This document shows, one piece after another, positions 1 to 64,000 of a DNA stretch of 64,000 bases (the first letter of the stretch is position 1; each line of letters starts with the position of its first letter). Location of the stretch: IMG/VR virus record IMGVR_UViG_3300020530_000006; one strand, 5' to 3'. The notes beneath the pieces are model-generated. The model was not told the origin of the DNA. It saw nothing but the letters and a program-made list of their open reading frames with translations, and did no database searches. The DNA comes from a virus. A program made the translations under genes and the position numbers.

Positions 1-1
1 G

Positions 2-676
2 ACTGGTATAACGTATGCTATTATTGCTTGTTATATAGACAAAGGCATGAAATCAAAAGGCTCAAAATGTTTGATGGAGTTTAATAAAAAAAAATTATTA
101 GACTATCAAATAGGTAATATAATATCTGGACATAATAAAAAAATACCATATGAAATTATTATTATAACTAATTTTGAAACTCAAAAAATTCAAAAACACT
201 TCTCAGAAAAAGCAAAGATTATTGAACACAAAGAACTTGTTAATCCAATAGTTCAAATATCGGAAGAAGCCAAATATAAAAATATCTTTTTTATAGACTA
301 TGGTTGTGTATACTCAAAAGATATCATCAATAATTTAAAATTTGCTGATTCTTTTATCTTATCTATTAAAAATAAAGCCAGTAACGAATTAGATGTTGGA
401 ATTACAAAAGATAATACTGATATTATAACACATATGTTTTTTGGTTTAGAAGACTGCAAATTCACAAATATGTTTTATCTATCAGAATCAGACACAACTA
501 GAATATTAAAAAATATCAGCATCCACAGAAATAACTTATTATATTTTGAAATTATTAATTTTTTGGTAAATCAAGGTTCGTTAATAGCCACCAGACCGAT
601 AAATAAAAACCTATTCATCTTTTTTAATAATGCGAGACAAAAAAATGGAATTACAAAATTCATCAAAAATAATTGA
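2..676 (+). CDS. Nucleotidyltransferase-like (GT-A fold) protein, degenerate; probably 5'-truncated by the window edge
   Basis: Frame is open from base 2 (TGITYAIIACYIDKGMKSKGSKCL...LLDYQI), resembling the N-terminus of sugar/choline nucleotidyltransferases; later NIFFIDYG. Confidence 0.5.
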   Translation, partial: TGITYAIIACYIDKGMKSKGSKCLMEFNKKKLLDYQIGNIISGHNKKIPYEIIIITNFETQKIQKHFSEKAKIIEHKELVNPIVQISEEAKYKNIFFIDYGCVYSKDIINNLKFADSFILSIKNKASNELDVGITKDNTDIITHMFFGLEDCKFTNMFYLSESDTTRILKNISIHRNNLLYFEIINFLVNQGSLIATRPINKNLFIFFNNARQKNGITKFIKNN

Positions 677-1022
677 TATAAGTCTATATTATAAAACTAT
701 AGACGAAAATATTTTTAAAGAACAAGCATTTGTGGAACTTATAAACATGCTTGTAAAAAAAGAATTAATTTATAAGTATAAATACGCGTTCTATACTGAC
801 GCATATTTACTAAAAACTAATATTTATATACCAAATTTTCATACTATGTATTTGGCTAATGGCAGTCATAATGTGGTGATAAAAAATAGTGAGGATCTTT
901 GGCTTTTAGAAATATTTAATAATAATCGTTATTATGTTCTAGACGATCCAAATGATACTTTCGATTACGAAAGTCATGGGATTATAAAATTACGTCAACT
1001 AAAAGATATAGGGATAGAATAA
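630..1022 (+). CDS. Hypothetical protein
   Basis: ORF in a tightly packed + strand operon; start may be the ATG at 645. Confidence 0.6.
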   Translation: MRDKKMELQNSSKIIDISLYYKTIDENIFKEQAFVELINMLVKKELIYKYKYAFYTDAYLLKTNIYIPNFHTMYLANGSHNVVIKNSEDLWLLEIFNNNRYYVLDDPNDTFDYESHGIIKLRQLKDIGIE

Positions 1023-1023
1023 A

Positions 1024-1815
1024 ATGAATTATGAAAATTTATCCGATGAAAAAAAAACAGAGTTATTAAAAAAGCTATACATCAAAGAACAAAAATCATT
1101 TAAGCAAATTGCGGATGATTTAGGCTCCTATTCTAATAAGATTCGGAGAGATGCAAAAAAATTAAATATACCAATTAGAACAAAAAGCGAAGCTCAAAAA
1201 AATGCTTTAAGCAATGGTACGATAAAGCATCCGACCAAGGGTAAAAAAAGACCAGATGATGTCAAAGCTAAAATAGGTTTGTCTGTTATGCAAAGTTGGG
1301 AGAATCTGACCGAGCAAGAATTTAAACAAAGGCAAAAAAAAGCCAAAGACACATGGGAGTCCATGAGCGAAGATCAAAAAGAACGAATGGTAAAACTAGC
1401 CAATGAGGCTGTAAGATCGTCTAGTAAGACTGGGTCTAAGTTAGAAAAGTTTTTATTGGATAGTTTGATTAAAAATGGATATCGAGTAGAATTTCATAAA
1501 GAACAAAACTTACTGAATACAAAACTACAGATAGATATATTTTTACCAGAAATTAATACTGCTATAGAAGTTGATGGTCCGTCGCATTTCTTGCCAGTTT
1601 GGGGAGAAGAATCTTTAAAAAGAAACATCAAGTATGACAATAAAAAAACAGGACTTTTGCTCGGCAAAGGCTGTGCTATCATAAGAATAAAGCAAACCAA
1701 GGATTTCTCACCAGCACGAGCGAGTTTAATAGCACAATCAGTTCTAGACGAGCTTGCAAAAATAAAAAATAAATTTCCGGAACCCAATAATAGGACTATA
1801 GAAATAGGAGACTAA
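1024..1815 (+). CDS. Vsr/DUF559-like PD-(D/E)xK endonuclease with N-terminal HTH/NUMOD-like DNA-binding part (homing-endonuclease-like)
   Basis: SKLEKFL...QIDIFLPEINTAIEVDGPSH...YDNKK motif; basic helical N-terminus. Confidence 0.7.
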   Translation: MNYENLSDEKKTELLKKLYIKEQKSFKQIADDLGSYSNKIRRDAKKLNIPIRTKSEAQKNALSNGTIKHPTKGKKRPDDVKAKIGLSVMQSWENLTEQEFKQRQKKAKDTWESMSEDQKERMVKLANEAVRSSSKTGSKLEKFLLDSLIKNGYRVEFHKEQNLLNTKLQIDIFLPEINTAIEVDGPSHFLPVWGEESLKRNIKYDNKKTGLLLGKGCAIIRIKQTKDFSPARASLIAQSVLDELAKIKNKFPEPNNRTIEIGD

Positions 1816-1816
1816 A

Positions 1817-2578
1817 ATGATGGCAAGACCAAAAAAGAATTCTACAGAAACTACGGAGGTAGAGGCGGTGTGTTCGGAATCGACCAAAAACACAAATGAT
1901 ATGAATAAGCCTAATCAAAACGATATTGGTTGGACAGACTATGTTCTAGGATTGTTGTCTGATGACGAGAAAATAAGCGGCAACCCTACTACGGACGGAT
2001 TAAGGCGTGTCTTTGAAATAGCATTAAATTGTGCTGTTGTAGAATCTACTAGTAATGTTGTTCAAACCCCCGATATTAACAACGAAAAACGAGCAACTGT
2101 GGTTCATACCATAGGCTATATATTAAATAATTCCGACAGCAACAGCGATCCCATGCTTTTAAATATGAGGACTGTGAGCGGCGCTGCGGACGTTTATTGG
2201 GGTAATTGCGACAAGGTGTTTAGAAATCATCCGGTTGCCGTTGCCGAAACACGAGCCGAAGGACGAGCATTAAGACGAGCACTTAAACTACGCAAAGTAG
2301 TGGCTGCGGAAGAATTGGCCAAAGATATTGAGGACCATCCTGATCATGATACTGTAAATAAGATTACTAATAATCAGATTAATTTTATTGATGTTCTTAG
2401 TAAAAGACTAGATATCAATGTTAATAAGATGCTAGAAAAACTTGGATACGAAAGCAAGAATATCTATAATATAGAGCATGCAAATGCTATTGAAATTAGT
2501 AAACTATTATCGTCATATCAGCAAGATATTTCCGCAATCACTGAGGATATAAAAGGATATGACACAAACTGGAAGTAG
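1817..2578 (+). CDS. Putative ssDNA-annealing recombinase (Rad52/Sak-like)
   Basis: AVAETRAEGRALRRAL motif typical of Rad52-like phage annealing proteins; C-terminal ITNNQINFI helical domain. Confidence 0.5.
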   Translation: MMARPKKNSTETTEVEAVCSESTKNTNDMNKPNQNDIGWTDYVLGLLSDDEKISGNPTTDGLRRVFEIALNCAVVESTSNVVQTPDINNEKRATVVHTIGYILNNSDSNSDPMLLNMRTVSGAADVYWGNCDKVFRNHPVAVAETRAEGRALRRALKLRKVVAAEELAKDIEDHPDHDTVNKITNNQINFIDVLSKRLDINVNKMLEKLGYESKNIYNIEHANAIEISKLLSSYQQDISAITEDIKGYDTNWK

Positions 2579-2586
2579 GGTGTTAT

Positions 2587-2913
2587 ATGAAATTAAATTA
2601 CAAGGTTAGTGATAAACTACAATTTGAACTTGAGGGTGCTGGTCAAAAAGAAGTATTTAAGGAATTAGCTATTATTCAAGAAATTTTTGGCGAGAAAAAT
2701 TGTGGTTTGTGCGGTAAGGATAGTATCAGATTTGTGGTTCGTAATGTTGAAGATAATGATTATTATGAACTACGATGTGATTGTGGTGCTATACTAGCAT
2801 TTGGTCAGCATAAAAAGGGTGGCACTCTATTTCCAAAACGCAAAGATGATGAGGGTAACTATTTGCCAAATAAAGGCTGGCATAAATGGAATAAAGAAGT
2901 TAAGGATAGGTGA
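2587..2913 (+). CDS. Zn-ribbon protein
   Basis: CGLC...CDCG Cys pairs. Confidence 0.6.
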   Translation: MKLNYKVSDKLQFELEGAGQKEVFKELAIIQEIFGEKNCGLCGKDSIRFVVRNVEDNDYYELRCDCGAILAFGQHKKGGTLFPKRKDDEGNYLPNKGWHKWNKEVKDR

Positions 2914-3407
2914 TGAGTCCTCTTTATTTTAATAATGGAAAATTATTAATAGTTAATGGTAAGTTAGCAACTAACAGCAATTGCTGCTGCGGCGGCGGAT
3001 GCCCGCCGGGCTCAACGTGCTGTGGCTACTACCAATACAAGGTCGATTACTGCGAACAGGTTGGCGGCGAGTGGGTGCAAGCGTTCGGTTCAAACCCTGG
3101 AGATCCCTGCGAGTGCTGCAATGGCTTTGAAAGCAGAGTTTGGTTTGAGGGCGACCTAGGCTTTGGACTTATTCGCGTCCTTGAATGCCACCGGTACTGG
3201 TGCGGCGAGGAAGTAAGCGGAATCCCCGACTACTGTTGCGGCGACAACGTGACGCAAGAGCAATCAGACTTTTGCAGCCTGTGGTGGATGCGGCTGTCAG
3301 GTCAAATCCCATCGGACTTGGTTGACCCGGACGCCGTGTGTGCCTATGCCTCATCGTACCCCGCTGATGTCATACAGATTGGGTGCGTCGAGAACCCGTT
3401 GCCATGA
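2910..3407 (+). CDS. Cys-rich protein (possible virion/tail-tip accessory)
   Basis: Short N-terminal beta segment, then CCC and many Cys; start overlaps the upstream stop; the part after CCC is GC-rich. Confidence 0.6.
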   Translation: MMSPLYFNNGKLLIVNGKLATNSNCCCGGGCPPGSTCCGYYQYKVDYCEQVGGEWVQAFGSNPGDPCECCNGFESRVWFEGDLGFGLIRVLECHRYWCGEEVSGIPDYCCGDNVTQEQSDFCSLWWMRLSGQIPSDLVDPDAVCAYASSYPADVIQIGCVENPLP

Positions 3408-3847
3408 TCCGCTGCCACCTGCACCACCTAGAGGCCCGCTGCCGTCAGCGTGGCTACACGCTCGACGAGGTGCGGCCGTGCATCGTGAGTCAAGACGGCG
3501 ACACGATCACGGTTGACGAGACACATCCGGCTTACCCGAGTGTGCCGAAGCCGGGACTATCCTCTGAAACAAAGATTTCACCAAATCCACACACCCCTAT
3601 CTCTGGCGTCGGCACAGAATTAAAAAAACTTTTAGGTAAAATTGGAATCAAAGCAACTCCTAATTGCTCATGTAATAAAAAAGCATTACTAATGGATACT
3701 AATGGTATAGAGTGGTGCGAAAAGAATGTTGATACTATAGTTGGATGGTTAAGAGAAGAAGCGACCAAAAGAAAACTGCCCTTTATTGATATGGCAGGAA
3801 GAATATTAGTTAAACGAGCTATAGGTAATGCTAAGAAGCGGATATAA
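3404..3847 (+). CDS. Conserved-looking hypothetical protein with Cys motifs (two-domain, GC mosaic)
   Basis: ATG at 3404 overlaps the upstream TGA (ATGA coupling); GTELKKLL...CSC...EWC...LPF C-terminal domain. Confidence 0.6.
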   Translation: MIRCHLHHLEARCRQRGYTLDEVRPCIVSQDGDTITVDETHPAYPSVPKPGLSSETKISPNPHTPISGVGTELKKLLGKIGIKATPNCSCNKKALLMDTNGIEWCEKNVDTIVGWLREEATKRKLPFIDMAGRILVKRAIGNAKKRI

Positions 3848-4200
3848 ATTTAGAAGCAAAACCTTTAGCGGTACATCCTTCTAGGATAGAATACCCAGCA
3901 CTATTTGAAACTTTGATTGTTCTTCCTATAAGATCAATATCTCCTCCTGTTACTTTTTCTACACTAAGCCAAGCAAAACCGCTATTAATTTTGGTGATAG
4001 TACCAAAGGATGTGAGATCGAATTAGCAGGATGGCAACCTGACGATTGCCCTGGACATATAGCTAGTGTGCAATTAATTAAAAATTAATTTATAATAATA
4101 AATCACAAATAATAGATAATCTATGGTTACACATAGATAAAGGATCAGAAAAAATGACACCAGCAAGACAGTCTCTTATAGACTATATAGATAAATAATA

Positions 4201-7200
4201 TTATGGTGGTGGCGTTTCTTCTGGAGAAGCGCATTCAGTAAGTTCATAAATAGTCAAGCATCCATTACTGTCTAAGCCAAGCACTCCAGCACCACCTGAT
4301 CCTAATCCAGCTAAACATTCTTTAAGACCACAAACGTCCGGACATTCTGTTGGTGGAGTAGTTTCTGTAGTCGTTTCTGTAGTCGTTTCTGTAGTAGTAG
4401 TTGTGGTAGTTGTGGTAGTAGTTGGCGTTGTTTCAGTTGTTGTGGTTGTTGTTGTCGTAGTAGTAGAGCACAAACACTCATATGGTTCTTGATTAACAGC
4501 CGAGCTTTCTAAAACAATATATTTGCCATCATTAAAAGCTGCGTATACAACAGTTCCTTTACATAAATTTCTTCCTAGAAAATCTGATATTAAGATTGTA
4601 GAGGCAGTAATATCAGTCATTAAATTTTCGCCATTAGGACCATATATTCCATAATTTTCATAAAATGGACCGTCGTTACTATGAGGATTTAAAAGAATAG
4701 CGTCGGTAGAGCCATATGGTGACAAATCAGATAATAATTGAGCAACGATAATTCTGTCTGATGGTGGGCATACCCAAACACCACGATCTCGATCCCATCT
4801 TAAATCTATTGGACCAGCTGGCCATGTTTTGGGATTCTCTAACCAGTTGGTCATAAAGTTATTTTTGGTACCTTCTGACTTAAATGTTCCAGCCTCGGCC
4901 ATTGCTGGCGAATCTATAATATTTGGAATTGGTTTATTCTCAGTATCATATCCCCAAGATTGTAATACTAATGGACCACGCAAAGCAGCAAACCCATAAT
5001 CTTCTTCATTTTGTTTTTTAGTCTTGTCTTCTAATTCAGAAACTTTATCTCCAAATGCCACATATTGAATATTAAATCCTTCTGCTGAAACTCCCCTACC
5101 TCCCCAATCTTGCAGTAATTTCTTAGATAAAATAGGATTTAAAAATTTTTGATTAATAGGTATTCTTTCCGGATTTCCATTTTTGAAAATGGGAGGCATC
5201 GGTGGTCTACTTTTAGTCAATCTATTTTCAGATTCTTTTGTTCTATCTATTGCTGGAGTCATTGAACCTTTATACTCATTAGCAGAATCTAGATTATATT
5301 TCGAAAATCTGGCCAATCCACCACGAGTTCCACCAAGAGAAATAGGAGTTAAAAGACCATCCATAGACATAATAGCGATATTTTTAAAACCCGCGCCATT
5401 TACAGCATCCTCTATTTCATGTTTAGCATTTAATCCTATCTCATATAATTTCGATCTACTTGCGCTACCTGATGATGGACTTGATGTAGAAGGAGTTCCC
5501 TGTGTAACTTCACATTTGTCTTTAGCTTTTTTTTCTGTGGCCCAGCCGGTTCTGCTTCCATATCCACCACTAGTATTTGTATTAGTGTCTTTATCATAAA
5601 ATCCACCCATGAGTAAAAATCCAGGACTAGCGGCATGTTGCATACCTTGCTGTGGCAAATTTAGTTTATCTAATACTTTAGAAACCGCGGATAAAGCACC
5701 ATATATACCGCTAATCATCTTTCTTCTTTGGTCTTTAATTTTATCAAGAACCTGACTTCTTACAGTATTATTTTCTCTTACCAAAGAAGCTATTGCTTGT
5801 CCATAATCTGCGTATTTTTTAGAAAAGGTTTTAAATGAATAGCTTGTTGTCACACCTCCACTACCATTATAGTTTACATTAATATTATCTACAAAAATTC
5901 CAGCTTGTAAAAAGTATTGAACATTATATCCTGGAGGTTCTGCAAGAGTGAATGATCCATTTTCCGAGATATTAGATGTTCTAATTCCTTGAGACGCCAG
6001 GGCATTGCCCACAGTATATAGTCCTGACCAGCCGCCATAATTCCATGGATTAAGATCAGTAGCAACACTAACTTTTGTTGAGCCAATTGCTCCTCCACCA
6101 CCAACAAATGGACCATAAACATAAACATTGCTTTTCATTGGAACTACTGCATTTTCTATCGCTCCAGCAGCAAAATTCATTTCAAAAATATTAAATGATG
6201 TTACATCAGAGAATCCCTTGTCTCTCTTTATTAATTCATCATATTTATCTGTTCCAAAAAGAACAGCAAAAGCACGAAGTCCTTTATTTAATAAATAATT
6301 TTTTTCTTCTCCAAAATAAGGCAAGCATGCTACAGCACTTTCTGTTTGTATTAAAATTTCTGGAAAAGAAGTATTGGCATTGGTAAAAATAGGATTACCA
6401 GCAGCACTACATTTTAAATAAATTCTATCATTTTTTATAATATATGATGTAGAAGTCATTTCTCTTGGAGCTATTCTGAATTGAGTTTCTTTTCCTGCTA
6501 TAGTTTTTTTGCTACCTCCAAGACTAGAAAAATCAACAAATCCAGAAATTCTATTATCTGGCGTTTCAAATAAAACAGTATCTTGACCAACCACAAGACC
6601 TCTAATTCCTCCACTAAGTTGACCTTCGCTGGGATATCCTCCATCAGAAGGCACATCAGATAAATAATATTGGCCAGTATCACTATAAACAATGCTAGCA
6701 TTACTTCGTGGATATCTACAAAAATTATTCACAGGTATTATATATTTTTTAGCATAATATTCATCAATAAAAGATCTAAACCACTGATATGCCTGATCAT
6801 ATAAAGCATATTTTGCTGCTGAATTAGCTTTTGATGGAATCTTAGATAAACTATTCATTGCTTGTTTCCAATCTATAGTTTTGGAATCACGCTTGAATAG
6901 TACGTTATAAGCATCTATTACACTTTGACCAATACTATCGTTTAAACCAAGAGCCTTAATAATAGCTCCAGATAAGCCTTTTTTATTCATTGTTAAACCA
7001 TACATTAACCACATCTGTTGTGATCCAGAACATATGATTTCTTCTTCAGAAACATAATAATCATCAACACCCAAGTTTATTCCTATAGATTTTAGACTTC
7101 TAACATCCAAAACAAATGTAAAATTACTGTTATATATCCTTTGTGGATTGCCTTTGGAGTCATATCCCATAAACATAGCTATTGGTCTTCTAGAAGCTGA

Positions 7201-8121
7201 CACGTCTGCTAGGTATTGTACTTTATCTCCTATTATAACTTTATTACTAGGTTCGTATATTTCTTGAGATCCTTCTTCACTACTAATGAGCGTACCTGTT
7301 CCTTTAGCTGTACCTATTATATTTTGTATAACTCCTAAGCTTGGCTCTATAGATCTATCTATCAGCCAAACAACTATTGCCGAACCAACAAGCTCTACAA
7401 AATAATCACAAGCTACATCTTGACAGGCTTTATCTATTAGTCCAGACAAAGACTCGCTTTCACCGCTTAGTCTTGACCAAAAAGCTTTGCCTCTCACTGT
7501 CGATGCTAGGAGACTCATTTCTATTCTTAATGGATCTCCTGCGGTTGTATATACTGTTTGTCCTCCTAATGCTTCTAAAACCTTATATGTTTGTACTCCA
7601 TTCTCTGGACTATATCCCGATAATGCTGAATTACCGAAAGCATTGCAAGATCCAACCCTAGGCCAATTTTCAGAATCCTCTCCTGGCGGACAAACAGCAA
7701 CTCCTGGTTCTAAATTATCAAAAACATTTATAAAATTAGCTATTCCATTGATAGGACAGTAATAGTCTTTATACATAACAGTAACATTTTCAAGAATTCT
7801 TTTTGGATCAATAATTTTTATTTTAAAAATAAATCCTGAAGCTGTAATAGAGTATGTTGATTCATTAACAATGCCTCCAAAAACAAGAGCATTGCATTGA
7901 AATCTAACAGCTTTACCTACTGGTGGTAGAATTGTTGGAATAGTAGATACATTATTGCATCCACCGAATAAAAAAGATAATTCTAATGTGGAAGATCCTG
8001 ATCCAACACCTAAATTAAGAGAAAAGTCTTGTAATGTAACAGAGCCGCTTATGGCTGCTCCGCCACCATTTACATAAGTAAAACTAAAAGAGGCTGGTGC
8101 GGAAGTACATAGTGTTGACAT
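4201..8121 (-). CDS. Tail tip / baseplate hub-like protein with Thr-rich linker and Cys-rich C-terminus
   Basis: 1306 aa, last gene of the tail operon; beta-rich N-terminus; poly-Thr linker. Confidence 0.6.
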   Translation of the reverse strand: MSTLCTSAPASFSFTYVNGGGAAISGSVTLQDFSLNLGVGSGSSTLELSFLFGGCNNVSTIPTILPPVGKAVRFQCNALVFGGIVNESTYSITASGFIFKIKIIDPKRILENVTVMYKDYYCPINGIANFINVFDNLEPGVAVCPPGEDSENWPRVGSCNAFGNSALSGYSPENGVQTYKVLEALGGQTVYTTAGDPLRIEMSLLASTVRGKAFWSRLSGESESLSGLIDKACQDVACDYFVELVGSAIVVWLIDRSIEPSLGVIQNIIGTAKGTGTLISSEEGSQEIYEPSNKVIIGDKVQYLADVSASRRPIAMFMGYDSKGNPQRIYNSNFTFVLDVRSLKSIGINLGVDDYYVSEEEIICSGSQQMWLMYGLTMNKKGLSGAIIKALGLNDSIGQSVIDAYNVLFKRDSKTIDWKQAMNSLSKIPSKANSAAKYALYDQAYQWFRSFIDEYYAKKYIIPVNNFCRYPRSNASIVYSDTGQYYLSDVPSDGGYPSEGQLSGGIRGLVVGQDTVLFETPDNRISGFVDFSSLGGSKKTIAGKETQFRIAPREMTSTSYIIKNDRIYLKCSAAGNPIFTNANTSFPEILIQTESAVACLPYFGEEKNYLLNKGLRAFAVLFGTDKYDELIKRDKGFSDVTSFNIFEMNFAAGAIENAVVPMKSNVYVYGPFVGGGGAIGSTKVSVATDLNPWNYGGWSGLYTVGNALASQGIRTSNISENGSFTLAEPPGYNVQYFLQAGIFVDNINVNYNGSGGVTTSYSFKTFSKKYADYGQAIASLVRENNTVRSQVLDKIKDQRRKMISGIYGALSAVSKVLDKLNLPQQGMQHAASPGFLLMGGFYDKDTNTNTSGGYGSRTGWATEKKAKDKCEVTQGTPSTSSPSSGSASRSKLYEIGLNAKHEIEDAVNGAGFKNIAIMSMDGLLTPISLGGTRGGLARFSKYNLDSANEYKGSMTPAIDRTKESENRLTKSRPPMPPIFKNGNPERIPINQKFLNPILSKKLLQDWGGRGVSAEGFNIQYVAFGDKVSELEDKTKKQNEEDYGFAALRGPLVLQSWGYDTENKPIPNIIDSPAMAEAGTFKSEGTKNNFMTNWLENPKTWPAGPIDLRWDRDRGVWVCPPSDRIIVAQLLSDLSPYGSTDAILLNPHSNDGPFYENYGIYGPNGENLMTDITASTILISDFLGRNLCKGTVVYAAFNDGKYIVLESSAVNQEPYECLCSTTTTTTTTTTETTPTTTTTTTTTTTETTTETTTETTPPTECPDVCGLKECLAGLGSGGAGVLGLDSNGCLTIYELTECASPEETPPP
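4355..4470 (-). repeat. Poly-Thr / TTTE low-complexity coding repeat
   Basis: gtagtcgtttct and gtagtt tandem units encoding STTTTTTTTTETTPTTT...TTTETTTETTTETT. Confidence 0.85.
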
Positions 8122-8123
8122 TA

Positions 8124-10472
8124 TTATTTCCTTATAAATATCTTTTCATTATATGATACAAAGTCCAGGAAAACCTCCTCACCAGAATTGTTTTCTATAG
8201 TAACTTTCGTCTCATTCTGATATAGTCCTAAAGAATTAAGATTATCTTGATCTCCTATAATTGTATATACACCCGGAATCAAGTTTGCAAACTTTGTTGA
8301 CACACTAAAGGATTTTTTATAATTTTTTGGCCCATATATATAACATTTTATATTTTTACTTAAATTTATACTTATACTAGACGTATTAGTAGTATCTGAT
8401 GTTTGATCAACGACAACAAATGTTTGATCTAAAATACTTGTGGATAGAACCACCGGTTCTGATTCAATCAAGGGACTAGAAGGTAATTTTGTTTCTTCAA
8501 TTATAATAGGATCATAACCCAGGTAAACAAAAATATCTCCATATAAAAATTTATCTAATACTTGTGAATTATAGGACTGGATAGTTCTTTTAGCAGTAAG
8601 GAAGTGATCGTCGTAGGAAATTTGATTTGAGTTGTATCTTATATTTCTGGGAATATTATTATATAAGTCTTTGATTCTAATTATATAGAATCCATTTTGA
8701 ATATTTTGTACAGATGTGACATTTTTTATAATCTGTTGTCCTTTATATAAGGAGAACAATGATTCCGACCCTTGATCTATGTAGAAATAGTCTATATTGT
8801 ATATATTTTCTGTTATTGTATTGTCTGGATTTTCGAATGCGTTATTACCAATAATATTAAAATTAATAAGACTCGTATATTCAACATTCTCTTTGTTATA
8901 TAAAGAAATATTATTTATGTTATTAAAATTATTGATTGTTTTTAAAATATTTTTAATATTAATAATGTATAAATATTCATCTTTAGATATAGCGCAGTAT
9001 GTTGCGTTAACGTTGACATTTTCATTCAGAATATTGAACTGTTCTAGAAAATTAATAACTGTAACGGCACCAATTTCGTAGGTGTTTATTTGAGTAATTT
9101 TTTTAATATTCTCAAGATAATATTCTGTATTGTCTAAGTCTATATCTCCAATTATTATATTTATATTTCCACCATTATAAAATTCTGGATATTCTAAACC
9201 ATTAAGAATAAAACTACCTCTAACTAAACTAATATTTTCTGGATCTAGATTACCATGTTTGTCTAGTCCAAGAGTAACGTCGAAAGATTGATCTTTATCA
9301 ACAAATTTAATTTCAGAATTCATAAATTCAGGATTATTATTTAGATTGATTGAAGGAGCTATATAGAAATAGTAAAACCAATTATCTGAATTATTGTCTA
9401 GTCTTAAAATTTCTATTTTTTCATCTCCAATACAATATTTATTTAGCAAGTTTTTAACTATGGAATATTCATAAATTTGTCCATCGATAGATAAATTAAT
9501 ACTATCCTTAGTTTTTTTGTCTTTGATTTTTTGCCAAACCTCAGAATTAGAAACGATTAATTTGTATGGAACTAGAATAGTATTAAAAATAGGTATTGGT
9601 TCTCTATATATATAAATTTGATTATCTTCATTGTTTGCTTCTATCTGAAGATTAACAGATATCTCGTTGATATTTGGTAAAACAATACTAGTTTGAGTGG
9701 AACATCCATAATCATTGCTAACCGTTAGGTCGTATGTTCCTGGAGTTAATAAATCATTAAATATATATACATAATTATTTTCGTTTATATTATCTAAATA
9801 TTTAGTTTCTAATGGATGAACATATATCTTTTCTTCTGTAGTAGTATTGGAAAAAATAAAAGAAAATGGACCATATCCATTAACATTACACTCTAGATAA
9901 ACATAACTATCTAATAATTTAGGAGGTAATGTTCTAGTAACAGAAAACACAATTCTACTATCTTTAATTTCAATTGTTCGTGGCCAACGATAAGAACATC
10001 CAGCGCTATCAGATAATAATACTGTATATTCTCCATGAACTATATCGTTAAATCTTATATTATTTGTTTCTGTTGTTGTAGATTGAGAATCAATTGAGCA
10101 AAAATAGGGTGGGGTTCCACCACTTATTTCAAGATATATATAGCCATTATTATTTTCACACGCATATTCTGAATATTTTAATTCTGTTATGGATAACTCT
10201 GGAGGAGATGTTATAGTTACAGAGTATACGTCTCCTTCAGCATCTGATGATGTGCTTACAACTTTGAATGTGTATGTGCCGTTAGATAAATTTGTTGCTA
10301 TAAATCCATCATTAGATATAAAAGAGCTTTCAGAAAAATTGCCACCCCATTGTATGACATAGTTTTCATAAGCGCTTGTTTCGGACTCATCGAATTCTAT
10401 ATTTTCAATAAATATACTAGCAATATTATTATCAAAACAAGTATTGTTGATTGTCGAATATATTATTTCCAT
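8124..10472 (-). CDS. Virion protein with Ig-like/SprB-type repeats
   Basis: NLSNGTYTFKV, ISGGTPPY, LTPGTYDLTVS..GC, NLIPGVYTI motifs. Confidence 0.6.
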   Translation of the reverse strand: MEIIYSTINNTCFDNNIASIFIENIEFDESETSAYENYVIQWGGNFSESSFISNDGFIATNLSNGTYTFKVVSTSSDAEGDVYSVTITSPPELSITELKYSEYACENNNGYIYLEISGGTPPYFCSIDSQSTTTETNNIRFNDIVHGEYTVLLSDSAGCSYRWPRTIEIKDSRIVFSVTRTLPPKLLDSYVYLECNVNGYGPFSFIFSNTTTEEKIYVHPLETKYLDNINENNYVYIFNDLLTPGTYDLTVSNDYGCSTQTSIVLPNINEISVNLQIEANNEDNQIYIYREPIPIFNTILVPYKLIVSNSEVWQKIKDKKTKDSINLSIDGQIYEYSIVKNLLNKYCIGDEKIEILRLDNNSDNWFYYFYIAPSINLNNNPEFMNSEIKFVDKDQSFDVTLGLDKHGNLDPENISLVRGSFILNGLEYPEFYNGGNINIIIGDIDLDNTEYYLENIKKITQINTYEIGAVTVINFLEQFNILNENVNVNATYCAISKDEYLYIINIKNILKTINNFNNINNISLYNKENVEYTSLINFNIIGNNAFENPDNTITENIYNIDYFYIDQGSESLFSLYKGQQIIKNVTSVQNIQNGFYIIRIKDLYNNIPRNIRYNSNQISYDDHFLTAKRTIQSYNSQVLDKFLYGDIFVYLGYDPIIIEETKLPSSPLIESEPVVLSTSILDQTFVVVDQTSDTTNTSSISINLSKNIKCYIYGPKNYKKSFSVSTKFANLIPGVYTIIGDQDNLNSLGLYQNETKVTIENNSGEEVFLDFVSYNEKIFIRK

Positions 10473-10475
10473 ACA

Positions 10476-11972
10476 TTATCCACATTTAATAAAGGTTTTA
10501 TTCCTACTATATGAATATGTAGAAATAGTTTTATTTTCTTCTTTAACTAACCATCCATTATATTTACTGGAAGAAAGTGTAAATTGCCTATCAACACAAT
10601 TTATAATTTCTGCAATTTTTGATTGATCACATCCTTGTAATGTTCCTCTAACCGTAACAGTAGCTTCTTGAGGTTTGTCTCCAATATAATGTATTATAGA
10701 TCGTAAATTATTTGGCACAATAAATTCTTGATGTCTAACAGATGGCAATTTTTCATCTATCGTTGTTTCTATTGCTGCTACTCCTAATGTTTTACACGTT
10801 GGTATATCCGCATATTCTGCGTTAAATGTAATTTCTCCAGCAACAACAGATGTTGATATACTGCTAGATATTCTTTGATAACAAACTTCTTCTGTGTCAT
10901 CTTCTTCGCAAGTTGAGTTTGGAGTTGGTCTTGGTTTGTTTCGCTCTCCTGTTGGATTTGGCGATAATTCAGGCCAATTACCATTGATAATTTTTGGTAA
11001 TATTTTACCCAAAGCAACATTAGCATTAGCTAATCTTTCTCCGGGTCCAATTTTATTGCCTAAAAAATTCAGAGTTGCCGGAGATAATCCTTTGATCGTT
11101 CCGCTAATTGTTCTAGTTTTTTTAGGCGTTTCTGATTCTAAAGACACTTTATCATCTGTATTAAGATCCACCCATGCGCTTGGAGCACAGCTCCCAGAGG
11201 ACATATATAGATCAAATTTCCAAATAGCGGCCCCAGAATCATTTATTTCGAAAGTTTTTGTATCTATCCATTTTTGCCAACCAGAATAATTAGCTAGCGG
11301 ATTTGTTGCTGCTTCTGGGCCACTAAATATAAAACTCATTAAATTAGCGGCTCTTTCTTCTATAAGAGCAATAGCCTGCTTCATGCCATCATATTCGGGA
11401 ACACCACAGATATTTCTACCATAGCATGTAACGTTGATTTCTCCTTGTGCTTTAACATATGATTTTGATAAACCCAATTCGGAATCTACTAGTCCCAAGT
11501 TATCAGAATTTCCTTCAAAAGATAATTTTTCAAAATATGCTTTGATAAATCTTGCGTTTTTTTCACTTAAATTATTTCGAGTTAAAAATTCAGGATCTGG
11601 ATTAACAGCCGGACCATCGCCTAATGCTTCTATCGCTATAACAATAGAATAAGTTGCTACGAATGGCTGGTCAGATTGGGATAATTCTACAGATCGTACT
11701 CGGCCAGCTCCTGATAAAAAGTCACTAGTTCCTTGACAGCCTATTGTTACCATTACGCAGTCCTGGGTGGATTGTAGGGCTCCGATGTCATTCATCTGTG
11801 TTACAATATCTTCTCCAACAATAGTGCCGTCTAAATTTACAATTAATAATCCTCCTATAATATATTGTCCACTTTTATTGTATTCGTATGATGTACTTAC
11901 GAACGGAGCTGGCTTTAAATTTGTATTTCCTATTTTAACCGAACTGGGGGTGATTGTTGCCATTATAAGCAC
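10476..11972 (-). CDS. Tail tip / distal tail-type structural protein (paralogue of 11963-13435)
   Basis: Downstream of the TMP; shares SYEY..SG.IIGG, SGTIKGL, GEITFN.EY and terminal FIxC with its neighbour. Confidence 0.55.
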   Translation of the reverse strand: MLIMATITPSSVKIGNTNLKPAPFVSTSYEYNKSGQYIIGGLLIVNLDGTIVGEDIVTQMNDIGALQSTQDCVMVTIGCQGTSDFLSGAGRVRSVELSQSDQPFVATYSIVIAIEALGDGPAVNPDPEFLTRNNLSEKNARFIKAYFEKLSFEGNSDNLGLVDSELGLSKSYVKAQGEINVTCYGRNICGVPEYDGMKQAIALIEERAANLMSFIFSGPEAATNPLANYSGWQKWIDTKTFEINDSGAAIWKFDLYMSSGSCAPSAWVDLNTDDKVSLESETPKKTRTISGTIKGLSPATLNFLGNKIGPGERLANANVALGKILPKIINGNWPELSPNPTGERNKPRPTPNSTCEEDDTEEVCYQRISSSISTSVVAGEITFNAEYADIPTCKTLGVAAIETTIDEKLPSVRHQEFIVPNNLRSIIHYIGDKPQEATVTVRGTLQGCDQSKIAEIINCVDRQFTLSSSKYNGWLVKEENKTISTYSYSRNKTFIKCG

Positions 11973-13435
11973 TCTATAAAGTTTTGTCGAATAGTATAGC
12001 TATTTCTAGTTTCTGTGGTGGTATTTTCTATTAGTAGTGCTTTTGCTGGAACATATTGGTTTATTGCTATTGCTAGTCCATCGTTTGTTGTGCATTTTGT
12101 TTTATTGCCACAATTATCTTCTGGATATGATGTTGCCACAGTAATATTAACTTTTTTTGCTGATTTACAATTTAAATTTTGTATAAGGGTGCCTCTTCCT
12201 GGTAAAATATGCTCGACATATTGAGGTTGTGGTTCGATAATTTCTACTGTTGTTTCTGTTTTGATTCCATCTTTTATACATGTACCTCCGCTACTATCTT
12301 GAGTTGTTGACCATTCAAAATTAAAGTTGATTACTCCATCTGTTCTAGATACTGATATTGTGCCAGAGGATGGTTTTATATAATTCGAGTCCTCATTACC
12401 ACCATCTTCTGGTTTGTTTTCGCATCTGCCTATATTAGTGTTGCTTGTTGGTGGACAATTTGGTTTTTCATTAAGTTCTAATGTTTGACCAGCCCAACTA
12501 TTTAAATCTTCATATTTTCCCCTTACTTTTGTAAAAGTTCCCATAGCATTAGCCAATTTTGAAACAGAGCATGTTGATACCAGAGTAACTAAGTCTCCCC
12601 AATCTACATTAACAAGACCCGTTACGGTTCCAGATGTAACATATGTTATATCTTTAGATTCGTATGTTCGATTATATGAAAAAATTAAATCGACCAATGC
12701 TGTTCCGGTAGATGTTGGTGGTAATAAAATCATATCACAACTAAAACTTATAGATCCATCGTTATCTATTTCTATAGATCTAGACTGTAAATATTTTTTA
12801 TACGCTCCATACAGTGTTATTAATTTTGAATTTGAAATACCGTATTTAACAAGTCTTTTCAAAACACTGATAGTAGTATTTGTTGATCCGCAATATGTTT
12901 CGCACTTTAAACTAATACTATTAGAAAATCTTATAAATGCTTTTGACACTCCATTAACTTCATCATAAACATATCCGTGAGAATCTTCCCCTATGGTAAT
13001 TGATTCTTTTCTACTAAGTTCAACCACACCATCAGCGGCTGTTATTCCAAAGCTATTTGATGGTATAGAAGATATTAATCCTCTTAGTTCTATACTATAA
13101 GCGCCCTGGTTTACCCATGATGGATCAGGACCTTGGTCTATGGTAACATTTGTAATCCTCGCTTTGTCACCTAGTGGATTAAAATTTGGTATACCAGTAG
13201 TAACCACACACTTTGGTGACGATCCTAATTTTCTGATTAATGCTAGTCTGGACATGACTACGCTTCCGGTTTTCGAGCCGTCTTGATCCGAAACAGATAC
13301 AATTCCTGTTATTTTAGCAATTATATTTCCTCCGATGATTTCTCCGGAGTCTGATGTATAGTATTCAAATGATATATTAGATGTTGGAGCATATTGTTCC
13401 TCATCTAATACCAATGATCCTATTGTAATTGACAT
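11963..13435 (-). CDS. Tail tip / distal tail-type structural protein (paralogue of 10476-11972)
   Basis: Same shared motifs and position. Confidence 0.55.
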   Translation of the reverse strand: MSITIGSLVLDEEQYAPTSNISFEYYTSDSGEIIGGNIIAKITGIVSVSDQDGSKTGSVVMSRLALIRKLGSSPKCVVTTGIPNFNPLGDKARITNVTIDQGPDPSWVNQGAYSIELRGLISSIPSNSFGITAADGVVELSRKESITIGEDSHGYVYDEVNGVSKAFIRFSNSISLKCETYCGSTNTTISVLKRLVKYGISNSKLITLYGAYKKYLQSRSIEIDNDGSISFSCDMILLPPTSTGTALVDLIFSYNRTYESKDITYVTSGTVTGLVNVDWGDLVTLVSTCSVSKLANAMGTFTKVRGKYEDLNSWAGQTLELNEKPNCPPTSNTNIGRCENKPEDGGNEDSNYIKPSSGTISVSRTDGVINFNFEWSTTQDSSGGTCIKDGIKTETTVEIIEPQPQYVEHILPGRGTLIQNLNCKSAKKVNITVATSYPEDNCGNKTKCTTNDGLAIAINQYVPAKALLIENTTTETRNSYTIRQNFIECL

Positions 13436-13437
13436 AA

Positions 13438-16400
13438 TTATGTATTAAGTGTTGATGCTGTAATTTTAATCCAATTATCATTGCCGCCATGAGCTAGTGT
13501 TATGTTATATAGAGAGGATAACGTTTCAAATGCGGATCCTGCTCCTGATTTTCTAATTTCTATAGTATTAACAGATGACATATTAGCTATAGTAAATTTT
13601 TTACCTAAATATAAGCCCGTGCCATTTGGTAGATAAACAATAGAAGATCCTGTTGGATATAAAAATTGATACTCGGCGTCTGTGTGTGTTAACTGTCTGG
13701 GTGATACAAAAGTTCCGGACGATGCTAAATTATTATATTCTACTTGATTATTTTGATACAATAATGATTGAACACTTCCACTACCAGAAACGGAAATCAT
13801 AGAGGGTAATATTAATTGATCGGTACTAAAAGATGTAAAGTCACCGGTTGCATATGTTCCATCAAAATCTATATCTATTACTTTTGAGATGCTATTACGA
13901 ACAATAAAATCTCCCTCATCACTAACTTCCATTGTGCCGCTGTTCCAAACGCCTGTTCCAATACTAACTACATCATTAATAACAAAAAGTTTCGCGTTAT
14001 TTCCGGAAGTCCCACTACCAACAACGATCTTATCTAGATATCCAGTTTTAGCTATAAGATCTTCAACATATGTTGTATTTGGTTGAATTCCAGTTATATT
14101 TTGTCCAAAAATAAATACATTATCATATCCTCCATCGTTATTATACCCACCAAAGATTACATTAAAATCCCCACTTGAAACATTAGCAAAACCATTTATT
14201 GTGGTATAATCGCCGGTCGAGTTATTTACTGCTCCAGCTATAATAGAACTATGTATTCCACTAATACTATTATTTGCTCCACCTAATATACAGCTCCATG
14301 TGCCACTACTACCTATAGTATTAGATTGACCACCACCAATAAAACTTTCTTGAGCATTATTAATATTTTGGCTTCCACCAATTATGGAAGAGAAAGATCC
14401 CGCTGTTCTATTGTTATATCCGCCACCTAAAAAGCTATAAGTTCCTGATGCTACACTAAGAGCAGATGATCGTCCTCTTTGTAGATCAACCGCATAAGAT
14501 CCTCTAAGATTACCAGAAGGATCTAATTGAAAAGCATTAGTTCCACTAGGAACTAGTATTAGGTTACCGCTTGTGGAACTTAATGTATTTCCATCCAATT
14601 TTAGATTATCCACAGATATACTACCATAAACTATCAATCCAGAATCCACAACAAAATCTGATGATGTTTTAACAACAACTCCGGTGTTGCTAACATTGAT
14701 ATAATTACTAGCATCAGTATAAAGGCTTATAATATTATTACCAGAAAAAGATGCTAAACTATTATTAGAAAGTAGTATATTGTTAATTCCAGAAACTTTT
14801 GTATTAGCGCCGATAACAATATTATTATTGCCAGACGATACTATGTTATTGCCAAAAACTAATCCGCCAGATCCGTATATTTGATTGAGGTATCCGGCCA
14901 TAAATCCGGTGTTAGAAATTGAGCCATAGTTTCCTATACCAAAAGCCACAAGAGAACCATCGTTCGCGGTTGCTAACAAAGAATTATTTTTACCAACAGC
15001 AACAGAGTTGTTTGCTGTAACGAGATTAGATTCTCCTAAACCAACAGAGTAGTCACCGTGCGCTCCGTTAAGATAACCACAAGTAACCGAGTACAAACCA
15101 CTATTAGCATTACCGATACCTATTGCGGTAACATAATCTTCATTGACTTCGTTATTATTGCCAATTATAACTACTCCAAAATTACCACTACTTAAGCATG
15201 TGTTATTTATACCAAATATGCTCATGTTCGATCCTGAACATACTATGTCATCTCCAAAAAGAATATTATTTGTACCACTAGTAACTATTGATTTTCCAAA
15301 AATAAAGTTTCCAGAACTTATAACAGTATTATCGTGTCCAACTACTGTATTTACGCCACTAATACTATTGCGACCTATAGAGGCCCCATTACCATTAACG
15401 TTAATAATTTCCGAAAGCACTCCACTATTAAGACTTTTAACAATGAATGTTGATCTTTCAGAGTTGTTTGTAATAGCATTTATATTAGATACTAAGGCTA
15501 AACCTGTTTTTTCCACACCAGATGAGTTTACAAATGTGAAGACTAAAGATTCATCAATACCGCTTGCTAATATTGATTTATTTTTAATACTGAATACCAC
15601 ATTATTATCTGTTAATGTTGTGTATGTTGCATTACCGGAACTGGTGATTGAGAAGTGATTATCGTTATTTGTGGCTATATAAATTTTATTATTGCCACTA
15701 ACACTCACATTTTCCCCACCTATTACCCATATGTTATTTCCAGACGCTGAATGATTGCTACCTATTAAACCACCAAATGTACCAGACGATAAGGAACAGT
15801 TGTCTCCTATAACAGCACAGTTTTCTCCACAGATATTATTATAGTATCCGAGAACAACGTTATTGCCTTCGTTAGATGATGCTCCACCTATGATTGTTCC
15901 GTCAAGATTAGAATTATTAAAACCAAGAGTTATTCCACTAGGAGCAAAAACTGCCACATCTTCGAACGATCCATTATTCATGATACCAATATTGACTAAA
16001 GATTTTTCTGATCCGCTAGTTGTTGATTCTATTTCTGTTACGATTTTACTGTACGCAACAGGAGCATTAGCAGAATTTAATCCAGAATAAGTTATTGTTC
16101 CAACCACATTATTTGTGGCTAAACCACTGGTTGACGTATTTCCAAGAACAATTGATGGACCAACACCACTCTTATAGATAACTATTCCATTTTTATTATT
16201 ACTATTTATTGTTAAAGTATCGTATGCGGCGGATGTGTTTATTCCTATAGTATTTGCTCCGCCATCAACAAATAGCAGATGGGTATTTCCTGTACCAGCT
16301 ACTCTAAGATCATTATCATATAATCTTTGATTAAAAATTGTGGTTTGTCCAGAAGATGATGGCAGAACTATATCTGCTGTGGCATTTCCAGAATTGCCTA

Positions 16401-17157
16401 TTAGTAGTGAACTGCTAGAATAATCCCACACAAAATTATTGACTCCACTAAATGATCCATCATATTTAAATTGTACATAGCCATCATTACCGTATGGATT
16501 GGTGGAATCTTGAACAGGATCTAACTTTAACCATCCTGTTTGTGATGGTACAGAAATCAGTTGTAGATAATCATTTAGTATTGTTACTGTTTCAGAAGAT
16601 GTCGAGCCGTTTATTGTCTCTGTTCCATATGGATCTAAAACTATAGCGTTTGATTGTTCGTAAGCTCCACCTATTGTGGATTTTAATAAAAATGATAAAA
16701 TTACAGGATCATCTTCGGAATTTACTTGTGGTAGAGTTACTGTTACTCCGGTAACAGAAGCATCCACAACATAAACCGCAGGAGCATATGGTGCGGTAAA
16801 AGATGATGATTTTTCTTCTAAATTAACAAACCCATTATTAATTAGATTGTCGGCAACAACACTCTCTACATATTTTGTGCCAGATGAGAAACTAACAAAA
16901 TTATTACCATTTGTAGAAGATAATACTCTCTCTCTAACTAACTGATTAACTCCACCACCACTACTAATATAGCCAATACCAATTTCCCACTCCAAGTTTG
17001 TGTCTCGTCTATATATATAATAGGCTAGTTTTTTGTCCGATCCTATTGCACCAACAAAAGATCTGGATCCTAGTGTGGCTCCGGAAAGAACAAAATTTCC
17101 CGAACCATTTGTTGTTGATGTTTCTTGAATTTTATTAGCATAATATGTTATAGACAT
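13438..17157 (-). CDS. Tail fibre/spike protein with beta-helix (YadA-like) repeats
   Basis: N-terminal ETSTTNGSGNFVLSGA anchor, GxxN repeats, modules shared with the 44064-49166 fibre. Confidence 0.7.
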   Translation of the reverse strand: MSITYYANKIQETSTTNGSGNFVLSGATLGSRSFVGAIGSDKKLAYYIYRRDTNLEWEIGIGYISSGGGVNQLVRERVLSSTNGNNFVSFSSGTKYVESVVADNLINNGFVNLEEKSSSFTAPYAPAVYVVDASVTGVTVTLPQVNSEDDPVILSFLLKSTIGGAYEQSNAIVLDPYGTETINGSTSSETVTILNDYLQLISVPSQTGWLKLDPVQDSTNPYGNDGYVQFKYDGSFSGVNNFVWDYSSSSLLIGNSGNATADIVLPSSSGQTTIFNQRLYDNDLRVAGTGNTHLLFVDGGANTIGINTSAAYDTLTINSNNKNGIVIYKSGVGPSIVLGNTSTSGLATNNVVGTITYSGLNSANAPVAYSKIVTEIESTTSGSEKSLVNIGIMNNGSFEDVAVFAPSGITLGFNNSNLDGTIIGGASSNEGNNVVLGYYNNICGENCAVIGDNCSLSSGTFGGLIGSNHSASGNNIWVIGGENVSVSGNNKIYIATNNDNHFSITSSGNATYTTLTDNNVVFSIKNKSILASGIDESLVFTFVNSSGVEKTGLALVSNINAITNNSERSTFIVKSLNSGVLSEIINVNGNGASIGRNSISGVNTVVGHDNTVISSGNFIFGKSIVTSGTNNILFGDDIVCSGSNMSIFGINNTCLSSGNFGVVIIGNNNEVNEDYVTAIGIGNANSGLYSVTCGYLNGAHGDYSVGLGESNLVTANNSVAVGKNNSLLATANDGSLVAFGIGNYGSISNTGFMAGYLNQIYGSGGLVFGNNIVSSGNNNIVIGANTKVSGINNILLSNNSLASFSGNNIISLYTDASNYINVSNTGVVVKTSSDFVVDSGLIVYGSISVDNLKLDGNTLSSTSGNLILVPSGTNAFQLDPSGNLRGSYAVDLQRGRSSALSVASGTYSFLGGGYNNRTAGSFSSIIGGSQNINNAQESFIGGGQSNTIGSSGTWSCILGGANNSISGIHSSIIAGAVNNSTGDYTTINGFANVSSGDFNVIFGGYNNDGGYDNVFIFGQNITGIQPNTTYVEDLIAKTGYLDKIVVGSGTSGNNAKLFVINDVVSIGTGVWNSGTMEVSDEGDFIVRNSISKVIDIDFDGTYATGDFTSFSTDQLILPSMISVSGSGSVQSLLYQNNQVEYNNLASSGTFVSPRQLTHTDAEYQFLYPTGSSIVYLPNGTGLYLGKKFTIANMSSVNTIEIRKSGAGSAFETLSSLYNITLAHGGNDNWIKITASTLNT

Positions 17158-17168
17158 TATAATGTTAC

Positions 17169-20100
17169 CTATTTTTTAGAAGTGCGTAAATCTAATTTAA
17201 TTCCACCATTAGTTTTATTACTTAATTCGGTTGATATTGTATTATAAATATCGTCAGCAAACTGCTCAAGTTTTTCTCCCAATCCTTGTCCGCCATTAAC
17301 TGTTACTGTTACATTTACTGGTATGGACCCTGTTACATTAAGGCTTATTGAATCTGGTATGCCGTCGAGGGCAGATTGTAATCTACCAACAGCAGTATTA
17401 AATTCTCCGATAGAAGTTGTTAGTCCTGTTGATGCTCCTCCTAATAATGCTGCTGCTGTTGATAATGCTGTAAATCCACTTACGATACTATCTAATGCTC
17501 CAAATCCACTTATTATTGCTGATCCGCCACTAACAAATTCTTGAATACTACCAGATAACTGGCCAACAATAGAATCAAAAGACGAAAATGAACCATCCAA
17601 ATTAGAAGTATCAATTGATAATACACCGCCAGATGATCCTCCGGATGAACTAATATTACCACCATTAACTCCACCATCAGCAAAATATTTGGGTTTTACC
17701 ATACCTCCGGTATTGTAGTTTTGACTATTAATTTGTTGTAATAAGCCTAAATTTTGTCTAGTGGCTTTACGATTGACCACAAATTCTCCCGGAGTTAACA
17801 TTGCGGGAACAGTGTCGGTTCCTCGTGGTTGATAGTTTACTAATTGGCCCTTACTAGCATAAACAATACCACCAGTAGACATATTTTGAGTGCGTCTTCG
17901 TTCCATTTCTTGTTGATATGCTAGTTGTTTATTTTTCTTTGAATCTTCATAATTTTTACGTTTATCCTCTTGCATTGATGAATAATTAAATTTACCTCTT
18001 TGTACTTTATAAAACGCTAAAGAGTCCTTATATTGACTATAAGCTGATTTATAACCTACTATTTTATTAGATTCATTCCCCAGCTCGCCAACTAAAGCAC
18101 TTCCTGCTTTCAGACCTAAACTTAAAGAAGATAAATCCCCTTCTCTAACACCAGATAGTTTTCGATTTTTAAAGGGGTCTTCTGCATTATTTTCCAAAGC
18201 CCAAGCTGCATCAGCTTTCTTTTTTTCCTCAAAACGTTTTTTATCAAAATCTTTTGGAACTAAAAATGTTTCTAATGATTTGTTTTTAAAATCTTCTAAA
18301 CTATAAATAGAAGGTAATCCAAACTCTTCAAAAGATTCTATTGTCTTACCGAAGTTATTTTTTATATAATCATTAACCGCAGTTAAATATGTTGTAGTAT
18401 CTGTCTTTAGTGGGTCCTCCTCTAACGATTGTTCTTGTGCTCTTATTAATAATTCTGATCTTAAGCGATCAAACTCTTTTATTGCAAATATGTTTTCTCT
18501 ATTTTTTTGTTCGGTCTGAGCTGTTTCATCATTATCGCTTTGAACTATTTTTCCTTTTTCTCTTGTGTCTAGACCAGTAATTCTTTGTGTCTTGCCTGGA
18601 GTTGTTTCACCGAATAATTCTTCATCAGCCTTCTTAATATATCTAGCGTCTGTTATAAATTTATCTTTAATTGGTGGTACGGGTGGTTGGGGTGGCGTCA
18701 TACCTACCAACCCTTTAATAAATTCTCTGTATGTTGGCTCATCATAATAATCTGGTTGAGCACCACTTACATTCTCAAGCATTTCTTCAGCCTTAGTATT
18801 CATGCTTTGCATAGTTTGGATAGAAGCAGCAGTAGTACCAACAACTCCTCTAATAGATTCTGGAAGCATTCCAATTAATTTTGAACCGATAGTTTGAGGC
18901 GCTGATACTCCAGCGGGTTGTTGAGTAGGTGTTGGAGTCTGATTATCGAATAGAGAAACCATATCGTCTAATATGTATGTTGGTGGACCTTGACGATTCT
19001 GTAAAGATTGTTTAAGTTTATTATACGCGTCATTATATGGTGTTCTCCAAGCATCAAACTCTATATTAGACATTTTGCTAATTTCTTCGCCACTGCTTTG
19101 TATCAAGCTCATTATAGCAGTCTCGAAATCCATAACAGCCTGATTATCTATGGTATTTGGAGATAGTTCTGACTGCCCTTTAATCCAGCCTAGTCCAGTT
19201 TCTATTTCTTTAGCAGCGTACTCGAATTGTTCTGGAGTTAGGTTTTGATCGGTGAAAGACGATGCGAAAAGCAAGTCCATACCTTCTCCGAGATGTCTCA
19301 TACCCAATAAGCCATCTCCATCTTTTTGTTCTGGCTTCTGAACATCTCCACCATCCTGTAAATAAGCAACCCCACCCTTACTATATCCCTTAGCGCCACC
19401 ATTAATAGATCTGAGAAGTCCAAGATTGTTTTTAGTGGCTCTGGCATTTACCACAAACTCTCCCGGAGTAAGCATAGCGGGTACAGTATCTGTGCCACGA
19501 GGTTGATATGGAACTAGTGTGCCTTTGCTGGCATAAACAGTTCCGCCCTTTTTATATCCATGCGCTTTCCACATTTGTCTTAAAATTTCTTGAGCTTTAG
19601 AGGATTTCTCAAATAAGTCTTTAGTAGCAGGGTCGAAAGCGGCTTGATTAAGAGTAGTAAAAAATTCTGCTCCAGCTACATTAGAGTTTGGATTTCTAAC
19701 AAATTTAGCATTATATGCGCTATTTAGTCCTTTAGCTATATCATTATATTCTGTATCCAAAAAAGAGTCCAATAATTTTGGATCAACCATCTTTTTCAGT
19801 TCATCATATGTCATATTCAATTTACCAGCCATACCAGCGGCAAAATGTGTAGATTCATGAACCCCTGTTGACATTTGCGATCCAGGACCTACTCCTATAA
19901 CCGGATTTGAAGATACACTACCTTTTTTAGTAAATATTCCTTTAGCCTTTTTTATATATGATGATGTATCAGGTAATCCACGAGCTCTAAAGTTCGTAGA
20001 CCATTTATTTGCTACTTTATTGAGATGTGTTTCAAAAGCGGCTGGGTCATCTATCCATGCCAACTCATCAGCGGATGCTTTTTCTAGCATGTCTATTAAA

Positions 20101-23100
20101 AATGCTTCTTGTTTATCTGGATTAACATTTCGTGACAAAGCTTCAAAGGCATCTCTTTGAGCCTGAGGTATATTTTCTGCGTATGCTTTTGCTTTAGATG
20201 ATAAAGCTATATCTTTTATAGATTTTGAAGATCTTGCTCCAATAGGACTAGAAAGACCAGACTTGATTGTGCTTCTACCCTCAGGAAAAAGATTTCTTAA
20301 TTCTTCTAATTTTTGTTCTACTGTAATTCCTTGTTCCGCTGCTCTTGCTCGTATAGCATCTCCAAAAGACAAAGGTTTTTCTTGAGTTATTGGTTTTGGT
20401 TGTTCAATTTGAGTTATTGGTTTTGGTGTCTCTGGAATTGGTTGAGTTGTTTTGGTTCTTTTCTCTGATCCTAATTTTACCAGATCTTCTAAAGGATTTT
20501 CAGATAGTTTTTGTTGTTTTTGTAAATTTTCAAACCATTTTCTTGTGGATCTATCTCTAAATATATTACTTATATTTTCACCAAAACCCATAATTTTTTC
20601 ACCAAGGCCAAAACGACCAGCTCCTTGCGCTCTTGCGGTTTTTCTTGCTTGTTTCTTCATCCAGTCTATTTTTGGAAGGACGCCTATTTTTCGTAATGAA
20701 TTTAAAATTGGGCTTTTTTCAAACTGTAACAAACCTCTAGCGGCGCCCATAGCTCCTTTACCAGCACCCATAACTCCTTTACCAGCAATACTAGCAGCAC
20801 CCATAACGCTCTTACCAGAAATACTGGCCGTACCCATAAGTGCCTTGCCGGTAAAATCTTGTAAACCAGCTAGACCTTTTTCGGCCAAATCAACACCTCC
20901 AAAAAAACCTTTTTTAATTCCTCCTCCAAGAATACCAAGTCCTCGTCCAACTGTTTGTCCAAACTCTGTTGACGCTTTTTGATCCAATAGATTTGCTGTC
21001 ATATTAGCAAAATTTGTGCCTGTGCCAGATGTTGTGCGATTTGCAATATCACTAGAAGCTCCTGTTGGAAATCTTACGTTTGTATTATCAAATAAATCAG
21101 CACTAGCTGTTGTTGTTTTAACAGGGGTTGGTGGTCTGGGTCCGACAGATTTTGCCATTCCTTTGAAAGCATTTGGAAACAATCTTCCAAATAACTTTTC
21201 ACCACCAATATCACCAGCTGCTTCACCGAAAATATCTCCTGTTGTAATGGCTCCTCTAACAACATTTTCAGGAGTTAACAGATTACCCAACGTTGTTCTG
21301 TTATCTGTTTGATAGGCCCCACTAGCTCTCTCCACTTCTTGAGATATCAAAGCTTCTCTTCTTTTCATTGCTTCTTGTTCCGCAGTACCATATGCTTCTC
21401 CAAAGCCCAAACGAGATCCTAATCCTGAGCCAACTTGTCGGATTCCTTCTATACCCATTCCGGCCTGAGCGCCGCCGGATTTTGCTAACTCTTGACCAAA
21501 CTGAGTAAGCATATCACTTCCAGTAAGTTTGCCAGCTCCATAAGTTAGTCCACCAGCAAGAACACCGGCTCCGCCAACAGTTGTTCTTATAACATTAGCA
21601 ACATTCTTTGGAACAGCACTAACAGCAGCTAAAACTGGACTTTTATCAACACCTTCGCCAAATTGTTGCAAGGCCGTATCCATATTTTTCTTAGCAAAGT
21701 CTTCTTGAGATTTAGCGACCATCTCTTGTCTTGCTCGTCCCTGTCTATTATATTCAACAGTAGCTGACGTTACTATCTCTCCTATTCTAGCTCTCAATGA
21801 TGACCTAGATTTGGCTAAAGGCACGTTGACTCTCCTTCTATCCCAATCAGTACCATAAATAGATGGTGTTTGTTCTCTTATTCTATTTTCAATAAATTCT
21901 CTTAAAATAGGATCGGATGTTTGGTTATAATAGCTACTGTTTCTATACATATCTACGAGAGACGCCCCAAAACTTTCTGCCTGGTACATTTTTGTTTCTT
22001 CTTTCAGACGTAATTTTCTTGCTTTATCATCGGAAAGAACCTTTTGTTGAGCCTCAAAAGCCTGTCGTGCTAAAACACCCTGTTTTTCAGCATCGCTTGA
22101 AAATGGTTTTTTAGTTAGTGGATTAATTTCTGTTCTTGCCTGAGTATCTGCTTGTTTCACAGTTTCCATCTGTCTTTTAGTTTTCTCAATTTCCGCAAAA
22201 CGTCCCTCAAATTCTTGTTTTCTTTGTTGTTCTCTTTCAGCCGCCTGAGCGTTGATCTGCGCTTGTCTTAATTTATCTCTTTCGTCAATGCTTAGTGGTC
22301 TAGATGCTGTTGAATAATCTCCATCCCTAATTCCAAGATCATCAGCACTAACTATACCAGCATTTACGGCTTTTCGAAGTTCTTCGGCTTGTAATTGAGC
22401 TAATCTTGGAGCATCTGCTGCTCTAGCTTCTCTAACTTTGTCTCCTTCAGCATTAGCTGCTTTTGATCTTCCAAATTCATAATTCTTAATAAATTCATTT
22501 ATAGCAGCGTCTACTGATTCTATATCTTCTGGAGCTAAAGATTCGTATCCTAATGGTCTTTCACTAGTGGCTCGCAAATCTTTAAAAATAGCATCTAAGT
22601 CAGCTTGGGATCCTGATCCTAATAGATCAGCATAATATTTGTCATCACCACTAGATGTCAAAAATTTACTAAATAATTGTTTACCTTTATTGATATCTAT
22701 TACGCCACCATCAGCTAAATAAACCATACCCCCCTTAGAATATCCAGTATTATTAGATCCATTATTTATAGATTTTAATAATCCCATATTCTTTTTGGTG
22801 GCTCTAGCATTAACAACAAACTCGCCAGGAGTTAGCATCGCTGGCACAGTGTCGGTTCCTTTTGGTTGAAAATTAACTAGCTGGCCCTTGCTAGCATAAA
22901 TCATTCCTCCTCTAGAAGCATAACCAGCAACATTGGCAGGATTTCCATCTATACCAACACCAACCGGACGCGCTTCTAATGGTAAATCTCCAGCATTTTT
23001 TATTCTATCTAGAAATGCATCTGCTGCTTCTATTACTTTAGTCTTTAAAATTTCAGATGAGTCTTCCATACGTTCAGATAATAGTAATGTGGCATCTGTT

Positions 23101-26100
23101 TGAGCTTTTATTGCTTGATTATATTGATCAATTGCTTGGGTCATTTTAGCGTCCGGACCGCCAACTCCTATTAATCCTCGTATAACTTCTGGATCTACCT
23201 TTAATCCGGCCTTTTGTAAAATATTAATAATATTATTATAGAATTTTTCTGTTGCTGCTTCTCTTTCTAATGGATCCATACCAGCAATTCTTGTTCTAAA
23301 GGCTTCAAGTGCTGGGCCTATATCATATATAGTGCCTGCTCCTTGATCAACTCTAACGAGAGAGCCAACTTGACTAGTAAATTCCGATATCCATTCTGGA
23401 TTATTTAGATTTTTAAGTATTTCATCAAAGGTTCCTCGTCTACTTTCTTGTGCTTGTCGTAGTTCTCCGATTCTAGTAAGAGCATTAGAAGCTCTTGTGG
23501 TATTATTAGCAAGCATTTCTTGTGCTTTAGCAAGCCTATCGACCGTTGTTTTATTTTTGGCTAATCTAGTGTAAAATTCATCTAAACTTTCACCCTTTTG
23601 CTGACCACCCGCTTGTGTTTGAGCAAGTTCTTTGTCTGCTTGAGCTAATCTACGAGCTATCTCTTCTGGATCTAGGGTTCCGGTTCCACGAACAATTCCA
23701 TTCGGTCCCTGAGTACTTGTTAAAGAGTCTATAGCGTTTTCAAATGGTCTATTTAATTCTGTTACTGAAACTCCTTTGCCAAGAGCTTGTTTAAGATTAT
23801 TAGCAGCATCTAATTCGATAGAAGATGCTTGGATTTGTAAATCTAAAATTCTACCAAGATGATTGGTATAATTATTCATTTCATTATTGGTTGCGCTTAG
23901 CATGTCATTGAATGCTTTCAACGAAGACTCAACAGTTGATGTAACATCAGCCAATGGCTTTAATAATCCTTGTAATTCCGGTACACTAGCAGCAATCTCT
24001 TCGAAACTCTTTCCTTGTAGTGATGTTGCTGATTTACCAAGAGCGGTAACAACATTTTTTAATGCTGTATCTAGAGTTGTTGAATCTATTTCTTCTCCTA
24101 GTGCTGCCTTTAATGGATCAAACACCTCTGTTATTCTGTCTGTAACAGATTGATCTACTTCTCCTCCAGGAGTTTTTTGAGATTGAGCAGCCTCTAGTAG
24201 AATTCGTGGTAACTCCGATTCTAATGTTTGCTGTGCTACAGCGCTAGTTTTTATTTGTTTGCTAAATTCTGGAGAAAATCCCAAAGTTTCTGATGTTCTA
24301 TCTAATGCTTGAACAAGTTCGTCTGTAGAATATGCTGTTAAATTACCTAATACATTTTCATCTAATCTTGATGGACCAACTATTTTGGCATCTCCTAGAC
24401 CAGAGGATGTTGCTATGTCTCGTAATCTACCAGCTTCTGCAAATTCAGCATCGGCCCTACTTATAACCCCTCCTAATTTTTTAATCTGTTGAGCGAACAT
24501 ATCTATTTCAACGCTCACAGCTTTTGCTGCTGCTGCATTTTTATTACGAGTCTCTATTTCTTTTAATTCTTCCGAGGACAATCTGTCTATAGCTGCTGCT
24601 CTTTTTGCATTCAAAGCTTCTAGTTTTCTTGTTTTTTCTTCTTCTGCTGTCTCAACAGTACCATTTGCTCTAATGTCTCCTCCAGTATAACGCTTAGTTT
24701 CTGCCGCAGCAATATCTGCTTCTATTTTTGTAACTTCGTCTTTGCCTCTAGCAATTGCTAGTGTTCTTTTTGTTTCAGGATTAGCATCTGCTCCTGTAAG
24801 TTTCAGATTTTTAAAAACGTCTTCTAAAGATATTCCGGATGTTAATTGTGTTTCTATGGCTCTTTGTAACGCGGTTGCTTGTGGTAAAGATTCAGATAAA
24901 AGATTTCTATTAAGGGCTGTTGTATCTATTGTTTCTGGTGTTGTTCCAAAATATGTTTCTGAAAAATTAGCGGACGCGTCCCTAAAAAACTCTCCAATAA
25001 ATCTTCCTATGGTTCCTTCTTCTAGTCCTAATAAGCCTTGTGACTCTCTGGTAACAATTTGTCTATTTTCAGCCCCAGATGACATAATAGCCATAAGAGC
25101 ATTACTAGCGTCGGATATATTGCTTGCTGTGTCTCCAACATTTTGTGAAAGATTTTGTAGTGCTTTTTCAAGTTTAGATGATTCGGTTTCTATTTTTAGT
25201 TCGTTCTGGGCTTTAGTATAAGCGTCTGCTGCCGATTCGGCATTTATAAAAGCAGAAGCTAGTCCAGCAGCAGCTCCAACAATAGCTCCGGGAGCACCAA
25301 AAGCTGAACCAACAGTAGCCCCAGAAACAACAGATGTTATCCCAGCACCAACAACAGCTCCGGTTTTACCAAAATTTTTAGTTACAGAAGAATTAATAGC
25401 TTCTGCTATCATTGGCCCAATAAACATCAAGCCTAGAGATTTTAATCCGCCACCACTATCATTAGTTTGATTCGCTGTTTGATTGGCTGCTTTTTGATTT
25501 CTACTTCTCATATTATTTATGCCGCCAGTGGCATATCCGGCATTAACCATTGCGGCTTTCAAAGCAGCTCCAGACAACCCTTGCTGTCTAAATGTCGCCA
25601 CTTGTTGAGCGGCCATATTTTTTGTAACGGTTGCGGTAGTGGTAGATAGTTGATTAAAACTAGGTATTAATTTAGAAATAACCGACACTAATCCACTAAA
25701 TACTTGAGCCATACCACCGGCCGCAAAACTTTGAACTCCTCCACCACCAGCAAAACTTTGTATATTTCCGACAGCTCCACCCTTATTAAATCCTTGTGTT
25801 TTATCAGCTTTATTAAGTTGATGTAATTTGGATGAACCTATTCTTTTTGCCGCTTTTTTATTTATAACAAATTCGCCAGGAGTTAATAGTGCCGGAACAG
25901 TATCTTGTCCAGAAATTGAACCACCCGTAGCATTAGCAGATATTAATCCTGCTGATTTTAATTTTTCAATAAGTTTACTATTGGTCGCCAACGCATTATC
26001 AAGAACATTGCCTGTTGCTTTTGGCATTTTTCTACCAATATTAGGCAATCCGAATTCACCTAATACACTATTAAGTTGTGTTTGATTTGTTGGACTTTTT

Positions 26101-29039
26101 TTAGCAATATCAAATAGATTCTGAGCGGTAAAAGCATTAGGAGCTAATTTTATTGATTTAGAAAATTCTCCTTTATTTACTGCTTTAGTAAATCTAGATA
26201 TCTGATCAACAAAACTTGATATACCTTTACCAACGCCTCCGGAAGTTCTTGTTGCATCAGTTGGTACATCTGTTGGAAATTGACCAAACAATTTAGAAGC
26301 AGTACCTAGGCCAAATGGAAAATCTATAGATTTTAATGATTCTACCTTATCAATAAATGGAGCACCAACCATTTGTAAAGCGGCTTCAAATATGCTTCCA
26401 GTAGCACTACTTAATACTGCTCCACTTAAAATATTTTTTTCTAAGTTTCCAGATGCTGGTGTTGCTTTTATGGATGATGCTAATGCTTTACCAGTATTTA
26501 CAATCACTCCTTCTAAACTATCAACGATATCTTTTTCAATATTGCCATATTGAGATTTATTGTCTGATAAAGCTCCGACATGAATTCTTGCTCTTTTACC
26601 AGTATCTTTAATTGGCCTATTCTCTATCCTACCTCCTTTGGAAGTACCTGACTTTAACGATACTAATCCAAAATTATAATTGCCTTGTCTATCAATCATA
26701 TTTCTATTAATTAGATTTTCAAAACTACCAGCATCCTCAACCTGAGATTTTAATTGTGGACTAAGTTCTTGAACCTTGGCTCCTTTTTTAAATTTTTGAA
26801 CTATACCACCATTATTAAATGGATATAGTTGCATAAATTTTTGTTTTTGTCCACGCCCCATCTCTATGGTATCTAAATTACCAATATTCACATCATCTGT
26901 ATTTGGAGTAAAATTATATCTAGAAAGAGTATTTTGTTGATATTTATATCTAAATAATTTACTTAAAAGATCTAGTATTGGAACTTTTTTACTAGTAAAT
27001 TTAACTTCAGTAGGATTTTTTCTACCAATAATATCAACAGGATAACTTTGTGGAGTTCTTGTTCCTCCATAAAATTTTTCAACACCTGTTTCGAAAGCGT
27101 CTCCAGCAGCTATATCTTTTAGTTTTTTATCGGATGCTTTAGGACTTTTTTGTTTTAATTGAAGATATCTCTGTTTTGCGTTGTTTTGAATAAATGTCCA
27201 CTTAGGATCATTTGGTTTAATGGTTTCTGATTTACGATTAATATTTCCTCTAATGCTGTCATTTGGTTGTATTTTTGAGCTATATGCTTTTTTAATTGTT
27301 TCCGAACCACTTCTTCTTTCTAAATCTTTTAATTTAACCGGGCCTCCACCAGCATATTTATTCATATTCTTCAAACCATTAAGACCAATTGCTTGTACTG
27401 CTTTTTTACGAATAACAAATTCGCCAGGAGTTAACATAGCAGGAACGGTATCTCTATTTCCTGATCCTGGTACATATCCACCACTAGCAAACGCTCTTAC
27501 TGGTCCACCATCATTTTTTCGAGCTATGTTTCTACCAAAACCACCAACAAATTGACCAATCGCAGGGATGGCTTTTATAGCTGTTAGTGCTGCTATTGCT
27601 GGTAAAACTTCTTTAGCCGCAGAAGCCACGCTTATAAGAGCGCTCGCTAATTGAAGAGAAATATCCACAAATCTTTGAAAGTTTTTACTTTGTCCTATAT
27701 CACGAATTAAAGCTATAAATTCTTCTCTGACTTTTGTAATTTTATTAGCTAAAGATATTTGTGCTATTGCTGCATCTTCAGCCAAAGATCCGGCTCCTCT
27801 TTGAGCGACCCCTAGAGCCTGTTGAGCAACCGTGAATTGTTGAATAAGAGGAATAACCTTGCCGATTTGTCGGAAGCCACCAAGTTCTTCTACTATTTTA
27901 TTAAATCTAAGATCTCTTGGATCTAATAATTTTAAGCCTTCGCTAAGTCTTCTGATTGCTTCGTATGGTCCAACGAATTTACCTTCTAAATCTGTTAAAA
28001 CAACACCATATTCTTTTAGTGCTTCTATGGTGCTTCCTCTTTGAATTCTTGTAAAGATAGTTCTTAAACCAGTAGCAATTGTTTCTGCACTTTCACGAGT
28101 GGTTTGACGAACACTTGTAAATACAGCAATAAATTCATTAAGAGCGTCTTTGCCTTGGCTAACTCCTTTACTAGCAGCAGCGAACACACCGCCCGTTCTT
28201 TGAATAGCTTTAATAATATCTCCTGATTCTACCGCGAACGCAGCAGCAACAGCATTTACAGAACCAAGCGAACTTTCTAGATCACTAGCACTAATACCGA
28301 ACTGTCTCATTAAAGCGATACTACCTTCTACGGTATCATTTAAATTATCGAAAGACGGAGCTAATGCGGATTTAGCTAAGGCTTCTAATGCCGTTTTTGT
28401 TTCTGTCGCACTTAAACCAGCCTGGGCGAGTGTTGAACTCACGGTCAATAAGTCTGAACTTGTCACACCAAGACTAGTGGATAGTCTGGTTATTTCGTTA
28501 GTGATGCCTTTCAATCCGTTTTCTGTTGCTCCAGTAACTTGTTGTAGTTTAACAAGTTCTTTATTAAAATTTAAGAATTCTCCATAGGCAGAGGCTACTG
28601 CTCTACTTAGCGCATATATGCCTCCGGTAGCAACACTAAACGCTGCGAATCTTCTGACCGCAAGAGCTGACTGCTTACCAAACTCTTCCATCTGTGATGT
28701 TATTTGAGCAGTGCTTTTTCTAGCATTATTAACTTGATTAGCTATATTATTTACGCCACCACCAAGATTATTCATTCCTCTAGAGGCATTTCCAATAGCT
28801 GTTCCAAGATTACTTAGAGCAGTATTTAAATTAGCAGCATTGGTTGATGCGCTTTTCAATGCAGCATTTAGTGACTGTATATTTCCGGTAGCTTGTTGTA
28901 TGCTAGATAGTGATCTAGGATTAATATTAAGATCAAGAGTTACTGTTGATAATTGACGACGAATATCAGATACAACTTTACTAAGATTGGACGGTCCTCT
29001 TAGATTAATTTCCGCGGTTAGATTAAAAGCTGATGCCAT
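17169..29039 (-). CDS. Tape measure protein, 3956 aa, multi-domain
   Basis: N-terminal TP901-like TMP core (LAQAGLSA...IATGLRTIFTRI); follows tail tube and chaperone genes; five DTVPA[ML]LTPGEFV motifs. Confidence 0.9.
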   Translation of the reverse strand: MASAFNLTAEINLRGPSNLSKVVSDIRRQLSTVTLDLNINPRSLSSIQQATGNIQSLNAALKSASTNAANLNTALSNLGTAIGNASRGMNNLGGGVNNIANQVNNARKSTAQITSQMEEFGKQSALAVRRFAAFSVATGGIYALSRAVASAYGEFLNFNKELVKLQQVTGATENGLKGITNEITRLSTSLGVTSSDLLTVSSTLAQAGLSATETKTALEALAKSALAPSFDNLNDTVEGSIALMRQFGISASDLESSLGSVNAVAAAFAVESGDIIKAIQRTGGVFAAASKGVSQGKDALNEFIAVFTSVRQTTRESAETIATGLRTIFTRIQRGSTIEALKEYGVVLTDLEGKFVGPYEAIRRLSEGLKLLDPRDLRFNKIVEELGGFRQIGKVIPLIQQFTVAQQALGVAQRGAGSLAEDAAIAQISLANKITKVREEFIALIRDIGQSKNFQRFVDISLQLASALISVASAAKEVLPAIAALTAIKAIPAIGQFVGGFGRNIARKNDGGPVRAFASGGYVPGSGNRDTVPAMLTPGEFVIRKKAVQAIGLNGLKNMNKYAGGGPVKLKDLERRSGSETIKKAYSSKIQPNDSIRGNINRKSETIKPNDPKWTFIQNNAKQRYLQLKQKSPKASDKKLKDIAAGDAFETGVEKFYGGTRTPQSYPVDIIGRKNPTEVKFTSKKVPILDLLSKLFRYKYQQNTLSRYNFTPNTDDVNIGNLDTIEMGRGQKQKFMQLYPFNNGGIVQKFKKGAKVQELSPQLKSQVEDAGSFENLINRNMIDRQGNYNFGLVSLKSGTSKGGRIENRPIKDTGKRARIHVGALSDNKSQYGNIEKDIVDSLEGVIVNTGKALASSIKATPASGNLEKNILSGAVLSSATGSIFEAALQMVGAPFIDKVESLKSIDFPFGLGTASKLFGQFPTDVPTDATRTSGGVGKGISSFVDQISRFTKAVNKGEFSKSIKLAPNAFTAQNLFDIAKKSPTNQTQLNSVLGEFGLPNIGRKMPKATGNVLDNALATNSKLIEKLKSAGLISANATGGSISGQDTVPALLTPGEFVINKKAAKRIGSSKLHQLNKADKTQGFNKGGAVGNIQSFAGGGGVQSFAAGGMAQVFSGLVSVISKLIPSFNQLSTTTATVTKNMAAQQVATFRQQGLSGAALKAAMVNAGYATGGINNMRSRNQKAANQTANQTNDSGGGLKSLGLMFIGPMIAEAINSSVTKNFGKTGAVVGAGITSVVSGATVGSAFGAPGAIVGAAAGLASAFINAESAADAYTKAQNELKIETESSKLEKALQNLSQNVGDTASNISDASNALMAIMSSGAENRQIVTRESQGLLGLEEGTIGRFIGEFFRDASANFSETYFGTTPETIDTTALNRNLLSESLPQATALQRAIETQLTSGISLEDVFKNLKLTGADANPETKRTLAIARGKDEVTKIEADIAAAETKRYTGGDIRANGTVETAEEEKTRKLEALNAKRAAAIDRLSSEELKEIETRNKNAAAAKAVSVEIDMFAQQIKKLGGVISRADAEFAEAGRLRDIATSSGLGDAKIVGPSRLDENVLGNLTAYSTDELVQALDRTSETLGFSPEFSKQIKTSAVAQQTLESELPRILLEAAQSQKTPGGEVDQSVTDRITEVFDPLKAALGEEIDSTTLDTALKNVVTALGKSATSLQGKSFEEIAASVPELQGLLKPLADVTSTVESSLKAFNDMLSATNNEMNNYTNHLGRILDLQIQASSIELDAANNLKQALGKGVSVTELNRPFENAIDSLTSTQGPNGIVRGTGTLDPEEIARRLAQADKELAQTQAGGQQKGESLDEFYTRLAKNKTTVDRLAKAQEMLANNTTRASNALTRIGELRQAQESRRGTFDEILKNLNNPEWISEFTSQVGSLVRVDQGAGTIYDIGPALEAFRTRIAGMDPLEREAATEKFYNNIINILQKAGLKVDPEVIRGLIGVGGPDAKMTQAIDQYNQAIKAQTDATLLLSERMEDSSEILKTKVIEAADAFLDRIKNAGDLPLEARPVGVGIDGNPANVAGYASRGGMIYASKGQLVNFQPKGTDTVPAMLTPGEFVVNARATKKNMGLLKSINNGSNNTGYSKGGMVYLADGGVIDINKGKQLFSKFLTSSGDDKYYADLLGSGSQADLDAIFKDLRATSERPLGYESLAPEDIESVDAAINEFIKNYEFGRSKAANAEGDKVREARAADAPRLAQLQAEELRKAVNAGIVSADDLGIRDGDYSTASRPLSIDERDKLRQAQINAQAAEREQQRKQEFEGRFAEIEKTKRQMETVKQADTQARTEINPLTKKPFSSDAEKQGVLARQAFEAQQKVLSDDKARKLRLKEETKMYQAESFGASLVDMYRNSSYYNQTSDPILREFIENRIREQTPSIYGTDWDRRRVNVPLAKSRSSLRARIGEIVTSATVEYNRQGRARQEMVAKSQEDFAKKNMDTALQQFGEGVDKSPVLAAVSAVPKNVANVIRTTVGGAGVLAGGLTYGAGKLTGSDMLTQFGQELAKSGGAQAGMGIEGIRQVGSGLGSRLGFGEAYGTAEQEAMKRREALISQEVERASGAYQTDNRTTLGNLLTPENVVRGAITTGDIFGEAAGDIGGEKLFGRLFPNAFKGMAKSVGPRPPTPVKTTTASADLFDNTNVRFPTGASSDIANRTTSGTGTNFANMTANLLDQKASTEFGQTVGRGLGILGGGIKKGFFGGVDLAEKGLAGLQDFTGKALMGTASISGKSVMGAASIAGKGVMGAGKGAMGAARGLLQFEKSPILNSLRKIGVLPKIDWMKKQARKTARAQGAGRFGLGEKIMGFGENISNIFRDRSTRKWFENLQKQQKLSENPLEDLVKLGSEKRTKTTQPIPETPKPITQIEQPKPITQEKPLSFGDAIRARAAEQGITVEQKLEELRNLFPEGRSTIKSGLSSPIGARSSKSIKDIALSSKAKAYAENIPQAQRDAFEALSRNVNPDKQEAFLIDMLEKASADELAWIDDPAAFETHLNKVANKWSTNFRARGLPDTSSYIKKAKGIFTKKGSVSSNPVIGVGPGSQMSTGVHESTHFAAGMAGKLNMTYDELKKMVDPKLLDSFLDTEYNDIAKGLNSAYNAKFVRNPNSNVAGAEFFTTLNQAAFDPATKDLFEKSSKAQEILRQMWKAHGYKKGGTVYASKGTLVPYQPRGTDTVPAMLTPGEFVVNARATKNNLGLLRSINGGAKGYSKGGVAYLQDGGDVQKPEQKDGDGLLGMRHLGEGMDLLFASSFTDQNLTPEQFEYAAKEIETGLGWIKGQSELSPNTIDNQAVMDFETAIMSLIQSSGEEISKMSNIEFDAWRTPYNDAYNKLKQSLQNRQGPPTYILDDMVSLFDNQTPTPTQQPAGVSAPQTIGSKLIGMLPESIRGVVGTTAASIQTMQSMNTKAEEMLENVSGAQPDYYDEPTYREFIKGLVGMTPPQPPVPPIKDKFITDARYIKKADEELFGETTPGKTQRITGLDTREKGKIVQSDNDETAQTEQKNRENIFAIKEFDRLRSELLIRAQEQSLEEDPLKTDTTTYLTAVNDYIKNNFGKTIESFEEFGLPSIYSLEDFKNKSLETFLVPKDFDKKRFEEKKKADAAWALENNAEDPFKNRKLSGVREGDLSSLSLGLKAGSALVGELGNESNKIVGYKSAYSQYKDSLAFYKVQRGKFNYSSMQEDKRKNYEDSKKNKQLAYQQEMERRRTQNMSTGGIVYASKGQLVNYQPRGTDTVPAMLTPGEFVVNRKATRQNLGLLQQINSQNYNTGGMVKPKYFADGGVNGGNISSSGGSSGGVLSIDTSNLDGSFSSFDSIVGQLSGSIQEFVSGGSAIISGFGALDSIVSGFTALSTAAALLGGASTGLTTSIGEFNTAVGRLQSALDGIPDSISLNVTGSIPVNVTVTVNGGQGLGEKLEQFADDIYNTISTELSNKTNGGIKLDLRTSKK
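17778..27452 (-). repeat. Five dispersed DTVPA[ML]LTPGEFV coding repeats in the TMP
   Basis: Copies at 27414-27452, 25866-25904, 22815-22853, 19452-19490, 17778-17816; the last three share the longer GG.[IV]YASKG.LV.[FY]QP.GT prefix. Confidence 0.95.
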
Positions 29040-29071
29040 ATGGTGTTCCTTTTAAATCTAGTATAAAATAC

Positions 29072-29098
29072 AAAAAGGCACGCGTATACAACGTGCCT
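29072..29098 (-). terminator. Rho-independent terminator-like hairpin upstream of the TMP
   Basis: AGGCACG-loop-CGTGCCT followed by TTTT on the - strand. Confidence 0.65.
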
Positions 29099-29127
29099 GA
29101 TTGTATTCAATCTTTAAAGTTAAATTA

Positions 29128-30015
29128 TCAAGAGTCCACAGATACTGGCTTAGTTTCATTAACCAATTCTGTTTTAGGCTCTTCTGGAGTCTGGGGTTTT
29201 GGTTGAACTTCAGCACTATCTTCGACAATAGGATTACCATCATCATCAGTAAATGGTTTAAAGTCGGTGATGTAGTCTCCATTTTCATCAACAAGGTTTC
29301 CGTTTTTGTCAACATATTCCCCTTTTTCGTTAATAAATCTTCCAAAAGTATCTATTAGTCTACCATCACTATCAACAAGTTTTCCTTCTGCGTTTACCAA
29401 ACGTAATTTATCATCCACAAACTTATACTTAATTAAAAATTTATTTTCTGGTAATTTCTTTTCGTAATCATTATCCAGGCCGTAAAGCATATTCGCCAAG
29501 ACTTGAGCCGCTTTGATCGCTATAGGCTCTGCGGCTTTTGACAAATATTCTTCATAACTCTTAAAATACTTCTTGTCTTTATTAGATGAATACACCAAGC
29601 AGGCAGATATTAAATAGTTAAATCTAGCATTATCAGCTTGACCTTCTGCTGTGTGATTATCCAAATTGGTTCTAACAGAGATCAGCTCTCTCATGTCCTC
29701 TCTGAGACCTTTCATTTTAATGGCTATCTCTTTAGCCGATTTTAGATTAATACCACCTTTGGATAGTGTCTTTTCATAATCTAATATCTGTTGTTGCAAG
29801 GTATTGAACTTGACCTGTTTGTTATCATCCCACAGACCTTGTTCTTTTAATAGATCATCTAGTCTAGCTCGTACAATACATCCTGACTTTACAGCATCAG
29901 AGAAGGCTTGATTATATACCTTCTGGGCCTCTCTCTGATCCCCTAGAGAGGGAGATTTAATTGTAAAGTCCTGTTCTGAACCATCAATAAAAAATTTAAA
30001 AGAATCTAAGTTCAT
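29128..30015 (-). CDS. Probable tail assembly chaperone
   Basis: Immediately upstream of the TMP; helical, with C-terminal 7-residue xVDxxGx repeats. Confidence 0.5.
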   Translation of the reverse strand: MNLDSFKFFIDGSEQDFTIKSPSLGDQREAQKVYNQAFSDAVKSGCIVRARLDDLLKEQGLWDDNKQVKFNTLQQQILDYEKTLSKGGINLKSAKEIAIKMKGLREDMRELISVRTNLDNHTAEGQADNARFNYLISACLVYSSNKDKKYFKSYEEYLSKAAEPIAIKAAQVLANMLYGLDNDYEKKLPENKFLIKYKFVDDKLRLVNAEGKLVDSDGRLIDTFGRFINEKGEYVDKNGNLVDENGDYITDFKPFTDDDGNPIVEDSAEVQPKPQTPEEPKTELVNETKPVSVDS

Positions 30016-30018
30016 AAT

Positions 30019-30321
30019 TTACTCCTTATTTGTCTTGTTATTAATAATAAAATGATATCTAAATATTTCGTTTTCCTTTTCTATATAATCTATAATTTCA
30101 TCAATAGCTTCTCTCATTTGATTATTGCCATGATTAAGTATAGATGTTCTAGTATATTCCCATAGTTCAGCAAGCTCTTCTTGTTTATCTGTTAATTTAC
30201 CATCGGAATTATGGTTCCAAAGGTGTCCAAAATTATCTTCAAATCTAGCGAGGCATCCAATCATTGTGGTTTGAAATCTTTTACTTATACTATTAACTAT
30301 TCCTTTTCTATTATTTTTCAT
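30019..30321 (-). CDS. Hypothetical protein
   Basis: ORF between tail tube and TMP. Confidence 0.6.
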   Translation of the reverse strand: MKNNRKGIVNSISKRFQTTMIGCLARFEDNFGHLWNHNSDGKLTDKQEELAELWEYTRTSILNHGNNQMREAIDEIIDYIEKENEIFRYHFIINNKTNKE

Positions 30322-30323
30322 AA

Positions 30324-31346
30324 TTATTTCCTTCTAGAACTAATTTCTTGTTTTACATTTTCTTTTACAAAATTCAAATCTTGCCACTTAGTTTCTTTTT
30401 GCTGACTAGCAGCAATCATTTCTTGTATTTGTTGTTTTCCTTTGTCGTCATTCACACTAAATATTTCTTGTGATTCTTTGGCGTCGTTTGTTATTAAGAA
30501 TATTTCATCTTTATTTTTATTTTTATCACCAACCTTGCCAAGAATAGCGTTTTTCTTCTTTTCCTTTTCTGCTTTTCTATTTTGATGTAAAAACCATCCA
30601 TCTAAAGCATCATCATCTTTTATTATATCCTCAGATGGAGATTCTTGGTGTTGTCTAGCATTATCATACATCTTATGTAAACCTATTAAATGTCTATAGT
30701 CATCATTTATATCTAAAAAATTCATAATTAAATTTGCACAATTAGAGTAGGATCTCCATAGGTCGGACTTTACTACTAATCTAAGCTTGGTCGCATCAAT
30801 AGTATTGATAACTATCTCATGAATAAATTTTTGTAAATATAAACTATCATGGGTTTCTTTTTCTGGATTATCAAAATACAATTTATCATCAAGATAGATA
30901 GTGTTCATTATAATAAATTCGTTTTTAATAGAGAGAGCTTGTTCTTCTATGCCCAAATGATTCATTGATGTTTTTTGAGTATATTGTTGATTGATTAACT
31001 TATTTAGTGTTTTTATGCTATTTTTTATGTTCTTTTTTTTCTTCTCATTTATATAATTTAAATATAGATCTATTTTTAGATCCTCTAAAATTTTATTATT
31101 ATTTTCCAGTTCTTCTTCTTTAGTCTTGTTCCATATATTATTATGATCCAAATAAATAGATATCTCTGCTGGAGTTAACCATGCTTTGTCATATTTATTG
31201 TCCTCTATAATTTTTTCATATAATAATTGAGCTTTATATTTTATATCCAAACTAGGATAAATAATTTTATAAGTTATATTATGTATAACTATATAGTAGT
31301 ATCCTAATAAAATTCTGTATAGAATTTTTTCTACATCTATTTCCAT
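30324..31346 (-). CDS. Possible tail assembly chaperone
   Basis: Position between tail tube and TMP; helical and charged; some resemblance to 29128-30015. Confidence 0.4.
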   Translation of the reverse strand: MEIDVEKILYRILLGYYYIVIHNITYKIIYPSLDIKYKAQLLYEKIIEDNKYDKAWLTPAEISIYLDHNNIWNKTKEEELENNNKILEDLKIDLYLNYINEKKKKNIKNSIKTLNKLINQQYTQKTSMNHLGIEEQALSIKNEFIIMNTIYLDDKLYFDNPEKETHDSLYLQKFIHEIVINTIDATKLRLVVKSDLWRSYSNCANLIMNFLDINDDYRHLIGLHKMYDNARQHQESPSEDIIKDDDALDGWFLHQNRKAEKEKKKNAILGKVGDKNKNKDEIFLITNDAKESQEIFSVNDDKGKQQIQEMIAASQQKETKWQDLNFVKENVKQEISSRRK

Positions 31347-31349
31347 AAT

Positions 31350-32246
31350 CTACGCACACGGATCATTTATGGGCATTATTGTAACTGGTTTTATATTTTG
31401 ACTATTAGTAACTTTATAACTAGTAAATGTAGCCGATAGTGTTTGATTGCTGTTTGAACCAGCGTCTGCTCCAGAATAATTTAAATTCGTCAAATATGCT
31501 TCTGGTATTGTAATGCTACCTCCTCCACAGTTTAAAGATATAGTAATATTTTGTTTGTAGGTTGAAGGATTTTGACACGCAGACTGTAGAGCATCTATGG
31601 TATAGGTGTCTACAGATTGTGTCAGAACCTCAAAAGTTACTGTTGTTTCTAGAGGAAAATTAACATAACTTGCATATGGTTTTCTTGTTGCGAATTCGTT
31701 AACTGGTGTTCTATTTATAGTAAAATTAATTGAAATATTTTGAAGTGCCTGTTGCCCCAATCCGGCGGGTAGTCCGCTAGCAAAGGCTTGTCTTCTGAGA
31801 ACAGTTCCTGTGGATTCTGCTGCTAATCCAGCGGCTGATCCTGTCAATTTAGAAAATCCTATATATTTTCTTTCCACAGTAAATGGAGCATCCACTGGTA
31901 AATTATAGGTTACACTATTTAATAGGGCAAACGAGCATCTCGCTGTTGATTTATTACCAGAAAGGAATGGGGCGGTATCGTCTCCTATAATCAAGTCAAA
32001 TCCTGTTGGATCATTGATGCCATTTTCAGAAGCAAACCCGGTAAGACTAGATAAATATTGAGAGTATGTAAACTCTACATTTGGCATTTCACCATAAGTT
32101 GATACGGGATCTCTTCTGCCTCTAGCAAAAATATTGCTAAATGCTCTGTTCAGAGATAAAGATCCTGAAATAACTCTCTGGTATGCTGCTGATTTGCACT
32201 CAGCAACACCCAAACATCCATAAAATACTCTGTTGTTTCCTGGCAC
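31350..32246 (-). CDS. Tail tube protein paralogue (minor tube)
   Basis: NRVFY start, RRQ, YVNFPLETTVTFEV shared with 32280-33173. Confidence 0.7.
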   Translation of the reverse strand: MPGNNRVFYGCLGVAECKSAAYQRVISGSLSLNRAFSNIFARGRRDPVSTYGEMPNVEFTYSQYLSSLTGFASENGINDPTGFDLIIGDDTAPFLSGNKSTARCSFALLNSVTYNLPVDAPFTVERKYIGFSKLTGSAAGLAAESTGTVLRRQAFASGLPAGLGQQALQNISINFTINRTPVNEFATRKPYASYVNFPLETTVTFEVLTQSVDTYTIDALQSACQNPSTYKQNITISLNCGGGSITIPEAYLTNLNYSGADAGSNSNQTLSATFTSYKVTNSQNIKPVTIMPINDPCA

Positions 32247-32279
32247 AAACTTTTCCTTTGAGTTTGTTTATATATCGAA

Positions 32280-33173
32280 TCAGCCGGCAATATCTAATTC
32301 GTTATATGTTGAATAACTATATGTAATTGTAGCATTACCACCACCAGTATCGCCACCGGTTTGATTGATACTAGATAGTAGATTCTTACTACCAAGATTG
32401 AATGTGTATGCTGTTCCACTGCTTAATGTATCACAAACCTTTACAACAATAGATTGTTCATTGACTGGCGAGCCACTGCAGCCTATCGCGGTGAGATCAA
32501 GAGCAACACCATCAACACCAGTAGCACTAACTTCGAATTCGCATGTTACTTCTAGTGGGAAATTAACAAAGCGATGGAATGGGCCATATTGACCAAGCTT
32601 GTACATGCTTTCTCTTCCAAGATCAGCATTAATAGTGATACTAGTAATATTTTTACCAGCCACTTCTGATGGTAAAGTTGAACCAGCTATATCAAGATTC
32701 TGTCTGCGCATAACAGTTGTACCACTTGTAGTTGGAGCACTAACACCTGTTGCTGCGATTGTTTTAGCATTGCCTACAAATGTTACGTCTTCTGTAAAAT
32801 TTCCATCAACAGGAAAAGTATATGTTAAACTAGAAATAAACATTTCATTACAGATGACACTGGCAGAAGTAGTTAGTGTAGCATTTGTATCCTCTCCAAT
32901 ACCAACAACAACTTGTGTTGACTTGTTAGCATTTGCTATGAGTGTGCCGCCGCCAGTGGTCAAATTCCAAATTGTGCTTTCGCTATCAAGAACCTTACTA
33001 ACTGTAACTTCTACTTCTGGATCAACCACGATATTATCATATAGGGCAACTTGACCTAATTGAAAAGCTTGCTCTAGATTAAATGTTGTTGAGATACCAA
33101 CACTTTGAGCGCCTTGTACTGTTGTACCGCCTACCCTTACGCCTTGACTAGCATAAAAAACACGATTTGGCAT
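32280..33173 (-). CDS. Major tail tube protein
   Basis: Beta-rich, Thr/Gly-rich, after neck genes, own GGAG RBS and GTGTAT motif upstream. Confidence 0.75.
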   Translation of the reverse strand: MPNRVFYASQGVRVGGTTVQGAQSVGISTTFNLEQAFQLGQVALYDNIVVDPEVEVTVSKVLDSESTIWNLTTGGGTLIANANKSTQVVVGIGEDTNATLTTSASVICNEMFISSLTYTFPVDGNFTEDVTFVGNAKTIAATGVSAPTTSGTTVMRRQNLDIAGSTLPSEVAGKNITSITINADLGRESMYKLGQYGPFHRFVNFPLEVTCEFEVSATGVDGVALDLTAIGCSGSPVNEQSIVVKVCDTLSSGTAYTFNLGSKNLLSSINQTGGDTGGGNATITYSYSTYNELDIAG

Positions 33174-33219
33174 ATTATTTCTCCACTATATACGAGAGTT
33201 TTGTATTGGACATATTTAT

Positions 33220-33226
33220 TATACAC
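33220..33226 (-). promoter_or_regulatory. Putative late promoter GTGTATA (tail tube)
   Basis: Motif recurs 35-55 nt upstream of five late gene starts. Confidence 0.6.
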
Positions 33227-33232
33227 ACATTT

Positions 33233-34198
33233 TCAGAAAGAAGTAAAAATTATTTCGTTAGATAGCCTTATTACAGACCCGTACATTCTAATATTGGTGA
33301 AGTTAATTTCTGATATATTTACATCTGTAATTTGACATCTAATCCATCTATAGTTTGGATTGTTCACAATTGTATAGTAATTTTGACCATTTATATTTTT
33401 GCTACCATTATAGTTTAATGGATAAATACCACTATTAATAATTTCTTTAGTATTATATAGCCAAATTACTCTATCTTCTTGAAGTCTAATAACATCAATA
33501 ATATTATTTTTTTGATTCGGAGTATCCGATAAAACATGAAGCAGCATATCCTGTTCTATTATTAGTGACTTATCTCCGAGTCTATATGGCTTGCTATTGG
33601 ATCTGGCTATCGTTTCTATAATTATTGCTGGTAGTTGTATTCTGTGTTCACTATTGATAGCAAAATCGCCCTTATCACTAAGAGATAGTCCGGTCTTATT
33701 TTCTAAAGATCTATATTGTATTTCTCTCCAGTATGGAAATTCTTCCATTTTATAGATTTGAATATTTTTATAAGAATATGATACTTGCACATTACTATTG
33801 GAAGCTACGGGCTTGTTAAAAACCACACATCCTTCTGGATAATTAATAGAGTATCCTAAAGTAGCATTTCCTGTTGGTCCAGGATAAAATACAGAATTTA
33901 CATAAACACCGCTGACGTTAATAGGAGCAGCTGTAGAATAGTTTACTCCGGATTCGTGTACCCAATCTTTTCGTGCTGCCTGCCAAACTGTTCGATCAGA
34001 TTTGTTTGGATTATTTGTTGGTTTGAGTATATGTAAATCAAATCCAGCTATATTTTGTGTTGGTATATGCACATTCGTAAACGCACCAATATTTAAAAAT
34101 CCCCAGTCTAAAAAAGACTTGTAGTTATTTTCAAGTTCGTTAATAATTAATGGTGTGCCAATATTATCAACACCCATGAATGATGGATCGTATGTCAT
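33233..34198 (-). CDS. Tail terminator / completion-like protein
   Basis: Directly before the tail tube; QLPAIIIE motif. Confidence 0.5.
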   Translation of the reverse strand: MTYDPSFMGVDNIGTPLIINELENNYKSFLDWGFLNIGAFTNVHIPTQNIAGFDLHILKPTNNPNKSDRTVWQAARKDWVHESGVNYSTAAPINVSGVYVNSVFYPGPTGNATLGYSINYPEGCVVFNKPVASNSNVQVSYSYKNIQIYKMEEFPYWREIQYRSLENKTGLSLSDKGDFAINSEHRIQLPAIIIETIARSNSKPYRLGDKSLIIEQDMLLHVLSDTPNQKNNIIDVIRLQEDRVIWLYNTKEIINSGIYPLNYNGSKNINGQNYYTIVNNPNYRWIRCQITDVNISEINFTNIRMYGSVIRLSNEIIFTSF

Positions 34199-34199
34199 G

Positions 34200-34844
34200 T
34201 TATATGTCCATAAGGTCTTTTAGTTTTTTTTCTATTGATGGTTGAGCAGCGTCTATGGCTCTCGTAATCCAATTATTTTTTATATTACCAGCAAATTCTG
34301 GCGGAACTCTCCATGATGCTCCAGAATAACCTTTCATTATACCTAGTCCTGTTCTAGATGAAGGATTTGGACCAGCAACGAATCCATAATCACTTATAAT
34401 AATAGTATCTCCTTCTAACAAAAGCCATTGTAGCCAATTTAATTTAGTTCCTTTTTCTGTAGTAAAAGAGGCCGAACCTAGGCTTATAAGATCTTGAAAA
34501 TCTGAACTAATCATTTGAAATCTAATTCCGGCATTAATTTTTCCATTGACTATAGATGTTGGTTTTCTTACTATGTTAGATCCTGACTTTATTGTTGAAA
34601 TTATATCTGATAATCTTGATGATGGATCAGGAATGCCGAACTCACCTTGTAGTTGACCTCCCATTAAAGAGTCATATTCTGGTTGACTAATAATACTATC
34701 AACAACAATATCTGATATTGAACTAGCCATGCTTTGATATATCTTATTTAAATATTTATTAATCTCTGGTACTAAGGCATATGATATGCGTTGAGCAATG
34801 GTGAAATCGTCCTCTAAAACTTTTACTTTAAAATTTAGAGTCAT
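34200..34844 (-). CDS. Neck/tail-completion protein
   Basis: Position; C-terminal NNWITRAI reminiscent of HK97 gp10-like proteins; likely start at MTLNFK. Confidence 0.45.
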   Translation of the reverse strand: MTLNFKVKVLEDDFTIAQRISYALVPEINKYLNKIYQSMASSISDIVVDSIISQPEYDSLMGGQLQGEFGIPDPSSRLSDIISTIKSGSNIVRKPTSIVNGKINAGIRFQMISSDFQDLISLGSASFTTEKGTKLNWLQWLLLEGDTIIISDYGFVAGPNPSSRTGLGIMKGYSGASWRVPPEFAGNIKNNWITRAIDAAQPSIEKKLKDLMDI

Positions 34845-35350
34845 ATCTTTTTCCAATATGTAAAAAAATAAGAACTGTCTCCAAAGCCACATGGCTCTGG
34901 TTCGCTATTTCTTTGATAAAAACTTTCTGTATAGTTTTGAATATTTGTATCTATTATAATTTTATTGCAATTTTTAATTTTTGGATAGTCTTCTAGTTTG
35001 CTAATAGTTTGTACTAAACCATCTGGACTATGTATTTTGCTATTAAAATTTATCCAGTACTTATAATCAAATATAACTAATAAATCTAGAGTATCAGAAT
35101 TTTCACTATATGATCCACCAATACCTCTACAGTAGGGACATATTTGTCCATCCGCAAAAGTTATTGGCCCACCAGTTTTATACATATTACTTGATTTGTG
35201 TGAAATAGGATCTATATCACAATTTATACATTCTAAAAATGATGAGCCTTCATAGATCAATTTACATGGTAAAGACAAAGAGCCAGATCTTAGCAACTCA
35301 TCTATGAAAGATTTGTATAAATTTTTTAACTCAGTAGTTATTATATTCAT
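34841..35350 (-). CDS. Head-closure-like protein with Zn-finger insert
   Basis: Position; CINC...CPYCRG; C-terminal PEPCGFG..YFFTYW. Confidence 0.5.
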   Translation of the reverse strand: MNIITTELKNLYKSFIDELLRSGSLSLPCKLIYEGSSFLECINCDIDPISHKSSNMYKTGGPITFADGQICPYCRGIGGSYSENSDTLDLLVIFDYKYWINFNSKIHSPDGLVQTISKLEDYPKIKNCNKIIIDTNIQNYTESFYQRNSEPEPCGFGDSSYFFTYWKKI

Positions 35351-35356
35351 AATATT

Positions 35357-35752
35357 TTATATAAAAGTAATTAGTCCTTTAACTATTTTGCTATTTTCTG
35401 ATGTTGGGCTAATTAGCTCCACTTCATAAACAGCAAAAGTTTGATCGAATCTTCTTGTAAAACTTTCTGGAACAAACATATATATAGAACTTGCTTGATT
35501 GTTTATTTCTAATAATTGATTCGCAGATGACATATTTAATAAAGATTCTGTGGAAGTATAAGATAGCTTTATGGTTCCTCTTAGTGAATATCCACTTAGA
35601 TTAACAGAATTATTGTCTTTTGATAAAAGAAATGTAATTCTATATCCGCTTCCTTTATCTAGCGTTAAATTTCTTGTTGCGCATAGAAAACACGCATCGT
35701 TTTCGCCAGGATTCTCTAAAGTATCAAAAAGAGTAACGCAGAAAGAGGCCAT
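35357..35752 (-). CDS. Small Ig-like structural protein (paralogue of 49166-49570)
   Basis: LTLDKGS, VNLSGY, YEVEL...KIVKGLITF pattern. Confidence 0.55.
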   Translation of the reverse strand: MASFCVTLFDTLENPGENDACFLCATRNLTLDKGSGYRITFLLSKDNNSVNLSGYSLRGTIKLSYTSTESLLNMSSANQLLEINNQASSIYMFVPESFTRRFDQTFAVYEVELISPTSENSKIVKGLITFI

Positions 35753-35780
35753 TTTATTCTCCTTATGTGGTATAGTGTAT

Positions 35781-35787
35781 TATACAC
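35781..35787 (-). promoter_or_regulatory. Putative late promoter GTGTATA
   Basis: Intergenic, upstream of the start at 35752. Confidence 0.6.
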
Positions 35788-35812
35788 CATATGGCATAAT
35801 TGAACAAAATGA

Positions 35813-37060
35813 CTAATTATTTAGAAAAAACCGATCTATCTGATTACAGTCGTTGCTTATGATATTTTTTTGAATATTTTCTATAGTTTTCTTATCTATT
35901 ATATCTGGATGAACCCACCAATCCTCAAATGGGCTAATATCTGTTGGAGCAATATTAGGAATTAAAAGTTTATATCCTAATGACTCTAGATATTCTCTAG
36001 ATTTAGTTCTATATGATCTTGTAATATCTACATAATAATCATGTTCATATGTTATGAATCCAAATTTATATTTATCAAACGGTATTGATATTAAAGCTTC
36101 ATATGTTTTATCAGAAGGTTCTATATCTAATTGTAGATAATCTATAGTAGATATATTTGAAAAATATTTTTGTAATAATTTATTATAATCAATAATTAAA
36201 GCATCGATGCATAATACTGGATTTTTTCTATGTTGTCTATAATTATTAACTAAATCTTGATCATATTCAATACCTATTCCATGCCATCCAAATTTCTGTT
36301 CGATTAGCGCAGTATTGCTATTTTTAAATGGTTCTGATGTTCCAATCTCTAAATATGTACCATTATATTTTCCATTAAATAAATGTAATAGCATCATATC
36401 TTGATATGTTTGAGAATAATTTCTCTCTACGTGTTCAATTCCAGAGAAAGAAAATTTTAACCTCTCTCTAAATTTAGAATAATATGTTCTAATACATATG
36501 TGACACGGTCCAGATCCTAGCCAAAATACATTGTTACCAATAACAGACTTATGTTCTTCGGATAGTTGATCAAAATAATTGTTTAATAAGATTTGATAAA
36601 TCTGTCTAGCCTCTGTTGGTTTACCAACATGGTAGGCTGATATGGCTTTTTGTAGTAAAAAAATATATTTCCCAGGGTAGTTCGATTGGGTGATCAATTT
36701 TGATGATTGACCACAAATATCAAAAGCTATACAAGCATTCGTATACATATCAATCCAATTATTTTTTTTCTCATAATATTGACCAAGAAAAAAATATGCT
36801 TCAGGTTTCTTAGGATCAATCGTTATAGCTTGCTTTAGTAGAGTTTCGCAAGTAATATCTCTGCCTCCTAATCTATCATAGCATAGATACATCCTTATTA
36901 TAGATTCATATCTTAGATTTATATCATTCGTTACTTCTGCACACCTTAGAAAAAAGGAAAGTGCTGGTGAATAATGATTGATTGACTCGTACCATAATGC
37001 AATATTAAAATTACATAAATCATTTTTAGGATTATTTATATAATCTATTAAATAATTCAT
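35813..37060 (-). CDS. TPR-repeat + FkbM-family methyltransferase fusion
   Basis: TPR-like N-half; YSQTYQD, YLEIG, IDYLQLDIE, ITYEHD, EDWWVHP. Confidence 0.75.
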   Translation of the reverse strand: MNYLIDYINNPKNDLCNFNIALWYESINHYSPALSFFLRCAEVTNDINLRYESIIRMYLCYDRLGGRDITCETLLKQAITIDPKKPEAYFFLGQYYEKKNNWIDMYTNACIAFDICGQSSKLITQSNYPGKYIFLLQKAISAYHVGKPTEARQIYQILLNNYFDQLSEEHKSVIGNNVFWLGSGPCHICIRTYYSKFRERLKFSFSGIEHVERNYSQTYQDMMLLHLFNGKYNGTYLEIGTSEPFKNSNTALIEQKFGWHGIGIEYDQDLVNNYRQHRKNPVLCIDALIIDYNKLLQKYFSNISTIDYLQLDIEPSDKTYEALISIPFDKYKFGFITYEHDYYVDITRSYRTKSREYLESLGYKLLIPNIAPTDISPFEDWWVHPDIIDKKTIENIQKNIISNDCNQIDRFFLNN

Positions 37061-38043
37061 AGTCCTACCATTTCATTAATTATAGATTTATTTAGAGAAA
37101 GTAAATATGCTGCGTTATCTTGAAAACCAAAAGTAATCAATATTTTTCCTTCAAATTCGGTCATACCGCAAGCAAATTCTATACCACCGTCCATAAAATC
37201 AAATCTAGGAGAAACTCTGAGAGGATTTAAATTTTGATCCCATAAAACAAACCTATGTCTATAAATTGCGTCTTTTCGACCAGCTTCGCTCGTAAATAAA
37301 TGAACTTCATGTAATATTGCGAGATAGTGGTTTTCATATGGTATAACTTGTGAGCCTCCTCTCAAATCAGAAGTATTAAAATTTTTATATTCTGACATTA
37401 TTATAGTTTTAGTAGATTGCGATGTTGGATCATACTCAACAACTTCAGTAGGATTTGTCCATTTTACATATTGATATGGTCTGTCAATTATTGGCATCCA
37501 GTTTTTTTCGCAATATGAGTTGTTCGGCTCTGGAGCTGGTAATCTTTGTCTATTAATCTCTTTTGGATTATCTTTTATATCAATTTCTGATAGTTCAATT
37601 CTACCCTGACCATTAGTAGTGGTATCCCTTCTAACTCCGCTCAAAAATAATTTATTATTCCATTTAATTAATCGACCATCTTCTAATCCTACAAATTCCC
37701 ATAATGGTTTAACATCCAGAGTTGACGTATCCACTACAGAACTATGAATTATATTAAAATTATTATCTAGCTCACATATAATGTTATGAGTGGCTAATAC
37801 TTGGTGTTGTTCGGTATGCAGATAACACAATGGTCCCCAAACGTGTTCATTTACGCCATTTTCTGAATGATAAAGAGTGTAGTTAACATTACGCAAATTA
37901 ACTAATAATTTACCATCTAAATTAATTATAGATGGATTCATTAAAGATGGCCCAACCATTTTATCGGTTGGAATTAATAGTGGATAAATATTTCCACCAT
38001 TTTGGATAGCTTTTTGTACAAAATTTCCTATATCACTAATCAT
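37057..38043 (-). CDS. Five-bladed beta-propeller glycoside hydrolase/phosphorylase-like protein (GH43/GH130-like)
   Basis: NPSI, GLEDGRL, EKNWMP, LRGGSQ, IEFACG, FGFQD. Confidence 0.65.
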   Translation of the reverse strand: MISDIGNFVQKAIQNGGNIYPLLIPTDKMVGPSLMNPSIINLDGKLLVNLRNVNYTLYHSENGVNEHVWGPLCYLHTEQHQVLATHNIICELDNNFNIIHSSVVDTSTLDVKPLWEFVGLEDGRLIKWNNKLFLSGVRRDTTTNGQGRIELSEIDIKDNPKEINRQRLPAPEPNNSYCEKNWMPIIDRPYQYVKWTNPTEVVEYDPTSQSTKTIIMSEYKNFNTSDLRGGSQVIPYENHYLAILHEVHLFTSEAGRKDAIYRHRFVLWDQNLNPLRVSPRFDFMDGGIEFACGMTEFEGKILITFGFQDNAAYLLSLNKSIINEMVGL

Positions 38044-38128
38044 AAGTTCTCCTTATATGATTATAGTAATCAAAAAAGAGAATTAGGCAAATTAGATATT
38101 TTGAGCCTATCGGTAAATTTTCTTTGTT

Positions 38129-38761
38129 TTATAGGCCGTATCTACCTTTAATAGTATTATAATTTTGTAAAACTTCAGACGATGATAGTTCTTTATTATA
38201 TAATTTTAGTGTGGATACTCTACCAGACATATAAGCTGTATCAGCTCGACCAATATAGATATTCCCAGTTGTTGTAACCTTTGATCCAAAAGTACTTACT
38301 AGATTACCATTAACATAAAATAAACTAGATGATGACTTTCTAATAATCGTGGCGATAACCCATGAATTAATAGGAACAGAACTTGTTACTGCTGTAGACG
38401 AAGATCCTGGACCCCAATATGTAACAGAAGCGAAATTGAATATGCTCCACTGCCACGTGGTAGAATTATAAGCATTAGCTCCAGCATATATAATTGGAAA
38501 ATTATTTCTATTGTTCATATAAAAAGAAACTTCCACAGACAGTGGCTCAAGAACATGCGGAACTATTGCATACTGACTTGTTCCATTAAGAGAAAAATAA
38601 TTATTAGTAAAAGTTGGACTATTATATAGTGTAGCATTATATCCTGAACTAGACATATCATTCCAATTAGCTCCGCTGCCAGAATAGCTTTTATTAGATG
38701 CGGCATCTAAGCATAGAATAAGAGAGTCTGTGACTATTTTTGGTCCGTTATTATAGCTCAT
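38129..38761 (-). CDS. LamG/concanavalin A-like lectin-fold protein
   Basis: IVTDSLILCLDA, FSLNGTSQY, FYVNG, LYNKELSSSEVLQNY. Confidence 0.8.
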   Translation of the reverse strand: MSYNNGPKIVTDSLILCLDAASNKSYSGSGANWNDMSSSGYNATLYNSPTFTNNYFSLNGTSQYAIVPHVLEPLSVEVSFYMNNRNNFPIIYAGANAYNSTTWQWSIFNFASVTYWGPGSSSTAVTSSVPINSWVIATIIRKSSSSLFYVNGNLVSTFGSKVTTTGNIYIGRADTAYMSGRVSTLKLYNKELSSSEVLQNYNTIKGRYGL

Positions 38762-38818
38762 TCAATAAAACCTTATTAGTAAAATTGTTTAATGTTTTTG
38801 ACCCATGGCTACCGCCAA

Positions 38819-39014
38819 CATTGTGTCCTATAGTTTCCTATAAGCATGGACTATATCTTCCACGTTTGTGGTGGGGGCGCTCTAGCCTGTTATTAAAACA
38901 AACCTTTTTGTTTCAGGTAGTCTCTACACCTTCACAGAGATGGCTCTGTGCTTGGCTCGGTATTGCCATCAGCATTATCTGTTAAGGTTTCACCGAATTC
39001 ACCCCCAATGGGCC
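38819..39014 (-). ncRNA. Group I intron/ribozyme catalytic core (IA-like, with P7.1), no internal ORF
   Basis: On the - strand: P3 UGGGGGUG/CGCCCCCA; P4 UUCGGU/ACCGAG; P6a CACAGAG/CUCUGUG; R element GAAGGUGUAGAGACUA; P7.1 CCUG..CAGG; P8 CCAC/GUGG; S element AAGAUAUAGUCC; P9 CUUAUAG-GAAA-CUAUAGG; P9.0 AU/AU, then a candidate terminal G at 38819. Confidence 0.85.
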
Positions 39015-39019
39015 TATTC

Positions 39020-39580
39020 TCATATGGTGCTGGGCCTCCTTTCAATATTATTGTTCTTATATACTATGACAATGTTATTTTGAGTAATTTTTCCGTATCT
39101 ATATATTTTAAAAAAATTAGGAATAGGAAGATTAGGAAAATCGCCAGGCTCTTTTTCAATAGCTATACTGTGAACACCCTCTATAAAAAAATAGCTATTG
39201 TTAGAAGGAAAGCTAAATAAAGACTTTAAAATAGATTGAGTAATAAATGTTGGTTCGCTTTCTCCTGTTACTTCTGTCGAATGAACAAGAGATCTAGAAT
39301 TAAGTTCAGAAATGTCGATCACATTATCGGGCTGTTCAAAATTTTTAACACCTTTATATGTTTTGTAGTAATTAAAATTGTCATTCATGGATATATATTG
39401 ATAAACATATCTTCTTATACAAAGATTCTTTCTACTACCTGTTGATCCAGATCCGTAAAGAATAGCTTTTCCTCCACTTTTAAGAGTTGGGGGGGTATAA
39501 AATGAATATGTTTCTCCTACCGGATCAAAATAAGGATCATTGTTGTCAAAATGTGGAGGTTGTCCGTATACATTAGTCAT
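39020..39580 (-). CDS. Hypothetical protein ending just before the group I core
   Basis: 186-aa ORF, TAATG-coupled to the upstream mini-ORF. Confidence 0.55.
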   Translation of the reverse strand: MTNVYGQPPHFDNNDPYFDPVGETYSFYTPPTLKSGGKAILYGSGSTGSRKNLCIRRYVYQYISMNDNFNYYKTYKGVKNFEQPDNVIDISELNSRSLVHSTEVTGESEPTFITQSILKSLFSFPSNNSYFFIEGVHSIAIEKEPGDFPNLPIPNFFKIYRYGKITQNNIVIVYKNNNIERRPSTI

Positions 39581-39726
39581 TATAGTCCAAACCTTCCTTT
39601 AGTAGCATTATAATTGTATAAAATTTCATTTGCTGATAATTCTTTATTATAAACTCTAGTAATAGCAATATCAATACAAAAAACTAATCCATCAGTAACT
39701 ATATCTGGTCCTCCGTATATAGACAT
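39580..39726 (-). pseudogene. 48-aa internally deleted LamG paralogue (N- and C-termini only)
   Basis: MSIYGGPDIVTDGLVFCID-IAITRVYNKELSANEILYNYNATKGRFGL matches both ends of 38129-38761; not in the ORF track. Confidence 0.8.
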
Positions 39727-39735
39727 AATATTTTC

Positions 39736-40155
39736 CTATATATATTGAGCTTCTATAAAAGCAGTATCAACCTGATTTTCTGTTAATCCTAGAGCCTGAG
39801 CTAGCGGAGCTAACATAGGATGATTTCTTTCCACATAAGGAGCATATTCCCATTCAACTTTTATAGTTTCTCGTGTTATTGGATCTTCTATACTATTTAT
39901 AGCATTTTCTACTTGAGTTAATTGAATGCCGTTATTTATTAACCATAATCTTATTTGTCGTGCGCTAACGCTTTCTGGAACCGATTGTTGATATTGCGTC
40001 CATACTCCATTATTCCAATAATAATCATTGGCTGGTTTTTCTGGTAGTAAAGCCCACTTGTTTTTTTTGGGATTGTCGTTTTCAATCCAACCAGATACAA
40101 GTTCATCACTCAGATCTTTAATTTCATAAGTGTCAACATTATAATATAAATTCAT
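39736..40155 (-). CDS. Tail-fibre-associated (assembly-type) protein
   Basis: VPESVSARQIRLWL...EWEYA...LGLTENQVDTAF pattern common next to phage fibre genes. Confidence 0.55.
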   Translation of the reverse strand: MNLYYNVDTYEIKDLSDELVSGWIENDNPKKNKWALLPEKPANDYYWNNGVWTQYQQSVPESVSARQIRLWLINNGIQLTQVENAINSIEDPITRETIKVEWEYAPYVERNHPMLAPLAQALGLTENQVDTAFIEAQYI

Positions 40156-40778
40156 GAATATATCCTATTATGAGTAGTAACTGTTGCTGCGTTATTATTT
40201 GTTAAAGTAGTATTATTATTATATTCATAAAGATTTCTTACCAAAGGAGCATAATACTCTAGTGATTGTGGCCTTATTTTTTTTGCAGAGAATCCTTTAA
40301 CTAAGCTATTAATCTCGTCAATATTGAGAGCTGCTGACCATATAGCAATGTCACTTATATAACCATCGAAACCTTCTACTGTATTTGTTCCAATTAAAAC
40401 TCTAGTTAAACTAGTTGGCGTAACATCAGTCGTATTAGTGCCACTGGAACCTCCATCTCTATAAATTGTTCGTGATGTTGAGGATGAACAAACGAAACAA
40501 ACATGGTGCCAAGTATTAATAGTGAATCCACTAGTGGTTTGGGCAATATAATTTACTGTTGTTAATAAATTACCTCTAATAGGATCTGCTACTGCTTGGC
40601 CAGCAAATAGCGTACGAAATCCTTGATTAGTAGCTGCTTGCAGCCAAGACATAATTGTCATAGCAACAGTATCATTAGTAGCATAGGCCCATGCGGAAAA
40701 AGTTACAGGATAAACAGAAATAGATGGTCCATTACCAGAAATAGATTGTGAGCTTGCTCTAACAAAATTATATGCCAT
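40152..40778 (-). CDS. LamG/concanavalin A-like protein
   Basis: TWHHVCFV, IYRDG, FDGYISDIAIWSAAL. Confidence 0.8.
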   Translation of the reverse strand: MAYNFVRASSQSISGNGPSISVYPVTFSAWAYATNDTVAMTIMSWLQAATNQGFRTLFAGQAVADPIRGNLLTTVNYIAQTTSGFTINTWHHVCFVCSSSTSRTIYRDGGSSGTNTTDVTPTSLTRVLIGTNTVEGFDGYISDIAIWSAALNIDEINSLVKGFSAKKIRPQSLEYYAPLVRNLYEYNNNTTLTNNNAATVTTHNRIYS

Positions 40779-42847
40779 TATAGAACACTCCTAACTTCCA
40801 CAGCAATAAGTTCAGCATCTCCAGTCATAGTGTCATTAGTAGTATCACTAACATCTCTATAAATTTTGATCCTAAAGAAATCACCAGCAACTAATGAATC
40901 TATGGTTGTGCATGTTATTGTTGTTGTGGTTGGTATTCCGGCGGTGCCGTTAGTAGCAGAATGAGCTTCTGTTGCGGTATCGAATGAATCGGCATCCTCG
41001 TCGGTATTCATATCTTCAAATTGAATACCCCAACGACAATTACCACTGGTAGCAGTAGTTGCCATCCAATGAATTCGTACTGAAAGTCCTGATGCTAGAT
41101 TAGCATTATCTGGTACAACCCCAACAAATACTGCACTTTCTTCTGTCGTGTCGTCGAAATCTAAAACAGCAATACTGTTTCTCGTATCTAATGTTGCGAA
41201 TGCGGATGCTGGAGGTTGATTATCTAGAGCTGTAAATAATCTTAAAGTTTTTGTTTTTAATGGAGTTCCTGCGGTCGCAGCACCCTCTGTTATATCTAGA
41301 TAGTATCCTCTGTTAGATCCTGTGGTCTCAAAAATTCGTAATCTATTTTGCCATAAATCTATTGTGAGATTACCACTAATGGAACTATTTGTTGCTGGTT
41401 TATTGAGTAATATTTCTCCACCCTCATCGCCAGATGATTGTGAGCTAATAAATCTATTAGCATTAATATCTGAACTAAATAGACCAGAGCCAATAACATG
41501 AAGTTTTGAGGTGGGCGACGCTGTTCCAATTCCAACATTACCACCACTACTAATTACAAAATCATTTTGATTATATCGTCCACCAATCACTCTATCATCA
41601 CTAAATACTTCAAACACTGGTAACCCAGCATTATTATTAACACTCATAAGAGTGCCACTAAGATTGTCTATAACGCTAAATAATGACCCATTAGTACCCT
41701 CAACATTAAATATCATATCCCCACTAGTAGCTGAATACAGATCTAGTAAAGCATTTGGAATTATACCTGTTGTGGTAGAAAACAATCCAGTTCCTATAAC
41801 ATTTAATGTTCCGGATGGTAAAGCGGTACCTACACCCAATCTATTATTAGTAGCGTCCCAAAATAATTGACTAGCATCGTGAGCTATTCCGCTACTACTA
41901 GTCCAGTATGCTATATGATTCGCTGCTCCTGTGCCAGTAACAGGATTTGTTAAAGTATTTTGTTTAGCATTAAGTTGGGTTTGTAGTGCGCTCGTAACAC
42001 CCTTAACATAACTTAATTCGGTTAAGCTTGGATATGTTCCAGTAGCTAGAGAGGTAATATTTTTATTACCGTCAAAACCCGCTATGGTGTTTGCTGTTTG
42101 ATTATTTATCGTTACATTATTACTAAAATAACCACTACCAGTAACATATAGAGCATAGTCATTTACCGGTGAAGCGCCAACACCAACAGAAACTCCTGAT
42201 CCGCTCCAATTGAAATTTGGTTGTCCATAGTTATTAACTAAACTTCTACCGCCCCAACTTACTGAATTGATTCCGTCGCTGCTATTTAGTATAAGTTCTT
42301 CACCCTCAAATATAGGAATATCATTGAAATTTCTAATAAAAACATACTCATCATCCACATCTATATAATCTAAATTTCCTATTCTAGCACTTCCGCTACA
42401 AACAAAAGTAGTACCATCAAATGTAAGATTCGACTCAGCATTTATGCCAACAGTACTTCCTGTGCTTGTAAGAATTCTATTATTTCCACTATTTGATATG
42501 GTTGGTAATAATCCACTTACGCTAGAGTTAAAGTCAGTTATATTTGACGAGGTATGGGTATGACCACTAAAACTAACCCCGGTTACACTAACAGTAAAAC
42601 TATTAGTACTATCATTATAGTTTAGATTGATGCCAGTACCAGCAACGAATAGTCCACTGCCTATACGATCATCAACAGCCTCATTGAAATCAGTAATTGA
42701 AGAAGCCGTATGAGTATGACCACTAATACTGACAACAGTTCCATTAAATGTTAGATTAGTAAAAACACCACTAATAGCGGTAACTATACCACTAACACTA
42801 ATATTGCCACTACTAGATACATTATTTGTACCATAATCAATAGGCAT
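40778..42847 (-). CDS. Fibre protein
   Basis: GHTH repeats, GNVGIGTASP, TELSYVKGVTSALQTQLN trimeric fibre motifs. Confidence 0.75.
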   Translation of the reverse strand: MPIDYGTNNVSSSGNISVSGIVTAISGVFTNLTFNGTVVSISGHTHTASSITDFNEAVDDRIGSGLFVAGTGINLNYNDSTNSFTVSVTGVSFSGHTHTSSNITDFNSSVSGLLPTISNSGNNRILTSTGSTVGINAESNLTFDGTTFVCSGSARIGNLDYIDVDDEYVFIRNFNDIPIFEGEELILNSSDGINSVSWGGRSLVNNYGQPNFNWSGSGVSVGVGASPVNDYALYVTGSGYFSNNVTINNQTANTIAGFDGNKNITSLATGTYPSLTELSYVKGVTSALQTQLNAKQNTLTNPVTGTGAANHIAYWTSSSGIAHDASQLFWDATNNRLGVGTALPSGTLNVIGTGLFSTTTGIIPNALLDLYSATSGDMIFNVEGTNGSLFSVIDNLSGTLMSVNNNAGLPVFEVFSDDRVIGGRYNQNDFVISSGGNVGIGTASPTSKLHVIGSGLFSSDINANRFISSQSSGDEGGEILLNKPATNSSISGNLTIDLWQNRLRIFETTGSNRGYYLDITEGAATAGTPLKTKTLRLFTALDNQPPASAFATLDTRNSIAVLDFDDTTEESAVFVGVVPDNANLASGLSVRIHWMATTATSGNCRWGIQFEDMNTDEDADSFDTATEAHSATNGTAGIPTTTTITCTTIDSLVAGDFFRIKIYRDVSDTTNDTMTGDAELIAVEVRSVL

Positions 42848-42857
42848 ATTTTAATCC

Positions 42858-43214
42858 TTATTCTGGAGAAACTGGCGTTTCTGGCTCAACTATAGTAACG
42901 GTACCATCTTCATTTATTATAAAGTTACCAACTAGATCAACTCCTTCGGCTATGGCTTCTGGTTTAACGGTAGCAATAAGTTGGCCGAGCTTGTGATGCA
43001 ACTCAAAAACTTCTTTAGCGTCTTCCCCCAATTCAGCAGCAATCTCTGATGGGGTGGCGCCCATACCATTTTTCCAAAATATTTGAGCACCCTGATTAAA
43101 AGATTGAACCATTTGTTGATAAGTTTGTTTGGTCATTTGAATTAAACGATTAGCGGCCATTTTAGCTTTGGGAATTTCTATTCTGTCTGGCCTGTTGTTG
43201 TCTAATATACTCAT
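42858..43214 (-). CDS. Hypothetical protein
   Basis: ORF in operon. Confidence 0.6.
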   Translation of the reverse strand: MSILDNNRPDRIEIPKAKMAANRLIQMTKQTYQQMVQSFNQGAQIFWKNGMGATPSEIAAELGEDAKEVFELHHKLGQLIATVKPEAIAEGVDLVGNFIINEDGTVTIVEPETPVSPE

Positions 43215-43215
43215 T

Positions 43216-44016
43216 TTAATTTTTCCATAATTCTAGATTACTATATTTTTCTACTAAAAATTTACCTAATATTTTATCACTATCATGGGGAACAGGAACT
43301 ACTACTGGTTTGATTTTGTGCAAATCTTGGATTCTATGAACTCCTTCGTCATCCTCCTGAGTGTATTGTTCCACATTATTAAAGTTGTGTTGATAGTAGG
43401 GTAATTCTAAATAATCATACACCATTTTGAGGGTCTGCGTTGGCTGGCTAGTTAATTGGTCAAATTCCACAAAAAGAAGATCGTTCTGATAGCCTCTAGT
43501 AATAGTATCTTTTACTCTGTTGTATGCTAGTCCTACTGGTTGACCAGCACTAGCCCAAATATCACAGCGTCCCTCCACAGTTTGACTCTTGATATAATCA
43601 CCCTGTTCAAAGTTCCACTGACTTTGACCAGTACTTTTTCTCCATAGTTTTTCAAAACTACTTAGTATTTCTGTAATATTACGCACCGGGACTATAATTT
43701 TAGGGGTTGAACCATTTATAAATTCAATCATTTCTATCAAAGAAAGCCATCCTCTACCCTTATCAATAATAGTATTTTTATCTGTTGAATGATAATTATT
43801 TAATATAGAGTTTAGTACTCTCTTTAGTTGATTATAATCCACACCTTCCGCTTGATGCTCAATCAGTTTATCCCACTGATTTCTAACACCAAACAAAACA
43901 TCGTGACAGCCACTTGTTGCTTTGCTAACAAAAACGTTGTCATTTTGGGCTAATATATTACAAAGTAAGGTGCTTCCAGATCTTGGAAGTCCGCTAATAA
44001 AAAAGAACTTTTTCAT
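43216..44016 (-). CDS. Sulfotransferase family protein
   Basis: PAPS-binding loop ISGLPRSGSTLL, DKGRGW, VRNITEILSSF. Confidence 0.85.
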   Translation of the reverse strand: MKKFFFISGLPRSGSTLLCNILAQNDNVFVSKATSGCHDVLFGVRNQWDKLIEHQAEGVDYNQLKRVLNSILNNYHSTDKNTIIDKGRGWLSLIEMIEFINGSTPKIIVPVRNITEILSSFEKLWRKSTGQSQWNFEQGDYIKSQTVEGRCDIWASAGQPVGLAYNRVKDTITRGYQNDLLFVEFDQLTSQPTQTLKMVYDYLELPYYQHNFNNVEQYTQEDDEGVHRIQDLHKIKPVVVPVPHDSDKILGKFLVEKYSNLELWKN

Positions 44017-44063
44017 ATTGTCTCCTGTTGTATCAGATCCTTATCCTATAATACTCATAAACA

Positions 44064-47000
44064 TCATGGTGTACCATAACTAACTTGAGAGATATCCACA
44101 ACTGCTACCCAGCGAATATTTTTACTAGTTAATCCGGTTACTCTTATTTCTAATGCTTCGTTAGTATCATCAGCAACCACACTAGCACTTGCGCTATTCA
44201 TGGCGGTTTCTTTCCAACTTTCTTCTATTAAACTACCAACTAATGTTGTGCTGTTAGCGGCGTTTCGTCGTATAACTCCTCGATATATCCAGCCAGCGGC
44301 AACATTATCAGTATCATTATATGCGCTCAATTTGATTTCGAATGTCCAAGTTGTTTCTGCTGGTAGTGTTAATAGTTCTTGAGCTGTTACCCCAATCGCT
44401 CCGTTTAGTGTTAATCTGCTACTAGTAACAGTTAATGAATGAGTTCCACTTTGAGTTCCGCTAGTATTAACAGCACTTCCGCCCGCACTTGTACTAACCC
44501 TAAAGGCATTGGCGCTGATACCAGAACTAATAACATGGTAGGTTGTGGTAGTATTTAATCCTGTTGGTAAACTTCCTGTGGTGCTTAGTGTTATGGTATC
44601 TCCAGCTTTTAAGTTGTGATTACTTTTTGTAAATACTGCTGGACTAGCTATGCTAACAGTAAACGTTCCGCTTAGTGTTGATGTTCTTGCTAATAGTACT
44701 GTGTGCTGAGCATCACCATTATTAGCAAAGCGTCCTGCCGCGTGACACAATTCGCCGTATTTTGTTGCTGCTGCTCTAAATCCGCCAGGAACGGTGCTGT
44801 AGTAGCCGCTGCTGGTGTTGTTATGTCCCCCACCAACTGTGCTGTAGAAGTTGCTGGCAGTGTTTTGATATCCCCCGCCAACTGTGCTTTTGTTTCCGCT
44901 GCTGGTGTTGTCATATCCCCCGCCCACGGTGCTGTAGTTGTTGCTGCTGGTGTTGCCATTTCCCCCGCCAACGGTGCTAGCGAATCCGCTGCTGGTGTTG
45001 TTAAGTCCCCCGCCAACGGTGCTGTAGTTGTTGCTGCTGGTGTTGATTCTTCCCCCGCCCACGGTGCTGTAGGTGCCGCTGCTGGTGTTGTATTTTCCCC
45101 CGCCAACTGTGCTGTAGAGGTTGATGCTGGTGTTGCTTCCTCCCCCGCCAACTGTGCTGTAGTATCCGCTGCTGGTGTTGCTATTTCCCCCGCCAACGGT
45201 GCTAGCGAATCCGCTGCTGGTGTTTTCATACCCCCCGCCAACTGTGCTTTTGTTTCCGCTGCTGGTGTTGCTACTTCCCCCGCCCACGGTGCTGTAGTTG
45301 TTGCTGCTGGTGTTGTTATATCCCCCGCCAATAACACTATAATTTCCACCAGCCACCATGGTGCCGCTAGATCGCACAGTTTGCCAATCAACAGCATATT
45401 CTCCCCTAGCGTTTCCGCCACTATCACGCTGTAATGCTCCAGTACCACTTGGTTGTATAATAATACTACCATTAGAGTTTGTGCTACTAATAGTATTACC
45501 GTCTAGTCTTAGATTATCAACAGTTACGGCTCCGCTAACTGCTAGTGTGGTTCCATCAAAAGTAGCATTAGTTTCAGCATCAATGCCAGTGGTTGTGCTG
45601 TCTCTACTAGTTAATATTCTATTGTTTGCAGGATTGCTTATGAGTCCTGTGACACTGACAGCGAAGCTGTTGCTACCATCATTATAATTTAAATTAATAC
45701 CAGTTCCGGCCGCAAATAATCCTGATCCTATGCGGTCATCAACAGCCTCATTAAAGTCTGTTATTTGTGATGCTATGTGGGTATGTCCACTAACGCTAAC
45801 AGGAGTAGTGTTAACATAAAGATTTGTAAATTTGCCACTACCAGCAGCAATTAGATTTTGTGTGTATGTTGTGTCTGGTTGTACTCCGGTAAGATTACTA
45901 CCTAAAATAAATACATTATTATATCCTCCATCATTATTATATTCTCCTCCAATTATTGAACTAAAATTTCCACTAATATTATTAAGAGATCCTGCTCCTA
46001 TAAAAGAGTAGTCTCCACTAACACTATTTCTATCTCCGCCAACAACAGCAGAATAAGCTCCTAAAGCTTTATTTGTTGTTCCACCAGCTATAACAGAAAC
46101 AAGGCCATCCGTATAGTTGCTATTTCCACCCGCTATAACATTCTCTTGTCCAGCCGCTCTGTTGTATGTTCCTCCACCTATAACACTCCATGGCCCAGAA
46201 GCTACTTGATTATTATTAAATCTCTCTGTCTGCCAGTCAACAGCATAGGAACCTCTGGTATTTCCACCACTATCTCTTTGTAATGCTCCGCTACCACTTG
46301 GAGTTATAATAATGTTACCATCAGTATTAGTGGAACTAATAGTATTTCCATCTATTCTTAAATTATCAACATTTAATATTGGTCCGATATTAACGCTATT
46401 ATTAAAAGCATTAAGATTTAAACTACCGCTCTCAGCAAGAATACTTAGATCATAATCGGCTAAAGAGTAAATTTCATTAACATTAGCTGAAGGACCATTT
46501 CCATTATAATTTTCGGTATTATAAGAACCTATAATTAATTTATTGGATGATCCACCAGCGCTTCTTAATTTAATTTCTGTAGGATAGTCTTCGGCTGTTT
46601 CATTTGTAATTATTAATGTTGGATTATTAGTTCCAAATATTGTTACTCCTCCACTACCAGCAGCAGCAGAATATTCCGACGTGTCAATAAAGAGTTGATC
46701 AACATTAATACCTAAATAGTGTTTATTGTTTGTTGGTGTTTCTGCAAATATAACGTTATTATCTATTTTAACTTTATCAACTATTAATACCCCGCTAACA
46801 GCTAATGTGGTTCCATCAAACGTAGCGTTGCTTTCAGCATCAATACCTGTGGTTGTGTTGTCTCTACTAGTCAATATTCTATTATTGGTTGGGTTATTAA
46901 CTAGACCAGTAACGCTAACCGTGAAAATATTTCCAGCATCATTGTAATTTAGATTGATACCAGTTCCAGCAACAAACAATCCGCTACCAATCCTATCGTC

Positions 47001-49166
47001 TATGGCCTCATTAAAATCTGTTATCTGAGAGGCTGTGTGTGTATGACCACTAATGCTAACTCCGATACCATTAACTAATAATGTAGTAAAGTTTCCACTA
47101 CTACTAGGAACCCAATAGTCTGTAGCAGAATTGTATTGTAAAAATTGACCATTAGTAGCACCACTAACAGCCACATCATGATTATCATTTAAATGACCAT
47201 AACTTATGGGTCTTACAAATATTTTACCATTATTAGCAGCATCAAGAATTATGGCGGCGGAGATACTATGTTTGGGTTCGTTCTTAGTGAGTTTACCCGC
47301 TACGGTTGGATGCACATACAATATATCTCCATTAGCCCATGTTTCATCGCCCACAGCAATATTGCTAACAACATTTCCACGAGTATCAATATTATTTACA
47401 TGACCAAAATGAATAACGTAACCATTATTATTATCATTTATGTTTTCATAAACCAGCCCCATAAATCTTACTTCTCTGACACTACCATTAGCGGTATATA
47501 AGCTTGGCTCTATAATACCATTAGCGTGAACTCCACTAGCCATAACGGCCTGACCTTTGTATAGAACGCCACCTGTCTCGTTTCTAACTCTAAACATTTC
47601 ATGTTCACCAAGATTTATAATAGCAGTATCTGTTAGAGCTATATCAACAGTGCCCTCAGTATCATTCCAAGCCATTTGTCCTTGTAATAGTGTTGGTTCT
47701 ATATTGGTATTAAAATATAAAACATCTAAATTGCCAGTATTAGCAACAAGATTTCCGCTAATAGCTAATAGAGAACCATTAAACGTAAGATTGGTTTCGG
47801 CATTAACGCCAGTTGTGGTTCCATCACTAGTTAATATCCTATTATCTGCATAATTAGTTATAGACGGAATGCCTCCTTGTATACCTTGAACTCCTTGACT
47901 TCCTTGTATGCCATCTAAGCCCTGACTGCCAATAGTTCCTTGTATACCCTGGATTCCTTGAGTTCCTTGCAGACCCTGGGTTCCTTGAGAACCAATCTGT
48001 CCTTGTGCTCCTATAGTTCCTTGTACTCCTTGTGTTCCTTGAGCACCTTGACTGCCTTGGATACCTGTCTGTCCCTGAATGCCTTGCTCTCCTTGTATTC
48101 CCTGTGTTCCTTGAGAGCCTTGAGATCCAACACTCCCTTGGCTTCCCACAGATCCCTGAGAGCCAGTGGTGCCTTGGATTCCCTGAGTACCCTGATTGCC
48201 TACGCTACCTTGAGTTCCTTGACTTCCTTGGCTTCCAATTGTTCCTTGAGTACCTTGACTACCCTGTAATCCTTGAGAGCCTTGACTACCAGTGTTTCCT
48301 TGGCTTCCAGTAACACCCTGGATCCCCTGAGTTCCTTGGGTACCTTGAGTACCTTGTGTACCATTAGATCCTTGGGCGCCAGTGTTGCCCTGTATGCCTT
48401 GAGTACCCTGAGTTCCTTGAACACCTTGTATACCCTGATTTCCCTGTATGCCTAATAAGCCCTGAGTGCCTTGATTGCCTTGAACGCCTTGAACGCCTTG
48501 TGTTCCTTGAATTCCAACAGATCCTTGAGTACCAGTATTGCCCTGAATTCCTTGAGCTCCTTGGATTCCTTGTGTTCCTTGGTTACCAACTAACCCTTGT
48601 ATGCCTGTAGTTCCTTGATTTCCTTGAACACCTTGTATTCCCTGGATACCTTGTATGCCAAGAGAGCCTTGTACACCTTGAGTACCTTGTGTTCCTTGGT
48701 TTCCTTGTACTCCTTGAGTTCCTTGGACCCCTTGAATTCCTTGAATTCCTTGAGTTCCTTGAGTCCCCTGGATTCCCTGAGTCCCTTGACGACCTTGAAC
48801 TCCTTGAGTTCCTTGAATACCATAAAATCCTTGTATTCCAGTTGTTCCTTGAGGACCCTGTATGCCTTGTATGCCTTGAGCGCCCGCTCCAGGAGGACCT
48901 TGTTGTCCTTCGTTAATTGTTACTACAGAATTAGATATTTCCGTAGTAGCAACAGATATTGTTGATGATTCTGTTGGTTGTATAGTAACAACATTAATTT
49001 CAGCATCATCTAATGATATATTTTGGCTTTCAGAGCCAAGTTCAGAAACAGACACATTATTAGTTGATCCAACACCTTCTGTGACCTCAAGATTATTTGA
49101 GTTCGGTTGATCAACATTTATGGTGTATGTTTCACCATTAAGCGTTACTATCGTAATAGTGCTCAT
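44064..49166 (-). CDS. Collagen-like long fibre protein with beta-helix repeats
   Basis: Over 100 Gly-X-Y triplets, GHTH modules, 12 x 15-aa GGGxxNTSSxxxSTV repeats. Confidence 0.85.
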   Translation of the reverse strand: MSTITIVTLNGETYTINVDQPNSNNLEVTEGVGSTNNVSVSELGSESQNISLDDAEINVVTIQPTESSTISVATTEISNSVVTINEGQQGPPGAGAQGIQGIQGPQGTTGIQGFYGIQGTQGVQGRQGTQGIQGTQGTQGIQGIQGVQGTQGVQGNQGTQGTQGVQGSLGIQGIQGIQGVQGNQGTTGIQGLVGNQGTQGIQGAQGIQGNTGTQGSVGIQGTQGVQGVQGNQGTQGLLGIQGNQGIQGVQGTQGTQGIQGNTGAQGSNGTQGTQGTQGTQGIQGVTGSQGNTGSQGSQGLQGSQGTQGTIGSQGSQGTQGSVGNQGTQGIQGTTGSQGSVGSQGSVGSQGSQGTQGIQGEQGIQGQTGIQGSQGAQGTQGVQGTIGAQGQIGSQGTQGLQGTQGIQGIQGTIGSQGLDGIQGSQGVQGIQGGIPSITNYADNRILTSDGTTTGVNAETNLTFNGSLLAISGNLVANTGNLDVLYFNTNIEPTLLQGQMAWNDTEGTVDIALTDTAIINLGEHEMFRVRNETGGVLYKGQAVMASGVHANGIIEPSLYTANGSVREVRFMGLVYENINDNNNGYVIHFGHVNNIDTRGNVVSNIAVGDETWANGDILYVHPTVAGKLTKNEPKHSISAAIILDAANNGKIFVRPISYGHLNDNHDVAVSGATNGQFLQYNSATDYWVPSSSGNFTTLLVNGIGVSISGHTHTASQITDFNEAIDDRIGSGLFVAGTGINLNYNDAGNIFTVSVTGLVNNPTNNRILTSRDNTTTGIDAESNATFDGTTLAVSGVLIVDKVKIDNNVIFAETPTNNKHYLGINVDQLFIDTSEYSAAAGSGGVTIFGTNNPTLIITNETAEDYPTEIKLRSAGGSSNKLIIGSYNTENYNGNGPSANVNEIYSLADYDLSILAESGSLNLNAFNNSVNIGPILNVDNLRIDGNTISSTNTDGNIIITPSGSGALQRDSGGNTRGSYAVDWQTERFNNNQVASGPWSVIGGGTYNRAAGQENVIAGGNSNYTDGLVSVIAGGTTNKALGAYSAVVGGDRNSVSGDYSFIGAGSLNNISGNFSSIIGGEYNNDGGYNNVFILGSNLTGVQPDTTYTQNLIAAGSGKFTNLYVNTTPVSVSGHTHIASQITDFNEAVDDRIGSGLFAAGTGINLNYNDGSNSFAVSVTGLISNPANNRILTSRDSTTTGIDAETNATFDGTTLAVSGAVTVDNLRLDGNTISSTNSNGSIIIQPSGTGALQRDSGGNARGEYAVDWQTVRSSGTMVAGGNYSVIGGGYNNTSSNNYSTVGGGSSNTSSGNKSTVGGGYENTSSGFASTVGGGNSNTSSGYYSTVGGGGSNTSINLYSTVGGGKYNTSSGTYSTVGGGRINTSSNNYSTVGGGLNNTSSGFASTVGGGNGNTSSNNYSTVGGGYDNTSSGNKSTVGGGYQNTASNFYSTVGGGHNNTSSGYYSTVPGGFRAAATKYGELCHAAGRFANNGDAQHTVLLARTSTLSGTFTVSIASPAVFTKSNHNLKAGDTITLSTTGSLPTGLNTTTTYHVISSGISANAFRVSTSAGGSAVNTSGTQSGTHSLTVTSSRLTLNGAIGVTAQELLTLPAETTWTFEIKLSAYNDTDNVAAGWIYRGVIRRNAANSTTLVGSLIEESWKETAMNSASASVVADDTNEALEIRVTGLTSKNIRWVAVVDISQVSYGTP
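44790..45329 (-). repeat. 12 tandem 45-bp GC-rich coding repeats
   Basis: gctgctggtgtt...cccccgcc..c.gtgct recurring every 45 nt. Confidence 0.9.
47872..48900 (-). repeat. Collagen-like (Gly-X-Gln)n repeat
   Basis: 9-nt periodic ccttg/ccctg; GIQ/GTQ/GVQ/GSQ triplets. Confidence 0.95.
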
Positions 49167-49570
49167 TAAACACCAGCACAGCTAATTTTCGTAATCTCAG
49201 GTTCTACAGTAATTGTGCCTTGTAATAATCTTATAACTTGCGGACCTCCGCCACTATAAAATACAGCATAAGATTCTAATTCCATATCATAATTAGCCGA
49301 TGTGAAGTCGTATCCTGCTGTGATACTAGCTGGTAATTTAAAATTAATAATACCACTACTTAATGGTGATCCAAATTCAAATAAATATAAACCACTATTT
49401 GTATTAGTAGTAGTAAATTGATATGTATTATTATTATTTGCGTTCCACTGCATTCTAGCACACTGGAATCCGGATAGATTTATTGGCACTCCACTAGAAT
49501 CCGCATATGTTAAGCTAAGACCAAAAGAGGCCCCTTGTTCTATAGTAAAATTATAAGTTCCTGCTGGCAT
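49166..49570 (-). CDS. Small Ig-like structural protein (fibre attachment-like)
   Basis: YNFTIEQGASF, PINLSG, YDMEL...RLLQGTITV. Confidence 0.6.
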   Translation of the reverse strand: MPAGTYNFTIEQGASFGLSLTYADSSGVPINLSGFQCARMQWNANNNNTYQFTTTNTNSGLYLFEFGSPLSSGIINFKLPASITAGYDFTSANYDMELESYAVFYSGGGPQVIRLLQGTITVEPEITKISCAGV

Positions 49571-49586
49571 AGTTTATACCTCTAGT

Positions 49587-50108
49587 TTACGGATAAAAGC
49601 CACTACGATCACTGTTTTTGCTTCTCTCATGTTGAAATTCTGGATCAAATTTATTACCACTAAATGGTCCAAGAATAGCAGCAATAGCACTAGCATTAGA
49701 AACATCCCAATATTCTGCTAGATCTCTATAAAGCTTGCATGGACCGTGTTTTAAAATCATCTCCCAACCAGCAGCGGCTCCACCAACACTTAAACTAGCA
49801 GGCCCTAGAGCAGCCCTAACTCCTTCTGTGGCGGCTTTTGATCTTAAAGTTCCCTGGTCCACTAAGCAAGAAGCTTTTAGAGATAATAATATTATAAAAA
49901 ATTGATCATTAATTTGAGTAGGGTCGGGCGACATGGTAAGATTTGTAACATCTATTGTATATTGATTATCAAAATCAACATCAAATTGTATGTATTTACC
50001 AGCGACTAATATTGTTTGTACTATTCTATTATCACTAAATTGATATGGTTTTGTGGCATCGTTAATTAAAGTTCTGACCATTGCGGTCAACTCTGTTTGC
50101 CATGACAT
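49587..50108 (-). CDS. Head-tail adaptor/connector
   Basis: Directly after the major capsid; VRTLIND...YQFSD pattern. Confidence 0.6.
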   Translation of the reverse strand: MSWQTELTAMVRTLINDATKPYQFSDNRIVQTILVAGKYIQFDVDFDNQYTIDVTNLTMSPDPTQINDQFFIILLSLKASCLVDQGTLRSKAATEGVRAALGPASLSVGGAAAGWEMILKHGPCKLYRDLAEYWDVSNASAIAAILGPFSGNKFDPEFQHERSKNSDRSGFYP

Positions 50109-50141
50109 ATTATATCCTCAGATTTTGTTGTATATAAACAC

Positions 50142-50148
50142 TATACAC
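50142..50148 (-). promoter_or_regulatory. Putative late promoter GTGTATA
   Basis: Just after the capsid terminator, upstream of the adaptor. Confidence 0.6.
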
Positions 50149-50154
50149 CTAATA

Positions 50155-50186
50155 AACAAAAAAGCCGCCCAGTAAAGAGCGGCTTA
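50155..50186 (-). terminator. Rho-independent terminator after the major capsid gene
   Basis: AAGCCGCTC-TTTACT-GGGCGGCTT followed by a T run. Confidence 0.8.
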
Positions 50187-50220
50187 ATTGTTTGATATTT
50201 AAGTTATTAACTTATAGTAA

Positions 50221-51222
50221 TCAGAGAGAGCCTAGTAGGACACGTCTGTTATCAAGAACAGCAAAGCCCTGTTCTGCCCAGCCATAGAAACCAGCTCTCT
50301 TTTGACGATGTAGAGTATCGTCTTCGAAAATCTGAACTTCTTGACGAACTGGCATTATGAAACTATCTCTCTTGCGCATATCAAGGCCAACAACTAATTC
50401 AACGTCACTAGCGGCTAATGTGCCATTAAGAACATTGGTATAGAATAGTTGATATTCTTGACTTTCGCCAAGTTCATCAAGATCATGAAGATTCACGCCG
50501 AAAACTCTATTAAGTGTGCCATCAGCAGCAACATAGATTTCTCTACGAGTTACTTCATCAACTTGATCAACACCCCAATTACGAATGTCTTCCATAGCTT
50601 CTGGAGAGACATAAAGATCAGTTAACATACCACGATTATTACTGGCACTGTTACCGCCGCCATTTCTACGCATAACAGTCTTCATTAGACTTACTAGGCG
50701 TTTTGTAAATTGACCAGCAGCAGCATCGCTATCGAATACTACGATATTACGATCAACACCAGCAGCGAGAAGTGTATGCCAGCCATCGTCATTCATCTTC
50801 TTGACGAATTGGGCTTCCATAACTTCCATAGCACGACCAACAACGTCCCAGCGAGCATCACGAGCATACTTTAAGAGGTAGTCGATTGAAGCGCCGATGT
50901 CATAGGTTGGAACCATGACATAATCGCCTTCAACGTGACGCTCTGGAATATAACCGTGATTAGGAATTGTGTAAGCCACAAAGTCCTTTTCAGTACCTGG
51001 AGCAAGGAAATCTAGTGGGAATTCTGGAGTAGCACTTTGGGCAAGTGTGATTGGCTCAAAGATGCCGTCTAGAATATCGCCATTTAGAATGCCTTGACGA
51101 AGTGGAAGTTCTAGAGCTTTTGCAAATTCTGCATTAGCACCTAGTGCCTCTTCTTTATTTAATGAGCCAGAACGAACTAGAAGATCGGTAAGTTCTGGTG
51201 TTGGTTCAAAAGCCTTAGTCAT
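50221..51222 (-). CDS. Major capsid protein (HK97 fold)
   Basis: 333 aa after scaffold and decoration genes, followed by a terminator; GFYGWAEQGFAVLD C-terminus. Confidence 0.85.
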   Translation of the reverse strand: MTKAFEPTPELTDLLVRSGSLNKEEALGANAEFAKALELPLRQGILNGDILDGIFEPITLAQSATPEFPLDFLAPGTEKDFVAYTIPNHGYIPERHVEGDYVMVPTYDIGASIDYLLKYARDARWDVVGRAMEVMEAQFVKKMNDDGWHTLLAAGVDRNIVVFDSDAAAGQFTKRLVSLMKTVMRRNGGGNSASNNRGMLTDLYVSPEAMEDIRNWGVDQVDEVTRREIYVAADGTLNRVFGVNLHDLDELGESQEYQLFYTNVLNGTLAASDVELVVGLDMRKRDSFIMPVRQEVQIFEDDTLHRQKRAGFYGWAEQGFAVLDNRRVLLGSL

Positions 51223-51240
51223 ATTTTTTTTCTCCCTTAA

Positions 51241-51696
51241 TTAAGCGATGTTTACGGATACTTTGGCATAACCATCGGTGTCCTTACTACTTAAGAACGA
51301 ACCGATCTGAACAGCATTTGTACTACTTGTACCAATTAGACCACTAGCACCAACATATGCTGGAGTACCCGCTGTTGGAGTAATGCCAGATACGAGACGG
51401 TTTGTTGTTACCTGACCATTGCGTAATAGTGTTACTTTACCACCAACTTGCACTTCATCTTTGTGCCAGTTAATGTGTTGTCTTGTAAGATCAAGATTAA
51501 CAACATCATTTAGTAAAACGCCTAATGGTTTAGCGCCAGAAGCAGCAGCAGCATAAGCTACTACAGCACTAGCGTCGTCCATTGAAACGCCTGAACCACT
51601 TGTTACTGCACTAACAACACCGCCTCTTTCAGCAGTTGTTGTCATGAAGAAAGAGATATCAGTTAAAAGTTCGATACGATCTGATTTAAGAGCCAT
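51241..51696 (-). CDS. Capsid decoration/cement protein
   Basis: Small Ala/Gly-rich beta protein between scaffold and capsid; PLGVLLNDV. Confidence 0.7.
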   Translation of the reverse strand: MALKSDRIELLTDISFFMTTTAERGGVVSAVTSGSGVSMDDASAVVAYAAAASGAKPLGVLLNDVVNLDLTRQHINWHKDEVQVGGKVTLLRNGQVTTNRLVSGITPTAGTPAYVGASGLIGTSSTNAVQIGSFLSSKDTDGYAKVSVNIA

Positions 51697-51700
51697 ATTA

Positions 51701-53188
51701 TTATTCTCCCTTATTAAGTTTTTTACCTAGTCTAGCGCATACAAAATCAACTAATGCAGCACGGGTGGTGTTAACACTTTCTTGGGTGTCGCTACCAGCA
51801 CTGAGATCAAGATCATCATTTGGTTCTACGTTATCAAGAATTTCCTCAACTTCTGTTTCAGAAGCTTTTGGTTTTTTGACTTCTGGCATTTTAACCTTTT
51901 TAGCCGCATTACTGACTAGTTCTACCATAGCATCAAAAGCAACGTCTTCTAAGGATTCAAATTGATCAACGGCTGACGAAGCAACTTCTTGATCTAGACC
52001 TTTTTCGAGTAAAGAAGCCATTCTTTTCATTTTCTTTTCTTTCTTCATCATCTCTTCTTCTTTACCCTTGTAAGCAGCAATCGCCTCTAGAGCAGAATCG
52101 AGTTCCGATTTGGCCTTCTTCATTTCTTCTTCTTTTTTCATCATTTCTTCTTCGCTCATCTTTTTAGCGGCTTCTGTTTGAGCAACTAATTCGTCGATTG
52201 AAGATTTTGTATTTACTAACTCAGTGGACTTGGTTTCAAGTTCTGATTGTAAAGAAGCTACTGTTTCTTTTAGCTCAATAATTTGAGCATAAGCTTCCTT
52301 GGTAGCTGAGGCGCAGTCTGTCATGGCCTCTACCTTTTCTTTTAATTCTGCTACTTCTTTTTCTAAACTCATATTATTAGCCTCCATAGGATTTGTACTC
52401 TTTTCTGATACACCCGAAAAACTTTTTTCGCTATTTTTTGTTGTTGATAAACTGGTAAAATTTTCCTTGTTAAATATTATACTATCCGGATTGGCTGGTT
52501 TGTCAACATAGCCTTTACCAGAAAAAGTAATATTTCTCAATACTCTACCTATATTATGGTTTTCATATTTACCACTTCCACCATATGCTCTAAGATGTTT
52601 TGTTAAAAATGATGTCTCATCAGATCTAGATAATATCTTATATTCTCCAGTAGCCTCATTAATTAATCCATAATCAAAACCCTTAAACATACATTCCATA
52701 CTAACATATTTTGTTCCGTTTTCAATTTCAGCTATTAATTTAGCTGTTCTATTTTTTAATTCTGGATTTGTATATGCTTTGTAAATTACTGAGCCTGTGA
52801 CAATATGAAATCGATCTGGTAAATTATCCACATCGGTATTATTGTCTATAAGTATTCCGTCATCTGTAATTGACCAATTAGAAACAATATGGCCTATAAT
52901 AGTGTTTTCATCATGTTCTAAATTTGTTGGTTTGTCCTCTGGAGTATCTTTAGCTGCCCAAACTTCTTCTTTGGGAAAAATATCGTCATTTTTATTCCAA
53001 GAAGATGTAACTAAAATAGATTGAACATAATAAAGATCTTCATCATTATAAGAAGCTAATGCTTTAATGTTTTTATTAAATATTTTTTTATTATCTGCTG
53101 GCTCAACTATAGATGCTATACTAATTAGTGGAGTGGCCAAAATTAGGTCTTCTAGATCGTCTTGTTTTTCTTGAGCGTATATAATCAT
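51701..53188 (-). CDS. Prohead protease / scaffold fusion
   Basis: WNKNDD.F, NLEHD, VSMEC, FSGKGYVDKPANP, then a long coiled-coil. Confidence 0.8.
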   Translation of the reverse strand: MIIYAQEKQDDLEDLILATPLISIASIVEPADNKKIFNKNIKALASYNDEDLYYVQSILVTSSWNKNDDIFPKEEVWAAKDTPEDKPTNLEHDENTIIGHIVSNWSITDDGILIDNNTDVDNLPDRFHIVTGSVIYKAYTNPELKNRTAKLIAEIENGTKYVSMECMFKGFDYGLINEATGEYKILSRSDETSFLTKHLRAYGGSGKYENHNIGRVLRNITFSGKGYVDKPANPDSIIFNKENFTSLSTTKNSEKSFSGVSEKSTNPMEANNMSLEKEVAELKEKVEAMTDCASATKEAYAQIIELKETVASLQSELETKSTELVNTKSSIDELVAQTEAAKKMSEEEMMKKEEEMKKAKSELDSALEAIAAYKGKEEEMMKKEKKMKRMASLLEKGLDQEVASSAVDQFESLEDVAFDAMVELVSNAAKKVKMPEVKKPKASETEVEEILDNVEPNDDLDLSAGSDTQESVNTTRAALVDFVCARLGKKLNKGE

Positions 53189-53200
53189 ATTTTTGTCTCT

Positions 53201-55402
53201 TTAGTTGTGTAGATTTTCATACACCATAGAATAGAAATAAGATTTAACCTGTTTTAGTTCGTTAACAGTCAATTCTCTGGCAAAAGACTTTTTAATATTG
53301 GTAAGAAAATAAGAATATTGATCAAAAATTTTATTGACATTATTATTGTTAATAGTCGCAAAACTTTTTTGTATAAAGTCTTGATCTATCTTATCGAAAG
53401 GTGATGCAGAAAAGAGGATTTTAGATCGTGTTTCTTCGGCCTCTAAATATTGAATGCTAGATAAACTTCTCATATTTTTCTTTTTATAAAAATCTAATAG
53501 AATTGGATTTATAATTTCAGAAATGTTATCTTGTGCGCTATCTGCCCATAACTGAAGTGTGGCTCCGGTTTGTGGGGAAAATTTCTTTTCTTTTCTCTTT
53601 GAAGAATCTTTTAAGTTTTTGGGCCTTCCTTGTCCTGGCACTCCTTTTAAAGATTCTGGCGAATCTTTAACGCTAGTTGGTTGGCCAAAGGGAGCGGCTG
53701 GTATTTTCATTTCCAAAACAGTTTTTTCTCCAGATTTTTTCTTTTCCAACTCAAGACCAACTTGACTCGGAGTAGCAAGACCTATTTGCAAAGCAATTTT
53801 TTTCATTGCTTCTTCAAACATAGGATCATACCAAGGACCGGCTTTGGGAACCATCCTATTTGTATCTCTTTCTCTATTTTCTCTATTAAGTCTAATTTTT
53901 TCCATTTCAGAATCAAATCCAAATCTGGATTGAATAAGTTCATCACTAATAATATTACGATCTGCTAATTGAATTAATAGTGCTTTTTCTGCATCTTCGT
54001 TACTTAGATCCATTCTATCAAACTCTAATCTAGCTGAGTATTTAAAACCCATAGCTTTTTGTACTAACTCAAATTCTTTCTCCCAAAAAGAGATCAAAGT
54101 ATCTCTGCCATACTGAAGTCTTTGAGTAAGTGTTTTCAGGCTTATGAAATTATTTGTTGTGCCAGCAGCACCGAATGTTCCTGTTAAGGTTGGAGGAATG
54201 CCAAGACCAGCATAAACACTATTCATATGCGGAATGTATTTATTTTCCCCTAAAAATTGATGTACGTTAGTTTGGGATTCTAAAAGCTCGATATCTGGAC
54301 CCCAAACAAGATCTAAAGTTCCTCCACCAACATTATTTTGTAAAATATTTGATAGTTTACTTGCTGCTGCTTTTGTTGGAGCAATTTTATGTTCGAGATT
54401 ACCAAGTTTAAAAATTCTAATATTTGATATTGCTCCGTCTAGCGCGGCCATATCTGCTAATTTAAGCTTTTCTATAACTGTAATATCATCCATAATGCTA
54501 TAGATCATAGGAAATGCCCAACTCTGCCAATCATCTTTTTTATAATGAAATACAAGAGTTTTTTGTGGGTCTAAAGGATACGGTTTTTTAGTTTTTGCTG
54601 CTTCTACAATTTGTGATGGTAATCCAGCAATTATAGCTTTTTCATTATCTGTTTTTGGTGATGTTATAATTTTTCTTAATCCAACTGGGATAGAAAGCTC
54701 GTATCTTTTTTGACCAACAAAAGATGCTAAAGGACCAGCAGCCACATTAACATAAACTGGATCTATAAAAGTATATCTCCAAGGTATCTCTCTTTTCTCT
54801 ACGTCTACATTGAGAGAGTCTTGTTCTGTAGTATCTGCTGCCGCTGTTGCTCTAAAGAATTCATCAGCAGTTTTTAAACTAATTTTTGCTGTTTGTCTAT
54901 TAATTACTACGTTTGCTACTCTATAAATATTATTTAAGAATCTTTCGCTTCTCTCTTTACCATTAATTTTCTTAAACCATTTTCTATAAAATCTTTCTAT
55001 TCTTTTATTTTTATGAACTGGTTTAATACCCTGAACAGCAAAGTCTGCCATAAGATCAATAACATTCTTTACAAGACCAACCCTTTGATAAACATCATCT
55101 GCTCTACGAATAATCTGTTTTATTTCTGTTGGAACAGCTTCGTCTGGACGAAAATAATCATATCCTCGTCTAGTTAATCCTGGTTTACCGCTTATATCTC
55201 CGGGTAAAAGATTAGAATAATCATTGCTACGATAGTTAAATCCAGCGTTAGCTTTGAAAAGACCGTATTCATCTAAGCATCCTGCTGTTTGTTTGAGAGC
55301 GTCTTGTTTGCTTTTTAAGTCATCCCCCCAAGTAACATATGCTTCAGAATCGGCTAAAACAGCATCTTGAATAGCTTCGCTTTTTGGATATTTTTTGGCC
55401 AT
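53201..55402 (-). CDS. Portal protein
   Basis: Between terminase and protease; 733 aa; AGLGIPPTL motif. Confidence 0.8.
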   Translation of the reverse strand: MAKKYPKSEAIQDAVLADSEAYVTWGDDLKSKQDALKQTAGCLDEYGLFKANAGFNYRSNDYSNLLPGDISGKPGLTRRGYDYFRPDEAVPTEIKQIIRRADDVYQRVGLVKNVIDLMADFAVQGIKPVHKNKRIERFYRKWFKKINGKERSERFLNNIYRVANVVINRQTAKISLKTADEFFRATAAADTTEQDSLNVDVEKREIPWRYTFIDPVYVNVAAGPLASFVGQKRYELSIPVGLRKIITSPKTDNEKAIIAGLPSQIVEAAKTKKPYPLDPQKTLVFHYKKDDWQSWAFPMIYSIMDDITVIEKLKLADMAALDGAISNIRIFKLGNLEHKIAPTKAAASKLSNILQNNVGGGTLDLVWGPDIELLESQTNVHQFLGENKYIPHMNSVYAGLGIPPTLTGTFGAAGTTNNFISLKTLTQRLQYGRDTLISFWEKEFELVQKAMGFKYSARLEFDRMDLSNEDAEKALLIQLADRNIISDELIQSRFGFDSEMEKIRLNRENRERDTNRMVPKAGPWYDPMFEEAMKKIALQIGLATPSQVGLELEKKKSGEKTVLEMKIPAAPFGQPTSVKDSPESLKGVPGQGRPKNLKDSSKRKEKKFSPQTGATLQLWADSAQDNISEIINPILLDFYKKKNMRSLSSIQYLEAEETRSKILFSASPFDKIDQDFIQKSFATINNNNVNKIFDQYSYFLTNIKKSFARELTVNELKQVKSYFYSMVYENLHN

Positions 55403-55441
55403 ATTTTTTCTATTAGTATTGTAATAGGATTATAATTGTAT

Positions 55442-55448
55442 TATACAC
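55442..55448 (-). promoter_or_regulatory. Putative late promoter GTGTATA (portal)
   Basis: Intergenic terL-portal. Confidence 0.6.
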
Positions 55449-55449
55449 A

Positions 55450-57453
55450 CTACTTCCGTATTCCTATATAAATATCCTCATTTGCTGCTTCTGTAAACCA
55501 AGTAGGACCTTTATACATTTGACCATTATTTTTAACTGATTTGGAAGCGTCTGTTCCTATTATATCATAAGTTACTGGTTGTAATGCTCTATTTATTTGT
55601 CTAGCTAACATATTTGCTATTAATAATGCGCTATATCTATCTTTTCGTAGTTTTCCTTTTTTACCATTTGGCATTTTAATATCAGGAGTATCCCATCTAT
55701 CTCTGGCTCCGGATGATCCACTGGTTTGGCTCATTACTATAGTTGTCAGTTCATTTTTTAGTTCTTCTATTTCTAGTACGCATTCACTAGTTGTATCATA
55801 AAGAGGAGTTAGATCTGCTGTTTCTATATTTCTATTTTCTTGATCTAAAGCTAAAACTAAACTTAGTTCGTCAAATCTTGGGAACAATAAAACTTTATCT
55901 TCAAGATCTTTTCTTAAACCATGATTAGATTGTGCTGTCCAGTCTGCCTTGGCAAATTGAACCAATTCTAAAATATGCAAGCCTACTTGATCATCAGTAT
56001 CTTTACTTTTTTCTTCTATAACTGGCCATATTAGATTTTCTCCTTCTTCTAATTTTGCTGGATCATGTAGAGCTTCTTCTATTGCGATACCTCCGCCCTG
56101 AGCATCCATGCCTATGCGTTCGCATGGAAATACTTTCATTAAATTACGTATTTTTCTTGCACAAAACGCATAGAAGTCGTGATCTGATATTAGACCAGCC
56201 TTTTGTCTTTCTTTAAAATTTGTTCTATTTGTTGTCCAACAATAAACTATTCGACTATGAGAAGGATGTAATTCTAAAACAACTATACTAAAATTATCTT
56301 TTTCACTAGCAGGATCCACACCGTAAATATATTTTAATTTTGGATCTCCGACTATCTTAGCATCAAATACGATATTTTCATTGCCAATAATAATTGGACT
56401 ATTATCTTTTGTTACACAACTTTCTATTAACGACCTTCTGAAGAACCCGTCGCTATCTTCTGTAAAACATGCTGCGTATTCCATGTTGTATATGCCAGTA
56501 TGAATGGTAGCTTTTGCTCGCGCTACTTGTTTGTCATCCATAAATCCTTTGGGTATTAATTCATATGGTATTCTAAGAATACTATAGTCTTTCCAGTTAA
56601 AATTATCTGGTACTTCTCCTTTAAAAATTTCTTCTAGTTTATATTTTTCTCCTCTACTTTCTATAATAGATTTATATCGTTTCCAATAACTAGCAAAATG
56701 TTTAAAAGCATAATCAGCGGTTCCAGCAATTAGTGCTTGATTACCCATGCTTTGGCTTAGTGTTTCAAGATCTTCGTTCCATATTCCTGCGTCTTTCATT
56801 GCTTGTTTTTTTGCTTCTTTCTTTACGTTTTGTATTGGTGTGGCACTAACAGCAGCGAAGCCAGAAACAACCGTTTCATAAATATCCGGACTAATAGAAG
56901 CAAATTCGTCCGCGATAATAATGTGAGCGCGCAAACCTCTGATCTTTTCACCTGTTCCTAATGGAATAGCAATGGCCCAACTTGTTCCTAGTCTCATAGT
57001 GCATCTGTCAACATCGCGTCGTGGACCATCTTCATTGCCACTAAAAATACTACGAATAATAGCACTGTTTCTCCATAATGTTTCCATATATTCAAATATA
57101 ACTTTACTCTGTCGGAAAGCGGCGCCCACAATAACAATTTTAGTGCCCGGAACAAATATGCATTTCAAAAAAGCATATAATGCTAAAATAAAAGACTTGC
57201 CGAAACCACGACTAGCAACGAACATGGGAAATGGTCTTGTCCAAAACTCTTGTAATATTGCCACCTGTATAGGATGAAGCTCTATATCAAACAGGAGTTT
57301 ACAGGTTGCTCCAAAGTATTCAGGATCTTTAAGTAGCTTGATTAAATGTCGATCAGGGTTTTCTATATCTTTTTTATTCCGACGAATCATAGGGTTCGTT
57401 GGTATAACGATTTTATCTAGTTCGCCTAATCCCAACCAAGCATCATCATACAT
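55450..57453 (-). CDS. terL: Terminase large subunit
   Basis: Walker A ASRGFGKS, Walker B IIADEF, nuclease GVDPA...DRYSAL. Confidence 0.95.
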   Translation of the reverse strand: MYDDAWLGLGELDKIVIPTNPMIRRNKKDIENPDRHLIKLLKDPEYFGATCKLLFDIELHPIQVAILQEFWTRPFPMFVASRGFGKSFILALYAFLKCIFVPGTKIVIVGAAFRQSKVIFEYMETLWRNSAIIRSIFSGNEDGPRRDVDRCTMRLGTSWAIAIPLGTGEKIRGLRAHIIIADEFASISPDIYETVVSGFAAVSATPIQNVKKEAKKQAMKDAGIWNEDLETLSQSMGNQALIAGTADYAFKHFASYWKRYKSIIESRGEKYKLEEIFKGEVPDNFNWKDYSILRIPYELIPKGFMDDKQVARAKATIHTGIYNMEYAACFTEDSDGFFRRSLIESCVTKDNSPIIIGNENIVFDAKIVGDPKLKYIYGVDPASEKDNFSIVVLELHPSHSRIVYCWTTNRTNFKERQKAGLISDHDFYAFCARKIRNLMKVFPCERIGMDAQGGGIAIEEALHDPAKLEEGENLIWPVIEEKSKDTDDQVGLHILELVQFAKADWTAQSNHGLRKDLEDKVLLFPRFDELSLVLALDQENRNIETADLTPLYDTTSECVLEIEELKNELTTIVMSQTSGSSGARDRWDTPDIKMPNGKKGKLRKDRYSALLIANMLARQINRALQPVTYDIIGTDASKSVKNNGQMYKGPTWFTEAANEDIYIGIRK

Positions 57454-57916
57454 CTTTGATATTTTCTTTCTTGTATATTTTTCTCATTAAAGACAAAGCT
57501 ATTTTTTCAGCATTTGAGCTGTCGCCACAGAAAATAATTTTAATATTGTGTTCAACTTGCAGATCCACAATATGTTTAATAATAAAGGCCGGACTAATTC
57601 TAATTTTGTTCCATAGTCGTTTTGGTATATTGCTTCCAATGGGATAATTCATTACATCTTTCATGTCGAACTCGAAAAGAATAAATGAGTATTTAGTTTT
57701 GCTTAATCTATCAACAACATCAGTAAAACGACTTTCTGTTATATTATTGGCGAATTCTGATATGTTCCTTTTGCGTTCTATAGCGAGAATGCTTTCTAGT
57801 CCTTGTATACTATAGTCTCCAGTATCTAACTTATGGTTAGCAGTAGCGTGATTAGAAAACTCCCAGGGTTTTTGTTCGCGCGTATCTATTATAATAGTAA
57901 ATTCATTATCTATCAT
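57446..57916 (-). CDS. ERCC4-domain nuclease
   Basis: IIIDTREQ...LDTGDY...IERK. Confidence 0.85.
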   Translation of the reverse strand: MIDNEFTIIIDTREQKPWEFSNHATANHKLDTGDYSIQGLESILAIERKRNISEFANNITESRFTDVVDRLSKTKYSFILFEFDMKDVMNYPIGSNIPKRLWNKIRISPAFIIKHIVDLQVEHNIKIIFCGDSSNAEKIALSLMRKIYKKENIKDV

Positions 57917-58179
57917 TTTTTACTCGCTAAAATTTTACTAAATACTGGAGCATATATTTCTTCCTGGTTTTTAATCATATCATGATGAATTTTGCAGAGA
58001 GAAATTCCATTATCTATTACGAATCTTAGAGCGGGGAAATCGGCCCATTTGTAAATATGGTGGGCGTGTAATTTTTTCTTGAAGGTGCAATTTGGCCATT
58101 GGCATTGATAGTGATCTCTTTTGTAAACATTTTTTCGCCACTGTTTATAAACAGGATCGTTGTAGTTTCTATTGTTCAT
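57913..58179 (-). CDS. HNH endonuclease (packaging-associated type)
   Basis: RDHYQCQ..C...HAHHI...NGISLCKIHH. Confidence 0.9.
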   Translation of the reverse strand: MNNRNYNDPVYKQWRKNVYKRDHYQCQWPNCTFKKKLHAHHIYKWADFPALRFVIDNGISLCKIHHDMIKNQEEIYAPVFSKILASKK

Positions 58180-58993
58180 GTTTCATTACTGATTCTGGAG
58201 TTAAAAATGGGGTATCTAATTTGCCGTCTTGATATTGGTGATAACTCATAAGGTTGTCTTTGGCTTTGTTTGTCGCCAAGCGAATAATTTCCATTTCGCG
58301 TCCCTCTTTTTCTCTAACATCTTCGTCTTCTAGCATTCTTATTAAACCAACCCAACTACTTTTACCATCTTCGATTCTTTTGATACGTTGTTCTCGTGTG
58401 GCTTTTAAATCTTTACTAATTTTTTGTTGTTCGCCAAGTAATTTAGTATATTCATTTGTATAATTTGCTATACTATTTCGTGCGAAACTTAATTGGGTTT
58501 CTAAATTTGCTAATCGTGGAACATCTCTTTGATCATCGGGCTTGTCGTATTCTGCATCTACCAGACGTTGTAATTTTTCGGTTTCGCTAATATGACGCTT
58601 ACGCTCTTTCATACTTCTATTGATAAGAATATCTATAGTGATAAATTGTTTGATCTGTAATTCTTCAGCAGGAAGAACGTCCTCTCTGAACTGCTTCAAT
58701 AAATTAATCCAAACATTCTCAAAGTATTCTAGTTCACCACTCTCTTCGTCAAATTGCTTTTTAATTTCGTGCCAGAATGTTTTTCCGTATAGTTTTTGTT
58801 TGAGCAGATCATCTTCTGCTGCTTGGTCTCCTGATAAGAGATTCTTAGTTTCGCTAATATATCTTTTAATGGGGGCAACATTGCGATTTAATTGTTCGGC
58901 AATAGTTTCTACTGTTAAAGTTTGTAGATTATCTCGTATGAATTTTTCTTCTTCGAGACTAAGTTGGCCACGTTTTTTAGGAATCGATGTCAT
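58169..58993 (-). CDS. Candidate terminase small subunit
   Basis: N-terminal HTH (IAEQLNRN) plus coiled-coil, upstream of terL. Confidence 0.45.
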   Translation of the reverse strand: MTSIPKKRGQLSLEEEKFIRDNLQTLTVETIAEQLNRNVAPIKRYISETKNLLSGDQAAEDDLLKQKLYGKTFWHEIKKQFDEESGELEYFENVWINLLKQFREDVLPAEELQIKQFITIDILINRSMKERKRHISETEKLQRLVDAEYDKPDDQRDVPRLANLETQLSFARNSIANYTNEYTKLLGEQQKISKDLKATREQRIKRIEDGKSSWVGLIRMLEDEDVREKEGREMEIIRLATNKAKDNLMSYHQYQDGKLDTPFLTPESVMKHEQ

Positions 58994-59615
58994 GATCTTT
59001 TAATATTTGTTTAATCTCTTTAATAAGTTTATTTATTTCGGTTTTGGGGACTTTGCTGTTTCCTAATAGTTTGAGAAATATGGGGCGATTTTTAACACTA
59101 ATATTTTCATCTATTATTTTGATGATTTCCTTATTGCTAATATTTTTGAGCAGATTGTCATTCGTTATCTCTTTGCTATTTTCACTTATGTTATCTATGG
59201 TCACGGGCTTCATAATATTCTTTTTGCTTTCGTTTCTTTTGGTCCAAGAAGAATATAAAGAACATTCAGCTTTGTCTGTGAATTCGGAACATTGGCTAGA
59301 GCAAGACGAGTCCTTTCCCTTAAAAAAGGGGCAAGTTAAGCAAGGTTTATCGGGCCTTTGATAGTTATCTCTTTTATAATTAAAAAGTCTATTACGAACG
59401 TGGGTCCAAAGGAAATTTTCTAGGGGGCGACTTTTATCGTAATTTTTAAGTCCTTCCAATGCGAATATTGCGGCTTGTTGCTTCATATCTTCGTGACTGT
59501 GATATCCAAACTTAAATTTATAACCAAGTTTTTTACTAATTTTTTCCCAAACAGCAACAAATTCAGCTTCTTTCACTGTTGGGTGAAACTGGCTTTTCTT
59601 GGTTTTCTTTGTCAT
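58977..59615 (-). CDS. Phage sigma-70-family factor (region 2) with Cys-rich insert
   Basis: EDMKQQAAIFALEGLKNYDKSRPLENFLWTHVRNRLFNYKR matches sigma regions 2.2-2.4. Confidence 0.7.
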   Translation of the reverse strand: MTKKTKKSQFHPTVKEAEFVAVWEKISKKLGYKFKFGYHSHEDMKQQAAIFALEGLKNYDKSRPLENFLWTHVRNRLFNYKRDNYQRPDKPCLTCPFFKGKDSSCSSQCSEFTDKAECSLYSSWTKRNESKKNIMKPVTIDNISENSKEITNDNLLKNISNKEIIKIIDENISVKNRPIFLKLLGNSKVPKTEINKLIKEIKQILKDHDIDS

Positions 59616-59736
59616 TTAATATTTCCTTTAGTGGTTTATCTTCGGCGTTAGCGATTTCTTCTTCGGTAACAAGGTTTTCGCTAGCCACAGTTTTTAAAGT
59701 TGATGATATTGTGTGTATGTGTTTAGAATTTTTCAT
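59563..59736 (-). CDS. Small hypothetical protein (57 aa)
   Basis: MKNSKHIHTISS...; AAGGA RBS; below the ORF-track cutoff. Confidence 0.45.
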   Translation of the reverse strand: MKNSKHIHTISSTLKTVASENLVTEEEIANAEDKPLKEILNDKENQEKPVSPNSERS

Positions 59737-59820
59737 TATTTATCCTTGACCAGATTTTTGTTCTATTTATAGTATAATAGATGTTTGATACACAAAAGGC
59801 AAATTTAGCAGGAGAATAAA

Positions 59821-60039
59821 ATGTCAAAAACATACAAAAAGTGGACTAAAGAAGAGATGGATTTTGTGGCCAATAACAGTAAAAACATGAAGGACGAAGA
59901 AATTGCTACCTATTTGAACAAGATTGATGGGTCAAGAGTTATTACTGTGGGCATGGTAAGACGTCAAAGGCGTAAGATGAGTATCTCGAAGCCAAGGGGT
60001 CGTAGGCCATCTGTTGCTAAGATTGAAAACGCAACCTGA
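59821..60039 (+). CDS. Small Myb/HTH-like DNA-binding protein
   Basis: KKWTKEEMDFV...EEIATYL...VRRQRRKM; AGGAG RBS. Confidence 0.7.
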   Translation: MSKTYKKWTKEEMDFVANNSKNMKDEEIATYLNKIDGSRVITVGMVRRQRRKMSISKPRGRRPSVAKIENAT

Positions 60040-60068
60040 ATCTGCGAAATATAACTAGGAATAAATCG

Positions 60069-60096
60069 GGCGATGTTAAGAGCATCGCCTTTTTTA
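60069..60096 (+). terminator. Rho-independent terminator
   Basis: GGCGATG-TTAAGAG-CATCGCC-TTTTTT. Confidence 0.8.
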
Positions 60097-60263
60097 TTTA
60101 ATGTGGGGATTAAGGCTATTAAACTGGCTAATTAGATATGGGTTGCTTACTATGTTTATACCACCGCCGGGTTTTGGGGGTTCAACCCCCCATTGGAGGG
60201 AAAACAGAAAAACCCCCCTATTGGGGAATAGGCTACATACCCCCCAACGGTAGGGTAACCTCG

Positions 60264-60279
60264 AGCAAATCCCATGCCA
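60264..60279 (-). promoter_or_regulatory. Sigma-54 (-24/-12) consensus site
   Basis: TGGCATGGGATTTGCT. Confidence 0.6.
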
Positions 60280-60480
60280 AACCGATAGAGCGACGAAACT
60301 TTCACCAACCCCACCAACGGGGGAGATATTGAATCGGCCAGATTCGATTTTGCCAAGGTGTCCATTGGGCGTAACTCCAATACTGGTAAGGGTTTAGGGA
60401 AAATCTGAAAATCGGATTTGACCGTTTCGCATAAAATGGAACGTCGAAAGAAAGAATCTAAAAACTCACAAGATTCTAAC

Positions 60481-60509
60481 TTGCGACTGCCGAAGATAGA
60501 GAGTAGACT
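60481..60509 (+). promoter_or_regulatory. Sigma-70-type promoter
   Basis: TTGCGA-17-TAGACT after A/T tracts. Confidence 0.55.
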
Positions 60510-60551
60510 TCGGGCATGATGATGGAAACCCAAACCCAAAAGGCTAATAAG

Positions 60552-60791
60552 ATGCAAACCGCATACGCTCCCGTTCACACCGGCCACTACATTTTCGCCA
60601 CCCGCAAGGATGGCCGCGATTTTGTGGGCCATATTCAATCCGTCAAGGCTCTTGCCAAGGGTACGTTCGTTGTCGTGAGGATTGCGGATGACGTAGACGG
60701 GCCGGTTTACAAGTCCTTTTATCTGGAAAGCCTCAACTCGTGGGCGACCCATGAGGACTATAGCGTTCTCGCCCACGACTATAACCTGTGA
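60552..60791 (+). CDS. Small beta-barrel (SH3/Sm-like) protein, paralogue of 61382-61627
   Basis: DGRDFVGHI..V.A.AKGT.V.VR...KSFYLE; start probably MQTA. Confidence 0.6.
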   Translation: MQTAYAPVHTGHYIFATRKDGRDFVGHIQSVKALAKGTFVVVRIADDVDGPVYKSFYLESLNSWATHEDYSVLAHDYNL

Positions 60792-60844
60792 GGGTTGTAG
60801 ACCGGCGTTTATAGGGGTATATTGAATCCAACCGAAAGGAAATC

Positions 60845-61000
60845 ATGAGCGATTTTGAGCGTATCATTGCCGATAGTATGATCGACGAGGATGGTCGCGA
60901 GTGGATTGTTGAGGATGCTACGGGTTGGGATGATGACGAATGGATTGACGTTGACGATTATTACCCCGAAGATTTTCAAGGTGAGGAGGAGTTCGCATGA
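60845..61000 (+). CDS. Highly acidic 51-aa protein
   Basis: MSDFERIIADSMIDEDGREWIVEDATGWDDDEWIDVDDYYPEDFQGEEEFA; AAGGA RBS; not in the ORF track. Confidence 0.65.
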   Translation: MSDFERIIADSMIDEDGREWIVEDATGWDDDEWIDVDDYYPEDFQGEEEFA

Positions 61001-61137
61001 CGATTCTGGAAAGCGATTGCTGCTACGCTCCGGTGGTGCTGGAGGACATTTGTTCACGATGCAAGGAACATTGTGAGCCTATATGGGTGGAAACCGAGGA
61101 GGATAACGGACAGCCCGGATTCCTTCCGGGAACCTAA
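60997..61137 (+). CDS. 46-aa Zn-finger protein
   Basis: SDCCYAP...ICSRCKEHC; ATGA overlap with upstream gene. Confidence 0.6.
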   Translation: MTILESDCCYAPVVLEDICSRCKEHCEPIWVETEEDNGQPGFLPGT

Positions 61138-61187
61138 CCCCCTCTATGGTAGGGAAACAACGAACTCTCCCCCGTAAGGGGGGTTGA

Positions 61188-61348
61188 CTGCCAAAATGGC
61201 AGAAATCCCGCGGTTTCTGCCAAAATGGCAGGCACTGCAAATCCTGTGCCAAACTCTATAAAAAATATTTGGCATGATATTTGCTCTCACAAAAAAACTT
61301 TTTCCTAACACAATCCTAACTTGAATCCTAAAGTTCGATCTGTATAAT
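61188..61348. promoter_or_regulatory. Regulatory module 1: paired palindromes, back-to-back sigma-54 sites, sigma-70 promoter
   Basis: CTGCCAAAATGGCAG at 61188 and 61217; TGGCACAGGATTTGCA (-, 61236-61251); TGGCATGATATTTGCT (+, 61270-61285); TTGAAT-16-TATAAT (61321-61348). Confidence 0.8.
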
Positions 61349-61381
61349 GTCGATATAAGAAGTAACCCAGGAGAACAGAAG

Positions 61382-61627
61382 ATGACCAAGTTCGGAAGCG
61401 TCAAGGTTGGATACGGTTTCGAGTGTGAGAAGAATAACGGCAAGACGTATGCGGGTGAGATCGTCAAGGTTGCCGCATACGCTCGCGGTACACTGGTCAC
61501 GATTCGATACCCTGATCGTCTCGAAAATGATCGTATGTATAGTGTGGGTGAGATGTCGATGATCCACAAGAGCATCTACCTTGAAGATTGCAAGGTTTGG
61601 TTCACCGAGGAGCCATCCCTCGTGTGA
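61382..61627 (+). CDS. Small beta-barrel (SH3/Sm-like) protein
   Basis: AGGAG RBS; aligns with 60552-60791. Confidence 0.7.
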   Translation: MTKFGSVKVGYGFECEKNNGKTYAGEIVKVAAYARGTLVTIRYPDRLENDRMYSVGEMSMIHKSIYLEDCKVWFTEEPSLV

Positions 61628-61692
61628 GGGGGTTGTGCAGCATAGAAAAGTTTGGTACATTCCGTTTTTCACTTCACCATAGGAAAAGAATC

Positions 61693-62013
61693 ATGAGTTT
61701 CCCGATCATCGAAAATGCCAAGCGTCAAGCCTACCTGTGCTTCGTGGGATTGGCGATCCCTTGCGACAAGCGTACCGTAGACGGCGGAACGATTCGCAGT
61801 GAGAAGGTTCTGAAGTTCAATCGGTCTGCTATGCGGGATAGCGTCAACGTCAAGGCCGAAAAGGTTGACCCCCGCATGGGTAGGGGTGAGGATACGATGA
61901 TCGTCAAGGTTGGCAAGCCCGGTAGTCGGGAGAGGGTGGAGGCTTTGCGGTCGCAGTACGAGGCTACCCTCACTATGGGGGAGGAGATTAGCCCCTTCGC
62001 TTGGGAGGGGTGA
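61693..62013 (+). CDS. Hypothetical protein
   Basis: Start MSFPII after an AGGA RBS. Confidence 0.6.
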   Translation: MSFPIIENAKRQAYLCFVGLAIPCDKRTVDGGTIRSEKVLKFNRSAMRDSVNVKAEKVDPRMGRGEDTMIVKVGKPGSRERVEALRSQYEATLTMGEEISPFAWEG

Positions 62014-62032
62014 CCCACCCACAAGAGGGGAT

Positions 62033-62179
62033 CTGTCAAGTTGGCAGCCTCGACTGCCAAAATGGCAGAAACCGCGGCCTTTCTGCCAAAATGGCAGGCA
62101 CAAGCAAATACCGTGCCAAACAACAAAATATTATTTTTGGTATTTTTATGGTTGACATTCAAGGTATGGCTGGTAGAAT
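62033..62179. promoter_or_regulatory. Regulatory module 2
   Basis: Degenerate box at 62033, boxes at 62054 and 62083; TGGCACGGTATTTGCT (-, 62103-62118); TTGACA-16-TAGAAT (62152-62179). Confidence 0.8.
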
Positions 62180-62209
62180 ACCGATATACCTAGCAGAGAG
62201 GAAAAGAAA

Positions 62210-62425
62210 ATGATCGACAACAAAATCAAAGATGCGTTGGTTCAGATTTGGGGAAGCGAAAGCCATAACGTCCAGTTTATCGGTTTGGCCGATGGTAAAC
62301 TTTACGCCGAGTGTGCAGAAACTCTCCAGTGTAAGCGTCTTACCGATCTCAACTATCGGAACGTGCTGAACGATATGTTCTACGATTACTGCGTGGAAAA
62401 GGCCGCTTGGATGGGGATTTCGTAG
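62210..62425 (+). CDS. Hypothetical protein
   Basis: GAGG RBS, first gene after module 2. Confidence 0.65.
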   Translation: MIDNKIKDALVQIWGSESHNVQFIGLADGKLYAECAETLQCKRLTDLNYRNVLNDMFYDYCVEKAAWMGIS

Positions 62426-62508
62426 TCCCCCTGTTGTGGGGGTTGATTTGTCTTATCCGATCCTATCGGATTGGCAAGGTGGGCTATAGTCAGCGAAAGT
62501 GAGGGAAC

Positions 62509-62595
62509 ATGGAAATCCTTATTAGTTTGGTATTGACAGGATGGATTGCTGGTAGTATGATTCTTAGTATGATTTGGTTGCTTTCACTGGAGTAG
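62509..62595 (+). CDS. 28-aa hydrophobic (single TM) peptide
   Basis: MEILISLVLTGWIAGSMILSMIWLLSLE; GAGG RBS. Confidence 0.45.
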   Translation: MEILISLVLTGWIAGSMILSMIWLLSLE

Positions 62596-62599
62596 AAAA

Positions 62600-62815
62600 A
62601 TGGATTACCAGAAAACCTATAAGTTTGATAATGGTTACGGGGCTAGTGTGGTTTGTAACTTTGGAACCTATGGGGCCAAAGATGGTCTTTTCGAGGTTGC
62701 TGTGCTTGACAGTAACGGAGAGATTGCATACAATACGCCCATCACTAATGATGTTATTGGTTGGCTTGACTTTGCGGACGTTGCGGATATTCTGAATAAG
62801 ATTAAGGCTCTGTAA
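62600..62815 (+). CDS. Hypothetical protein (F.NGYGASVV...GLFEVAVL type)
   Basis: GGAG RBS; globular-looking sequence. Confidence 0.7.
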   Translation: MDYQKTYKFDNGYGASVVCNFGTYGAKDGLFEVAVLDSNGEIAYNTPITNDVIGWLDFADVADILNKIKAL

Positions 62816-62830
62816 TCTAAGGAAAATAAA

Positions 62831-63133
62831 ATGAACTACGCCGAAGCGGTATCTATGGTGCATGGGAAGACCAATCGTAAAGAACGGAAGATTGGTAATA
62901 ATACATACGCCGAAATCGGATATGATGATAGCGTTTCCATTCGGTTGCATGGTACAGCGGTTGTAAGGTTTTATCCTAACGGGCTGGTGAAGTTGAATAG
63001 TGGCGGATGGCGAACCAGTACCACAAAGGATAGGATTAACAAGTATTCTCCTGTTAAAGTTTACCAGCGAAAGTATGAATGGTATTTGCAGGATGGTACA
63101 GAGTTTGAAGATAATATTCTGGTTAACTCTTAA
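62831..63133 (+). CDS. Hypothetical protein
   Basis: AAGGA RBS; LHGT.V...LNSGGW.T.TTK.RIN motif. Confidence 0.7.
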   Translation: MNYAEAVSMVHGKTNRKERKIGNNTYAEIGYDDSVSIRLHGTAVVRFYPNGLVKLNSGGWRTSTTKDRINKYSPVKVYQRKYEWYLQDGTEFEDNILVNS

Positions 63134-63148
63134 AGAAAGGGGCTAGGG

Positions 63149-63256
63149 ATGGCCGATATAAACTGGGTATATATTGGTGTGGGATTTGTTTGCGGTGTTA
63201 TTGCTAGTTACTTTGTTTGTGATCTTGTTTTTCCAATAAGGAAGCATGATGAATAA
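63149..63256 (+). CDS. 35-aa single-TM peptide
   Basis: MADINWVYIGVGFVCGVIASYFVCDLVFPIRKHDE. Confidence 0.45.
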   Translation: MADINWVYIGVGFVCGVIASYFVCDLVFPIRKHDE

Positions 63257-63323
63257 AAGTGATTATATTATTTTGACCGGATCTTTTATCCTGGGTTGCC
63301 TCACAGTTTACCTAATCCACTAA
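63246..63323 (+). CDS. 25-aa single-TM peptide
   Basis: MMNKSDYIILTGSFILGCLTVYLIH; AAGGA RBS. Confidence 0.4.
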   Translation: MMNKSDYIILTGSFILGCLTVYLIH

Positions 63324-63333
63324 ATCTAACGGG

Positions 63334-63456
63334 CTGCCAAAACGGCAGTTTCCGCGGCCGATCTGCCAAAATGGCAGGCTAGCAAACGGTGTGCCACAAA
63401 AATCTTTTTTTGACTACATTTTCTTTGCTTGACAAGCCGATATCTAACTGTAGAAT
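63334..63456. promoter_or_regulatory. Regulatory module 3
   Basis: Boxes at 63334 (one mismatch) and 63363; TGGCACACCGTTTGCT (-, 63381-63396); TTGACA-16-TAGAAT (63429-63456). Confidence 0.8.
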
Positions 63457-63485
63457 CAACGCATCACCCCAACGGAGATTGAAAA

Positions 63486-63650
63486 ATGATTCTCGAAGAT
63501 ACGGATACCATCAACGCGATTCTGAATCAACTTGTTGACGAGCGTATGGTCGAGCCGATTGATGATCCTCAAAACCTGACCGACTTCTGGGATTGGGCCG
63601 AAGTGGTCGGCATTGTTGACGAGTTTGCTCCCCTTGACGAACGGTTTTGA
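63486..63650 (+). CDS. Acidic 54-aa protein
   Basis: MILEDTDTINAILNQLVDERMVEPIDDPQNLTDFWDWAEVVGIVDEFAPLDERF; GGAG RBS. Confidence 0.6.
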   Translation: MILEDTDTINAILNQLVDERMVEPIDDPQNLTDFWDWAEVVGIVDEFAPLDERF

Positions 63651-63671
63651 TTAGTGTAGAAAGGATAAGTC

Positions 63672-63947
63672 ATGAGTCACCCCGATCCCCTTCACGACGA
63701 GGAGAACACGATGAGCCAGGATTCTTTTGACCGTTTCGACGAGATGGCCGAGCGTACGATTTGGCCGTGGATTGATGATGAGTCGCACGAAGCCGACGAT
63801 ATCAACTATGATGATTTCAACGACTTCACCGATGAGGACGAGTACGATGATAGCATGGACGGCGACCACGAGAGCGGCCTCGCCAGTGCTGGCTGGGGAA
63901 CCGATGAGGACTACGGTTTCTACGGCGATTATAACGAGGATTACTGA
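63672..63947 (+). CDS. Highly acidic 91-aa protein
   Basis: Very D/E-rich with aromatic residues; DGDHESGLASAGWGTDEDYG. Confidence 0.7.
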   Translation: MSHPDPLHDEENTMSQDSFDRFDEMAERTIWPWIDDESHEADDINYDDFNDFTDEDEYDDSMDGDHESGLASAGWGTDEDYGFYGDYNEDY

Positions 63948-63960
63948 AAACAACCCCGAT

Positions 63961-64000
63961 CTGCCAAAATGGCAGCGGGGCCGCGATTTCTGCCAAAATG
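63961..64000. promoter_or_regulatory. Regulatory module 4 (truncated by the window edge)
   Basis: Box 63961-63975, 14-bp spacer, second box from 63990. Confidence 0.8.

What the first reader, a model, noticed from the sequence alone, without database searches (positions are those of the whole stretch)
17169..29039. Tape measure protein organised as a segmented polyprotein with repeated delimiter motifs
Seen: beyond the ~500-aa TMP core the protein is punctuated by five DTVPA[ML]LTPGEFV repeats. These are surrounded by short [FY]xxGG-type motifs (FASGG, YAGGG, FNNGG, FNKGG, FAGGG, FAAGG, YATGG, YSKGG, LADGG, YKKGG, LQDGG, YNTGG, FADGG). The segments between them are unrelated to each other and some look enzymatic. 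Established: TMPs are ejected into the host on infection and are often proteolytically processed. Inference: the motifs are cleavage or translocation signals, so the TMP acts as a carrier delivering several effector domains along with the DNA. The three near-identical longer repeats could also serve as recombination points for swapping cargo.
Basis: partly seen in the sequence, partly recalled or inferred. Interest (0 to 1): 0.8.

Follow-up and report, generated by a model that had tools for sequence, protein, structure and literature searches.

The report
Giant tape measure with repeated joints
The tail-length "ruler" protein of this uncultured 159-kb phage is a real 3,956-residue giant that carries five copies of a small conserved module which phage lambda's ruler has once, next to where lambda cuts it. 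The module separates conserved parts from fast-changing inserts, but whether the protein is cut there into injected effectors is untested.

Summary
One ORF (window 17169-29039, minus strand) encodes 3,956 aa with a tape-measure core and five exact DTVPA[ML]LTPGEFV motifs.

- **What the motif is.** It is the centre of a 65-80-aa module: a predicted hairpin and helix, flanked by [FY]xxGG. The module is homologous to lambda gpH 732-793 and occurs twice in mycobacteriophage Douge's tape measure. No Pfam model covers it.
- **Subtypes.** The five copies fall into three position-specific subtypes in the order A-B-C-C-C. This order holds in every relative examined.
- **Age.** The copies are old. Protein sequence is conserved, while synonymous sites are close to saturation.
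- **Family.** 45 related loci were found. Four relatives read in full have ORFs of 4,356-5,294 aa. More than 3,000 shorter metagenomic proteins carry the module, typically three copies.
- **Between modules.** Sequence is mutually unrelated and mostly private. Exceptions are a folded alpha/beta domain (aa 759-959), a conserved HExxH domain and a nuclease-like motif; none could be assigned to a family.
- **Mosaic junctions.** Between relatives they are about threefold enriched at module edges, but most lie elsewhere.

Cleavage is plausible by analogy with lambda and T5 but unshown. The scan had already found this architecture on at least a dozen other genomes.

The parts
17169..29039 (-). Tape measure protein gene, 3,956 aa
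   Evidence: Single ORF. PF10145 and TMP PHROGs hit the N-terminal part. 45 related loci found.
27519..29039 (-). Conserved N-terminal TMP core, aa 1-507 (PhageMin_Tail aa 181-375; hydrophobic stretch aa 456-502)
   Evidence: 47-74% identity to relatives, with homology ending just after module 1 in most. Hydropathy.
27321..27518 (-). Module 1, subtype A (aa 508-573): FASGG..DTVPAMLTPGEFVIRKKAV..YAGGG
   Evidence: Profile hit of 90 bits. Same type and same position after a hydrophobic stretch as lambda gpH 732-793. AF2 gives a hairpin at 518-524/531-536 and a helix at 545-559, pLDDT 62-71.
26925..27134 (-). Nuclease-like motif region (aa 636-705): FE..YPVDII..EVK
   Evidence: E...PxD...(E/D)x(K/R) is kept in four TMPs. 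No profile hit in PDB or Pfam. AF2 confidence is high only up to about aa 659; the VDII..EVK part is helix or below pLDDT 50.
26163..26765 (-). Folded alpha/beta 'X' domain (aa 759-959) upstream of module 2
   Evidence: AF2 pLDDT 74-93. Its C-terminal core (about aa 824-956) is conserved in 15 other TMPs of the family, with invariant G, E, D, G, G, F, G and a [DE]x[KT]RT motif. No match in PDB or BFVD.
25710..25955 (-). Module 2, subtype B (aa 1029-1110): DTVPALLTPGEFVINKKAA..FNKGG..FAGGG..FAAGG
   Evidence: Profile hit of 90 bits. Subtype B is always the second module in relatives.
25227..25451 (-). Gly/Ala-rich hydrophobic stretch (aa 1197-1271); a shorter one lies at aa 1102-1128
   Evidence: Kyte-Doolittle windows of 1.25-1.64.
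22923..25226 (-). Segment 3 (aa 1272-2039), long spacer
   Evidence: 24-37% identity to many relatives. No family hit.
22704..22922 (-). Module 3, subtype C (aa 2040-2112)
   Evidence: Profile hit of 78 bits. 67-72% identical to modules 4 and 5.
20232..22703 (-). Segment 4 (aa 2113-2936), nearly private; includes 33-nt (11-aa) Gly-rich tandem repeats at 20738-20857
   Evidence: The phmmer search of aa 2116-3160 found only 9 homologues in 1.84 billion representatives, and only four of them fall in this part. Repeats.
19569..20231 (-). HExxH (zincin-like) domain, aa 2937-3157; HESTH at 19845-19859
   Evidence: HE[LS][TA]H[FY] and a downstream Glu are kept in 4 other TMP fragments, always directly upstream of a C-type module. 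No Pfam or PDB hit. AF2 pLDDT of 42 is unusable.
19344..19568 (-). Module 4, subtype C (aa 3158-3232)
   Evidence: Profile hit of 76 bits.
17904..19343 (-). Segment 5 (aa 3233-3712), acidic and Pro-rich, private
   Evidence: One weak homologous stretch in relatives. ESM Atlas gives nothing at 0.9 or above.
17667..17903 (-). Module 5, subtype C (aa 3713-3791)
   Evidence: Profile hit of 88 bits.
17172..17666 (-). C-terminal tail (aa 3792-3956) with hydrophobic stretch aa 3835-3870; presumed hub-binding end
   Evidence: Conserved to the very C-terminus in L007 and L009 (35-39%). aa 3700-3900 is conserved in 39 of 120 other multi-module TMPs, dropping to 6 in the last 56 aa. The hub-binding role is inferred from T5, Douge and JBD30 structures.

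Best explanation
This is a genuine giant tail tape measure protein. Its ground plan is that of a lambda/TP901-type TMP: an N-terminal core, a hydrophobic stretch, then one gpH-type module. It is extended by about 3,400 residues that carry four further copies of that module. The module is a small hairpin-plus-helix element flanked by aromatic-x-x-Gly-Gly. It exists in three specialised subtypes that always occur in the order A, B, C(n).

Inferred role of the modules: they are the functional joints of the protein, acting as docking 'hooks' for the tail-tip hub or tube. This follows the model proposed for JBD30 gp46 1022-1066 and the anchor seen for the C-terminal 43 residues of T5 pb2*. They may also lie next to processing sites, as in lambda.

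The modules, the X domain and the C-terminal tail form a conserved scaffold. The stretches between them are hypervariable filler that supplies ruler length; the expected tail is roughly 0.6-0.9 micrometre. Here and there the filler hosts a small domain (X domain, HExxH domain, nuclease-like motif). Such a domain would be expelled, C-terminus first, into the host envelope ahead of the DNA.

Shown: the anatomy, the homology, the subtype order, the antiquity of the copies and the variability of the spacers. Inferred: the ruler role of the whole chain, docking, ejection and any cleavage.
For: - **ORF and core:**
- **Five modules with three ordered subtypes:** conserved in all relatives.
- **Homology of the module:** the profile hits lambda gpH 732-793 (E 2e-7) and two sites in Douge gp16 (E 1.6e-10). 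It hits JBD30 gp46 1016-1066 weakly (E 0.45), which is exactly the stretch its authors predict to be a hub-anchoring hook (PMC11445458).
- **Predicted structure:** AF2 gives a hairpin and a helix for module A.
- **Selection on the peptide:** synonymous sites between copies are close to saturation.
- **Conservation landscape:** islands at the core plus A, at X plus B, at the C modules and at the C-terminal tail, with zero coverage elsewhere.
- **Relatives:** TMP ORFs of 4,356-5,294 aa with 4-6 modules.
- **Cultured precedent:** Nodularia phage vB_NpeS-2AV2 has a 3,404-aa TMP and a 795-nm tail. Two tandem modules were confirmed in the 3,282-aa TMP of its close relative kac65v151; 2AV2 itself gave one tblastn match.
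- **Layout shared with T5:** the hydrophobic stretch directly before module A mirrors T5's hydrophobic segment followed by the anchor (PMC10038345).
Against: - In no solved virion is the module itself resolved (lambda only 818-849, Douge only 1658-1699, JBD30 only the last 33 residues), so its docking role rests on prediction and on positional analogy to T5. T5's sequence does not match the profile.
- AF2 confidence for the module is only moderate (pLDDT 62-71), and module B is poorly modelled.
- If only one hook can dock in a hub, five copies are not explained.
- Spacing between modules is very irregular (70 to 1,900 aa), which argues against a simple periodic structural role.
- Secondary structure of about 3,000 residues was not predicted, so 'filler' is an inference from composition, lack of homologues and variability.
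Confidence: 0.6

Rival explanations
1. Polyprotein carrier. The TMP is cut at or beside each module during tail maturation or ejection, releasing up to six fragments. Several of these would be enzymes (nuclease-like, zincin-like, X domain) that act in the host before or with the DNA.
For: - Lambda gpH is cut in the Gly-rich stretch within about 25 residues upstream of its single module. A cut at aa 710-736 gives 77.7-80.0 kDa against the 78 kDa reported (PMC12617516).
- T5 pb2 is cut after R1127, directly before an AEGG..GE motif.
- In other multi-module TMPs an ADP-ribosyltransferase (PF03496, E 8e-20) ends 33 aa before a module and an SLT ends 15 aa before one.
- Here the HExxH domain abuts module 4, and the X domain lies about 70 aa upstream of module 2.
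- The HExxH domain could be a processing peptidase.
Against: - No cleavage data exist for any multi-module TMP.
- Only one cut is known in lambda and one in T5.
- The HExxH domain was detected in only 4 TMP fragments among 1.84 billion representative proteins and was not seen in the parts of the relatives' TMPs held here, while modules are universal. It therefore cannot be the general protease.
- A 65-80-aa module with three strictly ordered subtypes is more than a cleavage tag needs.
- Most inter-module sequence has no enzyme signature.
- The T5 resemblance scores 0.1 bit.
Confidence: 0.25
2. Purely structural register elements. The modules hold the three or six TMP chains together, or pin them to the tube wall, inside an extremely long tail. 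They play no part in ejection, docking to the hub or processing.
For: Long TMPs tend to have more modules: lambda 1, Douge 2, the common roughly 1,900-aa TMPs 3, and this family 4-6. The module is conserved at protein level.
Against: Spacing is irregular (70-1,900 aa), and the 2,432-aa Bambus TMP has one module while two TMPs of 5,200-5,300 aa have only four. Subtype order and the fixed position of A after the hydrophobic stretch suggest distinct roles.
Confidence: 0.1
3. The motifs are chiefly recombination linkers: conserved DNA islands that let phages swap cassettes, with no function in the protein.
For: Mosaic junctions between close relatives fall at module edges more often than expected. 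13 of 51 block ends lie within a module +/- 25 aa against 4.7 expected. DNA identity jumps at the edges of module A and after module C.
Against: Conservation is in the peptide, not the DNA: about half of identical residues use different codons and third-position identity is 0.45-0.57. The module is conserved from lambda to mycobacteriophages. About three in four junctions lie elsewhere, and the junction count is pseudo-replicated.
Confidence: 0.05

Closest known systems
Phage lambda tape measure gpH, matured to gpH* plus gpHC (PDB 8IYK; PMC12617516)
   Same: It carries the same module (FATGG..PAGIVHRGEFVFTKEAT..IG..NL..YATGG, aa 732-793; profile E 2e-7). As with module A here, the module sits directly after a hydrophobic, Gly-rich stretch and before a C-terminal hub-binding tail. 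Cleavage occurs just upstream of it.
   Different: Lambda has one module in 853 aa; this protein has five, in three subtypes, in 3,956 aa, with about 3,400 aa following the lambda-type module. The N-terminal core family also differs (TMP_2/Tape_meas_lam_C in lambda, PhageMin_Tail here).
T5 pb2 and JBD30 gp46 tape measures (PMC10038345, PMC11445458)
   Same: The layout is the same: ruler, hydrophobic segment, short anchor or 'hook', cleavage site, C-terminal part held in the hub. JBD30 1016-1066 aligns to the module (FASGG..SDSIP..EF..A..L..N), and its authors predict it to be a hairpin-plus-helix hook.
   Different: The T5 anchor is not detectably homologous (0.1 bit). The JBD30 match is weak (E 0.45). 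Both have a single element.
Mycobacteriophage Douge gp16 (PDB 8ZDO) and Nodularia phage (Ravarandavirus) TMPs
   Same: These are cultured phages whose TMPs carry two modules: Douge at 960-1028 and 1410-1460, and Nodularia phage kac65v151 in tandem at about aa 863-989, with a near-identical SDTVPAMLTPGEFVVNA core. The related Nodularia phage 2AV2 has a 3,404-aa TMP and a 795-nm tail.
   Different: They have fewer modules, no A-B-C series was recognised, and the virions are otherwise unrelated (TerL identity is 26% or less to any cultured phage).
TMPs with embedded enzymes (T5 pb2 muralytic motif; TM4 Rpf motif, PMC1796659; SLT in Brevundimonas phage Bambus)
   Same: Small non-ruler domains sit inside a tape measure and are delivered to the envelope on ejection.
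   Different: Those domains are recognisable cell-wall hydrolases. Here the candidate domains (X domain, HExxH, nuclease-like motif) match no family.
Polyvalent proteins of phages and conjugative elements (Iyer et al. 2017, PMC5512222)
   Same: The concept is shared: a very large multi-domain protein delivered with the DNA, with a zincin-like peptidase proposed to process it.
   Different: That paper never mentions tape measures (0 occurrences). This protein has no recognisable polyvalent-protein domains, and its chassis is a tail protein rather than a head-packaged one.

Membership tests
Tail length tape measure protein (PhageMin_Tail / TP901-type) | Match to the family's core domain above the curated threshold | tested here: met
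   PF10145 at 85.4 bits against a cut-off of 33.2, aa 181-375. PHROGs 28, 4211 and 167 hit at E 1e-27 to 1e-14.
Tail length tape measure protein (PhageMin_Tail / TP901-type) | Located in the late structural operon between head/tail-tube genes and distal tail genes | tested here: inconclusive
   It is on the same strand as TerL and an MCP-like gene (TerL 55450-57453; MCP-like 50221-51222, weak PHROG match E 4e-4) and is followed by large ORFs of 1,239, 490, 498, 782 and 1,306 aa. The immediate neighbours match no family.
Tail length tape measure protein (PhageMin_Tail / TP901-type) | Protein length sets tail length | not testable with these tools
   No virion is available. A cultured phage with a 3,404-aa TMP has a 795-nm tail.
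Lambda gpH-type C-terminal module | Sequence-profile homology to gpH 732-793 | tested here: met
   A profile of 63 modules hits 8iyk_H 732-793 at E 2.3e-7 and Douge gp16 twice. No Pfam model covers this stretch of gpH.
Lambda gpH-type C-terminal module | Proteolytic cut beside the module | not testable with these tools
   This needs virion proteomics.
PD-(D/E)xK nuclease fold (aa 636-705, and X domain aa 759-959) | Catalytic E...D...(D/E)xK residues | tested here: inconclusive
   FE..PVDII..EVK is kept in four TMPs. The X domain has E..D..[DE]x[KT]RT, but this copy reads DATR, so the Lys is replaced. This is evidence at motif level only.
PD-(D/E)xK nuclease fold (aa 636-705, and X domain aa 759-959) | Fold or profile match to known members | tested here: inconclusive
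   No PDB or Pfam profile hit. No Foldseek or VIA match, but the model was multi-domain, so single domains were barely tested. AF2 gives helix or low confidence at aa 648-668.
Zincin metallopeptidase (aa 2937-3157) | HExxH plus a downstream third ligand, conserved in homologues | tested here: met
   HE[LS][TA]H[FY] and a downstream Glu (AEFF / ELFT) are present in all 5 aligned sequences.
Zincin metallopeptidase (aa 2937-3157) | Fold or profile match to a peptidase family | tested here: inconclusive
   No Pfam hit; the best is M91 at E 0.14 in one member. No PDB hit. AF2 pLDDT is 42.
Polyvalent proteins (Iyer et al. 2017) | Several recognisable conflict-related enzymatic domains in one polypeptide | tested here: not met
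   Pfam at E up to 1 finds only PhageMin_Tail in this protein.

The most novel reading that the evidence does not exclude
The gpH-type module is a portable 'joint' that combines hub docking with site-specific processing. Tape measures would then be programmable polyproteins: any domain inserted upstream of a joint (here the zincin-like, nuclease-like and X domains; elsewhere an ADP-ribosyltransferase or a transglycosylase) is threaded through the tail, released and refolded in the host ahead of the DNA. The same element would explain the still unknown mechanism of lambda gpH to gpH* maturation.
Probability: 0.25. Interest if true: 0.85.

Novelty: new variant of a known kind. Interest (0 to 1): 0.6.

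Why it matters
- **Scale.** Tape measures of 4,000-5,300 residues imply tails approaching a micrometre.
- **Gap in annotation.** The module that organises them is widespread: lambda, mycobacteriophages, cyanophages and more than 3,000 metagenomic proteins. Yet it is absent from Pfam, unresolved in every solved virion, and I found no paper that describes it.
- **A handle on an old problem.** Its position next to the lambda cut gives a concrete, mutable element for asking how and why gpH is processed.
- **Delivery route.** It also allows a test of whether siphophage tails deliver enzymes as part of the ruler itself.
- **Model system.** The ordered A-B-C subtypes, and the enzyme domains placed just upstream of a module in other phages, make this a tractable system for studying protein delivery through a tail.

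Tried and rejected
- **Recent duplication or gene conversion of the repeats:** rejected. Synonymous sites are near saturation.
- **Assembly or fusion artefact:** rejected. 45 related loci show the same architecture. The apparent short TMP in L026 is a 1-nt frameshift relative to L025, and the one in L017 probably also reflects a frameshift (module in another frame).
- **Near-identical DNA in cultured phages:** none found.
- **Pfam on the five modules alone:** nothing.
- **ESM Atlas on segment 2 and segment 5:** nothing usable. The best named clusters, T7_gp14 at 0.78 and a crAss cargo protein at 0.76, are at chance level.
- **HExxH model:** too poor to search.
- **Profile searches of the nuclease-like motif, X domain and HExxH domain against PDB and Pfam:** nothing.
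- **T5 pb2 as a homologue of the module:** not supported (0.1 bit). Only a by-eye resemblance remains, R|AEGG..GEHGTEVV and DTTQYLTLGE.
- **Literature search for the motif by sequence:** nothing.
- **Original Nodularia phage paper (Coloma 2017):** not held. The tail length is quoted second-hand from PMC6293099.
Full report
**Observation.** The window holds one uninterrupted ORF at 17169-29039 on the minus strand, encoding 3,956 aa. The window is part of a 159,255-bp IMG/VR virus record rated 100% complete. The gene lies in a long minus-strand block. That block includes a large terminase (55450-57453), an MCP-like gene with a weak PHROG match (50221-51222, E 4e-4) and a collagen-like fibre (44064-49166). 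Most neighbours match nothing.

- The N-terminal part is a tape measure. PF10145 scores 85 bits against a cut-off of 33 at aa 181-375, and several TMP PHROGs hit aa 20-500.
- DTVPA[ML]LTPGEFV occurs exactly five times, at aa 530, 1046, 2063, 3184 and 3742.
- There are 15 [FYL]xxGG words against 5.2 +/- 2.3 expected. Twelve of them lie inside the five repeat units, which make up 9.5% of the protein. They are flanks of the unit, not separate signals.
- Segments between units show no similarity to each other, while the units match each other at E 1e-8 to 2e-35.

**What the repeat is.** Each motif is the core of a 65-80-aa module: [FY]AxGG, about 10 residues, DTVPAxLTPGEFV, a helix (xKKAxxxIGxxxLxxxN), then one to three further [FY]xxGG.

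- Phage lambda gpH carries the same module once: FATGG..KYEPAGIVHRGEFVFTKEATSRIGVGNLYRLMRGYATGG at aa 737-790.
- A profile of 63 modules from this family hits lambda gpH 732-793 (E 2e-7) and two sites in mycobacteriophage Douge gp16 (960-1028 and 1410-1460, E 1.6e-10). It hits JBD30 gp46 1016-1066 weakly (E 0.45).
- No Pfam model covers it. In gpH, TMP_2 spans 54-256 and Tape_meas_lam_C spans 627-701.
- tblastn finds the module only under annotated tape measures of Mycobacterium, Gordonia, Clavibacter, Ralstonia, Shewanella, Brevundimonas and Nodularia phages. It also finds it in a cyanomyophage protein.
- In none of the solved virions is the module resolved. Lambda shows only 818-849, Douge only 1658-1699, and JBD30 only the last 33 residues.
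- The JBD30 authors predict residues 1022-1066 to be a hook of helices and a short hairpin. They liken it to the C-terminal 43 residues of T5 pb2*, which anchor in the opened hub.
- My AlphaFold model of aa 500-1110 gives module A a hairpin (518-524/531-536) followed by a helix (545-559), at moderate confidence (pLDDT 62-71).

**Subtypes and age.** Across relatives the modules fall into three position-specific subtypes.

- A: ..VPGxGxxDTVPAMLTPGEFVIRKKAV..NKYAxGG. This is the lambda-like type and is always first, right after a hydrophobic stretch.
- B: DTVPALLTPGEFVINKKAA..LNKADKxQGFNKGG..QxFAxGG. This is always second.
- C: GGxIYAxxGxxINFQPKGTDTVPAMLTPGEFVVNxKAT..YSKGG..DGG. This is third and later.

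Assigning every module to its nearest type gives A-B-C(n) in every TMP, with no inversion. The copies in this gene are old. Modules 3-5 are 67-72% identical in protein but 63-70% in DNA, and about half of the identical residues use different codons. Selection therefore acts on the peptide, and there has been no recent duplication or conversion.

**The family.** A scan of IMG/VR returned 45 related loci with 51-74% identity in the N-terminal core.

- Their TMPs carry two to five or more modules at very different spacings. The A-to-B distance ranges from 190 to about 1,900 aa.
- Full open frames read through genome handles are 4,395 aa (6 modules), 4,356, 5,199 and 5,294 aa. The last is in a 238-kb genome with terminal repeats.
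- Apparent short versions include artefacts. L026 carries a 1-nt frameshift relative to L025, and L017 has a further module in another frame.
- In the 5.8-billion-protein collection, more than 3,161 proteins of up to 2,000 aa carry the module. Of the 120 best, 106 have three copies, typically a core followed by modules near aa 445, 650-850 and 1,700-1,850.

The present protein is therefore an expanded form of a common A-B-C plan.

**Conservation landscape.** Homology to relatives is high over aa 1 to about 570 and breaks right after module A in most of them.

- aa 1037-2114 is weakly conserved (24-37%).
- aa 2113-2936 and 3233-3712 are essentially private.
- Module 5 plus the C-terminal tail is conserved to the very end in L007 and L009.
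- Against the 120 multi-module proteins, coverage is confined to the core plus A, the region upstream of and including B, the C modules and the C-terminal tail. Coverage is zero over aa 2200-3000 and 3300-3500.
- A phmmer search of aa 2116-3160 against 1.84 billion representatives found nine proteins.

**Candidate domains.**

1. *X domain (aa 759-959).* AlphaFold gives a confident alpha/beta domain (pLDDT 74-93). Its C-terminal core (about aa 824-956) recurs in 15 other TMPs of the family, aligned upstream of module B where that was examined. It has invariant G, E, D, G, G, F, G and a [DE]x[KT]RT motif. No structural or profile match was found. The model was multi-domain, so this does not establish that the fold is new.
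2. *Nuclease-like motif (aa 636-705).* It reads FE..YPVDII..EVK, and the motif is kept in four TMPs. That is the residue pattern of PD-(D/E)xK nucleases. AlphaFold does not give the expected strands, and no profile search supports it.
3. *HExxH domain (aa 2937-3157).* HESTH and a downstream Glu are both conserved in four other TMP fragments. There the domain again sits directly upstream of a C-type module. There is no family match, and the model is unusable.

In two other multi-module TMPs a recognised enzyme sits in the same place. An ADP-ribosyltransferase (PF03496, E 8e-20) ends 33 aa before a module, and an SLT transglycosylase ends 15 aa before one.

**Mosaicism.** DNA identity profiles between close relatives show abrupt changes.

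- L019 against L022 jumps from about 70-80% to 93-100% at the start of module A, and collapses after module C.
- L018 against L020 falls from about 95% to no homology at the end of module A, and again after module C.
- Over one clade, 13 of 51 ends of high-identity blocks lie within a module +/- 25 aa against 4.7 expected.
- That count includes near-duplicate sequences. Removing them leaves about 9 of 34 against about 3 expected. Conserved modules may also attract alignment ends.

Junctions are thus enriched roughly threefold at modules, yet about three in four lie elsewhere. Segments are not exchanged only at the motifs.

**Ruler function.** A cultured precedent exists. Nodularia phage vB_NpeS-2AV2 has a 3,404-aa TMP and a tail of 795 nm according to Table 1 of PMC6293099. 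I confirmed two tandem modules with a near-identical core in the 3,282-aa TMP of its close relative kac65v151. 2AV2 itself gave one tblastn match and its copies were not counted. The ratio is 0.23 nm per residue, more than an alpha-helix gives, so the whole chain is needed to span the tail. For 3,956 aa the expectation is 0.59 micrometre at 0.15 nm per residue and 0.92 micrometre at the Nodularia ratio. Folded domains would not fit this stretched state, so any inserted domain must refold after ejection, as was proposed for T5 pb2C.

**Mechanism.**

- *Shown:* the anatomy, the homology, the ordered subtypes, the purifying selection and the hypervariable spacers.
- *Inferred:* the C-terminal tail sits in the hub. 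The chain fills the tube and sets its length. On infection it leaves C-terminus first. Hydrophobic stretches (aa 456-502, 1102-1128, 1197-1271, 3835-3870) enter the membranes. Modules act as docking hooks and/or lie beside processing sites.

Lambda cuts gpH somewhere in aa 710-736, just upstream of its module; that range gives 77.7-80.0 kDa against about 78 kDa reported. T5 cuts after R1127, directly before AEGG..GEHGTEVV, but that resemblance is not statistically supported. Cleavage at all five modules remains a hypothesis.

**Earlier notes of this scan.** After I had formed this reading, look-ups showed that the same architecture had been followed up on at least a dozen other genomes, with the same closest relative (lambda gpH) and the same open question. 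Two first-reader notes on this window gave the leads for the nuclease-like and HExxH regions. I tested both, and both remain inconclusive.

**Verdict.** This is a new variant of a known kind: a tape measure built on a repeated, ordered gpH-type module.

Noticed in passing
P0019 (metagenomic TMP, 1,619 aa), aa 1015-1164: A multi-module tape measure carries an ADP-ribosyltransferase exoenzyme domain (PF03496, E 8e-20) ending 33 aa before its third module. P0060 carries an SLT domain ending 15 aa before a module.
   Followed up: partly
G004 (record behind L038), TMP open frame of 5,294 aa; G002 5,199 aa; G001 4,395 aa; G003 4,356 aa: Relatives have even longer tape measure ORFs. The largest is in a 238-kb genome with direct terminal repeats.
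   Followed up: partly
L026 about nt 18753 compared with L025; L017 nt 15901: A 1-nt insertion splits the TMP ORF of L026 relative to the otherwise identical upstream sequence of L025. L017 has a further module in another frame. Both are probably assembly errors or pseudogenes.
   Followed up: yes
L054 (Nodularia phage vB_NpeS-2AV2) 10983-21197: A 3,404-aa TMP against a reported 795-nm tail gives 0.23 nm per residue. That is well above the 0.15 nm of an alpha-helix, so the TMP must be partly extended in the tube.
   Followed up: partly
window 20738-20857: Four to five tandem 33-nt repeats encode Gly-rich 11-aa units (GKxxMGxAxxx) inside TMP segment 4.
   Followed up: no
GU071095.1 (Synechococcus phage S-SM2) 7677-7823: A T4-like cyanomyophage 'transmembrane protein' carries a module 63% identical to module A over 49 aa, so the element is not confined to siphophages.
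   Followed up: no
window 2001-4000 and 60001-64000: GC content rises to 0.42-0.49 at both ends of the window, against 0.27-0.39 over most of it.
   Followed up: no
window 44064-49166: A 1,700-aa collagen-like fibre protein with strong hits to many tail-fibre PHROGs lies between the head and tail genes.
   Followed up: no

What the first reader, a model, noticed from the sequence alone, without database searches (positions are those of the whole stretch)
38800..39014. Intergenic group I ribozyme whose P1-like partner lies downstream of the terminal G: candidate naturally permuted or orphan group I intron
Seen: the - strand folds by eye into every core element of a group I intron (P3, P4, P5, P6/6a, P7 with the G-site, P7.1, P8, J8/7 AAGAUA, GAAA-capped P9, P9.0, candidate terminal G at 38819). 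It has no homing endonuclease. It lies between the stop of 39020-39580 and the start of the LamG gene, not obviously inside a gene. I could not build a convincing P1 with upstream exon sequence. Instead GGCCCAU just 5' of P3 (39014-39008) pairs with AUGGGUC located 3' of the terminal G (38806-38800), and this helix contains a G.U wobble at AUGGGU|C. Established: group I 5' splice sites are defined by a U.G wobble in P1, and engineered permuted intron-exon constructs make circular RNA. Inference: this may be a permuted ribozyme that cuts the late polycistronic mRNA about 40 nt before the LamG start, adds a G to the downstream fragment, and possibly circularises the 18-nt segment UUGGCGGUAGCCAUGGGU or acts in trans. 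Alternatives: the helix is a permuted P2 stacked on the GGC-GGUA-GCC hairpin, or this is an ordinary intron whose 3' exon (GGSHGSKTLNNFTNKVLLNEL*) completes the upstream ORF.
Basis: partly seen in the sequence, partly recalled or inferred. Interest (0 to 1): 0.9.

Follow-up and report, generated by a model that had tools for sequence, protein, structure and literature searches.

The report
Permuted group I ribozyme in phage
Between two late genes of an uncultured phage sits a conserved self-splicing-type (group I) RNA enzyme that interrupts no gene. Its guide sequence comes first and its target lies after the catalytic core, so it most likely cuts the message about 40 bases before the next gene instead of joining two exons, a layout I could not find described for phages.

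Summary
Window 38791-39015 (- strand) is a real group I ribozyme: RF00028 scores 50.2 bits (E 1e-11), and the core helices are 99% paired, with 17 pairs showing compensatory changes. The same RNA follows every ORF186-family gene examined (18 full and 2 truncated copies). Its core is 86-93% identical where the adjacent coding DNA is 55-74% identical.

It is not an ordinary intron. ORF186 homologues all end where the window's ORF ends. The LamG start is conserved. No upstream partner for the guide exists.

The 5' GGCCC and the 3' GGGUC(AAA) are invariant. They have the same P1 format (NNNU|C...GGNNN) as two canonical relatives whose exons I validated, a tRNA-Thr intron and a ribonucleotide reductase intron.

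Best reading: a guide-first (permuted) ribozyme that cleaves at or next to U38801|C38800. Catalysis is untested.

Unchecked AI notes from this scan report similar guide-first or permuted group I ribozymes in other phage genomes. I found no paper describing them.

The parts
38791..39015 (-). Whole conserved RNA element (about 225 nt): guide, catalytic core, 3' substrate hairpin
   Evidence: Conservation block in 18 copies runs from (A/C)GGCCC to the 3' strand of helix Y. RF00028 scores 50.2 bits. MFE z = -4.78.
39010..39014 (-). Guide GGCCC (internal guide sequence-like), joined to P3 by AUU (39009-39007). G39013 is the wobble G.
   Evidence: Invariant in all copies. Same GGNNN format as the guides of canonical relatives L032 and L026.
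39000..39006 (-). P3 5' strand (pairs with 38873-38879)
   Evidence: 7 pairs, 2 with compensatory changes, 100% paired.
38928..38996 (-). P4-P5-P5a-P6-P6a domain (P4 38996-38992 with 38961-38957; P6a 38950-38944 with 38939-38933)
   Evidence: P5a has 2 and P6a 5 pairs with compensatory changes. This block is 86-90% identical to canonical introns L026 and L028.
38918..38922 (-). P7 5' strand (pairs with 38853-38849), the guanosine-binding helix
   Evidence: Invariant. Matches the Rfam consensus AGACUA / AUAGUC.
38886..38917 (-). P7.1-type insertion between P7 and P3' (CCUG/CAGG closing an AAACAAA/UUUGUUU stem)
   Evidence: 2 pairs with compensatory changes. Treated as an insertion by the Rfam model.
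38854..38871 (-). P8 (38871-38860) and J8/7 AAGAUA (38859-38854)
   Evidence: P8 has 1 compensatory pair. J8/7 is invariant and matches the Rfam consensus.
38827..38844 (-). P9 with GAAA loop
   Evidence: 7 pairs, 5 with compensatory changes.
38817..38822 (-).
   Evidence: Pairs with 38796-38791. Four sequence types covary: UAAUG/CAUUA, UGAUG/CAUCA, UGUAAU/AUUACA, AAAGC/GCUUU. Cognate mean is -4.35 against -1.90 kcal/mol for non-cognate, 0 of 20000 permutations.
38807..38816 (-). Hairpin X (GGC-GGUA-GCC)
   Evidence: A hairpin is present at this place in most copies, with different stem sequences: UACGC/GCGUA, CGGAC/GUUCG, CUGC/GCAG, UAGC/GCUA. It is unclear in a few copies (L012, L034).
38800..38804 (-). 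Target GGGUC, followed by conserved AAA. Predicted cleavage between U38801 and C38800.
   Evidence: GGGUCAAA is invariant in 18 copies although separated from the core by a variable 10-70 nt hairpin. U38801 lies opposite G39013, as in P1 of relatives.
38791..38796 (-). Helix Y 3' strand AACAUU, in the LamG 5' leader
39020..39580 (-). ORF186, the gene always found immediately upstream; function unknown
   Evidence: 32 homologues; all 12 proteins whose contigs I fetched are followed by the ribozyme. No Pfam or PHROG family. No fold match.
38129..38761 (-). LamG-domain gene downstream; start codon 39 nt after the predicted cut
   Evidence: PF13385 E 2e-10. N-terminus conserved in relatives.

Best explanation
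This is a conserved, group I-derived ribozyme that is not an intron in a gene. It sits in the late structural transcript between an ORF186-family gene and a LamG gene. Its parts are rearranged: the guide (GGCCC) is the first element, joined to P3 by three bases, with no P2. The strand that a normal intron would carry upstream as the end of its 5' exon (GGGU|C) lies downstream of the catalytic core. That strand is displayed in the internal loop of a 3' hairpin built from helices Y and X.

Shown: the fold, its conservation, the two invariant strands, and the absence of an interrupted gene.

Inferred: the GGCCC/GGGUC helix docks as P1, and guanosine or GTP bound in P7 attacks the bond after U38801. 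This cuts the mRNA 39 nt before the LamG start codon. The upstream message would be left with a compact ribozyme at its 3' end, and the LamG message with an added G at its 5' end. A second step that closes the short X-GGGU segment into a ring is possible but doubtful.
For: 1. Group I identity: RF00028 scores 50.2 bits, E 1e-11. The core alone scores 43.8 bits. The homologue in L044 scores 50.0 bits.
2. Structure under selection: 99.1% of cells paired, 17 pairs with compensatory changes, 0/500 shuffles.
3. Conservation: the core is 86-93% identical where the adjacent ORF186 DNA is 55-74% identical.
4. Fixed position: 18 full and 2 truncated copies, each directly after an ORF186 homologue that is down to 38% identical in protein.
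5. Not an interrupted gene: ORF186 homologues end at the same point, and LamG starts are conserved.
6. No consistent GGGU partner within 900 nt upstream; L024 has none at all.
7. GGCCC and GGGUCAAA are invariant in all copies. The MFE fold predicts their helix.
8. Family-specific P1 format. Removing 248 nt from L032 restores tRNA-Thr(CGU), with P1 = UCGU|C-AGUAUA-GGCGA. L026 splits a ribonucleotide reductase large subunit (Pfam positions 2-212 | 219-523), with P1 = CUGU|C-AAUU-GGCAG. The window's GGGU|C...GGCCC has the same wobble position and the same C+1:G pair. These introns are 71-75% identical to the window's core, and 86-90% in P4-P6.
9. The 3' hairpin (helices X and Y) that presents the target covaries.
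10. No terminator, and promoter-like sites are at chance level, in a run of same-strand late genes downstream of the terminase.
Against: The guide/target helix never varies, so covariation cannot support it. It could instead be a structural closing helix or a P10. No P2 is present, and whether a P1 tethered by only AUU can dock in this core is untested. G38819 is paired inside helix Y, and the G-C pair sits at different places in Y in different copies. Hairpin X abuts both splice-site candidates with 0-2 nt linkers in some copies (L044), which looks awkward for exon ligation. The RF00028 score is at the threshold, and two filtered scans missed the element.
Confidence: 0.58

Rival explanations
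1. The GGCCC/GGGUC helix is a P10-type pairing of the guide with sequence just after the true terminal G, which would then be G38804. The ribozyme is the orphan 3' part of an intron. It performs only 3'-splice-site hydrolysis, cutting G38804|G38803 without GTP addition.
For: In an unrelated-looking guide-first element with a T4-like core (L152), the guide UUGGCCAUA pairs with GGUCA directly after a typical ...AUAACAUAAUUG 3' end. The outcome, a cut about 40 nt before LamG, is the same, so conservation data do not separate the two readings.
Against: The pairing uses the part of the guide that forms P1 in the validated relatives, with the G.U wobble and C+1:G pair in the P1 positions. Those relatives show no clear P10 by eye. 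The bases before GGGUC vary (AU, AA, A, G, none), and no P9.0-like context is conserved there. A G at about +8 to +10 after P9, matching the relative's terminal G, is retained upstream of hairpin X.
Confidence: 0.12
2. The RNA no longer catalyses anything. It is a domesticated, tightly folded group I fossil kept as a structured 3' UTR or spacer, for example to block 3' exonucleases or to insulate translation of neighbouring genes. The GGCCC/GGGUC helix simply closes the fold, as a permuted P2.
For: The closing helix is invariant and shows no covariation. P1 in its normal place and P2 are missing. There is no activity data. An earlier scan note (e1-5406317) reads other exon-less tRNA-type ribozymes in a giant phage as probably inactive.
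Against: All catalytic-core strands are invariant and match the Rfam consensus: J4/5, J6/7, P7 with its G-site, and J8/7 AAGAUA. A stabiliser would not need an invariant G.U at the P1 wobble position, nor the conserved CAAA after it. The element has been kept at 86-93% identity across phages whose neighbouring proteins have diverged to about 40%.
Confidence: 0.15
3. It is an ordinary self-splicing intron whose 5' splice site lies in or before ORF186. Its 3' exon would complete the upstream protein, or ORF186 would be an intron-encoded ORF in the P1 loop.
For: The Rfam alignment places a weak P1 at 39078-39050. The frame after G38819 is open for about 20 codons in this window. L033 and L034 happen to have GGGU 26-39 nt upstream of the guide.
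Against: Rfam's P1 lies inside the conserved C-terminal codons, has non-pairs, and adds only about 6 bits. 21 homologues end within a few residues of the window's stop. In L001 and L044 the stop codon abuts GGCCC, leaving no room for a splice site plus guide. The downstream 'exon' peptide is not conserved. No consistent upstream GGGU exists.
Confidence: 0.03
4. It is a lariat-capping (GIR1-like) branching ribozyme that caps the LamG mRNA with a small 2',5' lariat.
For: The logic is the same: a group I-derived core without an upstream P1, a cleavage site 3' of the core, a 5'-end/3'-end pairing, and a downstream ORF (knowledge of GIR1; PMC8637638 discussion).
Against: No GIR1 Rfam match at E <= 10. 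The bases after the candidate G vary, so there is no conserved lariat fold. The core is an ordinary P3/P7 group I core, close to splicing introns.
Confidence: 0.03

Closest known systems
Canonical small phage group I introns of the same sequence family (here: tRNA-Thr(CGU) intron in L032; ribonucleotide reductase large-subunit intron in L026/L029)
   Same: Same core (71-75% identity overall, 86-90% in P4-P6), same P7.1-type insertion, same GAAA-capped P9, an A-rich 8-nt tail ending in G, and the same P1 format NNNU|C...GGNNN.
   Different: In those introns the U|C strand is upstream, closed to the guide by a 4-6 nt loop and followed by P2, and they interrupt a tRNA or a protein gene. Here the U|C strand is downstream of the core, P2 is absent, helices X and Y are added, and no gene is interrupted.
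Engineered permuted intron-exon (PIE) group I constructs used to make circular RNA (many papers listed, such as PMC11394858; the original description is recalled from memory as Puttaraju and Been 1992)
   Same: The order on the transcript is core and terminal G first, then a short 'exon', then the 5' splice-site U paired to the guide.
   Different: This element is natural and conserved. The opening is in the P1 loop and not in a peripheral loop. The 'exon' is only 18-70 nt, and a flanking clamp helix (Y) encloses it. The product has not been shown.
Natural circularly permuted group II introns of bacteria (PMC8637638), and the back-spliced group I intron of mushroom-coral mitochondria (Chi et al. 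2019, as cited in PMC8637638)
   Same: Natural permutation of a self-splicing ribozyme that stands outside or across the normal exon order.
   Different: A different ribozyme class (group II), or a giant mitochondrial intron that still restores an ORF. Neither is in a phage, and neither is a stand-alone mRNA-processing element.
Lariat-capping ribozyme GIR1 of Didymium/Naegleria twin-ribozyme introns
   Same: Works alike in outline: a group I descendant without an upstream P1 that cuts 3' of its core to create the 5' end of a downstream mRNA.
   Different: No Rfam GIR1 match, no conserved lariat-fold bases, and an ordinary group I core. The predicted chemistry is guanosine attack at a G.U wobble, not branching.
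c-di-GMP-II riboswitch / group I ribozyme tandem in a Clostridioides difficile 5' UTR (Lee et al. 2010; recalled from memory, not read here)
   Same: A bacterial group I ribozyme in an untranslated region that controls a downstream gene without restoring an ORF.
   Different: That ribozyme has a normal upstream P1 and an adjacent riboswitch. No riboswitch is detected here, and the P1 strand is downstream.

Membership tests
Group I catalytic RNA (Rfam RF00028) | Conserved core P3-P9 with P3/P7 pseudoknot, G-binding P7 and J8/7 | tested here: met
   50.2 bits, E 1e-11. Core alone 43.8 bits. 99.1% paired with 17 compensatory pairs.
Canonical self-splicing group I intron | P1 formed by the end of an upstream 5' exon and the guide, with U.G at the splice site | tested here: not met
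   No conserved upstream partner. Rfam's P1 lies in conserved codons and is weak. The only conserved partner is downstream.
Canonical self-splicing group I intron | Interrupts a gene whose product is restored by exon ligation | tested here: not met
   ORF186 homologues end at the same place. The LamG N-terminus is complete and conserved. The downstream open frame is not conserved.
Canonical self-splicing group I intron | Guanosine-dependent self-splicing activity | not testable with these tools
   Needs in vitro transcription or RNA data.
Permuted intron-exon (circularly permuted group I) layout | Guide and core precede the U.G splice-site strand on one transcript | tested here: met
   GGCCC at 39014-39010, core 39006-38827, GGGU|C at 38804-38800. 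This order is kept in 18 copies.
Permuted intron-exon (circularly permuted group I) layout | A functional terminal G upstream of the 5' splice site, so that the segment between them can be ligated into a circle | tested here: inconclusive
   A G lies at +8 to +10 after P9 in all copies, as in relative L032. It is paired within helix Y at varying positions.
Permuted intron-exon (circularly permuted group I) layout | Circular RNA product | not testable with these tools
   No RNA data available.
Lariat-capping ribozyme (GIR1) | Match to the family model, and a conserved three-base lariat fold directly after the terminal G | tested here: not met
   No GIR1 match at E <= 10. The bases after the G vary among copies.
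Riboswitch-controlled group I ribozyme (C. difficile type) | Adjacent ligand-binding aptamer | tested here: not met
   No riboswitch family in the window at gathering score, or near the element at E <= 10.

The most novel reading that the evidence does not exclude
The element is a natural permuted intron-exon device that performs both transesterifications. GTP attacks after U38801 and leaves the LamG mRNA with a 5'-triphosphorylated G, a ribozyme-made 'primary-transcript-like' end. The freed GGGU-3'OH then attacks after G38819, releasing an 18-nt ring here (up to about 70 nt in L024). Helix Y would serve as a natural clamp that brings the two splice sites together.
Probability: 0.2. Interest if true: 0.92.

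Novelty: new variant of a known kind. Interest (0 to 1): 0.8.

Why it matters
Group I ribozymes are known in nature almost only as introns that must restore a gene. A conserved phage lineage in which the same catalytic core has been rewired would be a second natural re-use of this fold for mRNA 5'-end formation, after the eukaryotic lariat-capping ribozyme, and the first in viruses of bacteria. The rewiring here is guide first, substrate strand after the core, and no gene to repair.

It would also be a natural counterpart of the permuted intron-exon design now used to make circular RNA.

It gives a directly testable case of ribozyme-driven processing inside a late phage operon. The strong conservation (86-93% in RNA against about 40% identity in the neighbouring proteins) argues that the phage needs it.

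Tried and rejected
- **Ordinary intron completing ORF186:** rejected by the alignment of 22 proteins.
- **ORF186 as an ORF inside a P1 loop, with the 5' splice site upstream of it:** rejected; no consistent GGGU within 900 nt upstream.
- **Rfam's own P1 (39078-39050):** rejected; it lies inside conserved codons and adds about 6 bits.
- **GIR1 or riboswitch membership:** no Rfam match.
- **A conserved P10 between the bases after G38819 and the bases 5' of the guide:** by eye, not consistent across copies.
- **Covariation of the guide/target helix:** impossible, because both strands are invariant in 18 copies. A wider scan with a 15-mer gave mostly chance coding hits, canonical introns, and two guide-first-looking elements of another core type, L152 and L133. 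These do not give clean covariation.
- **ORF186 function:** no Pfam or PHROG family. The AF2 model has pLDDT 73.5. No fold match in PDB or BFVD at E <= 0.001.
- **Relatives among known phages:** megablast of 20 kb gave none. tblastn with ORF186 gave none.
- **Copies in bacterial or archaeal genomes:** none.
- **Second copy in the same phage genome:** none.
- **Literature:** searches for a natural permuted group I ribozyme in phage or bacteria found none.

Full report
**What is there**

On the - strand, between the TGA of ORF 39020-39580 and the ATG of a LamG-domain gene (38761), lies a 225-nt RNA element at 39015-38791. A local Rfam scan matches RF00028 (group I intron) at 50.2 bits, just above the gathering score of 50, with E 1.1e-11. 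With only the element supplied, the core (model positions 41-253) still scores 43.8 bits. The whole-window gathering scan and the genome search missed it, so it sits at the edge of the fast filters. The P1 that Rfam draws (39078-39050) lies inside coding sequence, has non-pairs, and adds only about 6 bits. The unaided MFE fold finds P3, P4-P5, P6a, P9, a small 3' hairpin and a closing helix GGCCCAU/AUGGGUC (z = -4.78, 0 of 200 shuffles).

**It is a conserved family at a fixed place**

ORF186 has 32 homologues in metagenomes, down to 38% identity. Every contig I fetched for 12 of them carries the same RNA directly after the gene. Pattern scans added more. In total there are 18 full and 2 truncated copies.

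- It is followed by a LamG gene in most copies, by a short LamG remnant in L006/L042, and by other genes in L003, L022/L040 and L024.
- The core is 86-93% identical to the window's, where the adjacent 450 nt of ORF186 DNA is 55-74% identical.
- On a 15-sequence alignment (A3), my P3-P9 structure is 99.1% paired. 17 pairs are changed on both sides, 0 of 500 shuffles reach this, and slid controls pair 36-43%.
- The phage genome has one copy.
- None was found in 185,579 prokaryote genomes with a 28-nt pattern.
- The phage is only distantly related to known ones: the terminase is 26% identical at best.
- All neighbouring genes are on the same strand, downstream of the terminase. No terminator-like site was found, and promoter-like sites are at chance level.

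**It is not an intron in a gene**

The 21 aligned ORF186 homologues stop within a few residues of the window's stop, after the conserved ...YKNNNIERR motif or its variants.

In L001 and L044 the stop codon touches the conserved GGCCC, which leaves no room for a splice site plus guide. No GGGU partner occurs at any consistent place in the 900 nt upstream, and L024 has none at all. This also excludes ORF186 being an ORF inside a P1 loop. The LamG N-terminus (MSYNNGPKIVTD...) is complete and conserved.

**The guide and its downstream partner**

Conservation begins abruptly at (A/C)GGCCC-AUU-P3 and, after a variable stretch, resumes at GGGUCAAA. GGCCC (39014-39010) and GGGUC (38804-38800) are invariant in all 18 copies. 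G39013 lies opposite U38801, and G39014 opposite C38800. Because they never vary, covariation can neither support nor contradict the helix.

The support comes from relatives found by the same scans.

- **L032.** Removing 248 nt restores a perfect tRNA-Thr(CGU). This fixes its P1 as UCGU|C-AGUAUA-GGCGA and its terminal G at +8 after P9.
- **L026.** The intron splits a ribonucleotide reductase large subunit after ...SNLC. The Pfam barrel domain matches positions 2-212 in the 5' part and 219-523 in the 3' part. Its P1 is CUGU|C-AAUU-GGCAG.

These introns are 71-75% identical to the window's core, and 86-90% in P4-P6. Their P1 format, three pairs, then U.G, then C+1:G with the guide written GGNNN, is exactly that of GGGU|C...GGCCC. 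Even the flanks agree: C followed by A, and GG preceded by (U/A)A. The window's element therefore looks like such an intron opened in its P1 loop. The U|C strand has moved behind the core, and P2 has been lost.

**New anatomy: the 3' substrate hairpin**

Between P9 and GGGUC, most copies have a short hairpin X (window 38816-38807, GGC-GGUA-GCC). Its stem differs from copy to copy: UACGC/GCGUA, CGGAC/GUUCG, CUGC/GCAG, UAGC/GCUA, CUGG/CCAG.

The bases just before X pair with bases 3-5 nt after GGGUC to form helix Y. In the window this is AAUGUU 38822-38817 with AACAUU 38796-38791. Four sequence types covary: UAAUG/CAUUA, UGAUG/CAUCA, UGUAAU/AUUACA (AUUAUA, with a G.U, in L163) and AAAGC/GCUUU. 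Cognate duplexes average -4.35 kcal/mol against -1.90 for non-cognate pairs, and 0 of 20000 permutations reach this. Relatedness of the copies inflates this statistic, but four distinct pair types remain.

The target is thus presented in the internal loop of a Y+X hairpin and pairs with the far 5' guide as a pseudoknot.

**Consequence for the 'terminal G'**

A G stands +8 to +10 after P9 in all copies, as in L032. This fits a retained terminal G. In the window, however, it is paired within Y. Elsewhere the G-C pair sits at other positions of Y, or the G lies just after Y. In some copies, such as L044, X joins both candidate splice sites without linkers. The second step and the ring are therefore open questions.

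**Most likely mechanism**

The steps are marked as follows.

- Shown: the fold, its conservation, the order of its parts, and the absence of an interrupted gene.
- Inferred: GGCCC/GGGUC docks as P1, and guanosine or GTP in the intact P7 site attacks after U38801.
- Result: the late transcript is cut 39 nt before the LamG start. ORF186 mRNA ends in a compact ribozyme, and LamG mRNA begins with an added G.

I give this reading 0.58.

**Rivals**

| Rival | Confidence |
|---|---|
| The helix is a P10, with 3'-splice-site hydrolysis at G38804. An IA-type element in L152 has that look. | 0.12 |
| A non-catalytic structured RNA | 0.15 |
| An ordinary intron | 0.03 |
| A lariat-capping ribozyme | 0.03 |

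The first two ribozyme readings place the cut within 4 nt of each other.

**Comparison with what is known**

In the searchable literature I found engineered permuted intron-exon constructs, natural circularly permuted group II introns, one back-spliced mitochondrial group I intron, and the lariat-capping ribozyme. I found no natural permuted or guide-first group I ribozyme of phages or bacteria.

Earlier AI notes of this scan report similar 'guide-first' or 'permuted' group I ribozymes before virion genes in other phage genomes. These are unchecked leads, not evidence. They suggest the layout recurs in several core types.

**Verdict**

The ordinary-intron alternative is refuted. The circle and G-addition are unproven. 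I rate it a new variant of a known kind, of high interest, pending a simple in vitro test.

Noticed in passing
window 39580-39726 (- strand): The 48-aa ORF just upstream of ORF186 is an internally deleted LamG gene. Residues 1-26 match the N-terminus, and residues 20-48 match the last 29 residues, of the LamG protein at 38129-38761. Similar 45-aa remnants follow the ribozyme in L006/L007/L042.
   Followed up: partly
L022 about 7290-7370; L040 about 2290-2370: About 40 nt after the ribozyme's GGGUCAAA there is a second, partial group I 3' end...AAUGAGAUAGUCC, a hairpin, then GCUCUUAAAUCC. It resembles the J8/7-P7-P9 end and anticodon-loop junction of the phage tRNA-Leu introns (L016, L017, L021). 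It may be a relic bearing on the origin of the rearranged element.
   Followed up: no
L152 about 5870-6200 (+); L133 about 2255-2600 (+): Two elements with a different, T4-like core also start with a guide directly before P3 (UUGGCCAUA-UUGGGUG and UUGGCCGUA-UCGGGUG), without an obvious P1/P2. In L152 the 3' end ...AUAACAUAAUUG is followed at once by GGUCA, which pairs with the guide.
   Followed up: partly
L032/L035/L038/L039; L018/L019/L023; L016/L017/L021; L026/L029: The same scans pulled out canonical phage introns. One is in tRNA-Thr(CGU) after position 36 (validated). Others are in the T-loop of a tRNA- or tmRNA-like gene (P1 GGUU|C...GGACC; not validated, ARAGORN found nothing in 160 nt). 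Others are in tRNA-Leu genes, and one is in a ribonucleotide reductase large-subunit gene after SNLC.
   Followed up: partly
window 39020-39580 (- strand): ORF186 is a conserved beta-rich protein (AF2 pLDDT 73.5, pTM 0.73) with no Pfam or PHROG family and no structural neighbour. In every copy examined it is followed by the ribozyme, so a functional link cannot be excluded.
   Followed up: partly
L011, L034, L045, L163, L164 (leader between GGGUC and the LamG start): In these copies the LamG start codon lies only about 15-20 nt after the predicted cut. The leader ...ACAACAUAUGAG could alternatively pair with the AUAUG of the linker, overlapping the start codon. This could be a switch or chance.
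   Followed up: no

Follow-up and report, generated by a model that had tools for sequence, protein, structure and literature searches.

A conserved twin-palindrome module, a putative linker of early gene cassettes, and associated sigma-54-type sites in large uncultured freshwater phages

Introduction

Promoter-early stem-loops (PeSLs) are repeated elements known from T4-type phages, namely RB49/phi1, T4/PST and KVP40/nt-1 (PMC2839356; PMC4122927). The locus that we describe here resembles them in three respects: a stem-loop sequence, an AT-rich tract, a strong sigma-70-like early promoter and a ribosome-binding site follow each other in the same order (as predicted here), the repeats sit between small orphan early genes, and related phages exchange cassettes at the repeats. 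Unlike PeSLs, however, it belongs to a large uncultured lake phage that is not of the T4 type, its stem-loop part consists of two 15-bp palindromes of invariant sequence that are always paired in a fixed 29-bp phase, and some of its modules bear sigma-54-type sites.

These sites bring a second class of known systems into the comparison. TGGCAC-N5-TTGC is the -24/-12 consensus of RpoN (sigma-54), and our sites share both the TGGCAC-N5-TTGC[AT] sequence and the strict spacing of bacterial RpoN promoters such as glnAp2 and pspA. Unlike these promoters, most of the sites face no gene but abut a palindrome or terminator, their arrays are limited to the first early cassettes, and we found neither an activator gene nor an upstream activator site. 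The paired enhancer sites of the NtrC type at glnAp2 are TGCACCA-N3-TGGTGCA pairs with dyads about three helical turns apart. Compared with them, the palindromic boxes have half-sites one base shorter, lie downstream of or overlap the start of the adjacent sigma-54-type site, and mostly serve sigma-70 promoters only. Lastly, rrnB P1 has a strong core promoter preceded by an UP element and by Fis sites at about -71 and -102. The modules likewise combine a strong core and an A/T-rich upstream tract with two sites about 30 bp apart at comparable positions, but the box does not fit the Fis motif of Escherichia coli (G at -7, C at +7). For Pseudomonas phage YuA, a sigma-54-like promoter is reported (PMC10914365), so that at least one phage is able to use sigma-54.

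In the following, we describe the module, its conservation among related phages and its relationship to the sigma-54-type sites, and weigh the functions that these elements may have.

Results

A twin-palindrome module recurs throughout the early gene block

A whole-genome scan of the 159-kb phage record yielded 14 copies of the box pair CTGCCAAAATGGCAG-N14-CTGCCAAAATGGCAG. Their starts span genome positions 137526–150949, with the last copy ending at 150992, and they lie in a 13.5-kb early block with a GC content of 43–45%, compared with about 33% in the remaining genome. All 14 modules share one orientation, and each is placed between a stop codon and a promoter; the genes between them mostly encode proteins of 35–170 aa without a Pfam or PHROG function.

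The window, a 64,000-nt stretch of this genome, contains seven boxes with at most one mismatch (starting at 61188, 61217, 62054, 62083, 63334, 63363 and 63961), whereas 0.17 are expected in the shuffled window and no shuffle reached seven; an eighth box at 63990 is truncated by the window end. These boxes form four plus-strand modules. Module 1 (61188–61231) consists of box 1 (61188–61202), a 14-bp spacer and box 2 (61217–61231), and is separated from the preceding stop codon by a C-run/G-run hairpin without assigned strand (CCCCCGTAAGGGGGG, 61169–61183). Module 2 occupies 62054–62097, and module 3, which carries a T10>C change in box 1, occupies 63334–63377. Module 4 is cut off in the window (63961–64000); in the full genome, its boxes are followed after 12 bp by TTGACA, it has no sigma-54-type site, and ten further modules lie beyond it. 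The initial annotation had noted these four copies, a constant 14-bp distance between boxes (29-bp phase) and a spacer that retains CCGCG, all of which we confirm, with the total now standing at 14 modules.

Likewise, the plus-strand sigma-70 promoters with 16-bp spacers that it had mentioned were recovered by our promoter scan: TTGAAT-16-TATAAT in front of the second gene cluster (61321–61348; 2160–2187 in L009), TTGACA-16-TAGAAT with an extended -10 TG (62152–62179; L009 2991–3018), and TTGACA-16-TAGAAT (63429–63456; L009 4268–4295). Across the genome, promoters of the TTGACA-16/17-TAGAAT type, with 10–11 of 12 consensus matches, follow 13 of the 14 box pairs, and box 2 leads directly into a T-rich tract and a near-consensus promoter in 11 of the 14 modules. 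The distance between box 2 and the -35 element peaks sharply at 23–24 bp, with a second group at 12–16 bp and a third, in which a sigma-54-type site is inserted, at 51–54 bp; in the most distant clades (L012, L020 and L064), the spacing is loose. The block contains about 13 additional strong sigma-70-like promoters without boxes; the boxes therefore mark cassette borders and are not a component of every promoter.

The exact box pair occurs in 64 stretches of viral contigs, and the relatives that carry it amount to more than 40 uncultured viral contigs. Among the bacterial genomes searched, a single contig matched, itself a phage fragment, and a search for a host motif resembling the box gave no match. 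A literature search returned no published description of this module.

Related phages exchange cassettes at the modules

In BLASTN comparisons with relatives, blocks of homology start or stop at modules (4342/4998, 4913, 6893, 8963, 10662 and 11966), and one relative, L066, carries the cassettes in a different order, rearranged at the modules. Related phages thus differ by cassettes that were exchanged or reordered precisely at these elements, and we therefore read the modules as PeSL-like promoter/terminator linkers of cassettes. The same coincidence of modules with cassette boundaries, together with the variable cassette order, would also be expected if the boxes were the target of a dedicated site-specific recombinase, as in integron-like cassette systems. 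We give this idea almost no credence, since the breakpoints are scattered over the roughly 100-bp module including its promoter (e.g. 4342 and 4998), as in homologous exchange, and the genes checked near the block did not include one for a recombinase.

The palindrome arms are nearly invariant

To describe the conservation of the box, we used 171 distinct modules from this phage and its relatives. In this set, conservation reaches 100% at G3, G11 and C13 and exceeds 95% in the arms, while the center is W-rich and variable (consensus CTGCCA-WWW-TGGCAG); the spacer between the boxes is constant in length and variable in sequence. Hence, in some 170 copies, centers, spacers, promoters and genes diverge while the palindrome arms stay nearly the same. 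The substitutions that do occur in the arms are mostly uncompensated, which argues against a purely structural role. A dyad-symmetric site with conserved arms, a tolerant center and diverging flanks fits the operator of a dimeric DNA-binding protein.

At the same time, the 44-nt box-pair element has a strong predicted fold (-21 to -35 kcal/mol, z down to -5.1), it begins at or immediately 3' of the preceding stop codon, and in 11 of 14 modules the T-rich tract comes after box 2. Complementary but non-homologous flanks lengthen the stem of box 1 in about 15% of modules, with extensions of at least 4 bp in 26 modules where 8 are expected. As the stem-loops of PeSLs are proven terminators (PMC2839356; PMC4122927), all this could be taken to mean that the box pair acts as an RNA hairpin only, which terminates or stabilizes the upstream transcript with no specific protein involved. 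We find this rather improbable. A terminator can do without a fixed sequence, but the roughly 170 copies from deeply diverged phages have invariant arms; each arm of the stem-loop is a palindrome itself; and neither the 14-bp spacer nor the 29-bp phase is explained. Furthermore, the frequent TGACAG and CGGCAG variants produce C.A mismatches in the plus-strand RNA, and just 2 of the 14 modules pass a simple terminator scan, although T runs are present and the folds, as predicted, are strong. The commonest arm changes would permit a G.U pair in the minus strand but not in the plus strand (56 versus 15).

Sigma-54-type sites accompany the first modules

Three exact TGGCAC-N5-TTGC sites lie on the minus strand of the window, against an expectation of 0.12, and they are the sole exact matches in the 159-kb genome: TGGCACAGGATTTGC (61237–61251), whose predicted start is the center of box 2 of module 1, TGGCACGGTATTTGC (62104–62118) and TGGCACACCGTTTGC (63382–63396). 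Here and below, starts are predicted from how far +1 typically lies from the -12 element. The sites lie 4–6 bp past box 2; with the W of TTGCW included, the distance is 3–5 bp. Two TGGCAT variants complete the set. The plus-strand site TGGCATGATATTTGC (61270–61284) is oriented toward the next gene cluster and is the only one to face a gene. The other, a lone minus-strand site 5' of the first early cluster (TGGCATGGGATTTGC, 60265–60279), has an intrinsic terminator of the same strand directly downstream, as identified by a terminator scan (CCCCAATAGGGGGG followed by a T run, 60202–60229). The minus-strand sites thus face either box 2, with the predicted +1 at its center, or a hairpin and T run.

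Position and orientation of these sites are kept in the relatives, where 146 sites have the N5 spacing and only 0–3 have any other spacing between N2 and N9. The lone site is positioned back-to-back with the first early sigma-70 promoter, and its succession of promoter, hairpin and T run recurs in about 17 of 20 relatives. It is followed by sites at the first two to six modules, whereas the later modules lack them in every relative. Of the sites in the 120 bp that follow box 2, 57 have antisense and 14 sense orientation; the sites are often doubled, 26–38 bp apart, and their -24 element is in a 29 ± 1 bp phase with the left box arms. Given the counts relative to expectation, the sole occurrence in the genome and the conserved place, orientation and N5 spacing, the sigma-54-type sites are not there by chance.

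The initial annotation had pictured a fusion of palindromes with sigma-54 sites upstream of every early cluster. In the three complete copies within the window, it had correctly placed the minus-strand TGGCAC-N5-TTGC[AT] sites 3–5 bp after the boxes, and its two extra sites, given as 60264 (minus) and 61270 (plus), are the TGGCAT variants above. The fusion itself does not hold up: apart from the lone site, sigma-54-type sites occur only at modules 1–3, and 11 of the 14 modules, like the later modules of the relatives, are without one. The check that it had suggested, conserved GG/GC spacing in further copies, goes against the fusion where the additional copies of this genome are concerned. Only the first cassettes have the sigma-54-type sites, as a conserved add-on that is separate from the box module.

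Its main idea had been that the paired palindromes bind a host activator of the NtrC type for adjacent sigma-54 promoters, or that the array serves as a decoy for RpoN and an activator. This reading is borne out only in part: the underlying sites proved to be real, strongly non-random and conserved in their N5 spacing, while the enhancer geometry did not, as the boxes overlap the predicted start. In its favor, the spacing of the paired dyads (about three helical turns) would match that at glnAp2, box and NtrC site would have an inner CCA-N3-TGG core in common, and the plus-strand site of module 1 (61270) is located some 70–100 bp downstream of the boxes. Nevertheless, the boxes span about -6 to +38 of the dominant minus-strand sites, which is no enhancer position, 11 of 14 pairs have no sigma-54 partner, the lone site has no boxes, and the box pair was found in bacterial genomes only in the one phage fragment. 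We therefore regard an enhancer function as very unlikely.

We searched this genome and five large relatives for the remaining components of a sigma-54 system. No sigma-54 gene was found, and the search for an activator returned only weak AAA+ matches in proteins of about 300 aa. Likewise, no upstream activator site was identified for the sigma-54-type sites, with the boxes lying downstream of the minus-strand ones; a host activator might nevertheless work from solution. The metagenome-assembled genome that holds the phage fragment gave no RpoN match; this assembly may be incomplete, and its link to the phage is putative.

As the sites face a palindrome or terminator within a few bases, they would at most give rise to very short RNAs or hold the polymerase, and roles in short antisense RNA synthesis, polymerase parking or as a sink are possible. 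Activator-dependent promoters for short antisense or non-coding RNAs with box hairpins, with the boxes acting on the minus strand, would account for the conserved orientation, the terminator-like minus-strand hairpins behind the sites and the bias of arm changes toward minus-strand G.U pairing (56 versus 15), and YuA sets an example of a sigma-54-like promoter in a phage (PMC10914365). We consider this quite unlikely, because the G.U-type variants are mostly found in modules without a sigma-54-type site, the RNA of the lone site would be only about 25–30 nt long, and neither an activator nor its upstream site was identified. Moreover, with a predicted start in the middle of box 2, the box 2 hairpin cannot form in the antisense RNA.

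Alternatively, the sites, perhaps with the TGGCAG arms of the boxes, might trap host sigma-54 polymerase on the first cassettes as silent closed complexes, so that sigma-54 would be drained from host genes or the adjacent early sigma-70 promoters would be gated. Textbook matches with strict N5 spacing, several copies per genome with frequent doubling at 26–38 bp, an orientation that points at a terminator or palindrome and not at a gene, the lack of a detected phage-encoded activator and the 29 ± 1 bp phase shared by the -24 element and the left box arms are in line with this, and the footprint of the polymerase would, at its upstream edge, reach into the UP tract that belongs to the divergent sigma-70 promoter. 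By contrast, a pure decoy needs neither fixed orientation nor fixed position, yet both are conserved; this genome has just five sites, the minus-strand terminators behind them suggest that they fire, and 11 of 14 box pairs do without one. Parking or draining of this kind is accordingly doubtful, to a similar degree as the RNA-hairpin-only function discussed above.

Neighboring genes and a candidate box-binding protein

To the left of the lone site, a 212-aa gene resembling the sigma-70 family (58977–59615, minus strand) matches Sigma70_r2 with 22 bits, which is below the cut-off, and is conserved in 27–29 related loci. It heads a leftward block that continues with a 274-aa protein, an HNH nuclease, an ERCC4 nuclease and the large terminase; the closest terminases of cultured phages are only about 25% identical. 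Between this gene and the lone site, and adjacent to the early block, p72 (59821–60039, plus strand), a small conserved three-helix protein of DNA-binding type, has its own promoter and terminator. It displays the motif WTxxE...MVRRQRRK and a C-terminal, AT-hook-like KPRGRP tail, with helix 3 and the RGR motif invariant in alignment A1. Its AlphaFold model (pLDDT 84) has three helices, and fold matches are mostly to Myb, GcrA and small-terminase HTH domains, none of them significant. A complete 210-kb relative with boxes, G003, does not encode p72; we regard p72 as a weak candidate for the box-binding protein.

Discussion

Taken together, we propose that the module is a cassette linker of the PeSL type in which the twin palindromes serve as putative docking sites for dimers, with the sigma-54-type sites as a separate add-on; on balance, we hold this to be probable. 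The module is ordered as upstream stop codon, two 15-bp palindromes around a GC-rich 14-bp spacer, T-rich UP-like tract, near-consensus sigma-70 promoter (often with TG), ribosome-binding site and the next small genes. That an invariant palindrome pair in a fixed 29-bp phase is kept across deeply diverged phages points to recognition by a protein. Two dimers of a sequence-specific DNA-binding protein, of either host or phage, probably dock here, at about -65 and -94 relative to the early promoter and at the 3' end of the preceding cassette. They would insulate that cassette or end its transcription, and would modulate the promoter or turn it off. The same palindromes might also form hairpins, as RNA or as extruded DNA. 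The sigma-54-type sites next to the first early promoters probably hold host sigma-54 RNA polymerase or yield tiny RNAs.

Several observations speak against the docking of dimers to such a linker. Its best phage-encoded candidate binder, p72, is missing from G003, near-consensus promoters should need no activator, and positions -65 and -94 are atypical for a repressor. The peak in spacing may stem from common descent instead of selection. Moreover, the extension of the box 1 stem (26 modules versus 8 expected) suggests that the hairpin may matter itself, and a symmetric dimer leaves the G.U bias toward the minus strand (56 versus 15) unexplained.

It is also conceivable, if unlikely, that palindromes and sigma-54-type sites together capture host sigma-54 polymerase, possibly along with a regulator that reads TGGCA, on the first cassettes. 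Parking of the polymerase in dead-end complexes would then either disarm the host responses that depend on sigma-54 or allow the physiological state of the host to gate the earliest phage promoters. Our literature search turned up no precedent for using sigma-54 in this way.

Dozens of large uncultured freshwater phages thus have one invariant regulatory motif in common, and the identity of the protein that binds it would reveal how such phages both run their early program and shut it off. As exchange points of early-gene cassettes, the modules extend the idea of mobile linkers, as developed for PeSLs, beyond the T4-type phages. Finally, the conserved and mostly dead-end sigma-54-type sites raise the question of whether phages park, drain or sense the alternative polymerase of their host and, since the sigma-54 consensus is universal, E. 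coli components can serve to approach this question despite the uncultured host.

The early block and its twin-palindrome modules

The IMG/VR virus record studied here (159,255 bp, rated complete by CheckV), of which the window covers bases 76339-140338, contains an early block of 13.5 kb with a GC content of 43-45%, compared with about 33% for the genome. The genes of this block are all small and all encoded on the plus strand, and the modules described below begin at its start. Its left neighbours, on the minus strand, are a sigma-70-family-like gene and the genes for a 274-aa protein, an HNH nuclease, an ERCC4 nuclease and the large terminase. Packaging genes thus run leftward on the minus strand and small genes rightward on the plus strand, which makes this region the meeting point of the late or packaging block and the early block. 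The GC skew at genome positions 136000-151000 (window 59700-64000 and beyond) is opposite to that of the rest of the phage; one idea for the high GC content of the early block is an escape from the silencing of AT-rich incoming DNA. A DNA search with the early region returned zero matches to cultured phages, and the terminase is only about 25% identical to those of Microcystis and Bacillus phages, too distant for inferring a host.

The modules are built from a 15-bp palindrome, CTGCCAAAATGGCAG, which occurs in seven copies in the window at no more than one mismatch, against 0.17 expected from shuffled sequences. The copies are invariably paired (box 1 and box 2), with a GC-rich spacer of 14 bp and the constant phase of 29 bp that had been described in the initial annotation. 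Scanning the entire 159-kb genome yielded 14 such pairs, more than had been noticed before, all within positions 137526-150992 and none outside. The sigma-70 promoters with 16-bp spacers were likewise found where they had been placed. The fusion to antisense sigma-54 sites, by contrast, turned out to be the exception, as 11 of the 14 modules carry no sigma-54-type site; here, a T-rich tract directly follows box 2 and leads into a conserved TTGACA(AGCCGATA)-N-TGTAGAAT promoter.

The promoters of the modules are near consensus. Where a module lacks a sigma-54 site, the -35 element most often lies 23-24 bp from box 2 (22-25 bp in 75 of 116 modules), with a second group at 12-16 bp; one inserted sigma-54 site lengthens this distance by 29 bp, to 51-54 bp. 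From the promoter hexamers, we infer that the box centres lie near -65 and -94. The spacing is looser in the most distant clades and helical phasing to the -35 element is hinted at in the main clade only, so such phasing is suggestive at most. The early block also contains about 13 other strong promoter-like sites that lack boxes, some of them ahead of tRNA genes. Boxes are markers of cassette borders, not a required part of the promoter. A CCGATA word also recurs in the early promoters across the modules, for instance at window 62160-62195 and genome 146727-146760. It stands within the -35/-10 spacer (TTGACAAGCCGATA) or directly after the -10 element (TAGAATACCGATATA) and could represent an additional protein site or a signal of the start region.

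Conservation and spread of the boxes

Among uncultured viruses, 64 stretches carry the exact box pair; they come from about 45 contigs of 4-224 kb each. Among 185,579 reference species genomes, it occurs in a single contig, a 1.8-kb phage fragment within a metagenome-assembled genome (MAG) that, when scanned, gave no further boxes and no RpoN match. As the sole match in a bacterial genome is thus a phage fragment, the motif finds no support as a host regulatory site.

From the related loci and this genome, we assembled 171 distinct oriented modules. Across this set, G3, G11 and C13 are conserved at 100%, the arms are almost invariant, and the three bases at the centre are rich in W, usually reading AAA on the gene strand; the spacer is constant in length and variable in sequence. 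Substitutions in the arms mostly occur without a compensating change (kinship of the modules ignored), and selection therefore acts on the sequence and not on pairing alone, which is the hallmark of a protein site. A purely structural reading was tested both as a long hairpin between box 1 and box 2 and as one hairpin per box, and it was rejected because there is little compensation and most changes break pairing on the plus strand.

Still, the left arm is kept better than the right, and the two commonest arm changes, T10>C in box 1 and G12>A in box 2, produce a C.A mismatch on the plus strand and a G.U pair on the minus strand (56 versus 15, kinship ignored). This inequality of the arms and the minus-strand G.U bias do not fit a simple symmetric operator. 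Moreover, complementary but non-homologous flanks lengthen the stem of box 1 in about 15% of the modules, with extensions of at least 4 bp in 26 modules against 8 expected (kinship ignored). The spacer core GGCCGCG occurs in both orientations and is never centred, leaving 3 nt on the side of one box and 4 nt on the other side. A hidden GG-N10-GC, formed by the GG of a box arm and the GC of the spacer CCGC on either strand, is present in 74% of modules, much of which is explained by base composition; one distinct clade does not have it.

Sigma-54-type sites in the first cassettes

The motif TGGCAC-N5-TTGC occurs exactly three times in the 159 kb, each time on the minus strand and 4-6 bp after box 2, in modules 1-3, where such sites had originally been noted; the two additional sites reported at that time are TGGCAT variants at window 60265 (-) and 61270 (+). 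Related loci totalling 557 kb contain 146 distinct TGGCA[CT]-N5-TTGC sites, against 0-3 for each other spacing from N2 to N9, and the bases separating the -24 and -12 elements vary freely. The layout is conserved as well: a lone minus-strand site without boxes (here window 60265-60279) stands back-to-back with the first early sigma-70 promoter, the first two to six modules in relatives carry one or two minus-strand sites 4-6 bp past box 2, and later modules carry none. Of the sites no more than 120 bp past box 2, 57 are antisense and 14 sense. The first cassettes thereby carry a genuine addition that is conserved in relatives.

Between the left arm of box 2 and the -24 element of the first site, the distance is 29 +/- 1 bp, and YTGCCAAA units therefore recur in phase. 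By the usual geometry, sigma-54 transcription would start at the centre of box 2. Immediately beyond the lone site, the same strand has a CCCC...GGGG hairpin with a T run, both here and in about 17 of 20 relatives, and the product of this site would be about 25-30 nt long. This dead-end geometry suggests that host sigma-54 polymerase is parked at the sites or that tiny RNAs are made. The earlier proposal of an enhancer or decoy array is supported only in part: the sites are real and conserved, but 11 of the 14 modules have none. No sigma-54 gene was found in this genome or in five large relatives; in all six, Sigma54_activat gave nothing beyond weak AAA+ matches, to proteins about 300 aa long. 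Pseudomonas phage YuA is reported to have a sigma-54-like promoter (PMC10914365); besides this, our literature search found neither comparable arrays of sigma-54 sites nor sigma-54 early promoters in phages.

Behind the lone site, the minus strand of window 60100-60280 forms a conserved non-coding control region, with two or three C-run/G-run hairpins, of which the first has a T run, followed by GGCGGTGGT and a conserved AATT(A/G)GCCAGTTTAATAGCC word. It could hold an attenuator or, given the adjoining HNH and terminase genes, a packaging (cos or pac) site.

Candidate box-binding proteins

Adjoining the early block, window 59821-60039 (+) encodes a small protein, p72, which is conserved in 31 loci and features an invariant third helix (MVRRQRRK) and an AT-hook-like tail (KPRGRP). 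Its structural model is a three-helix bundle (pLDDT 84), with Myb, GcrA and small-terminase HTH domains as the nearest folds, none of them significant. Since p72 is not detectable in a complete 210-kb relative that carries boxes, it is only a weak candidate for box binding. The invariance of the boxes in very different phages fits a host factor as the binder at least as well. The N-terminus of p72 (WTKEEMDFVANN...EIATYLNK) also resembles that of the neighbouring 274-aa protein (window 58172-58993, LSLEEEKFIRDN...TIAEQLNR); judging from these sequences, the two may share one DNA-binding module, and because of this resemblance p72 may instead have a role in packaging.

Other genes of the early block

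The best-conserved early protein (window 61695-62015; 106-129 aa, about 106 aa from ATG) has counterparts in 31 related loci and gave no match in Pfam, PHROG or Atlas. Paralogous proteins of 79-81 aa, which belong to no known family, open the first two early clusters (window 60552-60791 and 61382-61627); they are 37% identical in relatives and present in one or two copies in most related loci. A 101-aa early protein (L009:10230-10532 in the numbering of the early-block stretch, genome 145729-146031) has a segment matching the L7/L12 C-terminal domain (PF00542, 31 bits) and may be a ribosomal stalk mimic. The cassette array also includes eight tRNA genes (Glu, Arg, Thr, Gln, Asn, Tyr, Lys and Ser; L009:6227-16890, genome 141726-152389), several with their own consensus promoter and one directly upstream of a box pair.

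Modules as borders of exchangeable cassettes

In BLASTN comparisons of the early block with its relatives, blocks of homology start or stop at modules. Some stop at 4342-4357, with homology resuming at 4998; further blocks have their starts at 4913, 6893, 8960-8964, 10662 and 11966. The matching modules lie at 4300, 4913, 6892, 8964, 10662 and 11966. In one relative (L066), the order of the cassettes differs, with junctions at modules. Our literature search found no published account of the box motif string, and the only relevant papers concern the promoter-early stem-loops (PeSLs) of T4-type phages. These small composite elements combine a stem-loop terminator with an AT-rich tract and a strong sigma-70-like early promoter. 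They mediate modular shuffling (PMC2839356, PMC4122927), and cassettes are exchanged at these repeats much as they are at the modules of this phage. Our preferred reading of the module is a PeSL-like linker of early cassettes, in which the stem-loop part has turned into a fixed twin operator.
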